A stretch of DNA of 62,147 nucleotides, the filler included, from Fonticula-like sp. SCN 57-25 (lineage: Eukaryota), in the NCBI GenBank assembly GCA_001724245.1. It is 6 parts of 6 records of this genome, joined end to end, with 100 filler letters (N's around TTAATTAATTAA, not from the genome) between each part and the next. Parts side by side here need not be neighbours in the genome. Positions count along the whole stretch, not along the records: positions 20,933 to 32,173 come from MEDX01000242.1; 5 more parts are not named here. The stretch is one strand, 5' to 3'. Positions 1 through 62,147 of this stretch are shown in pieces (the first letter of the stretch is position 1; each line of letters begins with the position of its first letter). The position numbers and the translations under genes are program-made. Below the pieces are notes generated by a model, which saw only the letters and a program-made list of their open reading frames with translations, was not told the DNA's origin and searched no databases.

Positions 1-3000
1 AACTCGGGCCGCCTTTCTGCCTCCTTGGACGCGGCAGCCGCTGCGCGCTGGGTCCGTCGGCGCTCCACAGCGGCGGACGAGCGCTGCGACGACGCCCCAG
101 CACGATGCTGTGTTACGTCAAGAGTCGCGTTCGCCATCATTTGAACAAGGCTGTAAAACCCGCCCTTCAACAAAAAGTCGACAATTTCTTGGCCAAACGC
201 ATCGGCCGACGTTCCAATTGCAGACAGCGTGGGGTTCAAGAGCTCGTGATCGGATAGCACGCGGTAAGCAGAAGGAAGGTGCGTAAGGTAGAGATCGACG
301 ACCATGTTGTCGGTATCAGCCCGCAGAAGCGCCGTGAACTGGGCTTGTGGATGCACTATGCATGCTCGCAGCTCATCAACAAGGCGGCCTACAGTGGACG
401 ACGAAAAGCGGCCCACAATCGCTCCCAGGATGCCGTCAAGCAGGGGCGGCAACTGCTCCTGTACAACCTTGTCGTTGATATCAAAGCCCAGTGACTGCGG
501 TAAAAGCGCGACACGCGCGACGAGCTTGCAAAAGCACGACAGCCAGCGACCCTAAAAGGATGTTAGCAAAGCAGGTTGGGATAAAGCCCGGCGCGCACGT
601 GTTCGGGAGACTCCATTTGCGCTACCGCTTCGCGGCTTCCGTCGCTGGCCACGGCAATTGTGTGGACAAGAATGAGCTAAGGATGGATTAGAAAGGGCAT
701 TGTAAAAGGCCGTGCGTACAATCTTGACCATAACCGTGCACTTGACGCGCTCGAACGAGTCGCGCTGCCGCGTGGTGAGGGCGTCCAGCGAGATTGCTAT
801 CAATGTTGTTAATACTTGAAAATGACGAAATGCGAGCAGACGCACATGTCGGCATGAACACGGATTCGAGGTAAGCGGCCGTGCTCGGCCACAAGCGGCA
901 ATCTGGCCCCCATAAATCCACGGCTTTAAGGGCACGCAACCCGACAAGCCAAGAGTAGCCGTCCTATGGCATCGTAAGTAAAAAAATAACAAACATGTTC
1001 ACGAACCAGAGCGGAGCAGAGCCCTTCGAACCATCCCAAATGGCGATCCACCTCGTTTGTTTCCGCGATATCGGTCAGGCTTGGAAGATGAACCAACGAG
1101 TGCAGTGAGATCTTCCTTGATAAACGGAAAGTCTCGATAAACGCGCGAGGCGTCGGGGCGCCCGGCAAGAGCTTGACAATGTCGGCGAAAAGTGTCATGG
1201 CAGTGTGCGCAAAGTCAGTCTCTGGCTGGCCAGCCTGTAGCAGGAGCCACTCGGACAAGGACTTTAGATCGGTAATCGAATCAAACTCGGTGTGCGTCGT
1301 TCCCGGGCGCGGAATCTACAATGATGTCAGCCGAAAATAAAAAATGAAAAACATGCAACGCACCAAAACTTCGCGCCGGTTCTCGGATGGGGCTGAAAAG
1401 AGGCTCGCCTTCTTTTCAATGATGCGCTTCATGTGGTTCACCACTTCATGAGCTTGCGCCGCCGTGCCTGTATCAGCCAGTTACGTGAGCAAGTCAACGA
1501 TGCCTCAGAGCCAAGCGCACCGAGCTGGTCCTCGCGATCAGCATGCGACAAGCGCAGGCTGAGCATGGCATTGACCAAGATTTCAAGCGTACAGGCGTCG
1601 ACAAGCAGCGAATCCTCGCGGAACGTGCGGTAGATGTGATTGAACACGAGCATCGAGCCGAGCTATGTGGATATTAGAGCAATCCACATCAAGGCAAGGA
1701 ACGTACGCGTTTGTACGGGTCGGGATGCGCGGACAAGGCAAAGAGCTTCTTGATCACCGTCAGCGGGCGGCCAACAAACTGCTCTGCTTGGCTGGTGCCG
1801 CGGGTCTGCTTGAGACACCAGTTGAAAAACTCGGCCATACATTGCGCCGCAAAATCGCGCAACGGTCCATTGCCCCTGATGCAAACATTAGCCGAGCGTT
1901 GAGAAGGCGACATGCGTACGAGTTGCCAATCGCATCCAAGATTGCAGATACGACAATTTCCGCCGCGTTCGCGTTTGCGCGGCTCGAATCGGAGAACCAG
2001 TGAAGCACCTGGAAGGCAAGCGGCCTAAATACTTGCCGCGTGACTTGCTCGACGCTCAGGGCAAGGCGAAGAATGACGGGCATGAGATATTCAAGAAGCA
2101 GAGGCTCCGTCTTGGCACCCGATTGGCTCCCGGCAGCGAGCGAGAAGAGCACGATGGCATGGAGCAGCTCGCCGGCGGCCACCTTTGTTTTCCGGTCCAC
2201 AGAGTTCTCGGACAGATCAACCACGCGAGGAAGCAAATCATCTAGATATAAATTTAGCAGGACGAAAAAAATTCATTGCAGCGTACCCAGCGCGATTACT
2301 GGCTTGAGATCCAAAAAGGGGATAGAGAGGTTAAGCCGCTTGCTCGAGTCAAAAGCAACAAAGGTCCCTACCGGGCTCTCCTCGAGCAGACGCCTCGAGT
2401 CGACCATAACACGAGTGTGCCCCCCAAGCCTCCCAAGCAATCGCAGCATCCGATGCCGAAGGTCCTCGGCAGAAAACGAGCCACTCATCTCGCCGCGTGC
2501 TTCCGCTTGCGATTCTTGTGACTGAATCGCGCTCTGGGCCTTCTGAAGCTGCACAGTCACTGATTGCTTCGATCCCTTGAGCGAACCCCGTTTGGTCTGC
2601 GTCGCTCTAGAGCTGTGCGCCAGGTGCGCGAGAGAACGCAAGTGCTGCTCGTCCGACTGCAGTTCGTAGCGAAGGTTTGCATCGACGGATACGGTCAGAT
2701 AGTCAACCAGCCGCGGAAGCACGCGCGGAAGCATCTGGTCAAGGCCAGGTACCTGGGACTCGAGCCAGTACTCTAATGCTGCACAAAAGTAAGCAATCGA
2801 CCATTGGGTTGAATATCTACGCACACTCAACGCCCACATAAGCAAGAGGCAAAAAGCTCAAGCCGAGCGAAAAGGTCATTTGAAGAGGAACAATTACCTC
2901 CTCGAGACTGATCAGCTCTTTCGGAGCCGATAGGAAAAGGCGCAGACACGACGCCTGAGGAGGGTTAGTTACAATATTCCGCAAGCAAGGATCACGCACC

Positions 3001-5484
3001 AGGAGGTCGTCCTTGAACTGGTGTAGGCGAGCGGATACCTCTCCGAGAAACTTTCTAAACATAGTCCGGCAGGCCTCTACTTCCCTTGACGAAACGGTCG
3101 CCGCGGCCGCCTCAGTGGCGCCATCAGCGGAACGCGCTTCAAAATAGCCGGTCCTCTCTGCCAGATTCAAGCATAGCGCAAACAGCTTGTAGAACCCGCT
3201 AACGAGCGGGTGGCGGCTCGACAGGGACATGATACTGCGCCCAAAGACATAGACCCATCTCGAGAAATACTTGCTCGGGAGCGACGGGAGCAAGTCCAAT
3301 GAAAAACTTACGAGGTTGACAAAGAGCTGAAAGTCCTTGGGCTTTTGCGCCTGAAGCGCGGCCACTGGTGCTTCTTCGCCGGAAGGAGGCGCAGCAGTGT
3401 CCTTGGGCTCGGCCGTTGACTTGCTCACAACTGATAGATCGAGATTCTCCGCCAAGCGCACAATACCCGTTATGATCAAGTCGTAGAGTATGGTGTGAAG
3501 CTCGCGCCATTCACTCTTTGTAAGCAGCTCCTTGATCCGCTTGGGCTTGTCAAACAATGTGCGCCATAGCAACAAGTACTCAAGATACATGTGCTCAGCG
3601 AGAAGCTCCTCTCCGCCGCCACCAACGCCTGGCGCGAGCGCGTCCGCGCACGACAGCACAAGGGCGTCATATGCTAAAAAATGTTAAAACCAAAATAGTA
3701 ATGAGATGAGAGCGCGTACAGCAGGGCGTAAAAAACTGCACAAGGGTAACAGGTGAGCGGCGCATGAGCCTCGCGCAAAGCTCTATAAAAGAGTTACAGG
3801 CGGCCTGGCGCGGGTGGCGGCCAAGGCGCGGAAAATGTAGCAGCATGTAGCCGGTTACCTGGCCCGCCGTGCCCAAGAGGCGAGGTAGCATATCGTCGCT
3901 TACCTGCTCGCTCAGGAGCGCGTAGGATACAAGAAATGACGACACTTGGGCGAGGCCCTCTTCAAATTGCTCGTTTAGATCGGAAAAAACCAAAGTTGTC
4001 TTGGAAATGACCTGGTTGAGCATGATTTCAAGATCGTCCGGCTTCATCAAGCGCTTGCACGGGCCAGCCAGGTATCCGTAACCCTATCGGCAAGGATTAG
4101 CCGCGAGACAACCGGAAAGAAAGAGCGTACCCGGATAGCAATCGCTAGCTCTTTGGTGCTGCTGAGGGGATTAACCAATAGAGCATTAAAGCTTGTAACG
4201 AGGTGCTAAGAACCGGTCAGTATATCAACTCGTCCCATCTAATTCGTACCCAGAAAACGTCCTTTTCTTGGTCCCCGATAGAGGGAGCCTCCACAATGAG
4301 CTGCGAGACGACGCCGAGAAACGACTCGAGCGCCCAAGAAGCCGTCTTCTTGAGGTCCACATTCTTATGTACACTCATCGCATAGAGCGACCCGTACACT
4401 TTTTTGGAATCCCGGAAGAGAAACGTCCGGAAGACATCGGCATGATTGCCGAGAAGAAAGAGCCCACCTGCCGCAGCGCCTTAGTACAACTGCAGCAGCG
4501 GAAAACAAAAAGAAAAATACGTACTGCGAGGAACGTCATACCGCACAAGAGTCTCTGGCGGGTTGATGGCGGCTATCATCAGCTTGTAGAGGGCAGCAGC
4601 AGGCTTGGCGTCTGGGGAAAATTTATCCGACGCAGTGTGGAGCGCGTGGTCCAGGGCGCGGATGGCGCCCGCCACGAGAGGGAGATCGGGCTTTTTGCTC
4701 TTAAAAAGCTCGGATTCGGCCACTCGCAAGGCTGTCTTAATAAGCTGGTCCACGCTGCTGTCGGGGATCGCCTGCGGGTAATACCGGATGAGCATCCCCA
4801 TGAACTCGAGCATGCACGACTTGACTAAAGCAAAAGAAAAGGTGAGTGAAAGCAAAAACAAACCTAAATATCAACGCACCCGACGCCGTGTGCTTGGACT
4901 CGCTCTGCACATAATCCTCGCTGATTCTACGGGGCCGCGGGTGAGTATGTCGTGCTACTTTAAACCCAGGCGCACCGCCGGAAGGACTGCGCGATGTGGA
5001 AGCGCTCCGCATCAAGCTCGCTGTGAGCGTTCGATACTACTGCAAAAAGCGGAGTAAATGCGGCAGCTTTCACGCGATTTGACTTGTCCCGAAAGAACAG
5101 ATTCATGCAGGTGGTCTGCGATCGTCAGTCGGTTGGCAGCAGCGAGGGACTACATACCTTGATCTCTTCGAAAAACGGACGCATTAGGTCAGATTGCTGA
5201 TCAATGAGCTTTTCAAGCAAATCCAAAAGCACAGGCTTCGCCTCTTCATATTCCTTTTGCGCAGACTTGCTCTCCAGAAAGTGCAGAAGACCCAGCGACT
5301 TGTCAAAAAGCAGGGTCGAGATGATGGTGAGCTCCTTCTCAGCGGCATCTGCAAGAACGAACCGAGTCAAATCGTTCGCAGTCTGTTTATAATCAACAAA
5401 TGGCGACGGCTCGTCCGACTGCAGCTCGGTGAGACACCGTCGTACGCTCGCCACGACAACCGACTCGGCCGCCGCTGTCGACAT
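1..5484 (-). CDS. PRKDC: DNA-dependent protein kinase catalytic subunit, N-terminal HEAT part (multi-exon, 3' truncated by window edge)
   Basis: ATG at 5484: MSTAAAESVV...ISTLLFDKSLGLLHFL...PFFEEIK matches the DNA-PKcs N-terminus. Later exons contain KPKDFQLFVNLVSF, HPLVSGFYKL, FKDDLL, DRKTKVAAGELLHAIV, VEQVTRQVFRPLAFQVLHWFS and NHIYRTFRE. Many short GT-AG introns. Confidence 0.92.
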
Positions 5485-5510
5485 CGCCCTGGCGCGCGGC
5501 GGTAGCGCGA

Positions 5511-5522
5511 CGTCACGTGACG
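5511..5522. promoter_or_regulatory. Perfect palindromic E-box/CLEAR-like site CGTCACGTGACG just upstream of the DNA-PKcs ATG
   Basis: 12-bp palindrome containing GTCACGTGAC, 27 bp upstream of the start codon; function inferred only. Confidence 0.4.
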
Positions 5523-5537
5523 ATGTCAGCATTCACT

Positions 5538-5595
5538 AATCCGGGGCAGATCTAGGGGTATTGGAATCCGGGGCAGATCCAGGGCATTGCAATCC
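5538..5595. repeat. Imperfect ~27-bp tandem repeat (AATCCGGGGCAGATCYAGGG...)
   Basis: Units start at 5538 and 5565, with a partial unit at 5591. Confidence 0.7.
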
Positions 5596-6217
5596 ATGAC
5601 ATTGTGTATGGAGCAATACCCAAAGGTATCATAATTATTCACAAAACCATACCACTGCTACAAATTGTTTTAGATTGCTATAAAGCAAGCAGGCCAATTT
5701 CTACTTTTTTGTGAAACGCAGACAGGGTTATTAGCTGCGGGATATCATGCTGCCCGGTGGTGAAGTTCTTACGTCATGCGGTGAGACAAATTGCTATGAA
5801 ACTATGAGCCACCTCCATTGTGTGCACAGGTCGGGCATATCGTTTCTGGACCGCGCGACAGCTGGGCGACATAACAACACAACAACAATTATTGCTGCTG
5901 ACGATCACGGGATCACGGGATCTCGCGGCCGATTGTCAATCCCGATCGACTACCGTAGATTTCGTGGTGTTTCAAAGCCCCTCCCCCCATTGAGGCGCGG
6001 TCTCGGGGGGGACCCACCCCACTCTCGATTTATTTTTTGAAAATTGCGCCTGGACGTTTTCGTGGCCATTTGTCGTCGGATTTTTTCTGGATTCGTTTGA
6101 TTGGTTGTTTAATCATTTATTGTCCAATCACAGCAATACAACTTGTGACCACTTGCGAGCTGACGCGCAGCCACATCACACACATCGAACTTGAACAAGA
6201 CGTAACATCACACACTC

Positions 6218-8381
6218 CTAGCCCGAATTAGCGTCTTCGTACTCGCCATGCCCATACGTAATGCCTGGGTCACTTGAAAATGGTGTCTGACGCGGGGGTG
6301 GTGCAGGAAGGTCCTGGATGAAATCTTCATCTTGCTCAACCAGCTCCTCATCGTCAAAGCCGAACGCGACTTGGGCGTGCTGCTCGATCTCCATCGTCTG
6401 CGGTTGCAGCGCGGCTTCAATGTCAGTCTCAGTGTCCTCGGGAATGTCATCGGAAGTTCGATCCAGCAAGGTAAATAGGGCACGCTGCCATGCTTTGACG
6501 ACCGAATCTCGCGGAATTTCTGACCATGCCTGTAAAGCCCAGCTAGAAACCTGTTGACGTGTCGGCGAGGGCAGCGACTTGTCGTCCTGCATGTTTTCCA
6601 CCAAATGCTTCATGAAGAGTCGTCGCATGTTGCTCTTGACGATCTTGTTTACTCCGACATCGAGCGGCTGGAGGACGGACGTCATGTTGGGCGGCAGCAT
6701 GACGAAGCGCACACCGATCTTGTACGCCAAGGCCTGCACTCGCTCCTCCACATGTGCGCTAAAGTTATCCATCACCAGGACAATGGGCGGTACGGGTTTG
6801 CTCGGCGCAGGAACATTGGTCGGCAGCGTGGGCGGCACGGCGGCGGGTGCTGGCTCGGTCGCGCTCGAGCTTGCTTCTGACGGCGGCGGCGGCGCAGACA
6901 GCAGCGGAGGTTGAAACGAAGGAAGCACGTTGGTCGGGCATGAGAGGGCGAGCGACGAGGGATTGCTTGAAGGAGCTGGTGTCGTGCTCGTCGGCAGCAT
7001 ATACGGCGCGCTCGGTGTTGCGAGTACGGCAGCCCAAGAACGCGCTTGCCTCAAGAGCTCTTCTTCTGACATGATCGCCCAGCTGAGCGGCAGCATTCTG
7101 TGCGAAAAAAGTGAGCACAAAAGATATCATTGCTAACGCTAGAGCGTACGAAGCAGACCAAGGCGCGAAAGGAGCCAAATGGCTTGCAGGTGCCAGTTGC
7201 CGTAGAGGCGTTGGTTCGATGCGGCGATGCACCGCGGGCGGAGCCTCGCTGGGCGCCTTTGCCTTTGGAGGACGGCCGCGCTTGCGAGGTTGGGGTGCAG
7301 GAGCGGCGCTTGGAGGCGGCAGAGCGATGCTTGGAGGCGGCACAGCGACGCTAGGAGGCGGCACAGCGACGCTAGGAGGCGGCGGAGCGACGCTCGAAGG
7401 CGGCAGAGCAGCGCCCAGAGAAGGCGGCGGCGCAGCGACACAAGCCAATTCATCGACGACCTCCGGGTTCCAGGTGCGATTTGTGGCGGCTAGTCTCGCC
7501 TTTACGTACGGCTCAACAATCGTTGTCAGGAACAGGATCATGCCTTCGCCGTCCATCCAAGCGTTCTCCTGATATGAGACCGTCAGGTCCTCGGGATAGC
7601 CATCGCCCGTATCTTCGTACTTGCGCGCGAGGGCACCATTACGCTTGGCCTGGAAGATCAGCAGCGGTGGCAGCTTGTCACCATCCGCCGATACGGTAAG
7701 AGCGGCCGTCAGCCGCTTCTTTGAGCCGACGGGGACGGCTACGCGGGCGTCCCGGCTTGTTTTCTGCTCGACGACGTAGCGATCCTCCATGACAAACCAT
7801 ACACCTGTTTCGTCCATGTTCAAGATGTCCTTTGGGTCGGTTGTCTCAAGAATTTGGCGCATGGTGTCGAGGTAGTGCGCCGTCTCGGCGCCCGTCGCGC
7901 GCGCACTCGCTCCCGCGGCTGTTGTAGAAGTGACGCGTCTCAATACCAGCTTATGTCTTTGCATAACCCTTGTCACAAAACTTTGTAACGCTGCAGGCGT
8001 AAGTTGCCCAATTGTGTCGTCGATCTGGATCGCCTTCACAGTGATGAGGCGGCGCGACACCGCGAGCTCCTTTCTACGGCGATCGAGCACATAGTCCAAC
8101 AGCGCCTTCTCCTGGTCTCGGGTCAAAAGCTTAGTGTCAGGGCCATTGTGTGCAGTACGCGCAGTCATATTAAAGTCGTGATCGCCCAGGATGCGCTCGG
8201 CATCGCGCAGCCACCCCGCGAAAGTTGTAACCTTGAGGGTCCTGTACCGCGGGATCCCAACGATCTGGGACGGATGCGAAAAGCCATGACGAAAAAAAGC
8301 AAGAAGAGCTCCTCGACGGTATTGGTAGGAGTGTACTACGTGCTGTCTGTGGCTACGCTGGACATTCGGTGCAGTTGGCAT
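6218..8381 (-). CDS. pogo-family transposase (CENP-B-type HTH + DDE_1, DD35D), 2 exons, ~703 aa
   Basis: Motifs ILNMDETG, QENAWMD, LVMDNFSAH and LPPNMTSVLQPLDVGVNK, with 35 residues between D2 and D3. The intron 7098-7149 (GTACGC...CTCAC...CAG) joins ORFs 6765-8402 and 6218-7120 in frame. Acidic C-terminal tail. Confidence 0.9.
7305..7432 (-). repeat. 21-nt coding minisatellite (VAVPPPS-like units) inside the transposase
   Basis: About 5 units of GGAGGCGGCACAGCGACGCTA-like sequence on the + strand. Confidence 0.8.
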
Positions 8382-8739
8382 CGCGATGGTCGGTGGCGGC
8401 ACGGTGGCGGCACGGTGGCGGCGAAGTGGCGGGAAATGACAAACTGTCAGCTTTTTGTGATTGCAAAGTTGCGTTTCGCTCGGGGGGATTTATTTTACCA
8501 CACCCCACAAAATACCACGAACGAAACACCACGAAATCTACGGTAGCACGTCACCCTCGGGGTGATTCACGAACACGCCACCCATGATTGGCTCATGACT
8601 CTGTACCCCAGGTCGCAACTTTTTTAATTACGTGAAGGCCAATCAGAGACGGCTGGAAAAATGCCTTTCCTTTCGTTGTGGTTTTGCGTCTCTCGTCGCT
8701 CTCTCTTTGTCGGGCATCTCTCATCCCTCTCATCCAACG

Positions 8740-10137
8740 ATGAAGAGAAGCGAGCAGCAAGCCGCAGGGCGTCTGCTGCTCGCCACGGCGTTTCTGTCCT
8801 TGGCAGTGTCCGGTATTTTTTGTGTTGTTGAATTCTCTACATGTCGAGCTCACTACTGCGGCAGTGGCGGCACAGGCCTATCGAGTGAATTCAAAGGCTG
8901 GCTCCCTCAGCGTATCATACCTAATTTCAGACGTCACAACACCGCATGATGGTACGACTTTTTTCTCGCAACATTTCGCCAACTTGGTTATCTTTCTAAT
9001 CTTTGTCACTAGCCGCGAACCCAATAATGTGGCAATGGGGAGGAGGCTCACCAACTGCAGCTCCGGTGTATGTGACCTACCTTGTCTTTGACTTTTCTGC
9101 GTACGCAGTGAGTACCCGCGAGTCTGGTTGGTTGGTTCGTAGCTAAATTCGTTGCGGTAGCCTACCCCGGCGAGATTTTGTGCAACTGGATCGCCAAAAC
9201 TGTTCCTGGCTGCCCAAATTGAACCGCCGGGCGCCTACTTTTGCATGGAAAACTACAATATACACCCGTATCCGGCTGGCATCGTCACCGATATTCCTGC
9301 CACAAGGTACGATCCCCAGTAAAGACGGTGAATTGGAGCTCAAAGGCACGCGCGTTTAGGATGCCTTCCCCTGCCACCTTTGCCGGCCAACCTTTGCTGG
9401 CAAACAACCTCGGAATTACCATTCAGACATCCTACACCGCGTCAACCGGCCTGTGCGATTGAATGCACCTACGCTGTGTTGGCGAGACATTACTAAATAA
9501 GTCGCGCAGCTATTCCTACGTTCCGCTCACTGCAACGATGGTCAATAACGCTGTTCGACAGAGCGCCACCGGCGTGCGCTACCGCCCAGCCCCCAATGTT
9601 CCACACTAACCCTTCGATTTTCTTCAGACTACGATTCGTCATTACATCAGAGAGTCACTTATTACTTGCATGAAAACGCATGCAGGTGGTGCCTCTGTTG
9701 CGCCATATGTGTCATTCGACTACAATACCTGCGATGTAAACGCGCAGTGCATCAACAACGCCTGCGTCTGCAACGCCCCGTACGTTGGAACGGGAACATC
9801 GTGTGGGGGTACGTGAACGTGCCACTCATTATCGATTGGTGCATTAATTCATTTTCGCCCCAGTTCCCACGTGTCCCGCCACAACAATGGGTAATGCCAA
9901 CTTTCCCCTCACCAACAACGGCGTCACCGCAACTGGCACCTGCGCCGCTACCTTTGGTGGAGCCCCCACCTCCAAGTGCACCACTGGCTCCTGGGGAGCT
10001 CTTGGTGGCACGGCGTGCACCAGTACGCTCGCAACATTTAGTCCATCGTGTTTCTGACCGTGGCGCCGCAGAGCTGCAGTGCCCCACGAGCACGGACAAT
10101 GTCGGCGGCGCGACCTTCTCGCCCGTCAACGCGGGCA
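8740..10137 (+). CDS. Secreted/receptor ectodomain protein with signal peptide, EGF-like domain and 4-Cys HRM/sushi-like repeats (3' truncated)
   Basis: Signal-like start MKRSEQQAAGRLLLATAFLSLAVS. Spliced exons give TCDVNAQCINNACVCNAPYVGTGTSC (EGF-like), then CPATTMGNANFPLTNNGVTATGTCAATFGGAPTSKCTTGSWGALGGTAC, separated by phase-1 introns. Confidence 0.65.
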
Positions 10138-10237
10138 NNNNNNNNNNNNNNNNNNNNNNNNNNNNNNNNNNNNNNNNNNNNTTAATTAATTAANNNNNNN
10201 NNNNNNNNNNNNNNNNNNNNNNNNNNNNNNNNNNNNN
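10138..10237. other. Artificial contig spacer
   Basis: N44 + TTAATTAATTAA (stops in all six frames) + N44. Confidence 0.99.
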
Positions 10238-12145
10238 CTTGCCGATCCAATCGGTATCTGACAGATTGCAAACTGCAAACTCCAAGATCGATCGTGCCGC
10301 ACCGCCCTGTCACATTCGTGTAAGGTGGTTGATGTTGCGTGGTTGCCCGACGGGACCCATCTTGTCGCCGTGACAAGTGGTGGCAGTGTCATCCAAGTCA
10401 CGAACAACAATGCGCACTCGACCGTGTACACGACAAACACACTTGTATGCATCGTGTTTGCCGCTCTTTCTTTTGCTTATTTCTTGTCTAGCTGTGTGGA
10501 TGCGCGTTCAGTCCCAGTGGAATTCTTGCCGTCGGTGGAGATGATCGAGAAGTGACACTATTGGATCCATCCGACAACTATGCTGTCATTCAATTATTTA
10601 CTGGATTGTCTGATAGAGTGCGTAGAGAATGATTGCCTGCTACTGCTCACACAAAAGCGTCAGGTGTGGCGTGCTGCCTTTTCCCCCGATGGGAATCTTC
10701 TTGCAGTGGGATGTGTTGATGGCCACGTGTACATTTATGGACAAACCAATGGCATATGGGCACAAGTATACAACAAGCATCATTCTGGTTGGGTATGCTA
10801 TTTTTCTTTGTATTATCGATGCTAATTGTTACTAGATCATGTCACTTTGCTTCAGTCCCTCTGGCCGCATGCTATTGGTCACAAGTAGTGACCATTCTGC
10901 TTCCATCTGGAATATTCCAACTGGTACCACGTGGCCATCCACTCCTCGCGTGACACTCAAGGGGCACATGGAAGGTGTCACTGGCGGCGCCTTTCTCGGT
11001 GACGAGTCGCACGTGATCACTGGGTCAGATGATAAATCCCTCCGCATTTGGCGCACCTCTGATGGAGTGCAAACTGCAAAATACCCATGTGCATTTGTGC
11101 GTCACGCTTTGTCTATTTATATCGCTCACCCATTTTGCTATTCAGGTGTATCCATTGTCGTATCACGCTGCGTCTGGCAACATTGCAATTGGTTCTGGTC
11201 AAGGGAATGTTCAATTGGCGCAAACTACCCCCTATATTGCACCCTCTGCCGCCCTTCATACTCCCCTTCCCACCCAACAATGTGTCCGCCAGCGGCTGGC
11301 ACAGGCACAAGCACATTTGAACGCGATCGACGCATCAATGAACAATGCAGATTTCAATTTACGTCAGCAAATGTCACGTGAACAGGAACTGAAGCGCTCG
11401 ATAGCTGAGCTCGAGGCCAAATGTGCGTACATACCTGAGTATGTATCATAGTTCCTAACGCATTCTATAATGTTCAGTGGCGAGTGAGAAAAATGAACTC
11501 AAGGAAATGCAAACTGCAGAGTATATTACGCAGTCACGTGATTTGACCAAGCTGAGGGAACGCCATGATGAACTGCTTGGCATCATTCATGTTTGCACGC
11601 AGACACTTGACAGCTTGACAGACTGCCTTGATGTTTCTGGATTGGAGGATGTCCGCGGGGACGCCTTCAAGGAATGGCTGTGCGATATTGGCATGGGCAA
11701 ACTGCAAACTAAATTGAATGACATTGATGGTGTTTCGTTGACAATGCTCCACGTGGACAATGTCATGGAAAATGACGTCACCTTCAATGATGCCGCCACC
11801 CTGCAACTGCGCGGCTACATTGCGCACAACAAGCTAAGTGATAACATCAAGTTTGCCCCGCCACGTGACAGTGTTCTATCATGGGGCGAATGGCAAACTG
11901 CAAACTGGATCAAGTCACTTGATGATCGATATGCATGCTTGGCCGATGCTGACTGGCATGGTGCTGCCCTATGTTCACTTTCGCCGCCACGTGTTGTCGA
12001 AGCATCCAAGGGAGCACTAAAGTCAACTGACGCAGTAAAGTTCATTGCTCTAGTTCGTCAAATGCGAAATGAAACAGACGGTGATAAGGCCACGTGGGTG
12101 TCAAAGTGGAGTGGATCGATCCCGATCGAGAACCAACCTTCCTAA
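10238..12145 (+). CDS. WD40-repeat protein with coiled coil and tandem SAM-like domains (5' end uncertain or truncated)
   Basis: WD40 motifs VVDVAWLPDG, VWRAAFSPDGNLLAVG, SSDHSASIWN and LKGHMEGV...ITGSDDKSLRIW. A heptad region follows, then SAM-like segments FKEWLCDIGMGKL...IDGVSLTML and VLSWGEWQTANWIKSL...WHGAALCSL. Confidence 0.7.
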
Positions 12146-12429
12146 GTGGTCACTTTGTCCCTCTGGCGATGCGCCACCTTTTTTTGTTTGGGTGAGATGA
12201 ATACCTGTGGTGCCCGCCACGTGGCTCTTTTGTATCGCTTTTTCCGCAAGTTACTGCCGTTTGCATCTCTTTCTCTTGCCTTTTGCTGCCTCTCTTTCTC
12301 TCTGCTCCCATTGGCCCAATCCAGTTGCCCCTGAAATTTCCCTTTCGTTCCCTCTTTCGTTCCTTTATTATATCGACTGTCAATAAAGTGCCTTTCAAAA
12401 GAAAATAAATATGTATTCATGTGTCCAAT

Positions 12430-12459
12430 CTATCCAGAATCTATCCAGAATCTATCTAT
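12430..12459. repeat. Short 11-bp tandem repeat TCTATCCAGAA
   Basis: TCTATCCAGAATCTATCCAGAATCTATCTAT between convergent gene ends. Confidence 0.6.
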
Positions 12460-12638
12460 GCGTCCCATTGTGCAACAAGTATCACGAGTCATTCAGCAGC
12501 ATTTCTTATTGAATTTCGCAAAAGTAAAAGAGAAAAACACTGTCATATTCGGTAACGCTTACAAGCAAACCTGAACCCACAAAAAGCAAAAACAACGATC
12601 CTAGTGCGTCCTCAGCAGCGCGCCCACAAAGCGAGCGT

Positions 12639-15600
12639 CTACTTTTTCGCGGCGGGCCTCTTTGCCGCGATGGCCTCTGCCTTTCTGGCGGCGAGGATTG
12701 CGTCGGTGTAGTCCTTGATGAGGTGCGCAATGACGCTCGCCTCGCTTGTATTGAAGACGTACTTTGTTCCCCTCGTGAGCGACTCTGTCATGATCATAAT
12801 GTTCTTCTGCGACGGGCTGTAGTTGACAATGCTCTTGTACGGGAACGAAAGCAGCGGCGTCTTGGAGCGGCGATTGAGGACGTACACGCCCGTGTGGTTG
12901 ATGGCGAGCCACAGGTTGTTGGGCATCTGCGACGTGTACGACTGCAGCACATTGAACACGGTGCTGCCGTAAAACTCCCACGTGAACAGCTGCTCCATAA
13001 ACAGGCGGTTGCACTCGTCCTTGCTCTTGCCGCTGAGCTTTTGGTGCTGCGCGGCGAGCTGCTGCTGCACGCCCTGCTTGACAAGGTGCTTGGGAAGGAA
13101 CTTTTTGGCAGTGTCCGCGTACAGGCTCTCCTCGGGGTTGTACGTCGCGTGGTTGCCGCTCTCAAACTGAGTGCGCAGCGCGGCGAGGTACACGGCCTCG
13201 TCGTCGTCAACGGGGTACCGGTCGTTGGAAATGTCGCTCATCGCCTGGAAGATGACAAGCTCGCGCTCAATGTCGTTCGAGAACGTGTTGAGCGGCGGCA
13301 TAAAGATGCGGCGCTTGAAGAAGAGGCGCAGCGACTTGTCGCTGTTGGTCTGCTTGGCGTACTTGTCCCACTTGTAGATCGTGTCGGCAATCTTTTCCTT
13401 GCCAGTCATCGCGCGCTCAAGCGAGCCAAAGCTCTCAAAGAGGGCAAAGCCAGTGCAGCTCTTGATGCCAACCTTGTCCTTGACGAGCTCGACAATCTCG
13501 GCCGTCGTGCACGCGGGGTCAAACGTGAGCGCGCGGCTCTGGCCGTCCATAAAGTGGAAGCGCGCAAACATGTCCTTGAGGTTGGTCACGGCGATAATCT
13601 CGTCGACCGACGGAGGCTGCTTGCGAAGGCCAGTCGCGAACGTGCGCGTGATGGCGCGGTAGCAGTACTTGGCGTGCTCGCGCTCGCGCTTGTGACGAAG
13701 GCTGTTCATGTTGCCGTACGAGTGCGCGGCGAGGTGCGCGCGCAGATAGTTGAGCACGAGCAGCGACGGCGCAAAGCACCAGCAGCAGATCGCGAGGACC
13801 TTCCAGAAGCGCAGAGCAGCCTTGCTGTCGGGCTCGGGGTGGTTCGTCGTGAGGCGGATGAGCTGAAGAATCAGCTCGTCGCGCGCGCGCGGCACCTCGA
13901 TGCAGCCGCGCATCATGTCCTGCAGCATGCCAGCGTAGGGCGCGCGCTGGCTCTCCTCGTCGCCGCCGGCAGGGTTGGGCTGCATGCCAGCGTACACGAG
14001 CAGCGCATTGTTCATGCGCAGCGCGTTCTCGTTCAGGTCCGCGTCGAGCGAAAGGTCAAAGTTGCACAGCGAGAACGAAAGGCGCGACTTGTTAAAGCTC
14101 CAGTCGGCCTGCGTGTAGTCGGCAGCGCTGCCGCCGGTCGCGGGCAGCTTTTGCGTCGACGACTTGCGGCCGAGCGTGAGCTTCTTGAGCGTGCCAAACT
14201 TGCTCGTGCCGGTGCTGCCGCCCATCATCGTGTCGGGGCCGGGCAGGCGCATGATGCCAGCGTCGAGCAGCTTCTCGCGCGTCTGCGTGAGCTCGTGGCC
14301 GAGAACAGAGTCGTCGACCTCCATCTCGGAAAGGCGGCGGGCGTTCTCCTTCTCCTCGCGCGTGATACCGGCGCGGTGAGCGGGCGAGTAGTCCTTGATC
14401 ATGGCAACAACCTCCTCGCACTGCATGCACTCAAACTCGACGCGCGTCACCTCGTTCTCGGGCTCGCTCGTCTCGGGCTTGAGGTTGAAGATGATCGTGT
14501 TCGTGTCGAGCTCCCAGCTCTCGAGGCGGTCATACGTGTAGCTGCGCATGTCGGCCTTGGTGCGGCCGTGCACCCACGCGAAACCGTCAACGTGGATCGA
14601 GATGGCGAGGTTGGTCGAGTACGCCCAAAAGCCCTTGTAGGTGGCGGGGAAGAGCGCGCAGCCGTACGTCGGGAACTGCTTCACGGCCTCGAGGAAGAGC
14701 ACCTTGGCCTGCAGGGTCGACTTGCCGGCAAGCTTGGCGTGCACGGCGCTGATCAGACGCAGCCACTCGGCCTTGTCGTGGGCCGACTGGTAGCGCTCGG
14801 GAATGTAGTTGTTGAGCGCGTCAATGCGGCCGAGCTGCTGCTCGTCATAGTCTCCCCACTCAACCTGCGCCTTGAGCGCGGCGAGGCGGATCACGGCGGC
14901 CTCGGTCAGCGGGAAGTCGCCGCGGAGCGCGCTGTGCACAGCCTGCGCGTAGATAAGGTGGTACTCGACGGGGTCGGTCGGGATCTTTTGCGGCGTGCGG
15001 AAGAGGCGGCGCTTGACGTAAAACTTGGCGTCGCCGCCACCGATGGCCTGAACGGCCGGGGCGCCCTTCTTCATCGTCTGGTACTTGGTCTGGTCAGACG
15101 ACGAGCGGCGCTCGAGCTCCCAGCGGGCAAGAATGTCGGCCATGTTGTCGTTGGCCTTGACGACGACCTCAGAGTCGGGCGTCACCTCATAGACGCTCCA
15201 GCCGTTCGTGTCGGGCAGGCCGATACGCTTGGCGAGCTCCTTGAGCGCGTCCGAGGCAGTGGTCGACGACTTGATGCCGATGGCCTTGACGTTGCCGTCG
15301 AGGAAGTAGAAGCGGCAGACGATCGGGCGGCCAGTCTTGATGGCGTCAATCTCGATGGCAGACGGCGGCAGCTTGCGCGCGCCGTTGAGCACCGTGTTCT
15401 TGAAAGCCTCCTCGCACTGGATGGCGAGCTTGACAATCTCCTGGCGAAGCTCAATGCGCTTCTTGAGCCAGTCGGCGTCGCCCTCCTCGAGCGGCGGCTT
15501 GGCGCCCTCGGCGGCCTCGTCCACAACCGTGTTCTTCTTGATAAAGTTGCGGAGGGGCTTGGCGAGCGCCTTGCTCGGCGGGAAGGACGAGAGGCAGACG

Positions 15601-18600
15601 AGCATCATCTGCCAAGTCTTGATGCTGATGACGGACCAGTGCTTCAGCTCCTTGGGGTTCTCAGTGCACTGGCGCACGAGCTGGACAAAGATCTCATCGC
15701 GGAGCTCAACCACTCCGATACCGAGCTTGACCACGTTCTGGATCATGGGCGGGAGGTGCTCCTCGCGCTTGGGCTGCGGGTCAGTGATCTTGAGCAGCTC
15801 GCGGAAGATCTCGACGGCCACGGTGACCATCTTTTCGCGGCGCGCAATGTCGTCGCCGGTAAACTTGATCATCGACGACGGGATCGGGTTCTTGGTGAAC
15901 ATGAGCATCTCCTGCTGCGAAACCTTGCTCTTCTTCTTGCGGAGCGTGTTGCTGATCGTGCCGACCATCTTCTCGTGCTCGTCATAGAAGCGCTCGGCAA
16001 AGGTCTCCATGGTCTCACCCTCGTCGGACGGGGCGCTGCCCTTCTTCTCGGCCTCCTTCTCGGCCTGGCGCTGGAGGAGCGGCTTGGCGGCCTTGCGCGG
16101 CGGGGGCTTGTACACCGGCGGCGGGGCCGGGGCATCCGGGATGAGGCCCGAGCCGGCGAGCGACGGGTTCGCCTTGCGCTTGGAGCGGCTGATGGTCTTC
16201 TTGTAGTCCTCAGCCTCGACCTGGTACATCGAGTCGAGCTCGCTCGTAATGTCAGTGATCATCGAGTTGAGCTGCTGGTTGCGCTTGGTGACGTCGGCCG
16301 ACGTAACAAGGTCCTTGTCAATCACGTCGAGGAACGAGAACATGTCGCCAATATCGTCGGGCTTGAGGGCCTCGTTGGTCATGTTGACCTTGGCCTTGGT
16401 GGCCTCGCGAGTGAGCTCGAGAATCTCCTGCTCCTCCTTGTGGCGCTTCTCGCGCTCCTTGGCGGCCTCAGCCTGGCGGCGGGCCTCGGCCTCCTCGGCC
16501 TCCTTCGAGCGCTTAATCTCCTCCTCCTGGCGCTTGCGCTCGGCCTCAATGGCCTCCTGGCGGGCGCGCTCCTCGGCCTCGGCCTTTTCGCGGCGGAGCT
16601 CGTTGACATAGTCGCGAGCGAACCAACCGCGCACGATCGACTGCAGCTTGATCGCCGAGCGCTTCTTGCGGCGGTAAATCTCGCGCTTGGCAAACATGCG
16701 CAGGCACTGCTTGACGAGCGTGACGGCCTTGCGCTGGCGCACAAAGTGGACGCGGTAGTAGTGGCCCTTGATGACCTTGGTCACCATGATGGCCGACGAC
16801 GTGATGAACTTTTCCTTGGCGTCCATGATCGGCAGGTAGATCGAGTTGCGGAGGAAGACCTTGGTCTTACCGAGCTGCCACGAGTCGGCGGGCGCCTTGT
16901 ACTTGTTGAGCACGGAAACGACAAGGTCGTTGGGGGCGGCGCCCTTGGCGGGGCGCTCCTTGGGCGGCACGAGGCACAGGAACTTGGCAAGGAACTGCTC
17001 GGCGGTGACGCGCACGGCGTAGCCGGCCTTGCGGATACGAATGGTCTCGAGCATACCAGAGTAGCGCAGCTGCGAGACGACGAGCTCGTCCTCAAACTCG
17101 AACGCGCTCTTGTTGCTGTTGGGCTTGACGCAGCGCACATAGTGCGGCGAGGTGCTGCCGAGCACCGTCACGAGGGCGGTGAGCTGGTTGCGGAAGAAGG
17201 TGCTGACGGTGGCCTTCTTCTTCATCGTGACCTTGCCCGACGAGTTGTCGGCCTCCTTGGGGGCCTCGCCCATGACGCGGGCCAGATCGTTCTTGGACTT
17301 CAAGAGCAGCTCAAAGATGAGCTCGGACGCCTCGTCCTTGTTCTTGTCCAAGAAGCCGCCAACCTCGTAGGTGACCTCGCCGGCGTAGTGGATGACGCCA
17401 AACTGGAGGACGGCCTGGCGCGGCTTCACGTACAGCTTGTTCTTGGCCGTCTTCTCGTGGAGCTTGTCGAGCAGCGTCTGGTCAGTGGACTTGGGGAACT
17501 TGGACTCCTCGTCGAGGAGCGAGAGGATACCAGTCTTGCCCTCAATCATCTCAATGCACTCTGAGTTGTCGGTAAAGTCGACCTTGTCCCACTTGATGCC
17601 CTCGCGGTCGTACTCGGCCTGCTCGAGCTTGAAAATGTAGTTGGTAAAGAACTGCTGCAGCTTCTCGTTGGCAAAGTTGATGCAGAACTGCTCAAACGAG
17701 TTGACCTTGAAGAGCTCGAAACCGAAAATATCGAGCACGCCGATGAACGAGCTCGAGTCGCCCTTGGGCATGGTCGAGTTGTTGATGTACAGCACGATCC
17801 AGTCAAAGAGGCGGCTGTAGAGGGCCTTGGCGATCGAGTCGCGGTTGTCCTTGCTCTGGTCCACGTTGAGGGGAATCTTGGACTGCTCGCCGCGCACGAC
17901 GATCGAGCGGTAGCACAGCGCCTCGGACAGACCAGCGGCGTCGACCTCGAGGAGCGAGGCGGCAGCATCGATCGAGTCCGTGTTGACGACGGACGACTTG
18001 TCGCCGGTCTCGTCGGCCTGGAACTTGGCGTTACCGAGGTGCAGGATGGCCGAGAGGATGCGGAAGATGCCGTCAACCTCCTCGGGCGTGCAGTTCATCA
18101 CGGTGAACGCAAGCTTGAGCTGCTCAAAGAGCTTGGCGTCGTCCGTGCCGGGAATCGAAACGCACTTGCTCTGCGACAGGTAGTGGAACTGGTCCGCCTT
18201 CAGCAGCTTGTACTTGGTGCGCTCCTCGGCGGTGGCGCCGGCGCACAGCTGGTAGAAGCAGTGGTAGTTGCGCTCGTCCATCGCCTGCGACACAACGCGA
18301 GACTTTTCCAGCAGGTAGTTGACGAGCGACGCGCCAACAATGTGGTTCGTCTTGTCAAAGTGCACCTGCAGGAACTTTCCGAAACGCGAAGAGTTGTTGT
18401 TACGGACAGTCTTGGCGTTACCAAACGACTCGAGGATCGTGTTGGCCTCCATAATCTGCTGCTCGACCCAGTCCTGGTTGGACGTGATCGCAGTCAGGTA
18501 CTGCAGAATAAGCTTGGTGGACTCGGTCTTACCAGCGCCAGACTCACCAGAGATAATAACAGACTGGTTCTCACCCAGCGTGCGCATGTTGTAGTACGCG

Positions 18601-18993
18601 GCCTCCGCAATGGCGAAAATGTGCGGGGGGAGCTCGCCGATGCGAGCCTGGCTGTACTGCTTCACGTACGTCTACAAACAGCGCATCAGCATCCAAAAGC
18701 ACAAAGAAGTGATAAACGGCGTACATCCTCATAAAGCGAGATCCACTTGTAAGGGTTGGCAGCAACGAGAATCGTGCCAGTGTACGTCTAATATTACGCG
18801 TCAGCAAAATATCGGCACGAAATCAAATCATACGTAGATGATCTGCTTCTGGTAACGCTCGCGCAGGTTCTCCAAAATGCTTTGCTCCGACAGCTCGGGC
18901 AGGTTGACCATGTCATCCATTCCCGCGGCTACACGAGGTGATCAGTACGAGCATAGCAACCACGACAATCAATCAATGCGCACTCTTCGCCAT
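12639..18993 (-). CDS. Unconventional myosin with motor, IQ motifs, SAH/coiled coil and two MyTH4-FERM modules (class 22/7-like, no SH3 seen)
   Basis: Motor motifs GESGAGKT, NNNSSRFGK and DIFGFE; IQ motifs (LQSIVRGWFAR); E/R/K-rich helix; two MyTH4 (RDEIFVQL, RDELILQL) plus FERM domains. ATG at 18993, short 5' exons, then one ~6-kb exon. Confidence 0.95.
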
Positions 18994-19505
18994 GGTGGAT
19001 CAAACTCAACGTCGCTCAGCGAACGGAAAGCCTAATCACCTGTGCCTGCCAAATGAGAAACACACCCGCAGGTGAGTACGACGCTTACACTGCCGCTGAC
19101 GGTGCGCACAAAAAAAGCGACGAGATTGGCTGACACTGATGCCAAAACAATGCTCACCGCAAACGGGTCTCTGCCTGGTTCTCCACGCGCACGCTCTCTC
19201 GCTTCAAGACAAGTGTCTAGAAGAAAAGCGCGCTCCGCTCTTGCTCGTCTCTTGCTGCTTCCTTTCGGACCGGAAACAACAACAACACGCGCAAAGCGGC
19301 TTTCGTGCCAAACCCAACAAAGAGGCAGCAAAATGGGAAAAAGGGCAATGAAAAAGGTAGCCCGCGCCCACGTGGATAATTTCGGGAGAAATATGCCTTG
19401 CCGGTCTGCCTGATTGGCCAGCAACCAGATTGTCGGGCCAATCAACAGAGAGGTCAATTTGAGAGCTAGTTTGCAGTTTGCGCGTTGGCGACAGCGAGAG
19501 CGGCG

Positions 19506-19840
19506 ATGGGCGGACCGCTCGACTCGCGACAGGTGGTGCTGAGAGAGGGGGCGTACAGCTGCGAGACGCTCACATGGGTTCTTGGAAGTACGCGTGATTC
19601 TTTATTTTTTTGTATTTTTGGTACTAATCATTTGCTTTCCTAAACAAAGCGCTCGGCATGATGGGCGGCGGCGGCGCCGGTTTCTTTGCGGGAAGCTTGT
19701 ACTACGCCACGCGGTACACGCCGCATAGGCGACTGCGCGCGTCATTCGCAGGCTCATTGGCCGGGATCACCGCCATGATGCTGCACCTGTCATTTGTGGA
19801 ACCCGCCTGCTTTCCCCACAACCGCGACCTCGGTCGCTAG
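19506..19840 (+). CDS. Small putative two-TM membrane protein of unknown function (2 exons)
   Basis: MGGPLDSRQVV...WVLG, intron GTACGC...CTAAT...AAG, then ALGMMGGGGAGFFAGSLYY...SFAGSLAGITAMMLHL. Confidence 0.55.
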
Positions 19841-20058
19841 GCATGCGGTCTGCCGACGTGGTGACCAAAGTTCTAATTCATGGGCTGTTGCTTTCCTCGT
19901 ACCTAGCAGGCAAACTCAAAAGGTAGTTATGTTTGGCTATGCATTTCGTGTATATAATGATGTATCAACTTGTTATTATCGAATAAATTTCTCAAATTAC
20001 TAAAATCTCTAGAATGAAAAGCAAGTGGTCTCCCAGACTGTCCAACTTGCCGCCATCG

Positions 20059-20832
20059 CTAATAAATGGAAAAATCATAACTAAATACACACCCATAATC
20101 CAATTTATACTGAAGTTTCCTTGACTGTACTGAGCTTTGGCATCCCCTGCCGCTCCAACCCGACGGCCATTGCCTCGACGTCGGCCCGCTGCAGCGCGCC
20201 GCATCCGAGATCTCCTCCTTGACGTCGACCGCGGACCTCTGCGGCGACCCCGACGTGCCCGCAATCGCAATGGCCGGCGGCTTTGGCAGTGGCGGCAGAG
20301 ACGGGCTCGCCGCCTTGATAGGCATGGGCGGCGCCGCCGACACGGGCGCGAGCGCCGGGCTGCCCGCCGATACCTGCTGCGACGCTACCGCTGGGAGCGG
20401 AGGCAGCAGCGCTGACGACGGCTTTTGCGACGTTGTTGACGACCGCCGCCGGTTCGCGTCGATGCGGCGCCCCGTCAGCGGCGAGCTGCGCAGCGGCGCC
20501 GTCGGCGGGGACGGCGAGTCCGACAGGGGCGACCGCAACGGGCGGACGGCCGGCGGCGAGTGGTCGCCCGACACGGCCCACCCGTGCGACGCAAGCGAAA
20601 AGCTGGTAAGGTCCATTGACCGCGGACGGCCGTCGCTCCGCCTCGATACCTCAATCGGGACGGCCGCCGCCTTGACGGCGCTCTCGCTCTCCTCGGCAAT
20701 CATGCTCAGCGCGGGTGGCTCGCTCAGCCGCCGCGTCCGCCTCTGTTCAAAGTCCGCCGGCACCGCCACGGATATCGTCGTAGGAGACGGCGACCCGCTG
20801 CTCGACTGTGGCGGCGTCAGAATGCGCTGCGA
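20059..20832 (-). CDS. 3' fragment of a Pro/Ser-rich low-complexity protein
   Basis: High-GC open frame running from the contig edge, with RRLSEP, RPRSMD and RRRSST motifs; true stop uncertain. Confidence 0.45.
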   Translation of the reverse strand, partial: SQRILTPPQSSSGSPSPTTISVAVPADFEQRRTRRLSEPPALSMIAEESESAVKAAAVPIEVSRRSDGRPRSMDLTSFSLASHGWAVSGDHSPPAVRPLRSPLSDSPSPPTAPLRSSPLTGRRIDANRRRSSTTSQKPSSALLPPLPAVASQQVSAGSPALAPVSAAPPMPIKAASPSLPPLPKPPAIAIAGTSGSPQRSAVDVKEEISDAARCSGPTSRQWPSGWSGRGCQSSVQSRKLQYKLDYGCVFSYDFSIY

Positions 20833-20932
20833 NNNNNNNNNNNNNNNNNNNNNNNNNNNNNNNNNNNNNNNNNNNNTTAATTAATTAANNNNNNNNNNNN
20901 NNNNNNNNNNNNNNNNNNNNNNNNNNNNNNNN
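20833..20932. other. Artificial contig spacer
   Basis: N44-TTAATTAATTAA-N44. Confidence 0.99.
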
Positions 20933-22501
20933 CGGCGCAGTTAACGCGACGGACGCGCTTGTGTCCCCTCGCGTGCTGGCGCTCTCCAACCTCTCGCCCG
21001 GCACCTTCTATCACGTCGCCTTCAAGACCCCCTCTTCCGTCCACGTGGCCAAGTTCCATACCTTTGGGGATCAGTCCGAGGGCGTCCGCACGGCCATCGT
21101 GTCGTGCAACCGTCTGAATGAGGACAACGACACGTCCATGTGGGAGCGGTTCCGGGACGAGGTGACGGCCGCGCGCGATGTGACGCTGCATCTCGGCGAT
21201 CAGGTATACGTGGACTGGCTGGTGCGCGATCTTCGGGCGATCGTCGATCGCGGCGGCGATCCGGGAAGCGATGCCGAGCTCGAGCAAATGTTTAGGGACG
21301 TGTACAGACGGGTGTGGGGCGATATTGTGCTGCAGAGTGTGCTGCGCGTGGGAAGCCATGTGATGACGCCGGACGACCACGAGTTTGTCGACAACTTTGA
21401 TGCGCATTATTACACGGTGCGCATGCCTTCTCTATGCACACCACAAACTGATGCATCTGCGGCAGGGCAAATACCGCCGTATCATGTGCGCCGCACGCAA
21501 GGTGTACTACGAGTACCAGTATCAGCTTGTGGCGGACATCATTGACCCAATCACACAAGAGTACGAATCGCACACATTATCACGTCCTTACATTGCATAT
21601 AGGGAATCTGTCGACGTCAAGAACGACAAGGTGTACAACTTTTTCCGCATTGGAAACACTGCTTTCCTCATGCTTGACCTCCGCATCCAGCGCGCCACAG
21701 CGGGCCACGCGGAGCACCCGCTTCTCGGTCCTCACCAGTTCGCTGCCTTTATGGTACGCGTCATTCTCCCTTGATAGATGCCGGCAAATAACGCGATCGG
21801 CGCACAGTCGTCGCTCTCGTCGTACGCGTCGGACCCGACCATTGCCCACATCATTGTGACCACGACTGTCCCGCTGCTGTACTCGAACGAGTTCCTCGCT
21901 CAGGTCGTCTACACCGTGGAGGGCGAGCGCATGCCGATGCACCCCGACATGCAGCGCGAGTCGCTGGCGCTGCTGGACGCGCTGTCCGAGCACAGCGAAA
22001 AAGTGATCCTCGTGGCGGGCGACATCCACATGCACCTCGACACTGTCCTGACCAATAACAGGTGCGGACCATGGGGGTCGGGCAATGTAAGGAGCGCTAA
22101 CAGGAGAAAACCAATAGGAACAACCGGCAGCTGCGGCAGCTGGCATCGTCGGGGATGACCAAGGGGTCGACTGTCGGCTCAAAGTTCAAGCTCTTTGCGT
22201 TTCACTTGGTGCTCGTCAAGCTGTCCACGCGGTCCGTCCAGCACTGGTCTTTCGACCACGAGCGGGTACGCAGACTGCTATCTAGTATGTCACTCAAAGT
22301 TTGATGACATAGGCGTTCCTCTTCCACAACTTTGTGACGCTCAACGTGACGTCGGGCGGCGAGCTCACGTACGAGGCGCACTTTGCGCACCTCTCGCCTA
22401 CGCAAAAGGCGGTCGAGATGGTGTTTGACTATATCCATTCTATTATCGCCGTCCTTGCCATTGTGATTCTGCGCAGGCTCGCAAATCGGACCCGCTTGTA
22501 A
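20933..22501 (+). CDS. phoD: PhoD-like alkaline phosphatase/metallophosphoesterase with C-terminal membrane anchor (5' truncated)
   Basis: Motifs VSCN, LHLGDQVYVD, PDDHEF, FLMLDLR and VILVAGDIH; hydrophobic C-terminus IIAVLAIVIL; several short introns. Confidence 0.85.
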
Positions 22502-22576
22502 ACTACCATAAAAGCATCATATCACCTCTTTATTTCCACTTTCAAAAATATACTATACTGTTTTGGTTTTGGCCTT

Positions 22577-25500
22577 CTACTCGAGCGCGGCGTTCAGAAC
22601 GCGAATCTCGTCGGGGCTGAGGGCCTGCTGCGTCGCCTGCCAGCGGTCATGTTGATGCAGCAGCTGCGCAAACGCCTTGAGGAACTCGATGCCTACGGAC
22701 GTACGTCAGTACGAGGCAAAAAAGCATGCATTCCAATCGCACCCATCAACGTCGACTCGCGCGGCTGCTTGACAATGGTGAGCATCGAAAGGGTCACCTT
22801 GATGAGGTACGTCGACTGCTGCACAAACTACAAAAGTACACGTCAGCAAAAAAATCGTATTTGATGCTGCGCACCATTGCCGGCTGCATCTCCATGAGCA
22901 CGCTGAGTCCCCTGTACACGGGCTTGCACTCTCCCTCGTCGTTCTTGACGGGCAGACCCTTGCTCAGGAGCGTGACGATGCGACCAAGCAGCGGCGTGGC
23001 GGCCGCCGGATTCCCGTAAATCATGCGAGCGATGGCGCCGACAGCATTGTCGCGGTCCACAAAGTACTCGGACGACTCGTCCTCCTCCTCGGGGTCCATC
23101 GCGTGGTGCTCAATGAGAGGCGCAAGGCGCTCCAAAAAGTCGGGGTACGCCACTTGGACGGTGTTGGGGAGGTGCTCGCACACCAGGCCAACGCCGTACG
23201 CGGCATTGCGGCGCACTTCGCGCGACTCGTCCTTGAGACCGGGGAAGAAAACTTCCTTGAGGATTTTCTAAAAGCGCCAAAAAAGATCAGAAATCAATAT
23301 CCTTCTTTCGCCCCAGCACGCACCTCGACCAATGGCGCGATCGCTTCCTTGAGACCGGCGACGATCTCGGCGAGGACGCCCGTGCACATCGACTTGTCAT
23401 TCTCCTTCCTCCCCTGCTTAAAGTAGCGGCGGATGTACGGGTAGGCGGCCTCAAACAGGGGGTAGAACGGCGCGCCGATGGCCTTGGAGAAGGCGGCAAG
23501 GGCGTCGCACACGCCGTCCATGAGCGCAGCATCAAGCTCGGCCTGCAAAAAAATCGTCAGTGGATGTTCCCAGTGCCACTTTTGTTGCTGCCGCGTACCT
23601 CGTCCTCCTCGGCCTCGGCGTCGTTCTGCGCGTACTCGTCCTCGACTTCCTCCTCGCGGTTCTGGCAGCGCGCCTCCTTCTTCACCAGCCGCAAGAGGCT
23701 CGCGCCGAGCGGGTGCATCTCTGCGCAAAAGTCAGCCAGCGCCGTTATCATCATAACTAGGCCGTACGCTGCTGAGGGACTAGCGCGGGGCCAACGTGGC
23801 GAAGCATGTCATTGAAGACGCGGCAGGCTTCCAGCACCGCCATGCTACATACACTGTTAGGGAGATGTCAAAGGCAGTGGCGGCCAGGCGCACCGGTCTT
23901 GATCGGTATCCATCACGCCAATCAGGATCGGCACAACGACGGCGGTCACTTCCAGCAGTTCGGGCGCGGCCACCTGATCCTTTTGACGGCTCCACGGCGT
24001 CTCGCCAACAAAAATGTCGTGATACGCCTTGATAATTTCTATAGGGATTGTGAGACCGGGGCAGCGCATGATTCAAGGCGAGAGGCGTACGGCCATAGGA
24101 GAGAACGGCCGCCTTGCGGACGTCATGGTGGAAATAGCCGTTCAGCTCAACAAGCGTGTCCAGCACCTAAACGCAGCCGTGGTGAGCAAGAATGTCGAGG
24201 CTAGAAAGAGCAACGTACCCGCTTTGTGTAGGGGAGCATGCTCCGCCTGGTGTACTCGTAAAACTCTCCCAGCGCGGCGACGGCGAGCTCCTTGTCGTCG
24301 AGGAACGCCGTGGCGACCACGAAACCGTCGGCATTGTCGCCCTCCTCGTCATCACCAGCCAAAACATCAGCTAAAGCACCGCATAAGCCTTCAAAATCAC
24401 ATGCGGTTTTCGCATACCCTGCGCGCGTGTTTCGGCAATGCCGTCGTTGCTGAGCGCGGAGCGGATCATGAGGGCGACGAGCGGCTCCAGGACGCCCGGA
24501 AGGACGCTCTCAAAGTCAACGCCGTAGCAACGCGCGAGGTTGGCGTAAAACTCCCACGTGCACTCGCGAAGGCGCGGCTCGTCGATGGTCTCGAGGCCGT
24601 TCCAAGCGAGCGCGTGGAAAGTGGGCAGGTGGGGCTTCGGCAGAGCGTCAGCTGCAAATGAAAACACAAAACGGGGAGGCGCACAAGGAACGCTTCCTTG
24701 CCAATGGCGACGGCCAGCGTGCCGATCGTGCCGGTGGCGATGGAGCGCAGCTCGATATCAGACTCCATGCGCATCGACATGGCAGACACAAACACGTTCG
24801 TAAGGTCGGCAAAATAGGGAGCAAATGCCTAGGAAGCGGCCAATCAGTCATCATTCAATTTCAGTCCTCGAGGCGTACTCCTTCGGCAGCGTGTGCGACC
24901 GAGCCGATGGCGCAAATGACGCTCTCGTGGATCTGCCTGTTTGAAGTGCCGCTCAGGAGACCGCCGAGGGCCTTGAGGATACCGTCCATGTAGTGCACGA
25001 CGTCCTCCCCCATCTGCTCGCAATACCTCTCGATCGCCACGCAGCACTTGTCCTGCACGTTCTCGTTCGACGTCGCGAGCACCTGGGCGAGCGCCGGGAG
25101 CAGCTGCGCGTGGTGCTGGGCCATACCGTCGGCCTCGCTGACTGCGCTGACGGCCATGCACGCGGTGGCGCGCACGCTCATAGACGCGCTTGCCAGACCG
25201 GCGTAGAGGTACGCGAGAAAGTCGTCCATGTGGTCAGAGACAAACTCGAGGCACCCCTCGGCAATGATGACAATCGCCATCATGCACGCGCGCTGCTGAG
25301 CCGGCGACCCGCTCGACATGAGACCGCGAATCTCGGTCATGACAAAGGGCATAAAGTCGTCGGCCGCGAGGTAGAGCGCAAACGTATCCAGCGTCTGGCT
25401 GGCGGCGTCGCTCGGCTTGTCCTCCTCGTCGTCATCGTCGTCGTCGCTGTCGCCATTGGCGCCCGCCTCGGAATCCAGCGGCTCATCGCTCATAATGCGG

Positions 25501-26675
25501 AGCAGCACAGCGACAAGAGGGGCCAGGAGGCCAGTCTTCTTGAGCGTTTTGCGCTTGTAGCGCGCCACCCACTGGATGAACACAAGCGCGCGGATGCGCA
25601 CAGCATTGTCGAACGAAGCCGACTGCGCAGTCTCAACAAAGAGCGTGATGAGGTCGTGGTAGTGGCTCTGATTCAAAAGGCCGGTCGTCGTCTCGGTGAG
25701 GTCATCAAAAACATCAAAGGCGTCCGTCGTGAGCGCGTCATCGCCGCTCGTGATCACAACGCGAAGCGTGGCAAACATCGCCGGCAGGCAGTAACGAACA
25801 AGCGACTATGAAAAACGGTCAACATACATCCGAATTACAAAGAGGCAAAAAGAGGTGCTCTATCGTTTCGTACCAAGGCCTCCTCGTCCTTCTTCTTCAT
25901 GGTGCCCGCAAGCGAGGCAACGCACTTCATCGCCTTGACGCGGGGCTGGAGCGACTCCTCGTCCTGCATCATGCGGAAGAAGAGCTCGAAAAGCTGGGTG
26001 TAGTGCGGGCGAAGGCGGTCGCCGACGCTCTCTACAACCGACGCAAGCAAAAACGCACCCTCCTATTCAATGCGCAGTGTCAGTAAACCGAGTGCATCGA
26101 AACAGTCCCACGACCGCTTGCGTACCTCTCGAATGCTCTTGGTTGGGCTGACGCAGCACTGCATGACGGTGTTCATGACCTCGGGCCACGTACCCGCAGG
26201 CAGCTCATGCTGAGCAATCGTTGCCACAGCGGCGGCCACCTGGTGCCTCACTTGATCATTGGTCTCGTTCACGACGCGATCCAGCAGCGCAGCCTTGATC
26301 ATCGCCTTGGTCGCCGGCGGCTGAAGGAGCCAGAGGCGCGTGGCGCGCTGACGCAGCAGCACGGCCGCTAGCTTGCGAACATCGGCGATCGGAGACGTGC
26401 ACACAAACTCGGCCAACGCGGGGACAATGCTCGCTTGGTCAAAATATGCGCTCTTGAGGTTGGCGGTAGCCTATGCGAGAGACACGCGTGTGAGCAACGC
26501 CGAGCCAGCGCTCACATGGCGGGAACAGCGAACCTCCTGGACGTCGTGATTGTTGGCGCCAAGAAGCTTCAGCAGCTCACCTTCAAGGCGACGAGGATCC
26601 ACAGCCTATTGTGCACACACACGCGCAAGAGGTATACTTAGCTTCTATGCCGCCGATCAAATGCGCACGCACCAT
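22577..26675 (-). CDS. IPO4: Importin-4 / Kap123 (importin-beta family)
   Basis: IBN_N motif VRKLAAVLLRQ, HEAT repeats, acidic loop DDDDDDEEDKPSDAASQTLD, IIAEGC, RRNAAYGVG and DRDNAVGAIARMI. The first coding exon appears to be ATG only. Confidence 0.88.
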
Positions 26676-26774
26676 GCTGTCGCAAGCTGTGTGCCACCCG
26701 CCAAAGATCAAATCAGTTTGCAGTTTGCACACCGCGTGGTTCGTCTCGAATTGCCTTCCACCACCTGGCGCACC
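26676..26774. promoter_or_regulatory. 99-bp bidirectional promoter between importin-4 and NUG1
   Basis: Divergent ATGs at 26675 (-) and 26775 (+). Confidence 0.6.
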
Positions 26775-29357
26775 ATGGTGGCGAAGAGTACGTCCTTTTG
26801 CGCAGCTGGTGCGCGTGTACTTATGCAACGTAGAGCACAAGAGTAAGCGCGTGTCTGCCAACCACCGCTACAAGGTGGACCGCCGTGTCAAGGAGCACCA
26901 CAGGAAGCTTCGCAAGGCGGCTAAGCAGCATCCGGTTTCCAACAAGAGTGCGTTTCGTTTGAAGTTTTGTGCAGCGAAGTTGGAGGGGGTTTCGTGTGTC
27001 TTTTGTGTTGTTTTTGTGGAGTATTTGTTGTATCGTTGTAATTTTATTTCTAATCTTTTGGTTTCAGGCAAGAAGGATCCTGGGATCCCCAACTCGTTCC
27101 CTTTCAAGGATGAGGTGCTGCAGGAAGCCGTCGCCGCCAAGGCGCGCATGGAGCAGGAGCGCGAGAGGCAGAAGGAGGCGCGCCGCCTTCACATGCAGGA
27201 GCGCCGCAACATGATCACGTCCAACATGACCATGGTTGAGTTGGCTCGTTTTGCCGAGAGCAAGCAGAAGGAATTTGACCGCAAGGTCATTGTGAACGCT
27301 ACGGAAATGTTGAACGAGAAGGGTATCAAGGTCAAGGGTGCGGAAACAGCAGCCTTTTTAAAATGTAAACTGACCTTTTCTTTGCAGACAATTCGAAGCG
27401 CGCCTACTTCCGCGAGTTCCGCAAGGTTGTTGACGCTGCCGATGTGATCCTCGAGGTCCTCGATGCCCGTGACCCCATAGGCTGCCGTGCCCCAGAAATT
27501 GAAGAGATGGTCCTGTCAGCTGGCATTGACAAGAAGATTATTCTCGTTCTCAACAAAATTGGTATGAAGCCCTCCAACTGAATTCGCTGCGTTGTGATCT
27601 GACCCCGAGTCCTTTAGATCTTGTTCCTCGTGAGACTGTCGAGCGCTGGCTCAAGTACTTCCGCAATGAATTCCCGACGATTGCCTTCAAGGCGTCCACC
27701 CAAACGCAGCGCCGCAACCTCGGACAGAGCAGCCGCCCTGCCCTTGCGAGCTCGACGGACTTGCAGCATACGAGTGAGTGCCTCGGTGCCGAGACGCTGA
27801 TCAAGTTGCTCAAGAACTACTCGCGCAGCGGCGAGCTCAAGACGACCATCCGCGTCGGTGTCATTGGCTACCCCAACGTCGGCAAGTCTTCTCTGATCAA
27901 TTCGCTCAAGCGCTCCCACGTGGTGGGCGTGGGCGCGACGCCCGGCTTCACCAAGGTGGCGCAGGAGATCAAGCTCGACGAGCACATCAAGCTTCTCGAC
28001 TGCCCTGGTATCATTTTTGCCACGGGTGACGAGGCGGACATTTTGCTCCGCAACTGCGTCAAGGTTGAGCAGGTTGAGGACCCGGTCGGCGCTGTGGGCC
28101 ACCTTTTGAGGCGTATCGGCGAGAAGCAGATGATGGCGCACTATGCGCTTCCGGCCTTTTCGTCGCCGCAGGAGATGCTGATGCACCTTGCACAGCAAAA
28201 GGGGAAATTGAAAAAGGTACTGCCAAAGATACTCTGCTTGTTGTCTCGATGCTCACCTCTTCATCTTCTTTTTTTTCAGGGTGGCATGCCTAATATTGAA
28301 ATGGCTGGTCGTCTCGTTTTGCAAGACTTTAATTCTGGTCGCATTTCGTACTACACCGAGCCGCCGAAGGACAACCGTCTCATCAAGAAATCAGTCGTTA
28401 CGCAGTTCGGAAAGGAGTTTACGTGCGTACTCTCCCCCCTTTTTTCGTGTTGCCTTTTGTATACAAAGCACGGATTAGAGCTTGCGCACATCGTGTGTGA
28501 CGGGCGTCGGAACCATGCGAGATTTCTATCAATTGTTTATTTGTCGCTTTTCGTTCATATTTTTCCTATTCGTTGATTTCTCTTTTGCTTACCCTTTCGA
28601 TTAGGCTCGCCGACCTCGAAGCGGAGGAGAATGCGACCGTGCTCAGCGCCGTTGCGCCCGCCAGCGAGATGTCTGATATGATGGAGATGGCGCCCGGATC
28701 GTCGCTCAAGATCCGTACTGGTGATGAAGAGGAGGAGGAAGAGGAGGAGGAGGATGACGAAATGTGCGTTTTGGTCTTTGTAATTATGTTTCTTTTGTTG
28801 CTATGCACAAAGCACGGATTAGAGCTTGCGCACAACGTGTGTGACGGGCGTCGGAACCATGCGAGATTTCTATTTCTATTTCTTTATTTTCTACTTTCCC
28901 GCTGCTGGCCTTCGCACTCTCTTGACTCGCGTACTTACACGCTGCGCAGTGACTCTGACGGTCCCGACATGGACGTCGATGAGGATGATGAAGACGAGGA
29001 CGAGGACGAGGACGAGATGGACGATGAGGAGGACGAGGACGAGGACGAGGACGAGCCCATGGTGCGTTTTTAAACATTGTATTGTTCCATAGCTAATGCA
29101 AACTTTAGGAGGTTCAGCCGGCCAGCAAGGCGAAGGCGAAGCGCGTGACGACCGCCATGGAGGATGCCGTCAACCCGCAGGTGAACCGCTCGCGCCGCCA
29201 GCAGCTCAAGAAGCAGAAGCGCGACGCGCGGAGAGTGGGCGGCAGCGACGACGGCAGCGACAATGCCGACGGCGATGATAACGACGACTACAGCTTCTCG
29301 ACGGACTTTGTCCCCATGGCCGACGACGACGATGAGGACGACGACGACATGGAGTAA
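26775..29357 (+). CDS. NUG1: Nucleolar circularly permuted GTPase NUG1/GNL3 (nucleostemin family)
   Basis: N-terminus KHKSKR...[13 protein letters not shown]; GTPase motifs [35 protein letters not shown] and LLDCPG; acidic C-terminus. Confidence 0.95.
28463..28529 (+). ncRNA. Intronic single-hairpin H/ACA-like (AGA-box) pseudouridylation guide RNA, copy 1
   Basis: Lies in intron 28423-28604. Lower stem GCACGG/CCATGC, pocket ATTAGA / GTCGGAA, upper stem GCTTG-CGCACA/TGTGTG-CGGGC. AGA at 28520-28522, 14 nt below the upper stem. The pocket pairs with LSU rRNA UCYGAC-U-G-UCUAAU. Confidence 0.75.
28807..28873 (+). ncRNA. Intronic single-hairpin AGA-box guide RNA, copy 2
   Basis: Lies in intron 28764-28949. 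66/67 nt identical to copy 1, and the only difference is in the apical loop (TCG vs ACG). Flanking intron sequence is unrelated. Confidence 0.75.
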
Positions 29358-29967
29358 GGGAAGGCGGTTGCTTTTTTTAGTGTGTCATGATGTGTACAGA
29401 CAGCTGAGTATCGTATATGATTTTGCTTTTGAATACAAAGATTGCGCTGGGACAGTGGTTATCATTTCCATAGAGCCGAGTATTCTTTCGAATTGCCGCA
29501 GAGTTGAAACCAGATAATAGAATGGTTGCATAGAGGAATGGGTTTGACAGTTTGGTATTATTCATGATTATGCATTAATTTTTTGCAATGCTCAGGGGGT
29601 GTGTACTACTAACGGCCATCGGCCATACGTCCATGTTGCAAAAAAGGGGTAAATAGTTACCGGTAGTACAGGAAAACAAAAAATAGTTAGAACCCGAAAC
29701 ACGGGTGGCCGTCTCATGCCTAACAAACTTGTTCCGTTAGCAGCTCTTTGGAAATCCTGTGGAAATCTCCGATTGGTCAATTGCGTCAGGGTGTATGCAA
29801 ACTGGCCGTCTCCCTGCTCGCCCCACCCGGAGCAGCACAACTGCCCCTGCGCGCCCACGGCCAAGTGCCTGCCCTTTGGCGTCAAAACACACTTTGGCTC
29901 GTTGGTTGGTATGCCCGCTTGCTGCTGAGTGAGTTTTTTTGATATCGTTGAGCGAGCGTCTTCCTGC

Positions 29968-31002
29968 AATGCCTTGGGCGCAAGGTTGCGTCTCACTTCG
30001 AGACATGCTGGAAGCTGTTCGCCGGCGATTCGACCTGGGCATGCTGGTCATGTACATACTTCACTTTTTCTTTGGGTTTGGGTTTCTTTTGGGATTCCAC
30101 TGGCTGCTGCTTGCAGTCATCATTCAGTCTGACTACCGCGACTTTTGCAAGATTGTGGAGCGGCTTGGTGATCGGGAGCTGCACCTCGAGTTTTCTGACG
30201 TCAGCCAAGACGAGTTCCCAATCGAAGAGCAGCGCCAGGTCATCCGTGATCTGAAGCACTACAGAGTCATCGCGCTGATCAACTGCTTTTCGTATCATTT
30301 GATGAATATTGTGTACTGGTCCATGCATTTGGCGCTTTCGCTGCGCCTCTATGCCTGCCCGACACAGTTTGGAATCGCGCCAACGTGTGTCGAGAACGCA
30401 TCTGGCGGGGTACGCTTGGGAATAAACTTGACGAGGGGAAAGGGAGATGCAGAGGAAGCACAGGAAGACTGTAGCCGCTTTTGTTTTCATTGCACGTGTC
30501 CTCTTTTTTTCGCATCATTTTCTCGCGTGTGCTGACATGCAACGTGGCACAGATCCGGTTCCTTTATGTCATGTACCGCATGCTCCAGGTTGCCATCATT
30601 CTGCGCTGGATACTTGACCTAGCGATTGTATGGCGCTGGGAATGTTGGCTGCGCGACACGCGCGAGCGCTTCGCGCCGCTCAACGAAGTCGCGCAGGCGC
30701 TCGCGGTCATCGAAGAAGAGGCAGATCGGCCGCTCGAGACGATGAACCACAATCACGTGGCCCTGTCGCAGTGGAAAGGGCAGTCGAATGGCTCAGAAGG
30801 CAGCGACGTAGAAGGCGACGCGGGAGAGGAAGACTATGACGAGGCGGGGGACGAGGGACGAGGATGTGATGCTATTACAGAGAACTTTTTAAACAGGCGC
30901 ACATGCGCTCTCTCTTTTTGCTCTATCGAGTCGCTTTTATGGGAAGAGGATGTGCAAGACCGACTGTTTTTGTTCATTCGCTGTATGTATTTGACTGTAT
31001 AA
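29968..31002 (+). CDS. Hypothetical membrane protein with acidic C-terminal region
   Basis: Coding-like exons with hydrophobic segments (VIALINCFSYHLMNIVYW; FLYVMYRMLQVAIILRWILDLAIVW) joined by GT-AG introns; no family recognised. Confidence 0.5.
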
Positions 31003-31224
31003 TTAAAGCTTGTATTATGCGGTGGTTTGTAATATAGTGTTCATCGGACTATTTTTCCGCGCGCCTGAAATGAGAGCACAGACTACGGCGTTCTCAGCAA
31101 ATACAAGAATTCCACATATGAGTTTGAAGAAAGACGTTTAAGCGACGTATACCACGCGTTTTTTGGTAGTTATGTATTCAATATTCAGTTCACGAGTTGG
31201 TCAACCATCGGCGAACCTCCTACA

Positions 31225-31718
31225 CTATGTACACCATGCGATTTCCCCTCCAAATAATATGTTCATGCCGTGTTTCCAGCGGCCGCCTGCTCCTTATGCG
31301 GCGCCGCAAGCGCGAGTTTCCGCACGACGGGCACTTGACAATGTTCACGGCCAAATCGAGCTGAAAGACGCTCCGCTGTCAATACACGCTGCAAAAAAAC
31401 CACAAGAAATGTACCTGCTTATGCGTCGAACGCTGAGCTTTCCTTGAGTGCGATGTCTTCTTCTTAGGAACCGCCATCTTCAACACCGACTCCCACAACG
31501 ACGGCACTGAACTCGAAAAGTGAGAGGGGCAGCGCGTGGCCAGATCGCCTGCGCGTACCGTTCGACTCGGGCTCCGCCGCTTCGTCGTGAAAACCAGCCA
31601 AGGCAAGACGCGGGGCAGCTCCACCTTGACGGAAGAGCTGAAGCCACCGAGCCAAGGGCGCGAGGCTATCCCGCGCGGCGGCCCACAGCTGCAGCCGCAT
31701 CCCGACACCGCTCACCAT
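31225..31718 (-). CDS. MRPL32: Mitochondrial ribosomal protein L32 (bL32m)
   Basis: Presequence followed by MAVPKKKTSHSRK and CPSCG across two introns; C-terminus atypical and uncertain. Confidence 0.8.
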
Positions 31719-32173
31719 GATGGCCACGTGGTTGATGATATATAAGGCGTGTGGATCCCATGCATCCAGCCATCACGACTCGGGCTGCATCCAGGCATCC
31801 ATCGGCATCGGCCATGGTACGCAGTTGTGCATCCTCTGTCTGCTTTGGTTGTTTGAGTATGCAGAGAGCGCAGATGAATGGCGCTGCTCAGTGTTGCATT
31901 GCCTCGGGATGATGTTTCCATTATATTTCTTCACTTTCTGAATGAACTGTGCGGATAACCTTACATTCATGGCTGACTATACCCAAACCATCTATCTATT
32001 TGCTGTATTCTTGTGACCACCGGTGCCTGTGCGCGATACTTACATGGTGTTTGGTGAATGGTAGGCGTAGCACGCAAGCACACAATGCTCACGCTTTGTT
32101 CGCGACACGACTAAACTCACCAAACCTATGATGGTACGTATTACTGTTCGGTTCGAGGGAAGGGATATATTAT

Positions 32174-32273
32174 NNNNNNNNNNNNNNNNNNNNNNNNNNN
32201 NNNNNNNNNNNNNNNNNTTAATTAATTAANNNNNNNNNNNNNNNNNNNNNNNNNNNNNNNNNNNNNNNNNNNN
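32174..32273. other. Artificial contig spacer
   Basis: N44-TTAATTAATTAA-N44. Confidence 0.99.
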
Positions 32274-32480
32274 TTGGCGGGCACAAAACACAATCTGACA
32301 AACGCAACTTTTGACAATGATCAACGAAACTGATTAGCCATTTTATTGATTGATCCTGGTCTCTACCCTTAAGTTTGCAAAATCGCATGCGTTTACGCAT
32401 TTCCTAATTTGGTTCGAATCGTGGACAACAGAGGCGTTCAGCGCCGTTGTTGCTTGACGGTCGGCGATCTTTGTGGCATC

Positions 32481-32910
32481 ATGGGGAGCCTAGAGGTAGC
32501 AGAGATGAAGGAGCAGGTGCGCCAGGTGCTGCTGGAGAAGCTCCACGGGACGCGTTTTGTTAATGACAAGGCGGCGGCGACGTGCCGGGAAATCGTGGAT
32601 GCCGTAAAGGCAAAGATGCTGGCCGTCGACTCGACAAACTACAAGTACATTGTGGAGACGCAGCTGTTTGAGAAGCGCGGCGGCGGTTTCCGGTGCGCTT
32701 TTTACTTGTTTTCCAGACACCTTTTGCTGACCTTTTTCTTGTGTGAATTAGCGCCCACGGCAAGTGCTACTGGGATGCCGAGCGGGATCGGCATGTCGAG
32801 GAGGTGTACCAAAATGTGCGTGCTCCCCTTCCTTGCCTGCGCGATGCTGACGCCTGCCTTTCTAGGACTCGCTGATGTGCGTAACAGTGGTCTTTGCCAT
32901 TGCCATTTAG
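32481..32910 (+). CDS. Tctex-1 family dynein light chain
   Basis: Spliced sequence NYKYIVETQLFEKRGGGFR-AHGKCYWDAERD...N-DSLMCVTVVFAI, 3 exons. Confidence 0.85.
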
Positions 32911-33107
32911 AACATATTTCTCTTCTTTTTGCCATGTTTTCCTGTCTTTAATTGTCATCATAAACTCTTGATCATCAATGCCTCTTATTACGCCGCCGGC
33001 GGTATGATACACACTCGCACCCGCACGGCCGCGGCCCCAAACACACAAACAGACACACAAAAAAACGTACAAAAGTCGGTCATTAAATTTCAACAGGGCG
33101 GAATAAC

Positions 33108-34143
33108 TTAGGCGCTGAGGATGAATGCGAGGACGTCCGACACGGAGATGATCCCCTGGAGGTGCTTGTTTTCGTCGACGACGACGAGCCTGTGTATGCT
33201 CTGCGTGCGCATGGCGTCAAAGAGCGACGATAGCGTGTCGCTCATCGTGCACGTCTGCACTCCCTCGAAAAGGTCCTCGATGCGGTGCGCGAGCGCCTGG
33301 CTGACGGGCATGTTGAGGTTGGTGTGCGCGCCGTCGCGCGCGAGGTACGACACGTCAAACTTTTCGTACACGTCGAGCAGCACGCCGCTCTCGTCGACGA
33401 TCGGCACGGCCGAAATGCGCATATTCACAAACATGTCGAGCACGCGGATGAGCGGCGTGTCCATGCGCGCCGTCGCCAAGTTGGAGAATGTGCCGATCCC
33501 GAGCTCGCGAAGCGGTCGCCGGAGGACATCGGGCCGGAGCTGAAACTGAGTGGCAATGTAGCGAAGCACCTTGATCTGCGAGATGACGCCGAGAACAGAG
33601 TCGGTCGCGCCGCCTTCGCCCTTTTCAATGATGGGAAGGCGGTGGATCCGGTGGTTGACCAGGATCGTCGCGGCGTCAAAGATGGAAGTGGAGGCACTGA
33701 CGGACAAGAGCTCCTTGCTCTTTTCGCCAGAGCGGCCATCGAGATCGCGCCACGTCTGGATCTGCTGCTCCTCGAGCTTGCCCATTTGGGGGGCCTCCTC
33801 GGGGGCGTAGTAGTAGTGGCGAAGAATGTTTACGAAATCAGTCACCGTCAACATGCCCACAACCTTTTGCGCCGTCGAATCCCACAGAGGAGCCGCGCGG
33901 ATTTCTAGAAGCATATAAAAATGTCAGCACAAAAAGGAAAAGAAAGAAGAGCGGCGCACCATTCTGGACCATGGCAAAGAACGCCTTGTTAACCATGAGT
34001 GTTGTGTCAAAGATGATCACCTTGTAGCTCTGAGGAAGCATGTCGTAACATGTCTGACCCTGAAGGAAATCTACAAACTGCTGCCGATCAGCCAGATCGA
34101 CCATGCTGCGTGGCCGCTGCGACCGCGCCGCGTCCCGCTCCAT
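33108..34143 (-). CDS. SNF4: AMP-activated protein kinase gamma subunit (4 CBS domains)
   Basis: TCYDMLPQSYKVIIFDT, IRAAPLWDS...GMLTVTDF, IHRLPII, ISAVPIVD and IHRLVVVD. Confidence 0.93.
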
Positions 34144-34373
34144 TCTCCCTCGAAATACACCTGCAGAGCGCGCGCTCTTGGTCCTGTACCAGGCACTGCT
34201 GCTTGTCAGACAGCTGACGCTCGGCACAGCTGATGACCGTCAGTGATCGATCCCTGATGGTCATCAGTAAATTGCGGCACGTGACCGGTCCATGTGGACA
34301 AGGCGAGGACGTGGCTGTGCATCACTCCCATCCGCCGCCTCCTCGCCCATCCACCGACGAGTAATCCGCAGCC

Positions 34374-35045
34374 ATGATCATCTACCGCGACATCTGCACC
34401 AGTACGCCGCTCGCACGTATGCGGAATGGATGCTAATCCGTGGTTCTTTGCTTTGCAGGCGGCAAGGACGAGCTCCTTTCGGACGTCTTCAACCTCAAGG
34501 TTGTCGATGACGTTGTCTACGAGGTCGATGCCAAGGTGCGCAGTGTATCCTTTTGGCGTGATGTGTCCCTCGGGCGTCGATGGCCCTTTAATTATGCGGG
34601 TTAATGTGGACGGCATGCTAAGACTGGTTGCGTTGTATAGATGGTCAAGGTCGCCAGCGAGAACAACTTTGACATTGGTGCCAACGCCTCTGAGGAGGGT
34701 GAGGATGCCGATGACCTCGTCTCGGACGTCCGCACTGTGAACAACATTGTTGACTCTTTCCGCCTTGTCGAGACCTCGTTCGACAAGAAGGGCTACATGG
34801 CCTACATCAAGGGCTACATGAAGGCCCTCACTGACAAGCTCAAGGAGAAGAACCCCGAGCGCGTCGCCGCCTTCCAGAAGGCCGCCCAGGGCTACGTCAA
34901 GAAGATCATTGACAACTTTAACGAGTACCAGTTCTTCACCGGCGAGTCCATGGACCCCGAGGGCATGGTCGTCCTCTGCTACTGGCGCGACGAGACGCCC
35001 GTCATGATCTACTTCAAGGACGGCTTTGATGAGATGAAGGTGTAA
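34374..35045 (+). CDS. TPT1: Translationally controlled tumour protein (TCTP/Tma19)
   Basis: MIIYRDI...DELLSD, IGANASEE, FFTGESMDPEGMV and FKDG; 3 exons. Confidence 0.96.
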
Positions 35046-35290
35046 GGACTTGCTCCCATGCGCCAAAAATTCGTAATATTTGTGTTCATCTCTCTATTCT
35101 TTTTTGCTGTTTGAGAAGAAGTGTTTGGCGTGCGTTGCTTATCCATACAATATAACTCGCTTTACCAGTCTGTTTATCAGAGCCAATGCGCGCCAATGAA
35201 AACAATGCAAGCATATCTGCGGGCCAATAAGAACACGCGCAGAACCCATGCGCCCTCTTCCCATTGGAGCGTTTTGGTGCACTAAGGGGT

Positions 35291-35375
35291 CATAATGTAA
35301 CGATGCTGTGCAGCGATACAATGTCATGATACTGTGCATGAGTACCATGATACAATGTCATGATACTGTGCATGA
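35291..35375. repeat. Direct repeat GATACAATGTCATGATACTGTGCATGA x2 plus a degenerate copy
   Basis: 27-bp copies at 35315-35341 and 35349-35375, between the convergent TCTP and PKC ends. Confidence 0.75.
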
Positions 35376-35512
35376 TATGCCCATATGTCCATGCGACCAT
35401 ACCGATCTTCCATTGATGATATCCTTATGTATTATCACTTGATATGAACGATGACACAAACAGAGAACCACATGAAGTAGAAAAAAGATGAAAAACAGCA
35501 CAAAACGCCCTT

Positions 35513-38232
35513 CTACACGGCCGACTCGACGGCTGCCGCGTTTCGAATACTTGCCTGCGCCCATTCCGACACGTACGAGAAGCCGACAAAGTCCTCCTGG
35601 TCGGCGTCCGTGAGCACGCTGTCGACGGGCGTCAGCCGCGGCACTTCCCGCGTAAACTCTGAATCAAAGTTGTTTGTGTCGCGCGCGTTGGCGAGCACGG
35701 GCTTGTACGTGACTTCGACCTCGCGGCGCATGACGGCTTCAAAGTCGAGGCCGCGCCAAAAGGCGTGCTCCTTGATGTCCTTGGCGTCGCGGGGGCCGCC
35801 GCCGAGGCGCTTGGTGGGGTCACGATTCAAAAGCTGCAGAGGAAAAGAGAAGGGAAAAAAGGGAAAAAAGAGGCAAAAAAGAAGGAAAAAAAGCACAAAT
35901 GACCCAAAAAAACAGCAAAAATGACACAAAAAAGAACAAAAACAACAAAAAAGTAACAAAAAAACACAATTTGCGTTAAAAACAATGCCAATTTCAATTT
36001 CATTTTCGTACGCGTTGAATGATATTCGCCGCCTCTGGACTGAGCTTTGCCGGATAATAAACATCCCCCTCCAAAATAGCCTCGAAAATCTCCTCCTCCT
36101 CCTCGCCCTTGAACGGCGACTGCGCCAGCAGCATCTCATACAGCAGCACGCCAAACGCCCACCAGTCCACCGCCCTCCCATAATCCCTTTCCAGCAGAAT
36201 TTCCGGCGCCATAAACTCTGGCGTCCCACAAAACGTGTTTGTGAGCTTGCCATACGGCATCTTTTCCTTGCACAGCCCGTAATCGGCAATCTTGATATGC
36301 CCGTCGAGGCCGAGCAGAATATTGTCGAGCTTCAAGTCGCGGTAAACAACGTCTTGCGAGTGCAGGTACTCGAGGGCGAGCAGCACTTCGGCGCCGTAGA
36401 GCTTTGCGCGCGCCTCTGAAAACACTTGCCGCTGGATGTGCAGCATGAGGTCGCCGCCGCTGACGTACTCCATGACGAAAAAGAGGCGGTCGCTCGACTG
36501 GAAGGAGCTGTGCAGCTTGACGAGGAAAGGGTGGCTGATGCGCGTCGCCTTTTCAAACACGCGCTTCTCGGCCTGTATGCTCTCGACTTCGTCGTTTTCA
36601 ATCACAAATTCCTTCTTGAGAACCTTGATGGCGTACAAATTGCGCGTCGCCTTTTCTTCCACGAGCATGACTTTGCCGAAATTGCCCTTTCCGAGCACCT
36701 TTAAAAGCACAAAGTCTTCGATGCGCGCGGTCGGCTTGGCCGGCGCGGCCTGCCGGCCCGACCCGAGCCGCACGCTGGAAAAGGCGCCGCTGCCGGTGAC
36801 GGCGCGCGACTGCTGGCGCGCAGTGCGCATCCGCTTGGTCTGCTCGTGGTGCAGCTTGGTGGCCATGTCGACAGACTTTGAAAAGCCGAGAAGGCGCACC
36901 ATCGTCATCGGCAAAAGCTTGGGTTTCTTGACGGCGCCGCGGCGGTAAATCTTGTCCTTGATGGCTTCCTGCGCAGTGAACGAGATCGTCGCGAGCAGCT
37001 CGCCGCGCGGTTCCAGCTCGAGCACCTGCTCTTCATTCGGCGGCATGGCGGGCAGGCGCGCGAGGTCGACAAAGTGGAGCGCGAAAAGCTCGGTGCGGTC
37101 GTAAATGACAATCTCAATGTCGCCCGCGTGCGCGAGGTCAATGTCAAATTCTTCGTTCCAGACGGGCGCGCTCGTCTTGCTCTTGACGCTCGTGCGCGCC
37201 GCGGTTTCGGCGTCCACTTTGATGACGCAGCGCGCTTCAAGTTTCTTGTGCGGCGGGCAAATGTTTCGCGCGCCGTTGATGCGGATGCGGAGGCGGCCAG
37301 TGACATTCAGGCGCTTCCAGTGCTTCTGATCATCCTTGGGGGAGAGGGAAAGCGAAGAGACGGAAGGCGAGGCCGAAGAGGTGGCCAGGCCGGGCGGAAC
37401 GACGAGCGAGGCAGAGGAAGAGGGCGCCGACTTGAGGTCCATGGGGGCGTGCTCGATGACGGGGACGCCGAGGCCGATCTGGTACTTTTGAAGGGCGATC
37501 TTGAGAAGGTTGATCTTTGTGTTGCTGTCGACGAGCTTGGTGAAAACGTCCGACATGGCCTTCTTGTCGACGAGGCCGTGGCCGTAGACCTTGGCGAGGT
37601 TCTCGGCGCCGCTCTTGACCTTGCTCTCAATGTTGATCTTTTCCTTGATCCACTCGATGCGCTCGGCCATCTTTTCCTTGGGCATCTTGGTTTCGGCAAT
37701 CATGTCGACAAGATCTGGAGAAAGTGAGGGTTTTGTGAGCGGCGATAAAAAGGAAAAAGGGGAAGACAAACCTGAAACAGAGTGCGAGCAGCCATGGCGC
37801 ATGATCGAGCGGCCATTAAGGGCGGCGATCTTTTCGCGAATAAGTTCAACGCGCTGACTCGACTCTTCAAGCTTCTTTGCTACGGGCGCCTGCAAAGATC
37901 GTTAGACACCAAATGAAAACCAAATAGAATGTGATAGAGAAACAAGCAACAAGAAAGACAACATGAAACGCGTCATGGCATGCAGCGCACCTTGTCACCC
38001 TTTTTCGAGATCTTTAAAAGATTCTCCGCTCCTGAGCGGATCGCCAATTCAAGAGCGAGCTTCTTCTCCAGATCCTCGAGCATCTCCGCCACCTTCTCCT
38101 CGCTCTGTGCACATTGTCAGCCCCTTCCTCAGAGATGCGATCGGCGAGCGCGCGCACCAGTGGCTCCGTCGTAATATGGACCTGGCCATTGAGCCTCACC
38201 TGGCTTCCGCGAGGCGAGTCTGCTCGCAGCAT
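35513..38232 (-). CDS. PKC1: Protein kinase C / PKN-type AGC kinase: HR1-HR1-C2-pseudosubstrate-kinase, no C1
   Basis: Two HR1 ([22 protein letters not shown]), C2 ([10 protein letters not shown]...PVWNEEF), [35 protein letters not shown], turn motif LTP and hydrophobic motif FVGFSY. Confidence 0.9.
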
Positions 38233-38674
38233 TTCCCGCGCACGCTCACACTACAAGAGAGCAACCAGCAGTCAAACAATGCGCGCTTCGGTGCGTGTGG
38301 ACCAATCACGCGATTCGGTATGTGGTTTGGCGCCGTTGACTTGGACCGGAAGGGCGACAAGTCAAACTGATGCTCGACGACACCAAAAAGCCAAACTGCC
38401 GAAAGAGTCGCTATACAATAGAGATGCCTCTCAACACGTCCCTTTCACCGCAGAACCTATTAGAACGCACTCTGTTAGACACCCGCCCGCCCATTCGCGA
38501 TGGCCGTACCCTTTCTCTGGGCGCCTTTGTTGTGACTCGCCCGCTCCACTAAACACGAGAATCGTTGTGGGTACCCCCCGAGACCGTTCGGGGGTGTACA
38601 AACCACCCACCCACGGTCAATGCATCCACGTGGCCGTCTATTGACTGCTGACACGACAGACCTGCGGCGGCGCC

Positions 38675-39225
38675 ATGTTTCGCACGGAATTGCGCAAGGA
38701 GCGGCAAAAGTTCTCCGCCGCGCACTTTATTCTGTTTGACGACGGCACCGTTGAGCGCCTTCACGGGCACAACTACTATGTTACGATAGATTTAAAGAGC
38801 AATTCCTTGACGAACGGGATGATGATCCCGTTCCACCTCGTCAAGGCCGAGGTCGATGCGCTGTGCCGCAAGTGGGACGAGTGCGTACTGATCCCGACGA
38901 CGGCGCCGGCCGTGACGCTGTCGGTGAGCGGGAAGCAGCAGAACGTGCGTGTTAAGACGAGCATCGTCGACAAGGAGTACTCGCTGCCGACCGAGGACTG
39001 CGTGCTCGTCGACTGCGACAATATTACATGCGAAAATCTGAGCAAAATGTTTGCTGAAAGGTGCGTAAAAAGACCATTTTTGTCGCTTTTTCGTGTTTAT
39101 TAATGTGAAATGGGCGCAGTTTATTGGAACGAATTAGGGCAAACGAGTGGACGAACCTGTGCGAGCTGAGCGTGGGCGTCATGGAGACGACCGGCCAAAA
39201 TGCGTCATACACAATTGCCCTTTAA
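38675..39225 (+). CDS. 6-pyruvoyl-tetrahydropterin synthase family protein, PTPS-III type
   Basis: FSAAHF, ERLHGHNY (Glu instead of the catalytic Cys), ITCENLS and V.ET; one intron. Confidence 0.85.
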
Positions 39226-39839
39226 AAAGCGCGATTATTTGACGTTTATTATGTATGTTATTATATCAAATGGACCTTGTCGCAGCATATTCGAATACAG
39301 TTCTTTGACTCGAGCTCAATTAATGAACAATTCCAAAGAGGATTCACAATGAAAATGTGGCTAATTGTCCAATTTCTCGTGCTATTAGGATCTGCTTTAG
39401 CATATGTATCAATGCTGTATTGCATTTTTCTTCCACCGCCTTGCAGCCCCGCAAAAAGATTTTTTTGTATTTATTTCATTTGACATTACCAGTCATACTC
39501 AAATGAAACCTACCTGATAGATGAAGTTGACTAAATACGAAAAAATCTCAAAAATGCCGATAAGCAAAAAGAAAACAAAGATTATATAGAAACATCTATA
39601 AAATACCATATTCTCTTATGTAAATTACAGTATCGTTATTAAAATAGTGCTAGAAATGAAATAAACGCAAAATAAAATATTTGACTAATGAGATTGATGA
39701 TCGATCGAATTCCACCAATCATCGACGACCATGGACATCTTGCATAACGACTCTCTTGTGTTTCTCCTGCATAACATAAAACAACATCTTTTTTGACGCT
39801 TTTCTTTTCATACATTGTTATTGATAGTCTAATATGATA

Positions 39840-41696
39840 CTACAACGCCTGCATCGCCACTTCCTGCAGACAATTCTGCGCGACATCCTCGATCGCGCTA
39901 AACTCTGCCGGCACAAACTGCGGCCTGAGCACGCCGACGCCCGGCTGCGTCGCCGGCGCCCCGCCCGCGCCGCCCCCGACCGCGGCGGCCGCCATGAGCC
40001 CCGCGCTCGCATTTCCCTGCATGATCGACCCGCCGTTGCCGCCGATCGACCCGATCGCCCCCGCGGCAGATGCAAAGACAGTCTCCTGATCAAAAACGCG
40101 CCGCCCGAGGACCGGACCGTGCGCGTCGCGGAGCAGGACGAGGTCGGCGTCGGAGGAAGAAAAGAGCTCGTGGTGAGCGCGCGCGCTGTAGCGGAAGCGC
40201 GGGTCGGCGTCGCCGGCGGTCGCGTCGACGCCAGAGCCGGAGAGGCGAAGGTGGGAGCGGTCGTAGGTGACATACTGGAAGGGGAGAGGGGCGTGCACCG
40301 TGTTCTAATCGGGACAGTTAGTTATGATAAAGTCCAAATGGTGCACAAATTGAGAACAAATGGAGCACAAATGGTACAGAAAAGCAGTAAAAAGAGGTAA
40401 AAATGTCAGCACAAAGAGCAAAAATCAGCACAAAATTATGCAAAATGACACACAAATCAAACGTTAAGGCATTTCCAGCACAATTTCAGGTCAATTAACG
40501 CGCATTTTCACGTCATTTCCAGCACATTATCAACAAAACCCCCAACGATTTTAAGTCATATTACAATACACTATCCTCCCATATGTTCTTTTGCGCACCT
40601 CTGCAAGCCATAGTGTCCTGGCCAGCTTTGCCTCCAATGTCGCGAGCTTGTTCGCCACGAGCGTCCTCGTCACATTAATGTGCCTCTCGCTGTACACGGC
40701 GGCGTAATTCATGAGCACCGTGAGCGTCATCCTTCCAATAGCGAGGTGATAAAGCCCCACAAACTCGCCTCCCTTTTGCCCCTCCTCGTCGGCGTGGTAC
40801 TTGACCTGCTCCTCGGCATCCGGACCGACCTCCGCGACGGGCGGCCGACCCTGCCTCAGCGCCGCGAGCGTCTCGCCGTCCACAAAAACTGTAATAATTT
40901 CGCTCTCGTAGTCGACGCCCGCGCCGGGCGTGACCGGCATCGACGACATGGATGACATGGTCAGGTTGCTGCCGGGTGCCAGCATCGATGTCGGCGTCAC
41001 GGGCGGCGGCGGGACGCGCTTGAATCGGCTCTCGACGCGCGTCACAATATGCGAGGAGAGGCGCTCGTCGAGGTGCGTGCAGAGAACAGAGTCGTCAAAC
41101 ATGATGATGCCGCCGAGATTGTCATTCTCACTCAGCAGGGATGTGAGGATGTCGCTCGCGAGGATGAAGAAGCGATTGCACTGCGGGGGGAGTGGCGTGC
41201 GCGGGACGCTCTCAAAGGCGCCGCCGTAAGGGCAGAGGCGGCGAATGTAGGGGATAAGCTCGACGCAGTGATCCCGCATCAGGCCGACAAAGGCGTCGTC
41301 ATCGCGCTTGACGCTCTCGAGAAGCGTTTTAAAGGAGCCGAAAAGGAAGCAAAAGGCGCTGTAAATCATGTCCAAATCAGAGCAAAGTGAAGAGTCGTTC
41401 TGCGAAATAAGACCAGTAAGGACCATTACCCACTGGCCAACCTTGCGCATAGCAAACTTGTCGCGCTCCAGCTCAAATACACGCGGCGGCGACGATGTAA
41501 AGTTGGACAAGTACTCCTCCATGGCAGAGCAGATGCCAGCAAGATAACTTTGTGTCTGCTGAGATGTGTCGGCGGGATGAATAAAGACAATCATCTTGTC
41601 CGGAGGGTCCGCCTCTGTCTTGCAGAGGTCGCGATCATACACGAAAAAGGTCCGCTTCAGCGAGATATAGCTCGCGGGATCGCGGCGGTCATCCAT
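39840..41696 (-). CDS. HPS4: HPS4-like longin-domain protein (BLOC-3 / CCZ1-INTU-HPS4 family)
   Basis: FFVYD...EADP...FIHP...LAG...SSPPRVFEL...KFA longin N-terminus, VLCTHL, and C-terminal LRDAHGPVLGRRVFDQETVF; the exact last exon is uncertain. Confidence 0.75.
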
Positions 41697-42189
41697 CTTG
41701 AACTGTTTGGTTATGGGCGACCAATCAGATTCATGTATCGTTGAAATTGGCCAATAGGAAGGGAGGAGGGAACAGTCGATAGAGGTGATGTCGCGGGAAA
41801 GCGTTTTCTTGAACTTATAACATCAGAGTAACGATAGTATTGAATGAAATATACGATGGGCAGTGTATGCTCTACATTAATATGCTTGAATGATCTTCCT
41901 GTCATCAGATGAACATTGCTGATGCTCGTCATGGATCCAAGGTGCTTGCAACCTCATGCACCTTTCGCACTATTGCATAGCAACAATTTAACAATACTAC
42001 ACAGTACACCTACGTTCAATTAAGGCCTATGATATCTTTTTTCTCTCACGTTTTCATGTCGGTTTCCGCAGAATAGCGCCTCATTGCAGCCAAGGTGCGC
42101 GCACGTATGATTGGACTATGATTGGACCTGAAATCCAAAGTGAACAACAGATCTTGATCACTTTGCTCCTTTCTTCGCCATGCCTCACA

Positions 42190-42289
42190 NNNNNNNNNNN
42201 NNNNNNNNNNNNNNNNNNNNNNNNNNNNNNNNNTTAATTAATTAANNNNNNNNNNNNNNNNNNNNNNNNNNNNNNNNNNNNNNNNNNNN
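42190..42289. other. Artificial contig spacer
   Basis: N44-TTAATTAATTAA-N44. Confidence 0.99.
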
Positions 42290-43819
42290 CCCGCTGCTGG
42301 CGCTGCTCCTGCCTTTGGTGCTGCTGCTCCCGCTGCTGGCGCTGCTCCTGCCTTTGGTGCTGCTGCTCCTGCTGCCGGTGCTGCTCCTGCCTTTGGCGCT
42401 GCTGCGCCCGCTACGGGTACCGCTGCTCCTGCTGCAGGCGGATTTTCTCTTGGCGGTGCTGCGCAGCCATCCACAGCTAAACCTGCCGGCACCGCTGCCC
42501 CTACTTTTGGCGCTGCTCCTGCTGCTGGTGCTGCTGCCCCTGCCTTTGGTGCTGCTCCCGCTGCCGGCATCGCTGCCCCTGCCGCTGGCGCTACGCCTGC
42601 ATTCGGTGCTGCACCGGCCGCAGGTACTGCCGCTCCTGCCGCCGCTCCTGCTGCAGGAGGATTTGGTTTCGGTGCTGCTCCTGCTGCCAACCCCACTGCT
42701 GCTCCCGCTGCTGGGGCCGCGCCTGCGTTCGGTACCGCACCTGCTGCTGGCGCTACCGCAAAGCCTGCCTTTGGCGATGCTGCCGCCACACCCGCCGCAG
42801 CGCCCGCTTTCGGCGCCACACCTGCTGCCGGCGCCGCTGCCACGCCGGCGTTTGGCGCACCCGCTGCTGCCGCTGCCCCGGCGCAGGGGGCCAAGCCGCC
42901 GGCGACGCCGGCCTTTGGTGCCGCGCCCGCTGCTGCCACCGCTGCCCCCGCCGCTGCCAAGCCGGGAGACTCGTACGCTCTCTCGCTTTTAAATTTTACA
43001 CCTTCTAAATGACGCTATAGGCCGCTGATGCTGAGCGACCTCAATAAGACGCCCGCGGCTGCTGCCGCCGGCGCCACCCCGGCGACTGCGGCGCCTGCCA
43101 CGACTGCCCCCGCGCCGTCGTACGAGATCCAGAACAAGGCGATTGAGGAGCTTGTGTCGCAGTGGTCGAGCGAGATCGACGAGCTTGTGCGCCTGTTCCG
43201 GAAGCAGGCCAAGGAGATTACGCAGACGGACATGAAGGTGTTGGAGAACGGCGAGCGCATCACAGAACTGTTCACCGAGGTGGAGCAGACGAGGCGCGAG
43301 CAGCAGGAGGTGGAGAGCCACCTCGAGTATATCAACGCACAGCAGACTGAACTGCACAAGACGCTCCAGGCGCTCGAAAACGAACTTGCGACCGTCATTT
43401 CGCAGACGCAGCACGGAGCAGCCGACGACCAGCGGCAGAAATAGTGCGATCCCGAACGATTGTAGCTAGTACTCACGCGTCCCGCAGCATGACCGCCGCC
43501 GAGCAGCTCAACAGCAAGCTCGACACGATGTCGCGCCGGCTGGACAAGCTCGGCGACAACGTCTCGTCGCTCGGGGCATCGCCCAGCGAGCAGCGGACAT
43601 CGGTGCGCTCTTTTTACAGTTATTTCGGATTACTGACAAGGCTGTGGCCCAATGTAGCTGGGTCGCGTGGTGGACATTCTCAACATGCACGTCCACATGT
43701 TCCAGTGGCTGGACCAGAGCAAGACGGAGCTGCAGAATCGCATTTCCGAGCTTGAGCGGAAGCGCAGGGCGGCGCAGGCGGACCAGGAGCGGCTCCATAG
43801 ATCCTTCTCTTACGCCTAG
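42290..43819 (+). CDS. NUP62: Nucleoporin Nup62/Nsp1 (FG repeats + coiled coil), 5' truncated
   Basis: Many (A/T)PAFG repeats, then NKAIEELVSQWS...FRKQAKEI...D...LENGERI and VVDILNMH...QWLD. Confidence 0.9.
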
Positions 43820-44026
43820 TGGTGGCCTTTTTCTTTGCATATATAGTGTGAAACGTTGAAGAATAGCGAAAAAATAGTGTTATTGGCATTGAGAACGCGA
43901 TACATTCCACTTGGAGTTCACACCCCTCGGCGGGTAAAAATAACTAGTAACTAACATGGGCGAAACATAATTATAATGTGGGAGGATATAAAGACAATTT
44001 TTGGACCCGCGCTCGCTTCCAGCCGC

Positions 44027-44911
44027 CTACTCGTACTTGTTGACGAGGTCGGTCGAGAGGAAGCGGTACGCGATCGTGGCCATGTAGCGGAACCAGTAAA
44101 GGTTGATCAGGAGCATAAAGGCGGAAAGGACGACGCACGCCGCGCCCTCGGCGGGCGAGTGCGCCCACAGCGCGTCGTTGGCCCAGAAGGTTGCGTGCAG
44201 GACGCTGCCAAAGATCCACGTGTTGAGCAGCACGCGGCACACGAAAAAGACGAGGATAAAGACGGCGATCGTGCCGACATAGGCGACGGCGCTCTTGGAA
44301 ACGCCAAGGTCGGAGAGGGTATAGCGCAGGTTGAGCAGCGGCGTGCTCAGCTCGTTGATGAGGTAGTAGGCGCTAAGGCAGTGGTACATGCCGGCGCGCA
44401 GCGGCATTGAGACGGTCGCCAGCACGAGCACGTGGTGAAACAGCAGTTCCCACGGGCGCGTCTGCTCAAGCGGCACAAGGCCCATGTCGCGGCGGTCCTC
44501 GGAGACACTCTGCTTGGAGGGGGTGTCGGGAACGCCCCAGTAGAACATCATGAGCACAAGATCAAAGAGCGAGTAGCCGGCAAAGACGGCCAGAAAGTGC
44601 TGCGCTGAAGGAGTCGACGAGTAGAATGGCGACGAACGGAGCTGCTCACTGTCCACGTCATAATAGAGCGAGTAGATGCCGCCATATGTCACATATAGAG
44701 AGTGAAGCGTCGACACCATGCGGCTGTTCCAGAGGAACTGCCGATGGCGCGACAGCCGATCACCGTACACACCGGGCAAGAGGAACGCCGAAATGATCGC
44801 TGAAAGACGATACACAAAGGCAAAGAATACCGTCGACTGAACAACCATCCATACCACGCTAGAAGGCTGTAGCTCGACCGCGCCGCCGAGCCACGGAGGA
44901 AGCACCGCCAT
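44027..44911 (-). CDS. TLC-domain (TMEM56/TLCD-like) membrane protein
   Basis: WNSRMVSTLH, GYSLFDL, HH, ELSTPLLNLRY, FFVCR and INLYWF; single exon. Confidence 0.88.
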   Translation of the reverse strand: MAVLPPWLGGAVELQPSSVVWMVVQSTVFFAFVYRLSAIISAFLLPGVYGDRLSRHRQFLWNSRMVSTLHSLYVTYGGIYSLYYDVDSEQLRSSPFYSSTPSAQHFLAVFAGYSLFDLVLMMFYWGVPDTPSKQSVSEDRRDMGLVPLEQTRPWELLFHHVLVLATVSMPLRAGMYHCLSAYYLINELSTPLLNLRYTLSDLGVSKSAVAYVGTIAVFILVFFVCRVLLNTWIFGSVLHATFWANDALWAHSPAEGAACVVLSAFMLLINLYWFRYMATIAYRFLSTDLVNKYE

Positions 44912-45226
44912 TGCCGTCACGCAGCCGCTGTGCTTCCGCACCTCTCACCTGACGTCATACCGATTCCCGGACAGCCAATCATAACGCGACATTCCCAAAA
45001 TCAACCAATCAACGGCGGGCGGCGAATTCGCGGGTGGGCCACGGGTGATAAGGACGCTGGGGATAAAGCATTCATTGATAAAGCTATTTATTTGAATGGT
45101 GACAAACAAAAACGAATAAAACATACGACAGAGGAGGCACCGCAGGCCGGCTAATTAGGCAGCGTGCGCGTAACCCGCCTCCCTAGGGAGAACTTTTGTA
45201 GGATATTTAGTAGTTTGCCGACCGCC

Positions 45227-48200
45227 TCAGTGCGCCTCGTAGACCTGCGCCTCCTGCGCCTCAACCGCGTACGTCTTTTCGTACGCCGCGGCCTCATCGA
45301 GGGGAATATCGTACGACTCCATCGGTGAGAGGTGCTGGCCCATTGTGCGCCTGGCCTCGGCGCGCTTCTGCCACCACAGGTAGCCGACGATGCCAAAGAG
45401 GAGCGCAAAGAGGGTGACAAAGACGACGGCGGCTGTCCCGCCCTGCGTGAGCACATGGTTATCGACGCGGTAGACACAGTTGGGGCCAGTGATCACCATT
45501 GTCTGGTCGTAGCAGTCGACGCACGAGTCCGCCTCAAAGCAGAGCGAGCAGCCGGTGCCGCACGCGTGGCACGAGTCGCCGTCCTCATAGTACGCGTCCG
45601 AGCAGTACTCGACGCACGAGCCCACCTCAAAGAGCAGCGTGCCGCGGCACGTCAGGCAGTTGAGCGCATTGTCCTCACACGTGGCGCATGTGTCGTCGCA
45701 GTCCCGGCAAAAGCCGTTGCTGTTGTACGTGCCGTCGGGGCATGTCGTAAAGCACGCGTGCTCGAGGTACGAGGCGTTGGGGGGACACGTCGTGCAGCCC
45801 TGCGGGCCCTCGTGGTTGCAGGTCGCGCATGAGGCGTCGCACACAAGGCAGTTGGAGCCCGACACGTACGTCGACCGCGGGCACGCGTACACGCACTGCG
45901 TGCCCCACAGGAACATGGCAGCTGGGCACGACAGGCAGCTGTCGGCGCCTGCACCGTTGCACGTGCCGCACGACGGGTTGCACAGCAGGCAAGAGGTATC
46001 ATTGGCAAAGGAGCCGGCGGGGCACGCCGCAAGGCAGCTGCCGTCAAACAGAAGCAAAGGCGCCGCGCACGACGTGCAGTCATCCTCCTCGTCACCGTCG
46101 CACGTTGCGCACGACGACGAGCAAACGGCGCACGTCCCATCGCCCGCATTGTACGTGCCGGCCGGGCACGCAGCGTAGCAAGTCGAGTTGAACAGGAGCA
46201 GCGACGGGGCGCACGTCAGGCACTGGTCCGCAGCGCCACCCGCGCAGGTGCCGCACGTCGACGCGCACGAACTGCACGCATCCGCCGAGCTCTGGTACGA
46301 GCCGGGCGGGCACGCGTCAAAGCAGGTGCCCTGGTAGAGCTTGTCTGATGCGTTGCACGAGAGGCAGCCGGCCGGGCCGGCGGCGCCGCACGACGCGCAG
46401 GATGAGTGGCAGTCGAGGCACACGCGCTCGGGGTCAGAAAACATGTGCTCCGGACACGTGTCGACGCACATGGAGAGGTGCAGCGACGAGGAAGGCGGGC
46501 ACGACGTGCACGTAAACTCGTCCGAGCAGGTCGCGCAGGTCGCGTCGCACGTCGTGCAGCGACGGCCGTCGGCAAACATTCCCGACGGGCAGGCCGACAT
46601 GCACGTACTGTTGAACAGGAGCGGCGACGAGGGCTGGCACGTTGTGCAGGTGGTCGCGCTGCCAATGCAAGACGAGCACGGCGACGTGCACGGCACGCAC
46701 GAGCCGGTCGGCGCCAGGAACGACGTCTGGGGGCACGAGAGGCAGCTCTGCTCCTCGCCCGACGAGCACGAGGCGCAGCTCGAATGGCACGACGCGCAGC
46801 GGCCGTCGATGGCAAAGGTGCCGGCGGGGCACGAGGCGACGCAGGCTCCATTCAAGAGCAGCGAGCCGGGCAAGCACGCCACGCACGAGGCAGACGCCGC
46901 CGAAGAGCACGACGCGCAGTTGGCGTCGGCGCACGCAGAGCAGGAGCCGTCGCCGACCTCAAAGTGCCCAACAGCGCACGAAGTGCAGTCGGTGGCGGCG
47001 CCGCCAGTGCACGACGCGCACGAATCCTGGCACGCCGTGCACTGCGAGCCGTCGGCAAACGTCCCCGAAGGACACGAGCGGCGGTACCACGTCATCGACC
47101 CGAGGCCGCCGGGCGCGCCAACCGCCAGGAAAGCGTTGCTCACAGCGACGCCGCTGCCCATGTGCGACGCAGCGCTGCCCGCCTGCTCAAAGACCTGCGC
47201 GTAACCGGACGTCGTCGTCGTGAACGCGTAGGCAGCGCCGTTGTTGCTCGCGCTGTTGGGCGCACCGGCCACAATAAGGTAGTCGGAGCTCATGCGCACG
47301 GGCGTGCCAAAGTGATCGCCCGCAACGAGGCCCGGGACGGTAATCTTAAAGGCAATCGCGCACGTCGGCGTGCAGTCAAAGACGTACACCGCGTCCGTGG
47401 TCGCGCTCGAGGTCGCCTGCGAGCCGACCGCCACGCGGTTCCCAACGACAGCGATGTTATCGTCAGCGCCAAAGCGGGCCGTCGCAGTCGTGTCGGGTGT
47501 GGCAAAGGTCATGGATGAAACGAGCTGGCAGCCGCCGGTCTCGCTCCACGAGTAGAGGTAAGCCAGACCCTGCTGAAGCGAGCCGATAGCAGCGTGACGG
47601 CTTGATGCATCCAGCGAAAGAGACAAACCAAAGACAGAGTTGGGCGTCGGGTTGGCAATTTGGCAAATTGTCTCGCAACCAAGCGAAGCCTGCTGCAGCG
47701 GGCAGCGAGCTAGGACGACCACGCCGCGCTTGCCGCTGCCGCCCGCCACGTTCGGAAGGCTGTACGATACATAGCTACCCGAAACCGCGACCGTACGGCC
47801 AAGATGAATATCACCCGCAGGGTTCACCGCAGTTCCGCTAAAGAGTTCGCGCTGCGTACACGCGACGGTGGCGTTGCCTAGGCACTCGTACAGGATGGCC
47901 GCGCCGACGGCGGGGGCGGGGGCGCTGCCGCGAGGCGCGCCGACCAGGAGCAATGAACCATCAAACGAAACGGATGTTCCGAAATTCACCGAGTTAACAG
48001 GCGCAGTAATCGTCGTAGCAAGCGAGCACGTTGACAAACCGCATGAATACACAAAGACGGCGCCGGCACCGCTCGCATAACCCGGCGCGCCCACCGCCAC
48101 CAGCGATCCCGACATCGCCACACTCGTTCCCAACTCGGAGCCACTCGCACCGCTCAGCGTCGCCGTGCCATACGTCGCAAGAGAGCCTGTATAGGCCCCA

Positions 48201-48256
48201 GACACTGAAGCCGCCGCGACAAGCGCGAGAAGCGCAGCGATCACCGCCATGCGCAT
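45227..48256 (-). CDS. Single-pass surface receptor: signal peptide, FG-GAP beta-propeller, furin-like Cys-rich repeats, TM, short Tyr-rich tail
   Basis: Repeats of the type LGTSVAMSG...VGAP...GAVFVY; about a dozen CxxCxxxCxxC...CxxC units; TM AAVVFVTLFALLFGIVGYLWW; tail with YDIP, YEKTY and VYEAH; intronless. Confidence 0.88.
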   Translation of the reverse strand: MRMAVIAALLALVAAASVSGAYTGSLATYGTATLSGASGSELGTSVAMSGSLVAVGAPGYASGAGAVFVYSCGLSTCSLATTITAPVNSVNFGTSVSFDGSLLLVGAPRGSAPAPAVGAAILYECLGNATVACTQRELFSGTAVNPAGDIHLGRTVAVSGSYVSYSLPNVAGGSGKRGVVVLARCPLQQASLGCETICQIANPTPNSVFGLSLSLDASSRHAAIGSLQQGLAYLYSWSETGGCQLVSSMTFATPDTTATARFGADDNIAVVGNRVAVGSQATSSATTDAVYVFDCTPTCAIAFKITVPGLVAGDHFGTPVRMSSDYLIVAGAPNSASNNGAAYAFTTTTSGYAQVFEQAGSAASHMGSGVAVSNAFLAVGAPGGLGSMTWYRRSCPSGTFADGSQCTACQDSCASCTGGAATDCTSCAVGHFEVGDGSCSACADANCASCSSAASASCVACLPGSLLLNGACVASCPAGTFAIDGRCASCHSSCASCSSGEEQSCLSCPQTSFLAPTGSCVPCTSPCSSCIGSATTCTTCQPSSPLLFNSTCMSACPSGMFADGRRCTTCDATCATCSDEFTCTSCPPSSSLHLSMCVDTCPEHMFSDPERVCLDCHSSCASCGAAGPAGCLSCNASDKLYQGTCFDACPPGSYQSSADACSSCASTCGTCAGGAADQCLTCAPSLLLFNSTCYAACPAGTYNAGDGTCAVCSSSCATCDGDEEDDCTSCAAPLLLFDGSCLAACPAGSFANDTSCLLCNPSCGTCNGAGADSCLSCPAAMFLWGTQCVYACPRSTYVSGSNCLVCDASCATCNHEGPQGCTTCPPNASYLEHACFTTCPDGTYNSNGFCRDCDDTCATCEDNALNCLTCRGTLLFEVGSCVEYCSDAYYEDGDSCHACGTGCSLCFEADSCVDCYDQTMVITGPNCVYRVDNHVLTQGGTAAVVFVTLFALLFGIVGYLWWQKRAEARRTMGQHLSPMESYDIPLDEAAAYEKTYAVEAQEAQVYEAH

Positions 48257-48843
48257 GGCAACGAGGACCACCGTGCACGGAGAGGAGCCCTGGCCACAAC
48301 CTGTTTCGCGCACCAATCAACGACGAATGCCAACTTTTGGCAGCCAATCAACAACAAGCGCTGACAGAAGAGATTGGATTACGTGACGGCCATATGCCCT
48401 TTATGTTCGAACCCGGTCGCACAAAGTCTTTGAATTTTGAATACCGACGAAGAGCATAGAAATCCATTTCCAAATAATGGGAAAGGTAAAAATATTTGCA
48501 GTGTTTCTGGGGTTGCCATGCCTGTTGCCAACCCTCTGGAATCGCAAATGCATTCACTATTTTACATTAGAGCTTGGTCCAAGACGTGGCTCACGTTGAT
48601 ATTATAACAAGGCCGCCGAAAATGTTTCAAACGTGCATGGACATCCAAGAGCTCTATGCCCATAGGTCGCTTGATCAAACCCATGTCGTGAATCACGATA
48701 TCACGATAGCAAACAATCGATGGATAATATATTGTGCACAAGAGTGCAATGAAAACTACAACCCCAAAAAGAAAAATGAGGCATGGCACTCGTACAATCC
48801 CCAAAAAGAGGAACGAAGAAAACCAGCTACCTAAAATATCACG

Positions 48844-51800
48844 CTACTGAGTCAACTCCATGAGGCGCGCGTTCGCGATAGCGGCATTCGGACGGCGCGC
48901 GATGTCAAGCGCGACGCATTCCTCAACGATGGAGGCGACGGCAATCGACAAGGTGTCGTTGTCATCAATGATAACCTGAAGAGCCTTGCCAGACTCGACC
49001 GCAGACACGACGGCGCTGTCGGGCATCGATCCCCACGGCGGGTTGCCGGAAAGAATCTCGAGCATCACAACACCAAGAGAGTACATGTCGGACGCCTGAT
49101 CGGCGTCAATGGTCGGCGCGTCATCGTTGCCCTGAGACAGACGCGCAACCACCTCGGGTGCAGCATAGCGAACGTTCAGGTTGGACTCGGTCACATAGAG
49201 CGAATACCTAAAGTTACGCGGTCAGTACCAAAGCGCAATAGTGAAGGGGCGTACTCGCTGCGCGCCAGAGAAAAGTGGCCGAGTTGGACAATCGGCGGCG
49301 AAGCGTCAGACGTCGGGGTAACATAGATGCTTGCCGACTGAATGTTGCGGTGCGCAACTCCAAGCGTGTGCGTGGCGTTGACCGCCTGCGCAATGTCGCT
49401 GCAGATCCGAAGAATGCCGGCAATCGGCATCGGGCGCGGGGCCTCGGCAAGGAAGCGCGGCAGATCCCACGGGCACTCGCGCACAATGATCGTGCGAGGC
49501 TCGTCCGTGTACCCAACCAGGCCAACGATGTTGGGGTGGAACGACAGCGACCACAGGATGGACACCTCAAAGTGGAACAGCTCGTCGTTCTCCGCGGCCG
49601 TACGCTCGGGGCGGTCGTTGTAGTCAATGACAACTGCCGACCGGCTGCCGGCGCGCTGCTCGAGACGGTCGTCCAAAATCGATGCGTGGTACATGGTCGC
49701 GGTCGATGACGCCTATCAAAACGTCAGAACACAATGAGCAACAACTAAATGGCGTACATCAACGCGCTCGCCAGGCTGAATCGTCGTCGAGTAGTCCACC
49801 AGGAGGAAACCAGGAAGCGCAATCTCGGCGACCGTGTTCACCACAGTCTTGTCCGCAAACGAAAGATGGGTCGTGCTCTCGGCGTGGCGCATGCTGCCGC
49901 GCGAGCGCGCGAGCGTCTCGCGATACGTGCTCAGCGCCATCTAAAATATCCAGTCAGCAAACAGCCGTCAAGAACAAGCAATGCAACGCACCAGGCCGCC
50001 GGCACCGCCAAACTCTTCCAGACGCTTGTTGGTGGCCTTCTGACGGCGACGGATAACCACAACAACGATGACAATGATAACCAAGAGAACCACCACGGCA
50101 GATGCGCTCGCAGCCGCAATGATGGTGCCGTTCGTGCCGAGGCTGGGGTCCGACACGACGTTGTCGGTCGTCGACAGCGTAGTCAAGATAAGACGAGTGC
50201 CGACCTGCTCTTCGCCGTCCTCGTTGCCGGCCAAAATGAGCACCTCGTACGCGCGGCCCGACTCGAGTTCACCAATCACCGCAGCCGTGTTCTCAGCTGT
50301 TGAAAAGACATCGTCAGCAAAGCACAAACAAACACGGACAGTCGTACTCGAGTTGATGCGCGAGTGCAGAGTAAAGTCGTCGGAAACGGCGCGGGACGGA
50401 ACGACCTCGCGATAGTACACCATGTAGTAAGTCGCATGCGGCGAAGCAGTCCAGCTGAGCGACAACGAGTCCGTCGTCGGCTCATCAAGACGAAGGCCAG
50501 TTGCAGCTGCGAAAAAGCGTCAGATAGAGCTGGCCAACAGCAATGCACGTACGCGTAATGTACGTGTCCACAGTGATCACGGCGCCTCCCTCGGTGTTGT
50601 ACCCATTCTCATCGCCCGACGTGACGCGGAACCGGTAGCTCGTCTTCGGGAACAGGTTCTTCACCTCGATCGTCCGCTCAGTAAAGTCGATAGCCGCTGT
50701 ACATAAACGTTAGCACAGTGTGATACAGCTACTCAGGCGCACTGTTGAGATTGGCAACAACAAATGAGCTTGTTCCCAGCGCCACCTCGGCCATAAAGGT
50801 GACGTTGCCCGTCGAGTTCAGCACGTTCCACGCAAGCACAACCGACGTCGACGTCTTGCTCGTCCACGTCAGGTTGGCAATGTTGTCGTTGCTCTCCACC
50901 GGGATCAGCTCGCACACGTTCGTAAAGCCCTCCTCCCACGTGCCATCTTCTTTGCACTGGCGCGACGGCGGACCGGCGTCAGACTCGCGGTAGCCGTGCG
51001 GGCAGCGGCCAATACTGACCTCGCCGGGCCCCGCAGCAGGGAAGAACGTGTTGCCAACGCTCTCCGTCGGGCAGTCATCGTACTTGATCTGGCACGGGTT
51101 CACGATGGTCGAATTCCACGCTCCAGATAGCAAGCACTGCCGAGTGGGAAGGCCCGTCGTGCCCTCGCGGCACGCGCCCGTGGCAACATTGCCAGCGAGC
51201 GTCTCCGACCACACGGCATCACTCGCAGTGTTCTCCGCGCAATACAGAGCTAAGAATACCTGTGAGCAGCAAAGAAATGCGCAATGCGGCCGTACCTGCG
51301 CACGCGTTGGAGATGGCGCCCCACTGGCCGTTGGCATCGCACTCGCGCGATGGCGAGCCCGAAAAGCCGGCGTTGCAGGTTCCCGACACAGTCGGCGTGA
51401 GCGACGTCGAGAGCGGCCACTGCGCGTTGCCGTCCTCAATGGCGGGGCACGAAAGACCTGCGCAGATCGTGAGCAACAACATAACAGACGCAGTTGAGGC
51501 ATACGAATGCAGCCGTTGGCAACGGCGCCCCACTGGCCTTCAAGCGAGCATTCACGCGACGGACCACCAGCGTATCCAGTGTGGCACACGCCAGCCGCCG
51601 CGCTACCAGCCGACGTCTCGGGCCATTCAGCGTTCTCAAACGTAGCAGACGAGCACCGCAGCGCTAATACCAATCGCGTCAGCACATTCTGCGACATACT
51701 ATTCAATACGTACCAGTGCACGAGCCAACGACTCCCGACCAGCTGCCGTCCATACGGCAGTCGCGCACAAGCGAGCCAGATGTACCGACCGGGCACGTGC

Positions 51801-52177
51801 CAATCACCTCAACCGAGCCAGCATTCGTCTGCGGCCAGGTGCCAGCCGAGCCCTCGTCAACTGCAGGGCACGTGGTGCGAATGCAAGGGTTGGATGTCGC
51901 CGAATAAATGCCGTCCGAAGAGCAGTTGCGGAGCGGTGCGCCCTGCCAGCCGTCAACGCACGTGCCGCGAACGCCGATCGTCATCGAATCGGACTGCGGC
52001 CACTCGGCGTTGTCCGAGACAACCGCATTGCAGCGCAGACGAGTGCAGGTTCCAATCACCGCTTCCCATGAGCCGCTCGAGCTGCACGCGCGCGTCGGGC
52101 GAGTCGAGAACCCAAAGCCCTCAACGCACGATCCAGATGCAACCGAGCCGGGCGTCGTCGAAGGCCACACAATGTTG
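48844..52177 (-). CDS. Receptor-type TKL pseudokinase: at least 7 HRM/sushi-like repeats, 2 FN3, TM, degenerate kinase (5' truncated)
   Basis: Repeats C..NA.WP.T..G....G.C..G..G...R.C...G.W....C; FN3 (VVLAWN, YRFRV; LSWT, YEVLI); TM AVVVLLVIIVIVVVVI-RRR; kinase fold with HPNIV, HRN, GHFSLAR, VRYAAPE and SDMYSLG. Confidence 0.85.
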
Positions 52178-52277
52178 NNNNNNNNNNNNNNNNNNNNNNN
52201 NNNNNNNNNNNNNNNNNNNNNTTAATTAATTAANNNNNNNNNNNNNNNNNNNNNNNNNNNNNNNNNNNNNNNNNNNN
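52178..52277. other. Artificial contig spacer
   Basis: N44-TTAATTAATTAA-N44. Confidence 0.99.
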
Positions 52278-52853
52278 GACGGCCCTCGCTCGCCCGCACG
52301 CCGCCGCCACGCGCAGTAGCGTGAAGCCGTACCGCGCGACGGCGGCGGTGTCGGCGCGCGCGTCGGCGTCCACTGCGCCGGCGTCCAGCAAGAGACGCAG
52401 CACGCCGTCGTCGCCGCGGGCGCAGGCAGTAAGCGCCCACGTCGCAAATGTACTTTCAAGCGGATCGGATACAGCCACGTGAACGGCCGCAGACGCCGAC
52501 GAAAGGATTGAAAAGACACCGCGGCCAACACGCACGAACGGGCGCGCCGACAGGACGGCGGCGTCGATGAGGCGCGCGGCGGGAGAAAGGCCGCTTCGTT
52601 CTTCATCGCGCTTTGATGAGAGGTATTTTATCGCAGTGTACCAGCCGGTCGCCGTGTCCGATAGAACAGAGCTAAACTGGACGTCGCGCGTGGGCTCGCT
52701 CCCATCCGCGTGCAGAGATGACCACCACGCAGAAGAGGGAAGGGGCGGCGGCGGGACAATAACGGCCACCAGGACCGGCAGCACAAGCGACCAAACAAAC
52801 ACCCAGACGAGCGTCCAGTCAACGGACGACGGCTCCGATAAAAGAGGCAACAT
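52278..52853 (-). CDS. N-terminal fragment of a TM-anchored protein with ankyrin-like repeats
   Basis: Hydrophobic segment WTLVWVFVWSLVLPVLVAVIV; ankyrin-like ALTACARGDDGVLRLLLDAGA and TLLRVAAACG; runs off the contig. Confidence 0.5.
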
Positions 52854-53057
52854 TAACAAAAACCGGTAAGAGAGGCGCTCGCGCGCTTTTCATCCAGTAT
52901 ATTTCAGAAGCAGTTAGTAAAGCTCCACACGATTGCGGGGCTCGGCATCAATCCGCCCTCGATGCGCGACCCGCCCCTGACAACACGCAATCAAATACCG
53001 TAACAAGGGAGATTACAATGGTTCAAGTAAGATTAGTATAACCGGTAAATTTCGACA

Positions 53058-53139
53058 GACAACGTGTCCGAGTGGTTAAGGAGACAGACTCGAAATCTGT
53101 TGGGATCTTCCCGCACAGGTTCAAATCCTGTCGTTGTCG
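53058..53139 (+). tRNA. tRNA-Ser(CGA)
   Basis: Acceptor stem GACAACG/CGTTGTC, D loop CCGAGTGGTTAAGG, anticodon arm ACAGA-CTCGAAA-TCTGT, long variable arm, T loop GGTTCAAATCC, discriminator G, downstream T-run. Confidence 0.96.
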
Positions 53140-53264
53140 CCATTTCTTTTGCTTTTTTGTCGAAATCGTCTCTAATGGAAATCGTCTCGGGCAAGTAATT
53201 TCGCAAAGCAGATTCGGGTGTGCGCGAGCTTGACCCGGCACACGAGGGATCCTAGAAGGCAAGC

Positions 53265-53637
53265 ATGCTTGGCCTTATTGCGGGATCGATGCTGCGCGCC
53301 GCGCGCTCTGGCGTCGCGTCGCTGGGCGCGCCCGTTTCGGCGGCCTTTTCCTCTGTTTCTGCTATCCGCCCCGCTGGCACGAGTCTTTTGCTCGGCGGGT
53401 ACGCTCTTTGCCGTGCTCGATCCCGTTCTCTTTTGCTAATGCGCATCGGCATCTGCTAGTCTTGTACGCCCCCTCGCGCCTTTTGCGCGCGCCATGGGTA
53501 CGTTTGGTTCAGAGTACCAGCCCAGCCAGATCAAGAGGAAACGGCGGCATGGCTTCCTCTCGCGCCTCCGGACAAAGAACGGCCGCAATCTGCTCAAGCG
53601 GCGGCGCGCCAAGGGCCGCAAGTTCTTGTCTCACTAG
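53265..53637 (+). CDS. MRPL34: Mitochondrial ribosomal protein L34 (bL34m)
   Basis: Presequence exon, then [44 protein letters not shown]. Confidence 0.95.
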
Positions 53638-53879
53638 CGGGAGGAGAGAATAGGATAGCGGAAAACTTGTATATATTTATATAATACTACTGGTATGTCT
53701 ATATGCTATCCGTTCGCGCGGGATCGTGCCCATGGAGTAGGAGCTGCTGTTGCACGGGCTGGCTGATGCTGCGCGATAACACCAAATTGCAAAAAAGCTG
53801 CAAAAAAGCTGCAAAAAAACTGCAAAAAGAACTACAAAAAACACAATATACAACTAAAAATACCAAGCTCTAGACTGCT

Positions 53880-56396
53880 CTATTCGCTCTCCTGCAGCAG
53901 GATTGCCTGCTTGAGCGCGCGCAAGATCTTTAGCTGCAATCAAAGTGTTAGCATCAGCGCTGTACAAGTAACATTGCGCACAGGTGTGACCGGCTTTGTG
54001 ATGATGACGACATTCGGCCGCTCGACTGCGCGCAGCAGCTCTGTAACAAAGAGAACGCCGGGCCTCTTCTTTTCCATTTCTGCCGCGCCGTCCATCCGCG
54101 CGAGCGCAGCGATCACCGCATCGAGCTGCTGGATCTCGTCGTCGACAACCACCACGTCGTACTCTGCCAAGAGCGCCACCACATTGTCGCGGCTCTGCCC
54201 CTCGAGGACGTGCGGCAGCGTGAGCTCGCGCGCGTCCTTGTCACTCCCGAGCAGCTGATTGGGCGCCGCGCTGCTGACTGCGCAGTGCCACTGCTCCGCC
54301 GCGCGGACAAACTCGACCTCCTCGCGCGACCCCGGCGCCACGAGCAGCAGCAGTCGGCACAGCGCGAGGTCCCGCGACGAGCACTTGCAGAACGCCTGCA
54401 ACAGGGTTGTAGACGGAGAGACGAGCGGCGGCGGGCGCGGCAGCTGGCAGCGCGCGCACGTCCCCGACGCGCCGCTGCTGCTGCACCGGAACTGCCGCAG
54501 CGATTCGGCGCCGGTCGGCTCGCTGAACGATGTGTGCGAAAGGCGGGGAAGCGCGTGACTCGAATTGCGCGAGCGGCCGCCGAGCGAGTCGCGGTAGGAG
54601 CGCAGCGGCGACGCCGGCGGCGTGTCAAACGACGTCTGGCGGGAAAATGACGCGCGAAGCGAGCCGCGGCGGAACCGGTTCACGACAGAAAGCAGTTCGG
54701 AAATGTCGCTGTCGGGCGTCTTGATCGCGTCATACTCTTCCTTGGTGCTAAAAAGAACAAAGTAGAGGAGGACAGATAGAGAAACAAAGATCAGAATACA
54801 GAGACAGATTTCGAATGACATAAAAAAGATATGTTTGCGTACCAGACGGGCAGCACGAGAGCAAACTTGAATGCGTCACCTCGCCCGCCCTGGCCGCGCT
54901 CGATGACCAGCTCGCTCTTGAGCGCACTCAGGAGCCTTGCTGCCAGCATGAGACGCGCCCCGTCGCGCGCCTGAACTTCGCTCGCGCGCGCGGGAAATTC
55001 GTTGGAAAGCGCCGTCTCGACCACGAGGCTATCAAGCACGAAAGAAGCGCCGCCCGCGATAACAAACTCGAGCGCGATCGTCCGCGACGACTCAAAGACG
55101 TCCTTGCACGACACTTGCAGTGAGGTGACGCTCGACAGCGCCGCCCCGACGCTCACATCAAGCAGCTGGAAAAAGAAAAAAAATCATTCAGATAATGTTC
55201 AAATAACGCAACGAAAAGGGGACACAATACCACCCCAGTTTGCAATTCGTACCGTTGTGAGGATTTGCCTGAGGACCGCGTGATGCCCCGTGACGTACTG
55301 GACGTCGGCGGTCATCCTGACGACGAGCGGCGCGCGTCCGCTCTCTGCGAGTGCGCCAATAATGTTGACTGCCTGCTCGACCGTCCCAAACACGTCGAAA
55401 GGCACCGGGTCCGCCATGGCCGCCACCTCTGCCGCGGCCAGTGGCACGAGGCTCGCCGACAGCTCGCGGATGTGCTCTGCGCTTGACCGGATGAGCGCGA
55501 GCAGCTCCCCCTGTGCCTCCTTCGTCGGCCGCGACGCGAGTGCGCCTGTCGCGCGCACGACGGCGTGCGTCAGCGTAGCGGTCTCGGTCTGCAGGAGCGC
55601 CTCAAAGTGCGCTGTGCGTTCGGCCCGCTCGGCGGACGCGCGCATGGCGGCCATGGCGGCGCGCAGCTCGGTGACGAAAAAGAGCGCGATGCTGTACAGG
55701 CCGAGCTGCGCGCCGAGGTAGTGAGCAATTATCGGGCTCACGGCCAAGATGAGCTGCGCGCGGGTGGCCGGCTGGGGAAAGTCGTCGCCCCACCTCATCA
55801 GAGCGTGGCGGAGCGTCGCATCATCGCTGATGAGCATCGCGACGGGGACAAGCGTGCATGCGGCGAGCGACAAGAGGCTGTTGCGCGTGCTCGAAACAAA
55901 GAGGGAGAGGATGGGGAGGAGCTGCACGCACGAGCACACAACGTACAAGAAGGAGCCGCGCGAAAGCAGAAGGATGGTGAGCGTAAAGGCAGGGACAAAA
56001 ATCTATCGCGCCAAATTAGAAAGTGACCATCAAAATATAGTGGCAATAGCCCTCCGTTTTCCGCTCGCGTACCTGACCGCACTGCCGGTACGTGAGCATC
56101 CCTTTATGAATGAAAACGGGGAAAGTCGTCATCACCAAGAACGAGAAGGCCTGCGCAATGACCAGCCCCCATATCGATGCCTCGCCGTAGATCGCCATCG
56201 CTAGTAGCGCGAGAAAGACCATGAAGAGCAGGAAGAGCGAGACATCGATCCAAAAGGTGACAAAGTTGCGGGTGAGCTGATCGAATGTCGACGCATAACG
56301 GGGCTCCCGCGGGGTGACAACCCCGACGGAAACGGCGGCATACTTGAAAGGGATGAACGCCGTGAGATACGAGCGAGATATAAATGATGGCCACAT
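53880..56396 (-). CDS. Multi-TM degenerate hybrid histidine kinase-like protein (HisKA/HATPase-like + receiver-like)
   Basis: Several TM helices; PFDVFGTVEQAV...VTGHHAVLRQILTT-LL; GARLMLAARLL...GRGDAFKFALVLP; C-terminal YDVVVVD...ITKPV; 5 exons. Confidence 0.65.
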
Positions 56397-56815
56397 CTCT
56401 ATCGCGCTGCTGCTCGTCAACGTGTGGCCGACAAGGGGCTATTCATGCGGCTCGATCCCAAAAAGTTGCTGCGCCCCAACGTGCCAACCCACCAAATCGT
56501 GTGCAAACTGAAATCAGTTTGCATTGTGTAGAATTGCATGATCAAGAAGTCATGGAGCGCGCTCGGTTCCCGAGTTGCGGGTAACCATAGGGACGCATGG
56601 GCAGAAAAAAACATAACTGAATACCGTACATCTTTTATTATGCATGCTCCGTCTTCGTGATGCATCACACACAATAATCATTGGAATTCTTTTTCACACA
56701 AAACACATTGTAAACACATCGTAGTTGTAAACATTTTGGTATACCTAGCATTGAAATAGAACTGTTAAAAATGGGGGTTCGGCGCATTACAAAAAATGCC
56801 CAGCTACCGCCAATC

Positions 56816-58137
56816 CTACTCGTCCTTCAAGGATGAGATGCTCCCCCTGTTCACGCGGAGCTTGAGTGTTGCCTTGTTGACGGTGAGCCAGCTGATGACG
56901 CTTTCCAGCGCATCGACGAGTTGGTCAACAACTTCGTCTGTGACCTTGAACGGGTTTCGCCGTCCGCTGCGGTCGACCTCGTGCTGCGCGTGGTGCGCCC
57001 AGCTCGCATTGTTCTTGATCGTGGTGAGGCACCGGCGAATGTCTTCGGGGATGTTGAGCAGGAGGACCTCGGACGCAAACATGCGCGCGCTCGCCAGCGT
57101 CGTCCGGATGGACGGCGTCTCCTGCAGCACGTCCGTGTCCAGGAGGTATGCAGGAAGCGCGGCTTCTACGAGCGTCGCCTTGAGTCGCCCGACGCGCGCG
57201 CACCGCTCCTCGCGCGCCGTCGTTACATCGTCCCAGCCATAGTAGATGCGCTTCTCGGCAAAGGGGCCGCTCCCGTTGCTCGCCGTTGGAGAGTGCGATG
57301 TTGCCCCCCCTGACACGTCCTCGCCGTACGGGACTGCGCGGACCATGCGCGGCTGCGCGGCCACGGCCGCCTGCAGCGTGCCCTGCGGCGACTGCACAGA
57401 GACAAGCGCCGGCCCATAGTTGAACGGGTACGGAAAGTACATGGCCGTCGCGGGGCCCGCCGCCTGCACGCCGTCGTCCCCGCCGTTCAGCTCACGCTCG
57501 TCAGGCTCGCGCCAGCGCTGCACCTGCGCGGCGGGGGGCGCGTAGTGGCCCGCAATGTACGCGCGCGGGGGGGCGCTCATTGGCGCCGCCTGGCGCGGAC
57601 CGAGAACGTACGGGCCGGCAGAAGGGTCGATCGAGTACTCGCCGCCGCTCGCAGAGGGCTCCAGCCAAACAATACCAGCAGAAAGCCCTTTCGAGCTGCT
57701 CTCCGTGAGGAAGCGCACTCGCTGGCCAACTATCAGAGACTCAAAGCTCCTGAGGGCGCGAAAACAACCCAGAAATGATGAAAAATCGTTAGCAAAAAAA
57801 AACGAGGCAGGGGGCTCAAAATGCTGCGGAAAACGCATTTAAACACAATGGGAGGCTGCGCGTGGTCGAGGAGCGCAGCCCATGATTTCCCGCCCTCGTT
57901 TTTCCGATTCCACGCGCGTACCGAGCGTCCTGGATCTGCCGCGCATGGAAAAAAATCTGCTGCTGAAAATCCTGGGATGTGATAAAACCGTAGCCCTTTT
58001 GAGGAAATAGCTTGTCAATGCTTCCAAAGCTGCGCGGCGCACCGTGTAGAGCGTCAGAATCGGGCGGAGAAAAAAGAAAGAGGCGGAGGGCCAAGGGTTG
58101 GGAGCGCGCACCTAAAATTTGCGGTTCCCGTCTCCAT
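56816..58137 (-). CDS. Cold-shock-domain protein with C-terminal helical (HEPN/DUF4145-like) domain
   Basis: Spliced CSD GSIDKLFPQKGYGFIT...IFFHARQIQ...FESLIVGQRVRF...KGLSA (RNP1/RNP2); Pro/Tyr-rich linker; C-terminal LTTIKNNASWAHH. Confidence 0.75.
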
Positions 58138-58862
58138 AGTTCCAAACATTTAACTTGGCCTCGCCGACTAGGATCTGCCTTTCGGTGCACTATTTGGGTC
58201 CCGCTGAGAGAGCCTGTGTACCGCAGACGATGCTCCGGCTTGCCTTTTTTAAAGATGCCTTGAAGAAAACGATTTGCCTTCTTTACCGTTTCGAAGGTTG
58301 CGCCAGCAGCCCCTTACGCTCAAGGTAGGACGGGAAGCGCAGCAGCTCCGAGCGCGATTCTTGCCGGTCTGCTCGTGGGGGCTCCTTCGGGTGTAGAAAG
58401 GGTTGTTTTGTTACAAACCAAACCTTTGGCCCCTTCCTTCCTTCTCTCGCAACCCCCCTTTCTCTTTGTTCGGGGCTGCCCTCAAATTGGCGGGAATTAT
58501 CAATCGAAGCCCACATTTCAGAAACATTTCGTACCACAATATTAGATGCTTCCTAATGCGGCAGCAAGTCTCCTTTTTCGGTAACTTTTGACCGCAATTC
58601 GATTCCTTAATCAAGTCGATCCAGCCAATCGCCACGGGGAGCGATTTAGTTTCGAAAACGCCACGTTTCGGGTTTTCATGGCTTTACGGGAATTACCGAT
58701 GTGTTTCGGGATTTCCTGATCTTTACCGTAAAGTTCAAGATTACCGAATCATACCTGCCGCCCCGGGCGTTCCTGATCACCACCGCCGCACCTAGGCTAG
58801 CGTCAGCGCGGGGTCAAAGGCGCATCGAGCTGGTCGTAGGAGAGCAGGGTTGCGGGCGGACA

Positions 58863-61672
58863 ATGGCGTTCAAGGTAATGCGAAAGCGGAGCTCGATGCT
58901 GTTTTCCAATGAGCAGCTGCCCAATGAAGATCGTACGTGTTGCCGCTCGTGTGATATTGTGACCATTGTTTGGTGCTGGTCGAGGCCGACGCTGACGAGG
59001 CGCATCGCTGCTAGAATTGAAAAAGCTCGAGCAGGAGAACCTGCCCGACTCGGTGCGGCTGTCTGTCCAACTGGGCGAGCTGGTAAAGGCGTCCAAGCAG
59101 CAGAAGGAGAAGGTGTCTGTGGACCCGTTTGTGCTGGGCGACATGGACAAGATTGAGAACGAGCTGAACGAGTTTTACAGCCTTTCTGATCGTGTCGGGC
59201 TTATGAGCGGCGTTGAGTCCTTTAATTCTGTCTACGGGCCATGGTCTAGCGCGTCGTCCTCGTCGGCGGCCGACGCCTCCGGTACGCAAACCACCGATTT
59301 AGCGCGCTTCTCACCATCGCGCGCGTGCAGCCCTGTCGGCGCAGTGGGTGGCGTCGTCGAAAGAATCGCGTCTTTCCTTTTTGGAACATTTGCTTTCGTT
59401 GATATCGCATGACGCGTGGACGTTTGACCAGTTTGATGCCGCGCTGCGGTCGCTGCAGTATGTCGTACAGGGCGTGTTCCTTGGGTGCGAGTCACCCGCG
59501 GCCCACCTGGACTCTATTCGCGAGCACTGCGAGCTGCTCCTCTCCGTTCCGCGGCTGTTCCCCCGCGTGACTTTGCTGCTGGACGCGCACCTTTGCGGGT
59601 TCCTTGCCTCGCGAACCGCGGCTGGCTTCAAGGACCTTGGCGAGGAGGCGCTGTACGACCGGATTGCGCGCCTGCTCAACATTGTATACTTTGTGTGCAG
59701 CGTGAGCGACCTGGACGACGCGCGCGTGCACGACGGCGTGCGTCTCGACGGCGGCGCGGAAAAGAGCGGCTCTGCCGCCGACCCCAACAAGGAGCGCAAG
59801 CAGCTCTTGGTCACCGTCATGGAGGCCGTCGCCGCGGTCCAAAACAAGATCCCGACCGGATTCCCTATCAAAAAGGTACCATTTTCCTGTTGTTTTGCTG
59901 TACTTCTGACACGTTTACAGCTGCTTCTTGTGCTTGTGCGCCTGCAGCAGGCGACGTTTGGTGGGTCGGCCGGCCTCGGCCGGCTCATGGACACTGCGCG
60001 CGCTGCCCTCGGCCTCGAGCCAGTCCGCCCCGGACTCTGGTCCAAGAACACGCAGGACGACCTGGACGCCTTTGAGGAGCGCACTGCGAGCCGCTTCTTT
60101 GGCACTTTGCCGCCGCGCGCCGCTCCCGCTGAGGCAACCGCAGCACCCGCCGGCTGCAAGGACCTCGCGCACGACCCCGTGTACTCGACGCTGCCCAAGC
60201 CAATCATGGAAGCCATCGAGATTTTGTATCGGAACCTCTACGTGCCCGTCGGCGTCGCGCAGCTCAAGCAGTTTACTCTGCTGCAGTCGTCGTCGATCCA
60301 CATTGAGCCCCTGCCGCAGGTGTCGCGCGAGCACACCGCCGACATTGACACGCTGCGTCTCATCGACGACGCCTATGTACGTACACTTTTGCAGTCATGT
60401 GATCGCTCACACCTTTATAGGCGCAGTGCATGCCAGTGTACCCCGCCGTCGTCGTGGCGCTTCTAAAGATGTTTCTCGCGACGATCCCGTCGACAAAAAA
60501 GACGTCGACCGGACTGAACGTGACTGACGAGCTTGGCGCGCCGGGAACGGACGCGGGCGCCGCGGCGCGCGCGCTCTATGACGGCATGGACATGTGCAGG
60601 CACAAGGAAATTATCGCAAAGGCAGTGTCGACCGTGCTCATCAACATGCTCAAGATGGCCAAAGTGGCGCGTACGTCGCTCCTTGCGTATTGAGTGCTGT
60701 TGCTGAGACTCTTTTCTCGTTTTTTTCCCTCTACAGATGTGCTTCAGTTTGAGCATCTGTGCACGCTGATTGTGTCTGCGAATGGCATTTTGCTGTTCCT
60801 AAAGTTCCTCAACAATGACATGTCTGTTTACCTCAATACGCGCAGCGAAGTTGAGCCTCTGACGTTCCTTTCAATTTCCCGGACTTACGGCGGCGACATC
60901 CAGCGCGTGTACCAGGCGGACGGCGAGTGCACTACCGCAGCGCAGCCGGGCGATGCGGACGCCGCGGCCACGTACACGAGCTGGCGCAACGGCGCGACGG
61001 TCACGAACGTGCTGCGCGTGCTGCAAAAGCTCACAAAGAACAAGGCGTCGCGGATCCAGGTGCTCTTGCAGTACAAGTCGGCAGTGCGTCTCTTTCTCTA
61101 CGCGGCGATTGGTCGAAATCTAAACAATATCCCTCTTTTTTTTTTTCTTTTAGGGCTTTCTGCGCCGCCTCGTAAAGCTTCCTCACGAGCCTCTTCAGCT
61201 GTACTCGCTCAAGCTCTTAAAGTCGCAGCTTCCCGCGCTTGGCCGCCTGTGGCGCAACGGCAACATGAAGAGCGTGACGCTCATGTTCCAGCGCGTGCGC
61301 ACGCGGCTCGGCGACCACCGTCTCGTCGCCGGCGGCGTAAACGAGTTTGAGCCCGACACGATGCCGCTGCCCGACGAGAACAAGCAGACGCCGCTGTGGG
61401 TCGAGCTGTACAACAAGGCGGTCGCGCATAAGCACCCCGCCGTCAGCGGGAGGTTCCGCCGCGGCGGGGAGGAGGTGAAGGAGTCGCCAGTCAGCGCGTC
61501 GCCTACCCTCGACGGCGAGCTCGAGGGCATCGACATTGATGAGGAGGAGCTCAGGAGAGAGTACGACGAGTGGGTCGAGGAGGAAGAGTGGGGGGACAAT
61601 GCACTCGAGACCGACGAGAGCGGTGAAAGTGGCGAGAGGCAAGGAGAGGGAGAGGGGGAAAAGGCTGAATGA
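58863..61672 (+). CDS. STRIP1: Striatin-interacting protein (STRIP1/2, FAM40, Far11), STRIPAK subunit
   Basis: ELNEFYS, LQYVVQGVF, FPIKK, LPKPIMEAI, RHKEIIAKAVS, SWRN, LQKLTK and LGRLWRNGNMK. Confidence 0.9.
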
Positions 61673-61780
61673 GTGGACATTATTCAACGATGCTTGCTGC
61701 AGTGTACATTTAAAGTGGGGCAAAGTGCTCTTTCTGGTCAATAATAAACAATGTTTTGTGAACCAAGTATTGACACAATG

Positions 61781-61825
61781 GCCATGTTGATGCAGAAAAT
61801 AATTCCCCTGCAGAAAATAATTCCC
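61781..61825. repeat. 18-bp direct repeat TGCAGAAAATAATTCCC x2
   Basis: Visible tandem duplication downstream of STRIP. Confidence 0.6.
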
Positions 61826-61977
61826 CTTTGTGACATCAAAATGCAAAACACTGTATTCACTTTGCTAATATCAACAAAATTGCCTAATAATCCATCGAGC
61901 CCACCCTGGCAGTATCAACGTGTTGTGGGCTAGTGCGCGAGACGCAGCGAGCTCTTTGACGACGAAAGCTGCGCCGC

Positions 61978-62147
61978 ATGCGTGCTCTCTGCCGCGGCGT
62001 CGTCTTTCTCGCCTTCCTTTGCCTGCGCGTCACCGGCACTGGTACTCGGCTCGCCGGCCGCGCCGCGGCGTCCATTGGGCGGCGGGCACACTCTGAGAAT
62101 GGCGCGGTCGTCGCCGAGCTCGCACGGGCAAGGGACATGGGCGTCTT
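61978..62147 (+). CDS. Possible start of a secreted protein (truncated)
   Basis: MRALCRGVVFLAFLCLRVTG signal-peptide-like frame, open to the window end. Confidence 0.35.
   Translation, partial: MRALCRGVVFLAFLCLRVTGTGTRLAGRAAASIGRRAHSENGAVVAELARARDMGV

Follow-up and report, generated by a model that had tools for sequence, protein, structure and literature searches.

The window analysed here is a stretch of 62,147 nt (filler included) that joins six parts of the Fonticula-like sp. SCN 57-25 assembly (GCA_001724245.1), with positions 20,933-32,173 derived from MEDX01000242.1. This record carries, on the plus strand at about 27620-29360, the 3' part of a gene for a NUG1/GNL3-like nucleolar GTPase, delimited by a spliced model and protein alignment. 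The exons of this part are located at 27618-28216, 28280-28422, 28605-28763, 28950-29061 and 29109-29360 (stop codon included), with further exons upstream; the spliced model maintains an open frame and can be aligned with fungal GNL3 proteins over their C-terminal ends (e.g. residues 201-627 of 628 in the fungal GNL3 P0003). Marker proteins, including the product of this gene, are closest to those of zoosporic or early-diverging fungi, without any close relative. Judged by its proteins, the uncultured, fungus-like source organism thus looks like an opisthokont, as the first-pass annotation had proposed.

A duplicated 67-nt element in consecutive NUG1 introns

Two consecutive NUG1 introns each contain one copy of a 67-nt element on the plus strand. 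Copy 1 (28463-28529, AGA box at 28520-28522, loop UCG) lies within the intron 28423-28604 (182 nt, GTGCGT..TAG), and copy 2 (28807-28873, AGA box at 28864-28866, loop ACG) within the intron 28764-28949 (186 nt, GTGCGT..CAG). The unusual length ascribed to these two introns is borne out by the other delimited introns of the gene, which comprise only 56, 63 and 47 nt. The placement of the copies is nearly the same: the element begins 40 nt (copy 1) or 43 nt (copy 2) from the 5' splice site, and the third nucleotide after AGA is separated from the 3' splice site by 79 or 80 nt, respectively. In the first of these introns all three frames run into stop codons; in the second the incoming reading frame contains none.

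The copies agree in 66 of 67 positions, the sole difference being U (copy 1) versus A (copy 2) in column 29, in the apical loop, while the similarity of the flanks is compositional only (relative to 500 shuffles, the 5' flanks have a z-score of 0.16 and the 3' flanks one of -0.44), so that the initial description of near-identical copies with unrelated surroundings holds on both counts. Since this identity is confined between flanks without detectable similarity, the conserved unit consists of the hairpin and its short tails only. A repeat search revealed a single two-copy family (67 nt, 99% identity, spacing of 344 nt), and a 23-nt core occurs twice in the window at up to 3 mismatches (0 expected from 100 shuffles). 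Likewise, a covariance model of the element recovered only the two copies in the window; a third match (11307-11358, E-value 2.4) falls in coding sequence and was discarded. As to the suggested spread of the guides by intron-to-intron duplication, no copies other than these two were seen.

The 66/67 identity would also be expected if the element were a non-functional or decaying repeat (a recent insertion, a gene-conversion tract, half of a snoRNA relic or a small mobile element) whose copies are identical because they are young, and the available relatives lend no support to long-term conservation. Reads from four DNA runs represent almost identical strains with few differences, all of them intronic and outside the element, which therefore carry no information on covariation. 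A scan of metagenomes with a NUG1 exon left 80 loci, one of which, a fragment of 1065 nt, comes from the same organism; in the others identity does not exceed 58% and the element is absent, and the covariance model found no match in the 443,337 bases of these metagenome NUG1 loci. Against a decaying repeat, the edges of the block coincide with a complete guide unit as described below, and the single difference occupies the least constrained position. Moreover, a check for a high-copy repeat, which had been suggested as a way to refute a guide, came out against such a repeat: the window contains no more than two copies, and in the probable source DNA run the element is covered at a depth of 20-40 versus a baseline of 15, with no pile-up (the contigs break at both copies, which is what a repeat present twice should cause). 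We also found neither terminal repeats nor target-site duplications in the sequence around the two blocks. Taken as a whole, we regard a decaying repeat as unlikely.

Hairpin anatomy and predicted target in helix 65

The element comprises, in order, a 5-nt leader (ACAAA), a lower stem, an internal loop, an upper stem, a spacer G, the AGA box and the tail UUUCUAU. Of the one-hairpin fold proposed initially, the stems, the pocket and the AGA box were recovered; the lower stem, GCACGG/CCAUGC, is imperfect, with pairs at five of its six positions and one C-A mismatch. The pocket strands are AUUAGA and GUCGGA(A). Above them is an 11-bp upper stem with a bulged A, whose segment directly above the pocket comprises 5 bp, and an apical loop whose 3 nt become 5 nt when the closing A-U pair is open. 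Both the sequence itself and a hairpin scan confirm the proposed spacing of 14 nt from the top of the pocket, AGA starting 14 nt past the last base of the upper stem, with a 1-nt spacer between the hairpin and the box. The minimum free energy of -20.0 kcal/mol is not better than that of shuffled sequences (z-scores of -1.2 and -1.6); the open-pocket structure of H/ACA type has -18.0 kcal/mol, i.e. 2 above the minimum, and the upper hairpin alone -11.4 kcal/mol.

The two pocket strands form 6+6 Watson-Crick pairs with the LSU helix 65 sequence UCCGAC-UG-UCUAAU, leaving U-G unpaired; the target sequence was read in 27 rDNA loci of other eukaryotes. In the 16 loci of the C type all 12 pairs around the unpaired UG are Watson-Crick, and in the 11 loci of the U type there are 11 Watson-Crick pairs and one G-U. 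The complementarity originally claimed for the pocket is thus upheld around the unpaired UG, with the exception of the last A of GTCGGAA, which faces an A in the rRNA and limits the guide duplex to 6+6 bp. This is the sole 12-pair site in each of the seven long rDNA loci scanned, and none of 300 shuffled pockets reached 12 Watson-Crick pairs. The same scan yielded no snR3 helix 69 site among the listed matches, and comparison by eye with what we take to be the helix 69 sequence suggests that the pocket does not fit this second target of snR3. Scans of viral contigs for the target motif (98 and 64 stretches) gave no rRNA among the matches, and the target written as an RNA string had no match in a text search of the literature.

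Counting along the yeast-like rDNA locus L162 puts the unpaired U at position 2133, and the bases at 2129 and 2142 are U and A, in agreement with the yeast modifications given in PMC5824354, PMC3664796 and PMC5699541. These papers list yeast 25S 2133 as a pseudouridine guided by the second (3') hairpin of snR3, and the site named in the first-pass annotation, psi2133 of snR3, agrees with this count; one review assigns SNORA6/ACA6 to human 28S-3616.

A duplicated hairpin could also serve another role, e.g. as a cis-acting structure in splicing or feedback control of the NUG1 pre-mRNA or as a precursor of a small regulatory RNA, with the match to rRNA either coincidental or used as a sensor. The nearly constant distances of the copies from both splice sites fit such a role, as does the location of both copies in a single gene with a product acting on pre-60S particles; furthermore, trypanosomes possess AGA-like RNAs of the same shape that are described as Cbf5-independent in PMC2613932. 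From a splicing element, however, one would not expect correct box spacing combined with bipartite pairing of 12/12 on both sides of an unpaired U where a pseudouridine is known, nor a match that none of the 300 shuffled pockets equals, and we consider a role of this kind quite improbable.

A de novo scan for single-hairpin guides on both strands of the window retrieved only the two copies (score 12.0), while the best score in twelve dinucleotide shuffles of the window was 11.5, and hence near-perfect matches arise by chance at this scale. The criteria had been relaxed after a version requiring at least 6 pairs in the upper stem missed the element; this stricter version returned 8 weak matches versus 3 in reversed controls. 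One of the 8 (31454-31519, minus strand), directed at a neighbouring U of helix 65, overlaps a start codon and coding sequence and was rejected. Shapes combining a hairpin with a box are not in excess (224 in the window versus 179-234 in shuffles). Altogether, no other candidate for a single-hairpin guide was found on either strand of the 62-kb window. In a crude search of the window for other long U-rich introns, the matches turned out to be UTR-like or intergenic stretches and were dismissed.

One hairpin or two

According to a review, all H/ACA snoRNAs in most studied eukaryotes follow the hairpin-hinge-hairpin scheme, trypanosomes being the exception. The element does not conform to the canonical hairpin-hinge-hairpin-tail organization: there are not two hairpins, and the combination of an H box with a 3' ACA is absent. 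The hairpin is followed by AGAUUU, which is devoid of the sixth A of the canonical H box ANANNA, and AGA is, according to a review, an accepted variant of the ACA box. The earlier statement that the copies share no second hairpin, H box or ACA is correct for the hairpin and the canonical H box, but not for ACA, with which the block begins in both copies (ACAAAG, at its 5' edge), a position that makes it unusable as a 3' box. The Rfam search advised at the outset returned no snoRNA family, snR3 and SNORA6 included, either at E-values up to 10 in the region 27000-30500 or at E-values up to 1 in the whole window.

Could the element nevertheless belong, as one of two arms, to an ordinary two-hairpin H/ACA snoRNA whose second arm and box escaped recognition? 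For instance, AGAUUU might represent an H box that has degenerated, with a rapidly evolving 3' hairpin behind it; fungal H boxes most often start with AGA and vary in the sixth A (PMC5824354), most eukaryotes studied adhere to the two-hairpin rule, and seven canonical H/ACA families have been traced to early-branching fungi. The introns, however, provide no room for a second hairpin upstream, where only the 40- and 43-nt segments are available. Downstream, neither copy is followed by a stable hairpin, nor is one common to both; the 75-nt flank of copy 1 contains no ACA and no AGA, folds weakly, and must also house the branch site and the pyrimidine tract. Given the unrelated flanks, a second arm would have to be unconserved next to a first arm that is identical in 66 of 67 positions. 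This leaves a hidden second arm very unlikely in our assessment.

The single-hairpin AGA design is known so far mainly from trypanosomes and Euglena. The trypanosomatid consensus in PMC2613932 describes a stem-loop of 57-91 nt ending with AGA, with an A one nt before stem I and 1-3 nt between stem I and AGA, and the same paper gives the H/ACA rule of a distance of 13-16 nt from the target U to the box downstream of it. Our element fits this consensus almost point for point. It shares with the guides described there the one-hairpin form (58 nt, G6-U63, within the 57-91 nt range), the AGA box, A5 preceding stem I, the 1-nt spacer G57, the 14-nt distance between the pocket top and the box (within the 13-16 nt of the rule), the 6+6-bp guide duplex and the 5-bp stem above the pocket. 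It departs from the consensus in stem I, where 5-8 perfect pairs are described and the element has six positions with one C-A mismatch, and its 3-nt apical loop (5 nt with the closing A-U pair open) compares with at least 5 nt required by Psiscan. Trypanosomatids are euglenozoan, whereas the host here is fungus-like by its proteins, so that the likeness would have to be convergent or an ancestral retention. The genomic organization differs as well: trypanosome guide genes form clusters in which C/D RNAs are mixed with H/ACA-like ones, and no intronic snoRNA had been reported from T. brucei, whereas here each intron contains one guide candidate.

Other known RNAs resemble the element in part. 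The 3' hairpin of snR3 has the same predicted target, the helix 65 U counted as yeast 25S 2133, but snR3 and SNORA6 are two-hairpin H/ACA RNAs, unlike the single hairpin without an Rfam match described here. Archaeal single-hairpin H/ACA sRNAs are similar in that each RNA has just one hairpin with its box and a single set of proteins; they differ in that the element has an AGA box, resides in a eukaryotic intron, and shows no K-turn or K-loop in its upper stem by eye. Finally, Gao, Jones and Rivas (2021) discussed the conserved intergenic structures 1, 3 and 4 of Pezizomycotina and Saccharomycotina as possible guides; in that paper (PMC8216456) they are fungal one-hairpin structures that have an H-type box, lack an ACA hairpin and may contain a guide loop. 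Compared by description only, these differ from our element in being intergenic, belonging to Ascomycota and having been detected via covariation.

Proposed function and its implications

The combination of pocket complementarity, box spacing and near-identical duplication of one complete unit leads us to propose that the two copies probably encode a functional, intron-encoded, single-hairpin, AGA-box pseudouridylation guide of H/ACA type, with a predicted length of about 58-63 nt. Such a guide would be transcribed within the NUG1 pre-mRNA, where the Cbf5/Nop10/Nhp2 set would load onto the hairpin and its AGA box, and splicing, debranching and exonuclease trimming would then release the protected particle. 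In the nucleolus AUUAGA would pair with UCUAAU, and GUCGGA with UCCGAC of helix 65 in the pre-LSU rRNA, placing the unpaired U-G at the base of the upper stem, and Cbf5 would isomerise the U equivalent to yeast 25S pseudouridine 2133. Two copies would supply two guides per host transcript, and since NUG1/GNL3 is a ribosome-biogenesis gene, it is a typical guide host; its function in 60S biogenesis would tie the supply of the guide to ribosome production. A recent structural study of eukaryotic H/ACA particles argues for cooperation between the two protomers and reports reduced activity upon truncation to one hairpin, a loss that would count against a single-hairpin guide.

More tentatively, and with considerable doubt, one may envisage that a deep-branching, fungus-like lineage of opisthokonts maintains working single-hairpin AGA-box H/ACA particles, one per intron, having either evolved the minimal design of Euglenozoa and Archaea independently or inherited it from an ancestor, and that the helix 65 guide is the first of a genome-wide set. 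If this broader view were true, Opisthokonta would not be bound to the two-hairpin, two-protomer architecture. As for the guide itself, it would be the first intron-encoded guide of this minimal design in the literature searched. Homology-based surveys recover only a small share of the H/ACA families (7 of 50) from early-branching fungi, and such surveys may overlook single-hairpin guides if the proposed function is correct. In that case the bipartite H/ACA design would be dispensable in Opisthokonta too, and the organism would offer a natural system for probing the purpose of the second protomer.

Duplicated hairpin block in two introns of NUG1

The region 27400-30200 was read directly. A repeat search revealed one direct repeat of two 67-nt copies, both on the plus strand, at 28463-28529 and 28807-28873 (99% identity, spacing 344 nt). 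The alignment of the copies has 66 identical columns and a single mismatch, U versus A, at column 29 in the apical loop, as the first-pass annotation had described. With the columns numbered 1-67, the element comprises a leader ACAAA (1-5), a lower stem GCACGG/CCAUGC (6-11/51-56; five pairs and one C-A mismatch), an internal loop or "pocket" with the 5' strand AUUAGA (12-17) and the 3' strand GUCGGAA (44-50), an upper stem (18-28/32-43; 11 pairs, including three G-U, with A38 bulged), an apical loop (29-31), a spacer G (57), an AGA box (58-60), and a tail UUUCUAU (61-67). A58 of the AGA box is located 14 nt beyond the final base of the upper stem. In the MFE fold (-20.0 kcal/mol) the pocket is partly closed by weak pairs; the open-pocket H/ACA-type structure (-18.0) lies 2 kcal/mol higher. 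The fold energy of the copies is ordinary for their composition (z -1.2 and -1.6), so the structure by itself is no evidence.

The exon upstream of the element, 27620-28216 (199 residues), encodes an MMR_HSR1 GTPase domain (E 3e-16), and the best named relatives of its product are GNL3/NUG1 proteins. Spliced on the plus strand to 28280-28422, 28605-28763, 28950-29061 and 29109-29357, it yields an open frame that codes for 419 residues before a stop; residues 1-416 align with fungal GNL3 proteins over their C-terminal two thirds, to their ends (e.g. 201-627/628 in the fungal protein P0003). The introns are 56, 63, 182, 186 and 47 nt long, and the two long ones host the element. The intron with copy 1 (28423-28604, plus strand, 182 nt) has stop codons in every frame. 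The one with copy 2 (28764-28949, plus strand, 186 nt) is a multiple of three without a stop in the incoming frame, and if retained it would lengthen the protein by 62 mostly hydrophobic residues without truncating it; we read it as an intron on the strength of its splice signals, its richness in U and the alignment with homologs. The element starts 40 nt (copy 1) or 43 nt (copy 2) from the 5' splice site, and the position three nucleotides past the AGA lies 79 or 80 nt from the 3' splice site, respectively. Both long introns and the last one have the 5' end GTGCGT; thus three consecutive introns (28423, 28764, 29062) open in this way, two of them with GTGCGTTTT, while GTATGA and GTACTG open the two upstream introns. 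Acidic low-complexity runs occupy the last three exons, which are mutually alike (z 4.4); the likeness between the exons that follow each host intron is confined to these runs. The shared intron starts and the similar acidic exons may be the trace of an old tandem duplication of intron plus exon.

Outside the 67-nt block, global alignment of the host introns (500 shuffles) found no similarity beyond composition (z 0.16 and -0.44 for the 5' and 3' flanks, respectively). Across the 62,147 bases of the window, a 23-nt core of the element is present twice when up to three mismatches are tolerated, and in none of 100 shuffles. A covariance model trained on the two copies gave significant scores in the window only at these copies (102.7 bits each); a third match, at 11307-11358 (11.6 bits, E 2.4), was dismissed, as it falls within a coiled-coil coding exon. 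Of twenty public runs listed as matching the window, none is recorded as RNA; we mapped four DNA runs to 27400-29400. Contigs from the probable source run are interrupted inside both copies (with pieces ending at 28521, spanning 28500-28865 and starting at 28844), which is the effect of a two-copy repeat on a de Bruijn assembly. Depth in this run is 20-40 in the element bins versus about 15 nearby, and 233-660 in conserved or low-complexity parts of the gene; such depth does not equal copy number, and at the element it gives no sign of a high-copy repeat. The remaining runs represent strains nearly identical to the window, with differences at 27565, 27576, 27578, 27603 and 28597, all intronic and outside the element; further listed differences (27834-27865 and 29332-29372) correspond to the 233-660 depth pile-up or to one-contig indels near the 3' end. 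Strain differences across 27400-29400 are therefore uninformative on covariation. A metagenome scan with a NUG1 exon left 80 loci, one of which is a 1065-nt fragment of the same organism (100% identity), the others being at most 58% identical, and the covariance model had no match across the 443,337 bases of these loci.

Predicted target in helix 65 of the LSU rRNA

The pocket strands predict the target UCCGAC-U-N-UCUAAU. Two scans of viral contigs for the target motif returned no rRNA. Searching prokaryotic genome assemblies with a 20-nt motif yielded at least 27 loci (L142-L168), and all eight tested with Rfam are eukaryotic rDNA contaminants (LSU_rRNA_eukarya, 334 to 2115 bits). At least 27 public bacterial or archaeal assemblies or MAGs contain contigs of eukaryotic rDNA, the eight tested matching LSU, SSU or 5.8S families. 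All 27 listed loci read GAA-UC[C/U]GAC-U-G-UCUAAU-UAAAAC, a uniformity due to motif-based selection; the variable position is C in 16 and U in 11. With the rDNA of these other eukaryotes the element forms 6+6 pairs, all Watson-Crick on the C type and with one G-U on the U type, and A50 stands opposite an A outside the duplex. In each of seven long rDNA loci scanned, the target is the sole 12-pair site. Of 300 shuffled pockets, not one attained 12 Watson-Crick pairs anywhere in a composite rRNA, the best having 12 pairs, nine of them Watson-Crick.

In the yeast-like locus L162, counting from what we take to be the 5' end of 25S rRNA places the unpaired U at 2133; positions 2129 and 2142 are then U and A, respectively. 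Helix 65 of yeast 25S rRNA carries pseudouridines 2129 and 2133 (snR3) and m1A2142 (PMC3664796, PMC5824354, PMC5699541), and one of these papers assigns 2133 to the second hairpin of snR3. The count and the published modifications agree, and the yeast numbering that the first-pass annotation gave (psi2133, snR3) is therefore right. The human pair 28S-3616 and SNORA6/ACA6 is listed in one review.

We scanned the window de novo for a hairpin, pocket and lower stem with ACA or AGA at 14-16 nt, combined with a bipartite match to any of 692 U sites conserved in at least three of the 27 listed rDNA loci. The first version, with six uninterrupted upper-stem pairs, missed the element, which has five before the bulge, and gave eight weak matches versus three in reversed controls; one candidate, for a neighbouring U in helix 65, was rejected for its overlap with a start codon and coding sequence. 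The second version, with a relaxed stem rule and an energy filter, matched exactly the two copies (score 12.0), compared with one match at 9.5 in reversed controls and 0-4 matches (maximum 11.5) in each of twelve dinucleotide shuffles; as its criteria were tuned post hoc, it is supportive rather than a strict test. Shapes passing the structural filters numbered 224 in the real window and 179-234 in the shuffled ones, i.e. there is no difference.

One hairpin or two

Most studied eukaryotes, trypanosomes excepted, have only hairpin-hinge-hairpin H/ACA RNAs, in which ACA is replaceable by AUA, AAA or AGA (PMC7991803). A second hairpin was looked for around the element. The upstream part of each intron is U-rich and, at 40 and 43 nt, too short for a guide hairpin. 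The 75 nt downstream of copy 1 lack any ACA or AGA, and the branch site and pyrimidine tract have to fit there too; downstream of copy 2 there is a single ACA, 11 nt from the 3' splice site and probably within the branch region. Folding of 141-nt windows around each copy found no stable second hairpin (z +0.1 and +1.0). The AGAUUU that follows the hairpin starts like the usual fungal H box and lacks its sixth A. According to the first-pass annotation the copies share no second hairpin, H box or ACA; this stands for the hairpin and the H box but not for the ACA, one of which both copies carry at the block's 5' margin, a place that prevents it from serving as a 3' box. Rfam, which the annotation had proposed consulting for H/ACA models, matched no family in the element region at E up to 10. 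Over the whole window the sole match, whether at gathering thresholds or with E up to 1, was tRNA-Ser (CGA) at 53058-53142 on the plus strand (ARAGORN and Rfam, 61.3 bits). Judged by the class features looked for in the sequence, the element stands outside the canonical two-hairpin class.

PMC2613932 describes 100 trypanosomatid H/ACA-like RNAs as single stem-loops of 57-91 nt, with AGA three nucleotides from the 3' end, an A one nucleotide ahead of stem I, 5-8 perfect pairs in stem I and 1-3 free nucleotides before the AGA. The upstream pocket strand has 5-11 nt, the pseudouridine lies 13-16 nt from the box, 3-9 pairs form on each target side, and a perfect stem of 3-7 pairs sits right above the pocket. 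The element matches all features testable in sequence except for the stem I mismatch and its short apical loop; its intronic location and its host lineage set it apart, and kinship by descent with the trypanosome RNAs is ruled out. Single-hairpin forms are also known from Entamoeba (PMC3542256). For Ascomycota, PMC8216456 reports three conserved intergenic structures, each made of a single hairpin plus an H box and not named snoRNAs, and a fungal snoRNA survey traces only seven of 50 H/ACA families to early-branching fungi (PMC5824354). Searches of open-access main text uncovered no report, from any fungus or other opisthokont, of a single-hairpin AGA-box guide encoded in an intron.

The host lineage and the putative guide

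Proteins of Mortierellomycotina, chytrids and Mucoromycota share 60-65% identity with NUG1, compared with 57-61% for those of animals, plants and amoebozoans. At 12639-18665 on the minus strand, a single exon with an uninterrupted frame of 2008 residues encodes a MyTH4-FERM myosin that has RA domains besides its two MyTH4-FERM units. Its closest named relatives are from chytrids; its identity is 50-53% with chytrid, neocallimastigomycete and aphelid proteins, 48% with Capsaspora, and 45-47% with dictyostelid and animal proteins. By these identities the "apparent opisthokont" of the first-pass annotation is reasonable, and the host is, as far as its proteins indicate, a deep-branching fungus-like lineage with no close relative sequenced. 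Many source records of the chytrid myosin relatives are mislabelled "cytochrome c oxidase subunit 1". Frames at 45227-48316 and 50729-51796 (both minus strand) encode FG-GAP, furin-like or growth-factor-receptor cysteine-rich repeats and two hormone-receptor (HRM) domains, surface-protein domains that are animal-like and uncommon in fungi. A 545-residue frame at 6765-8402 (minus strand) contains a Tc5-transposase DNA-binding domain (E 8e-6) and may be a pogo or Tc5-like transposon remnant. Around 53790-53850, read on the minus strand and immediately downstream of an open frame, short tandem TTTTTTGCAG-like units look like repeated 3' splice-site or pyrimidine-tract motifs.

The perfect match, the known modification site, the correct spacing, the duplicated block with unrelated flanks and the ribosome-biogenesis host gene together lead us to favour, with some reserve, two functional intron-encoded single-hairpin AGA-box guides of the H/ACA type, directed at the helix-65 pseudouridine equivalent to yeast 2133. 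That the whole lineage has switched to minimal snoRNPs, a proposal based on this one locus, seems rather unlikely. The mode of action of the putative guide would be like that of the euglenozoan and archaeal minimal guides.
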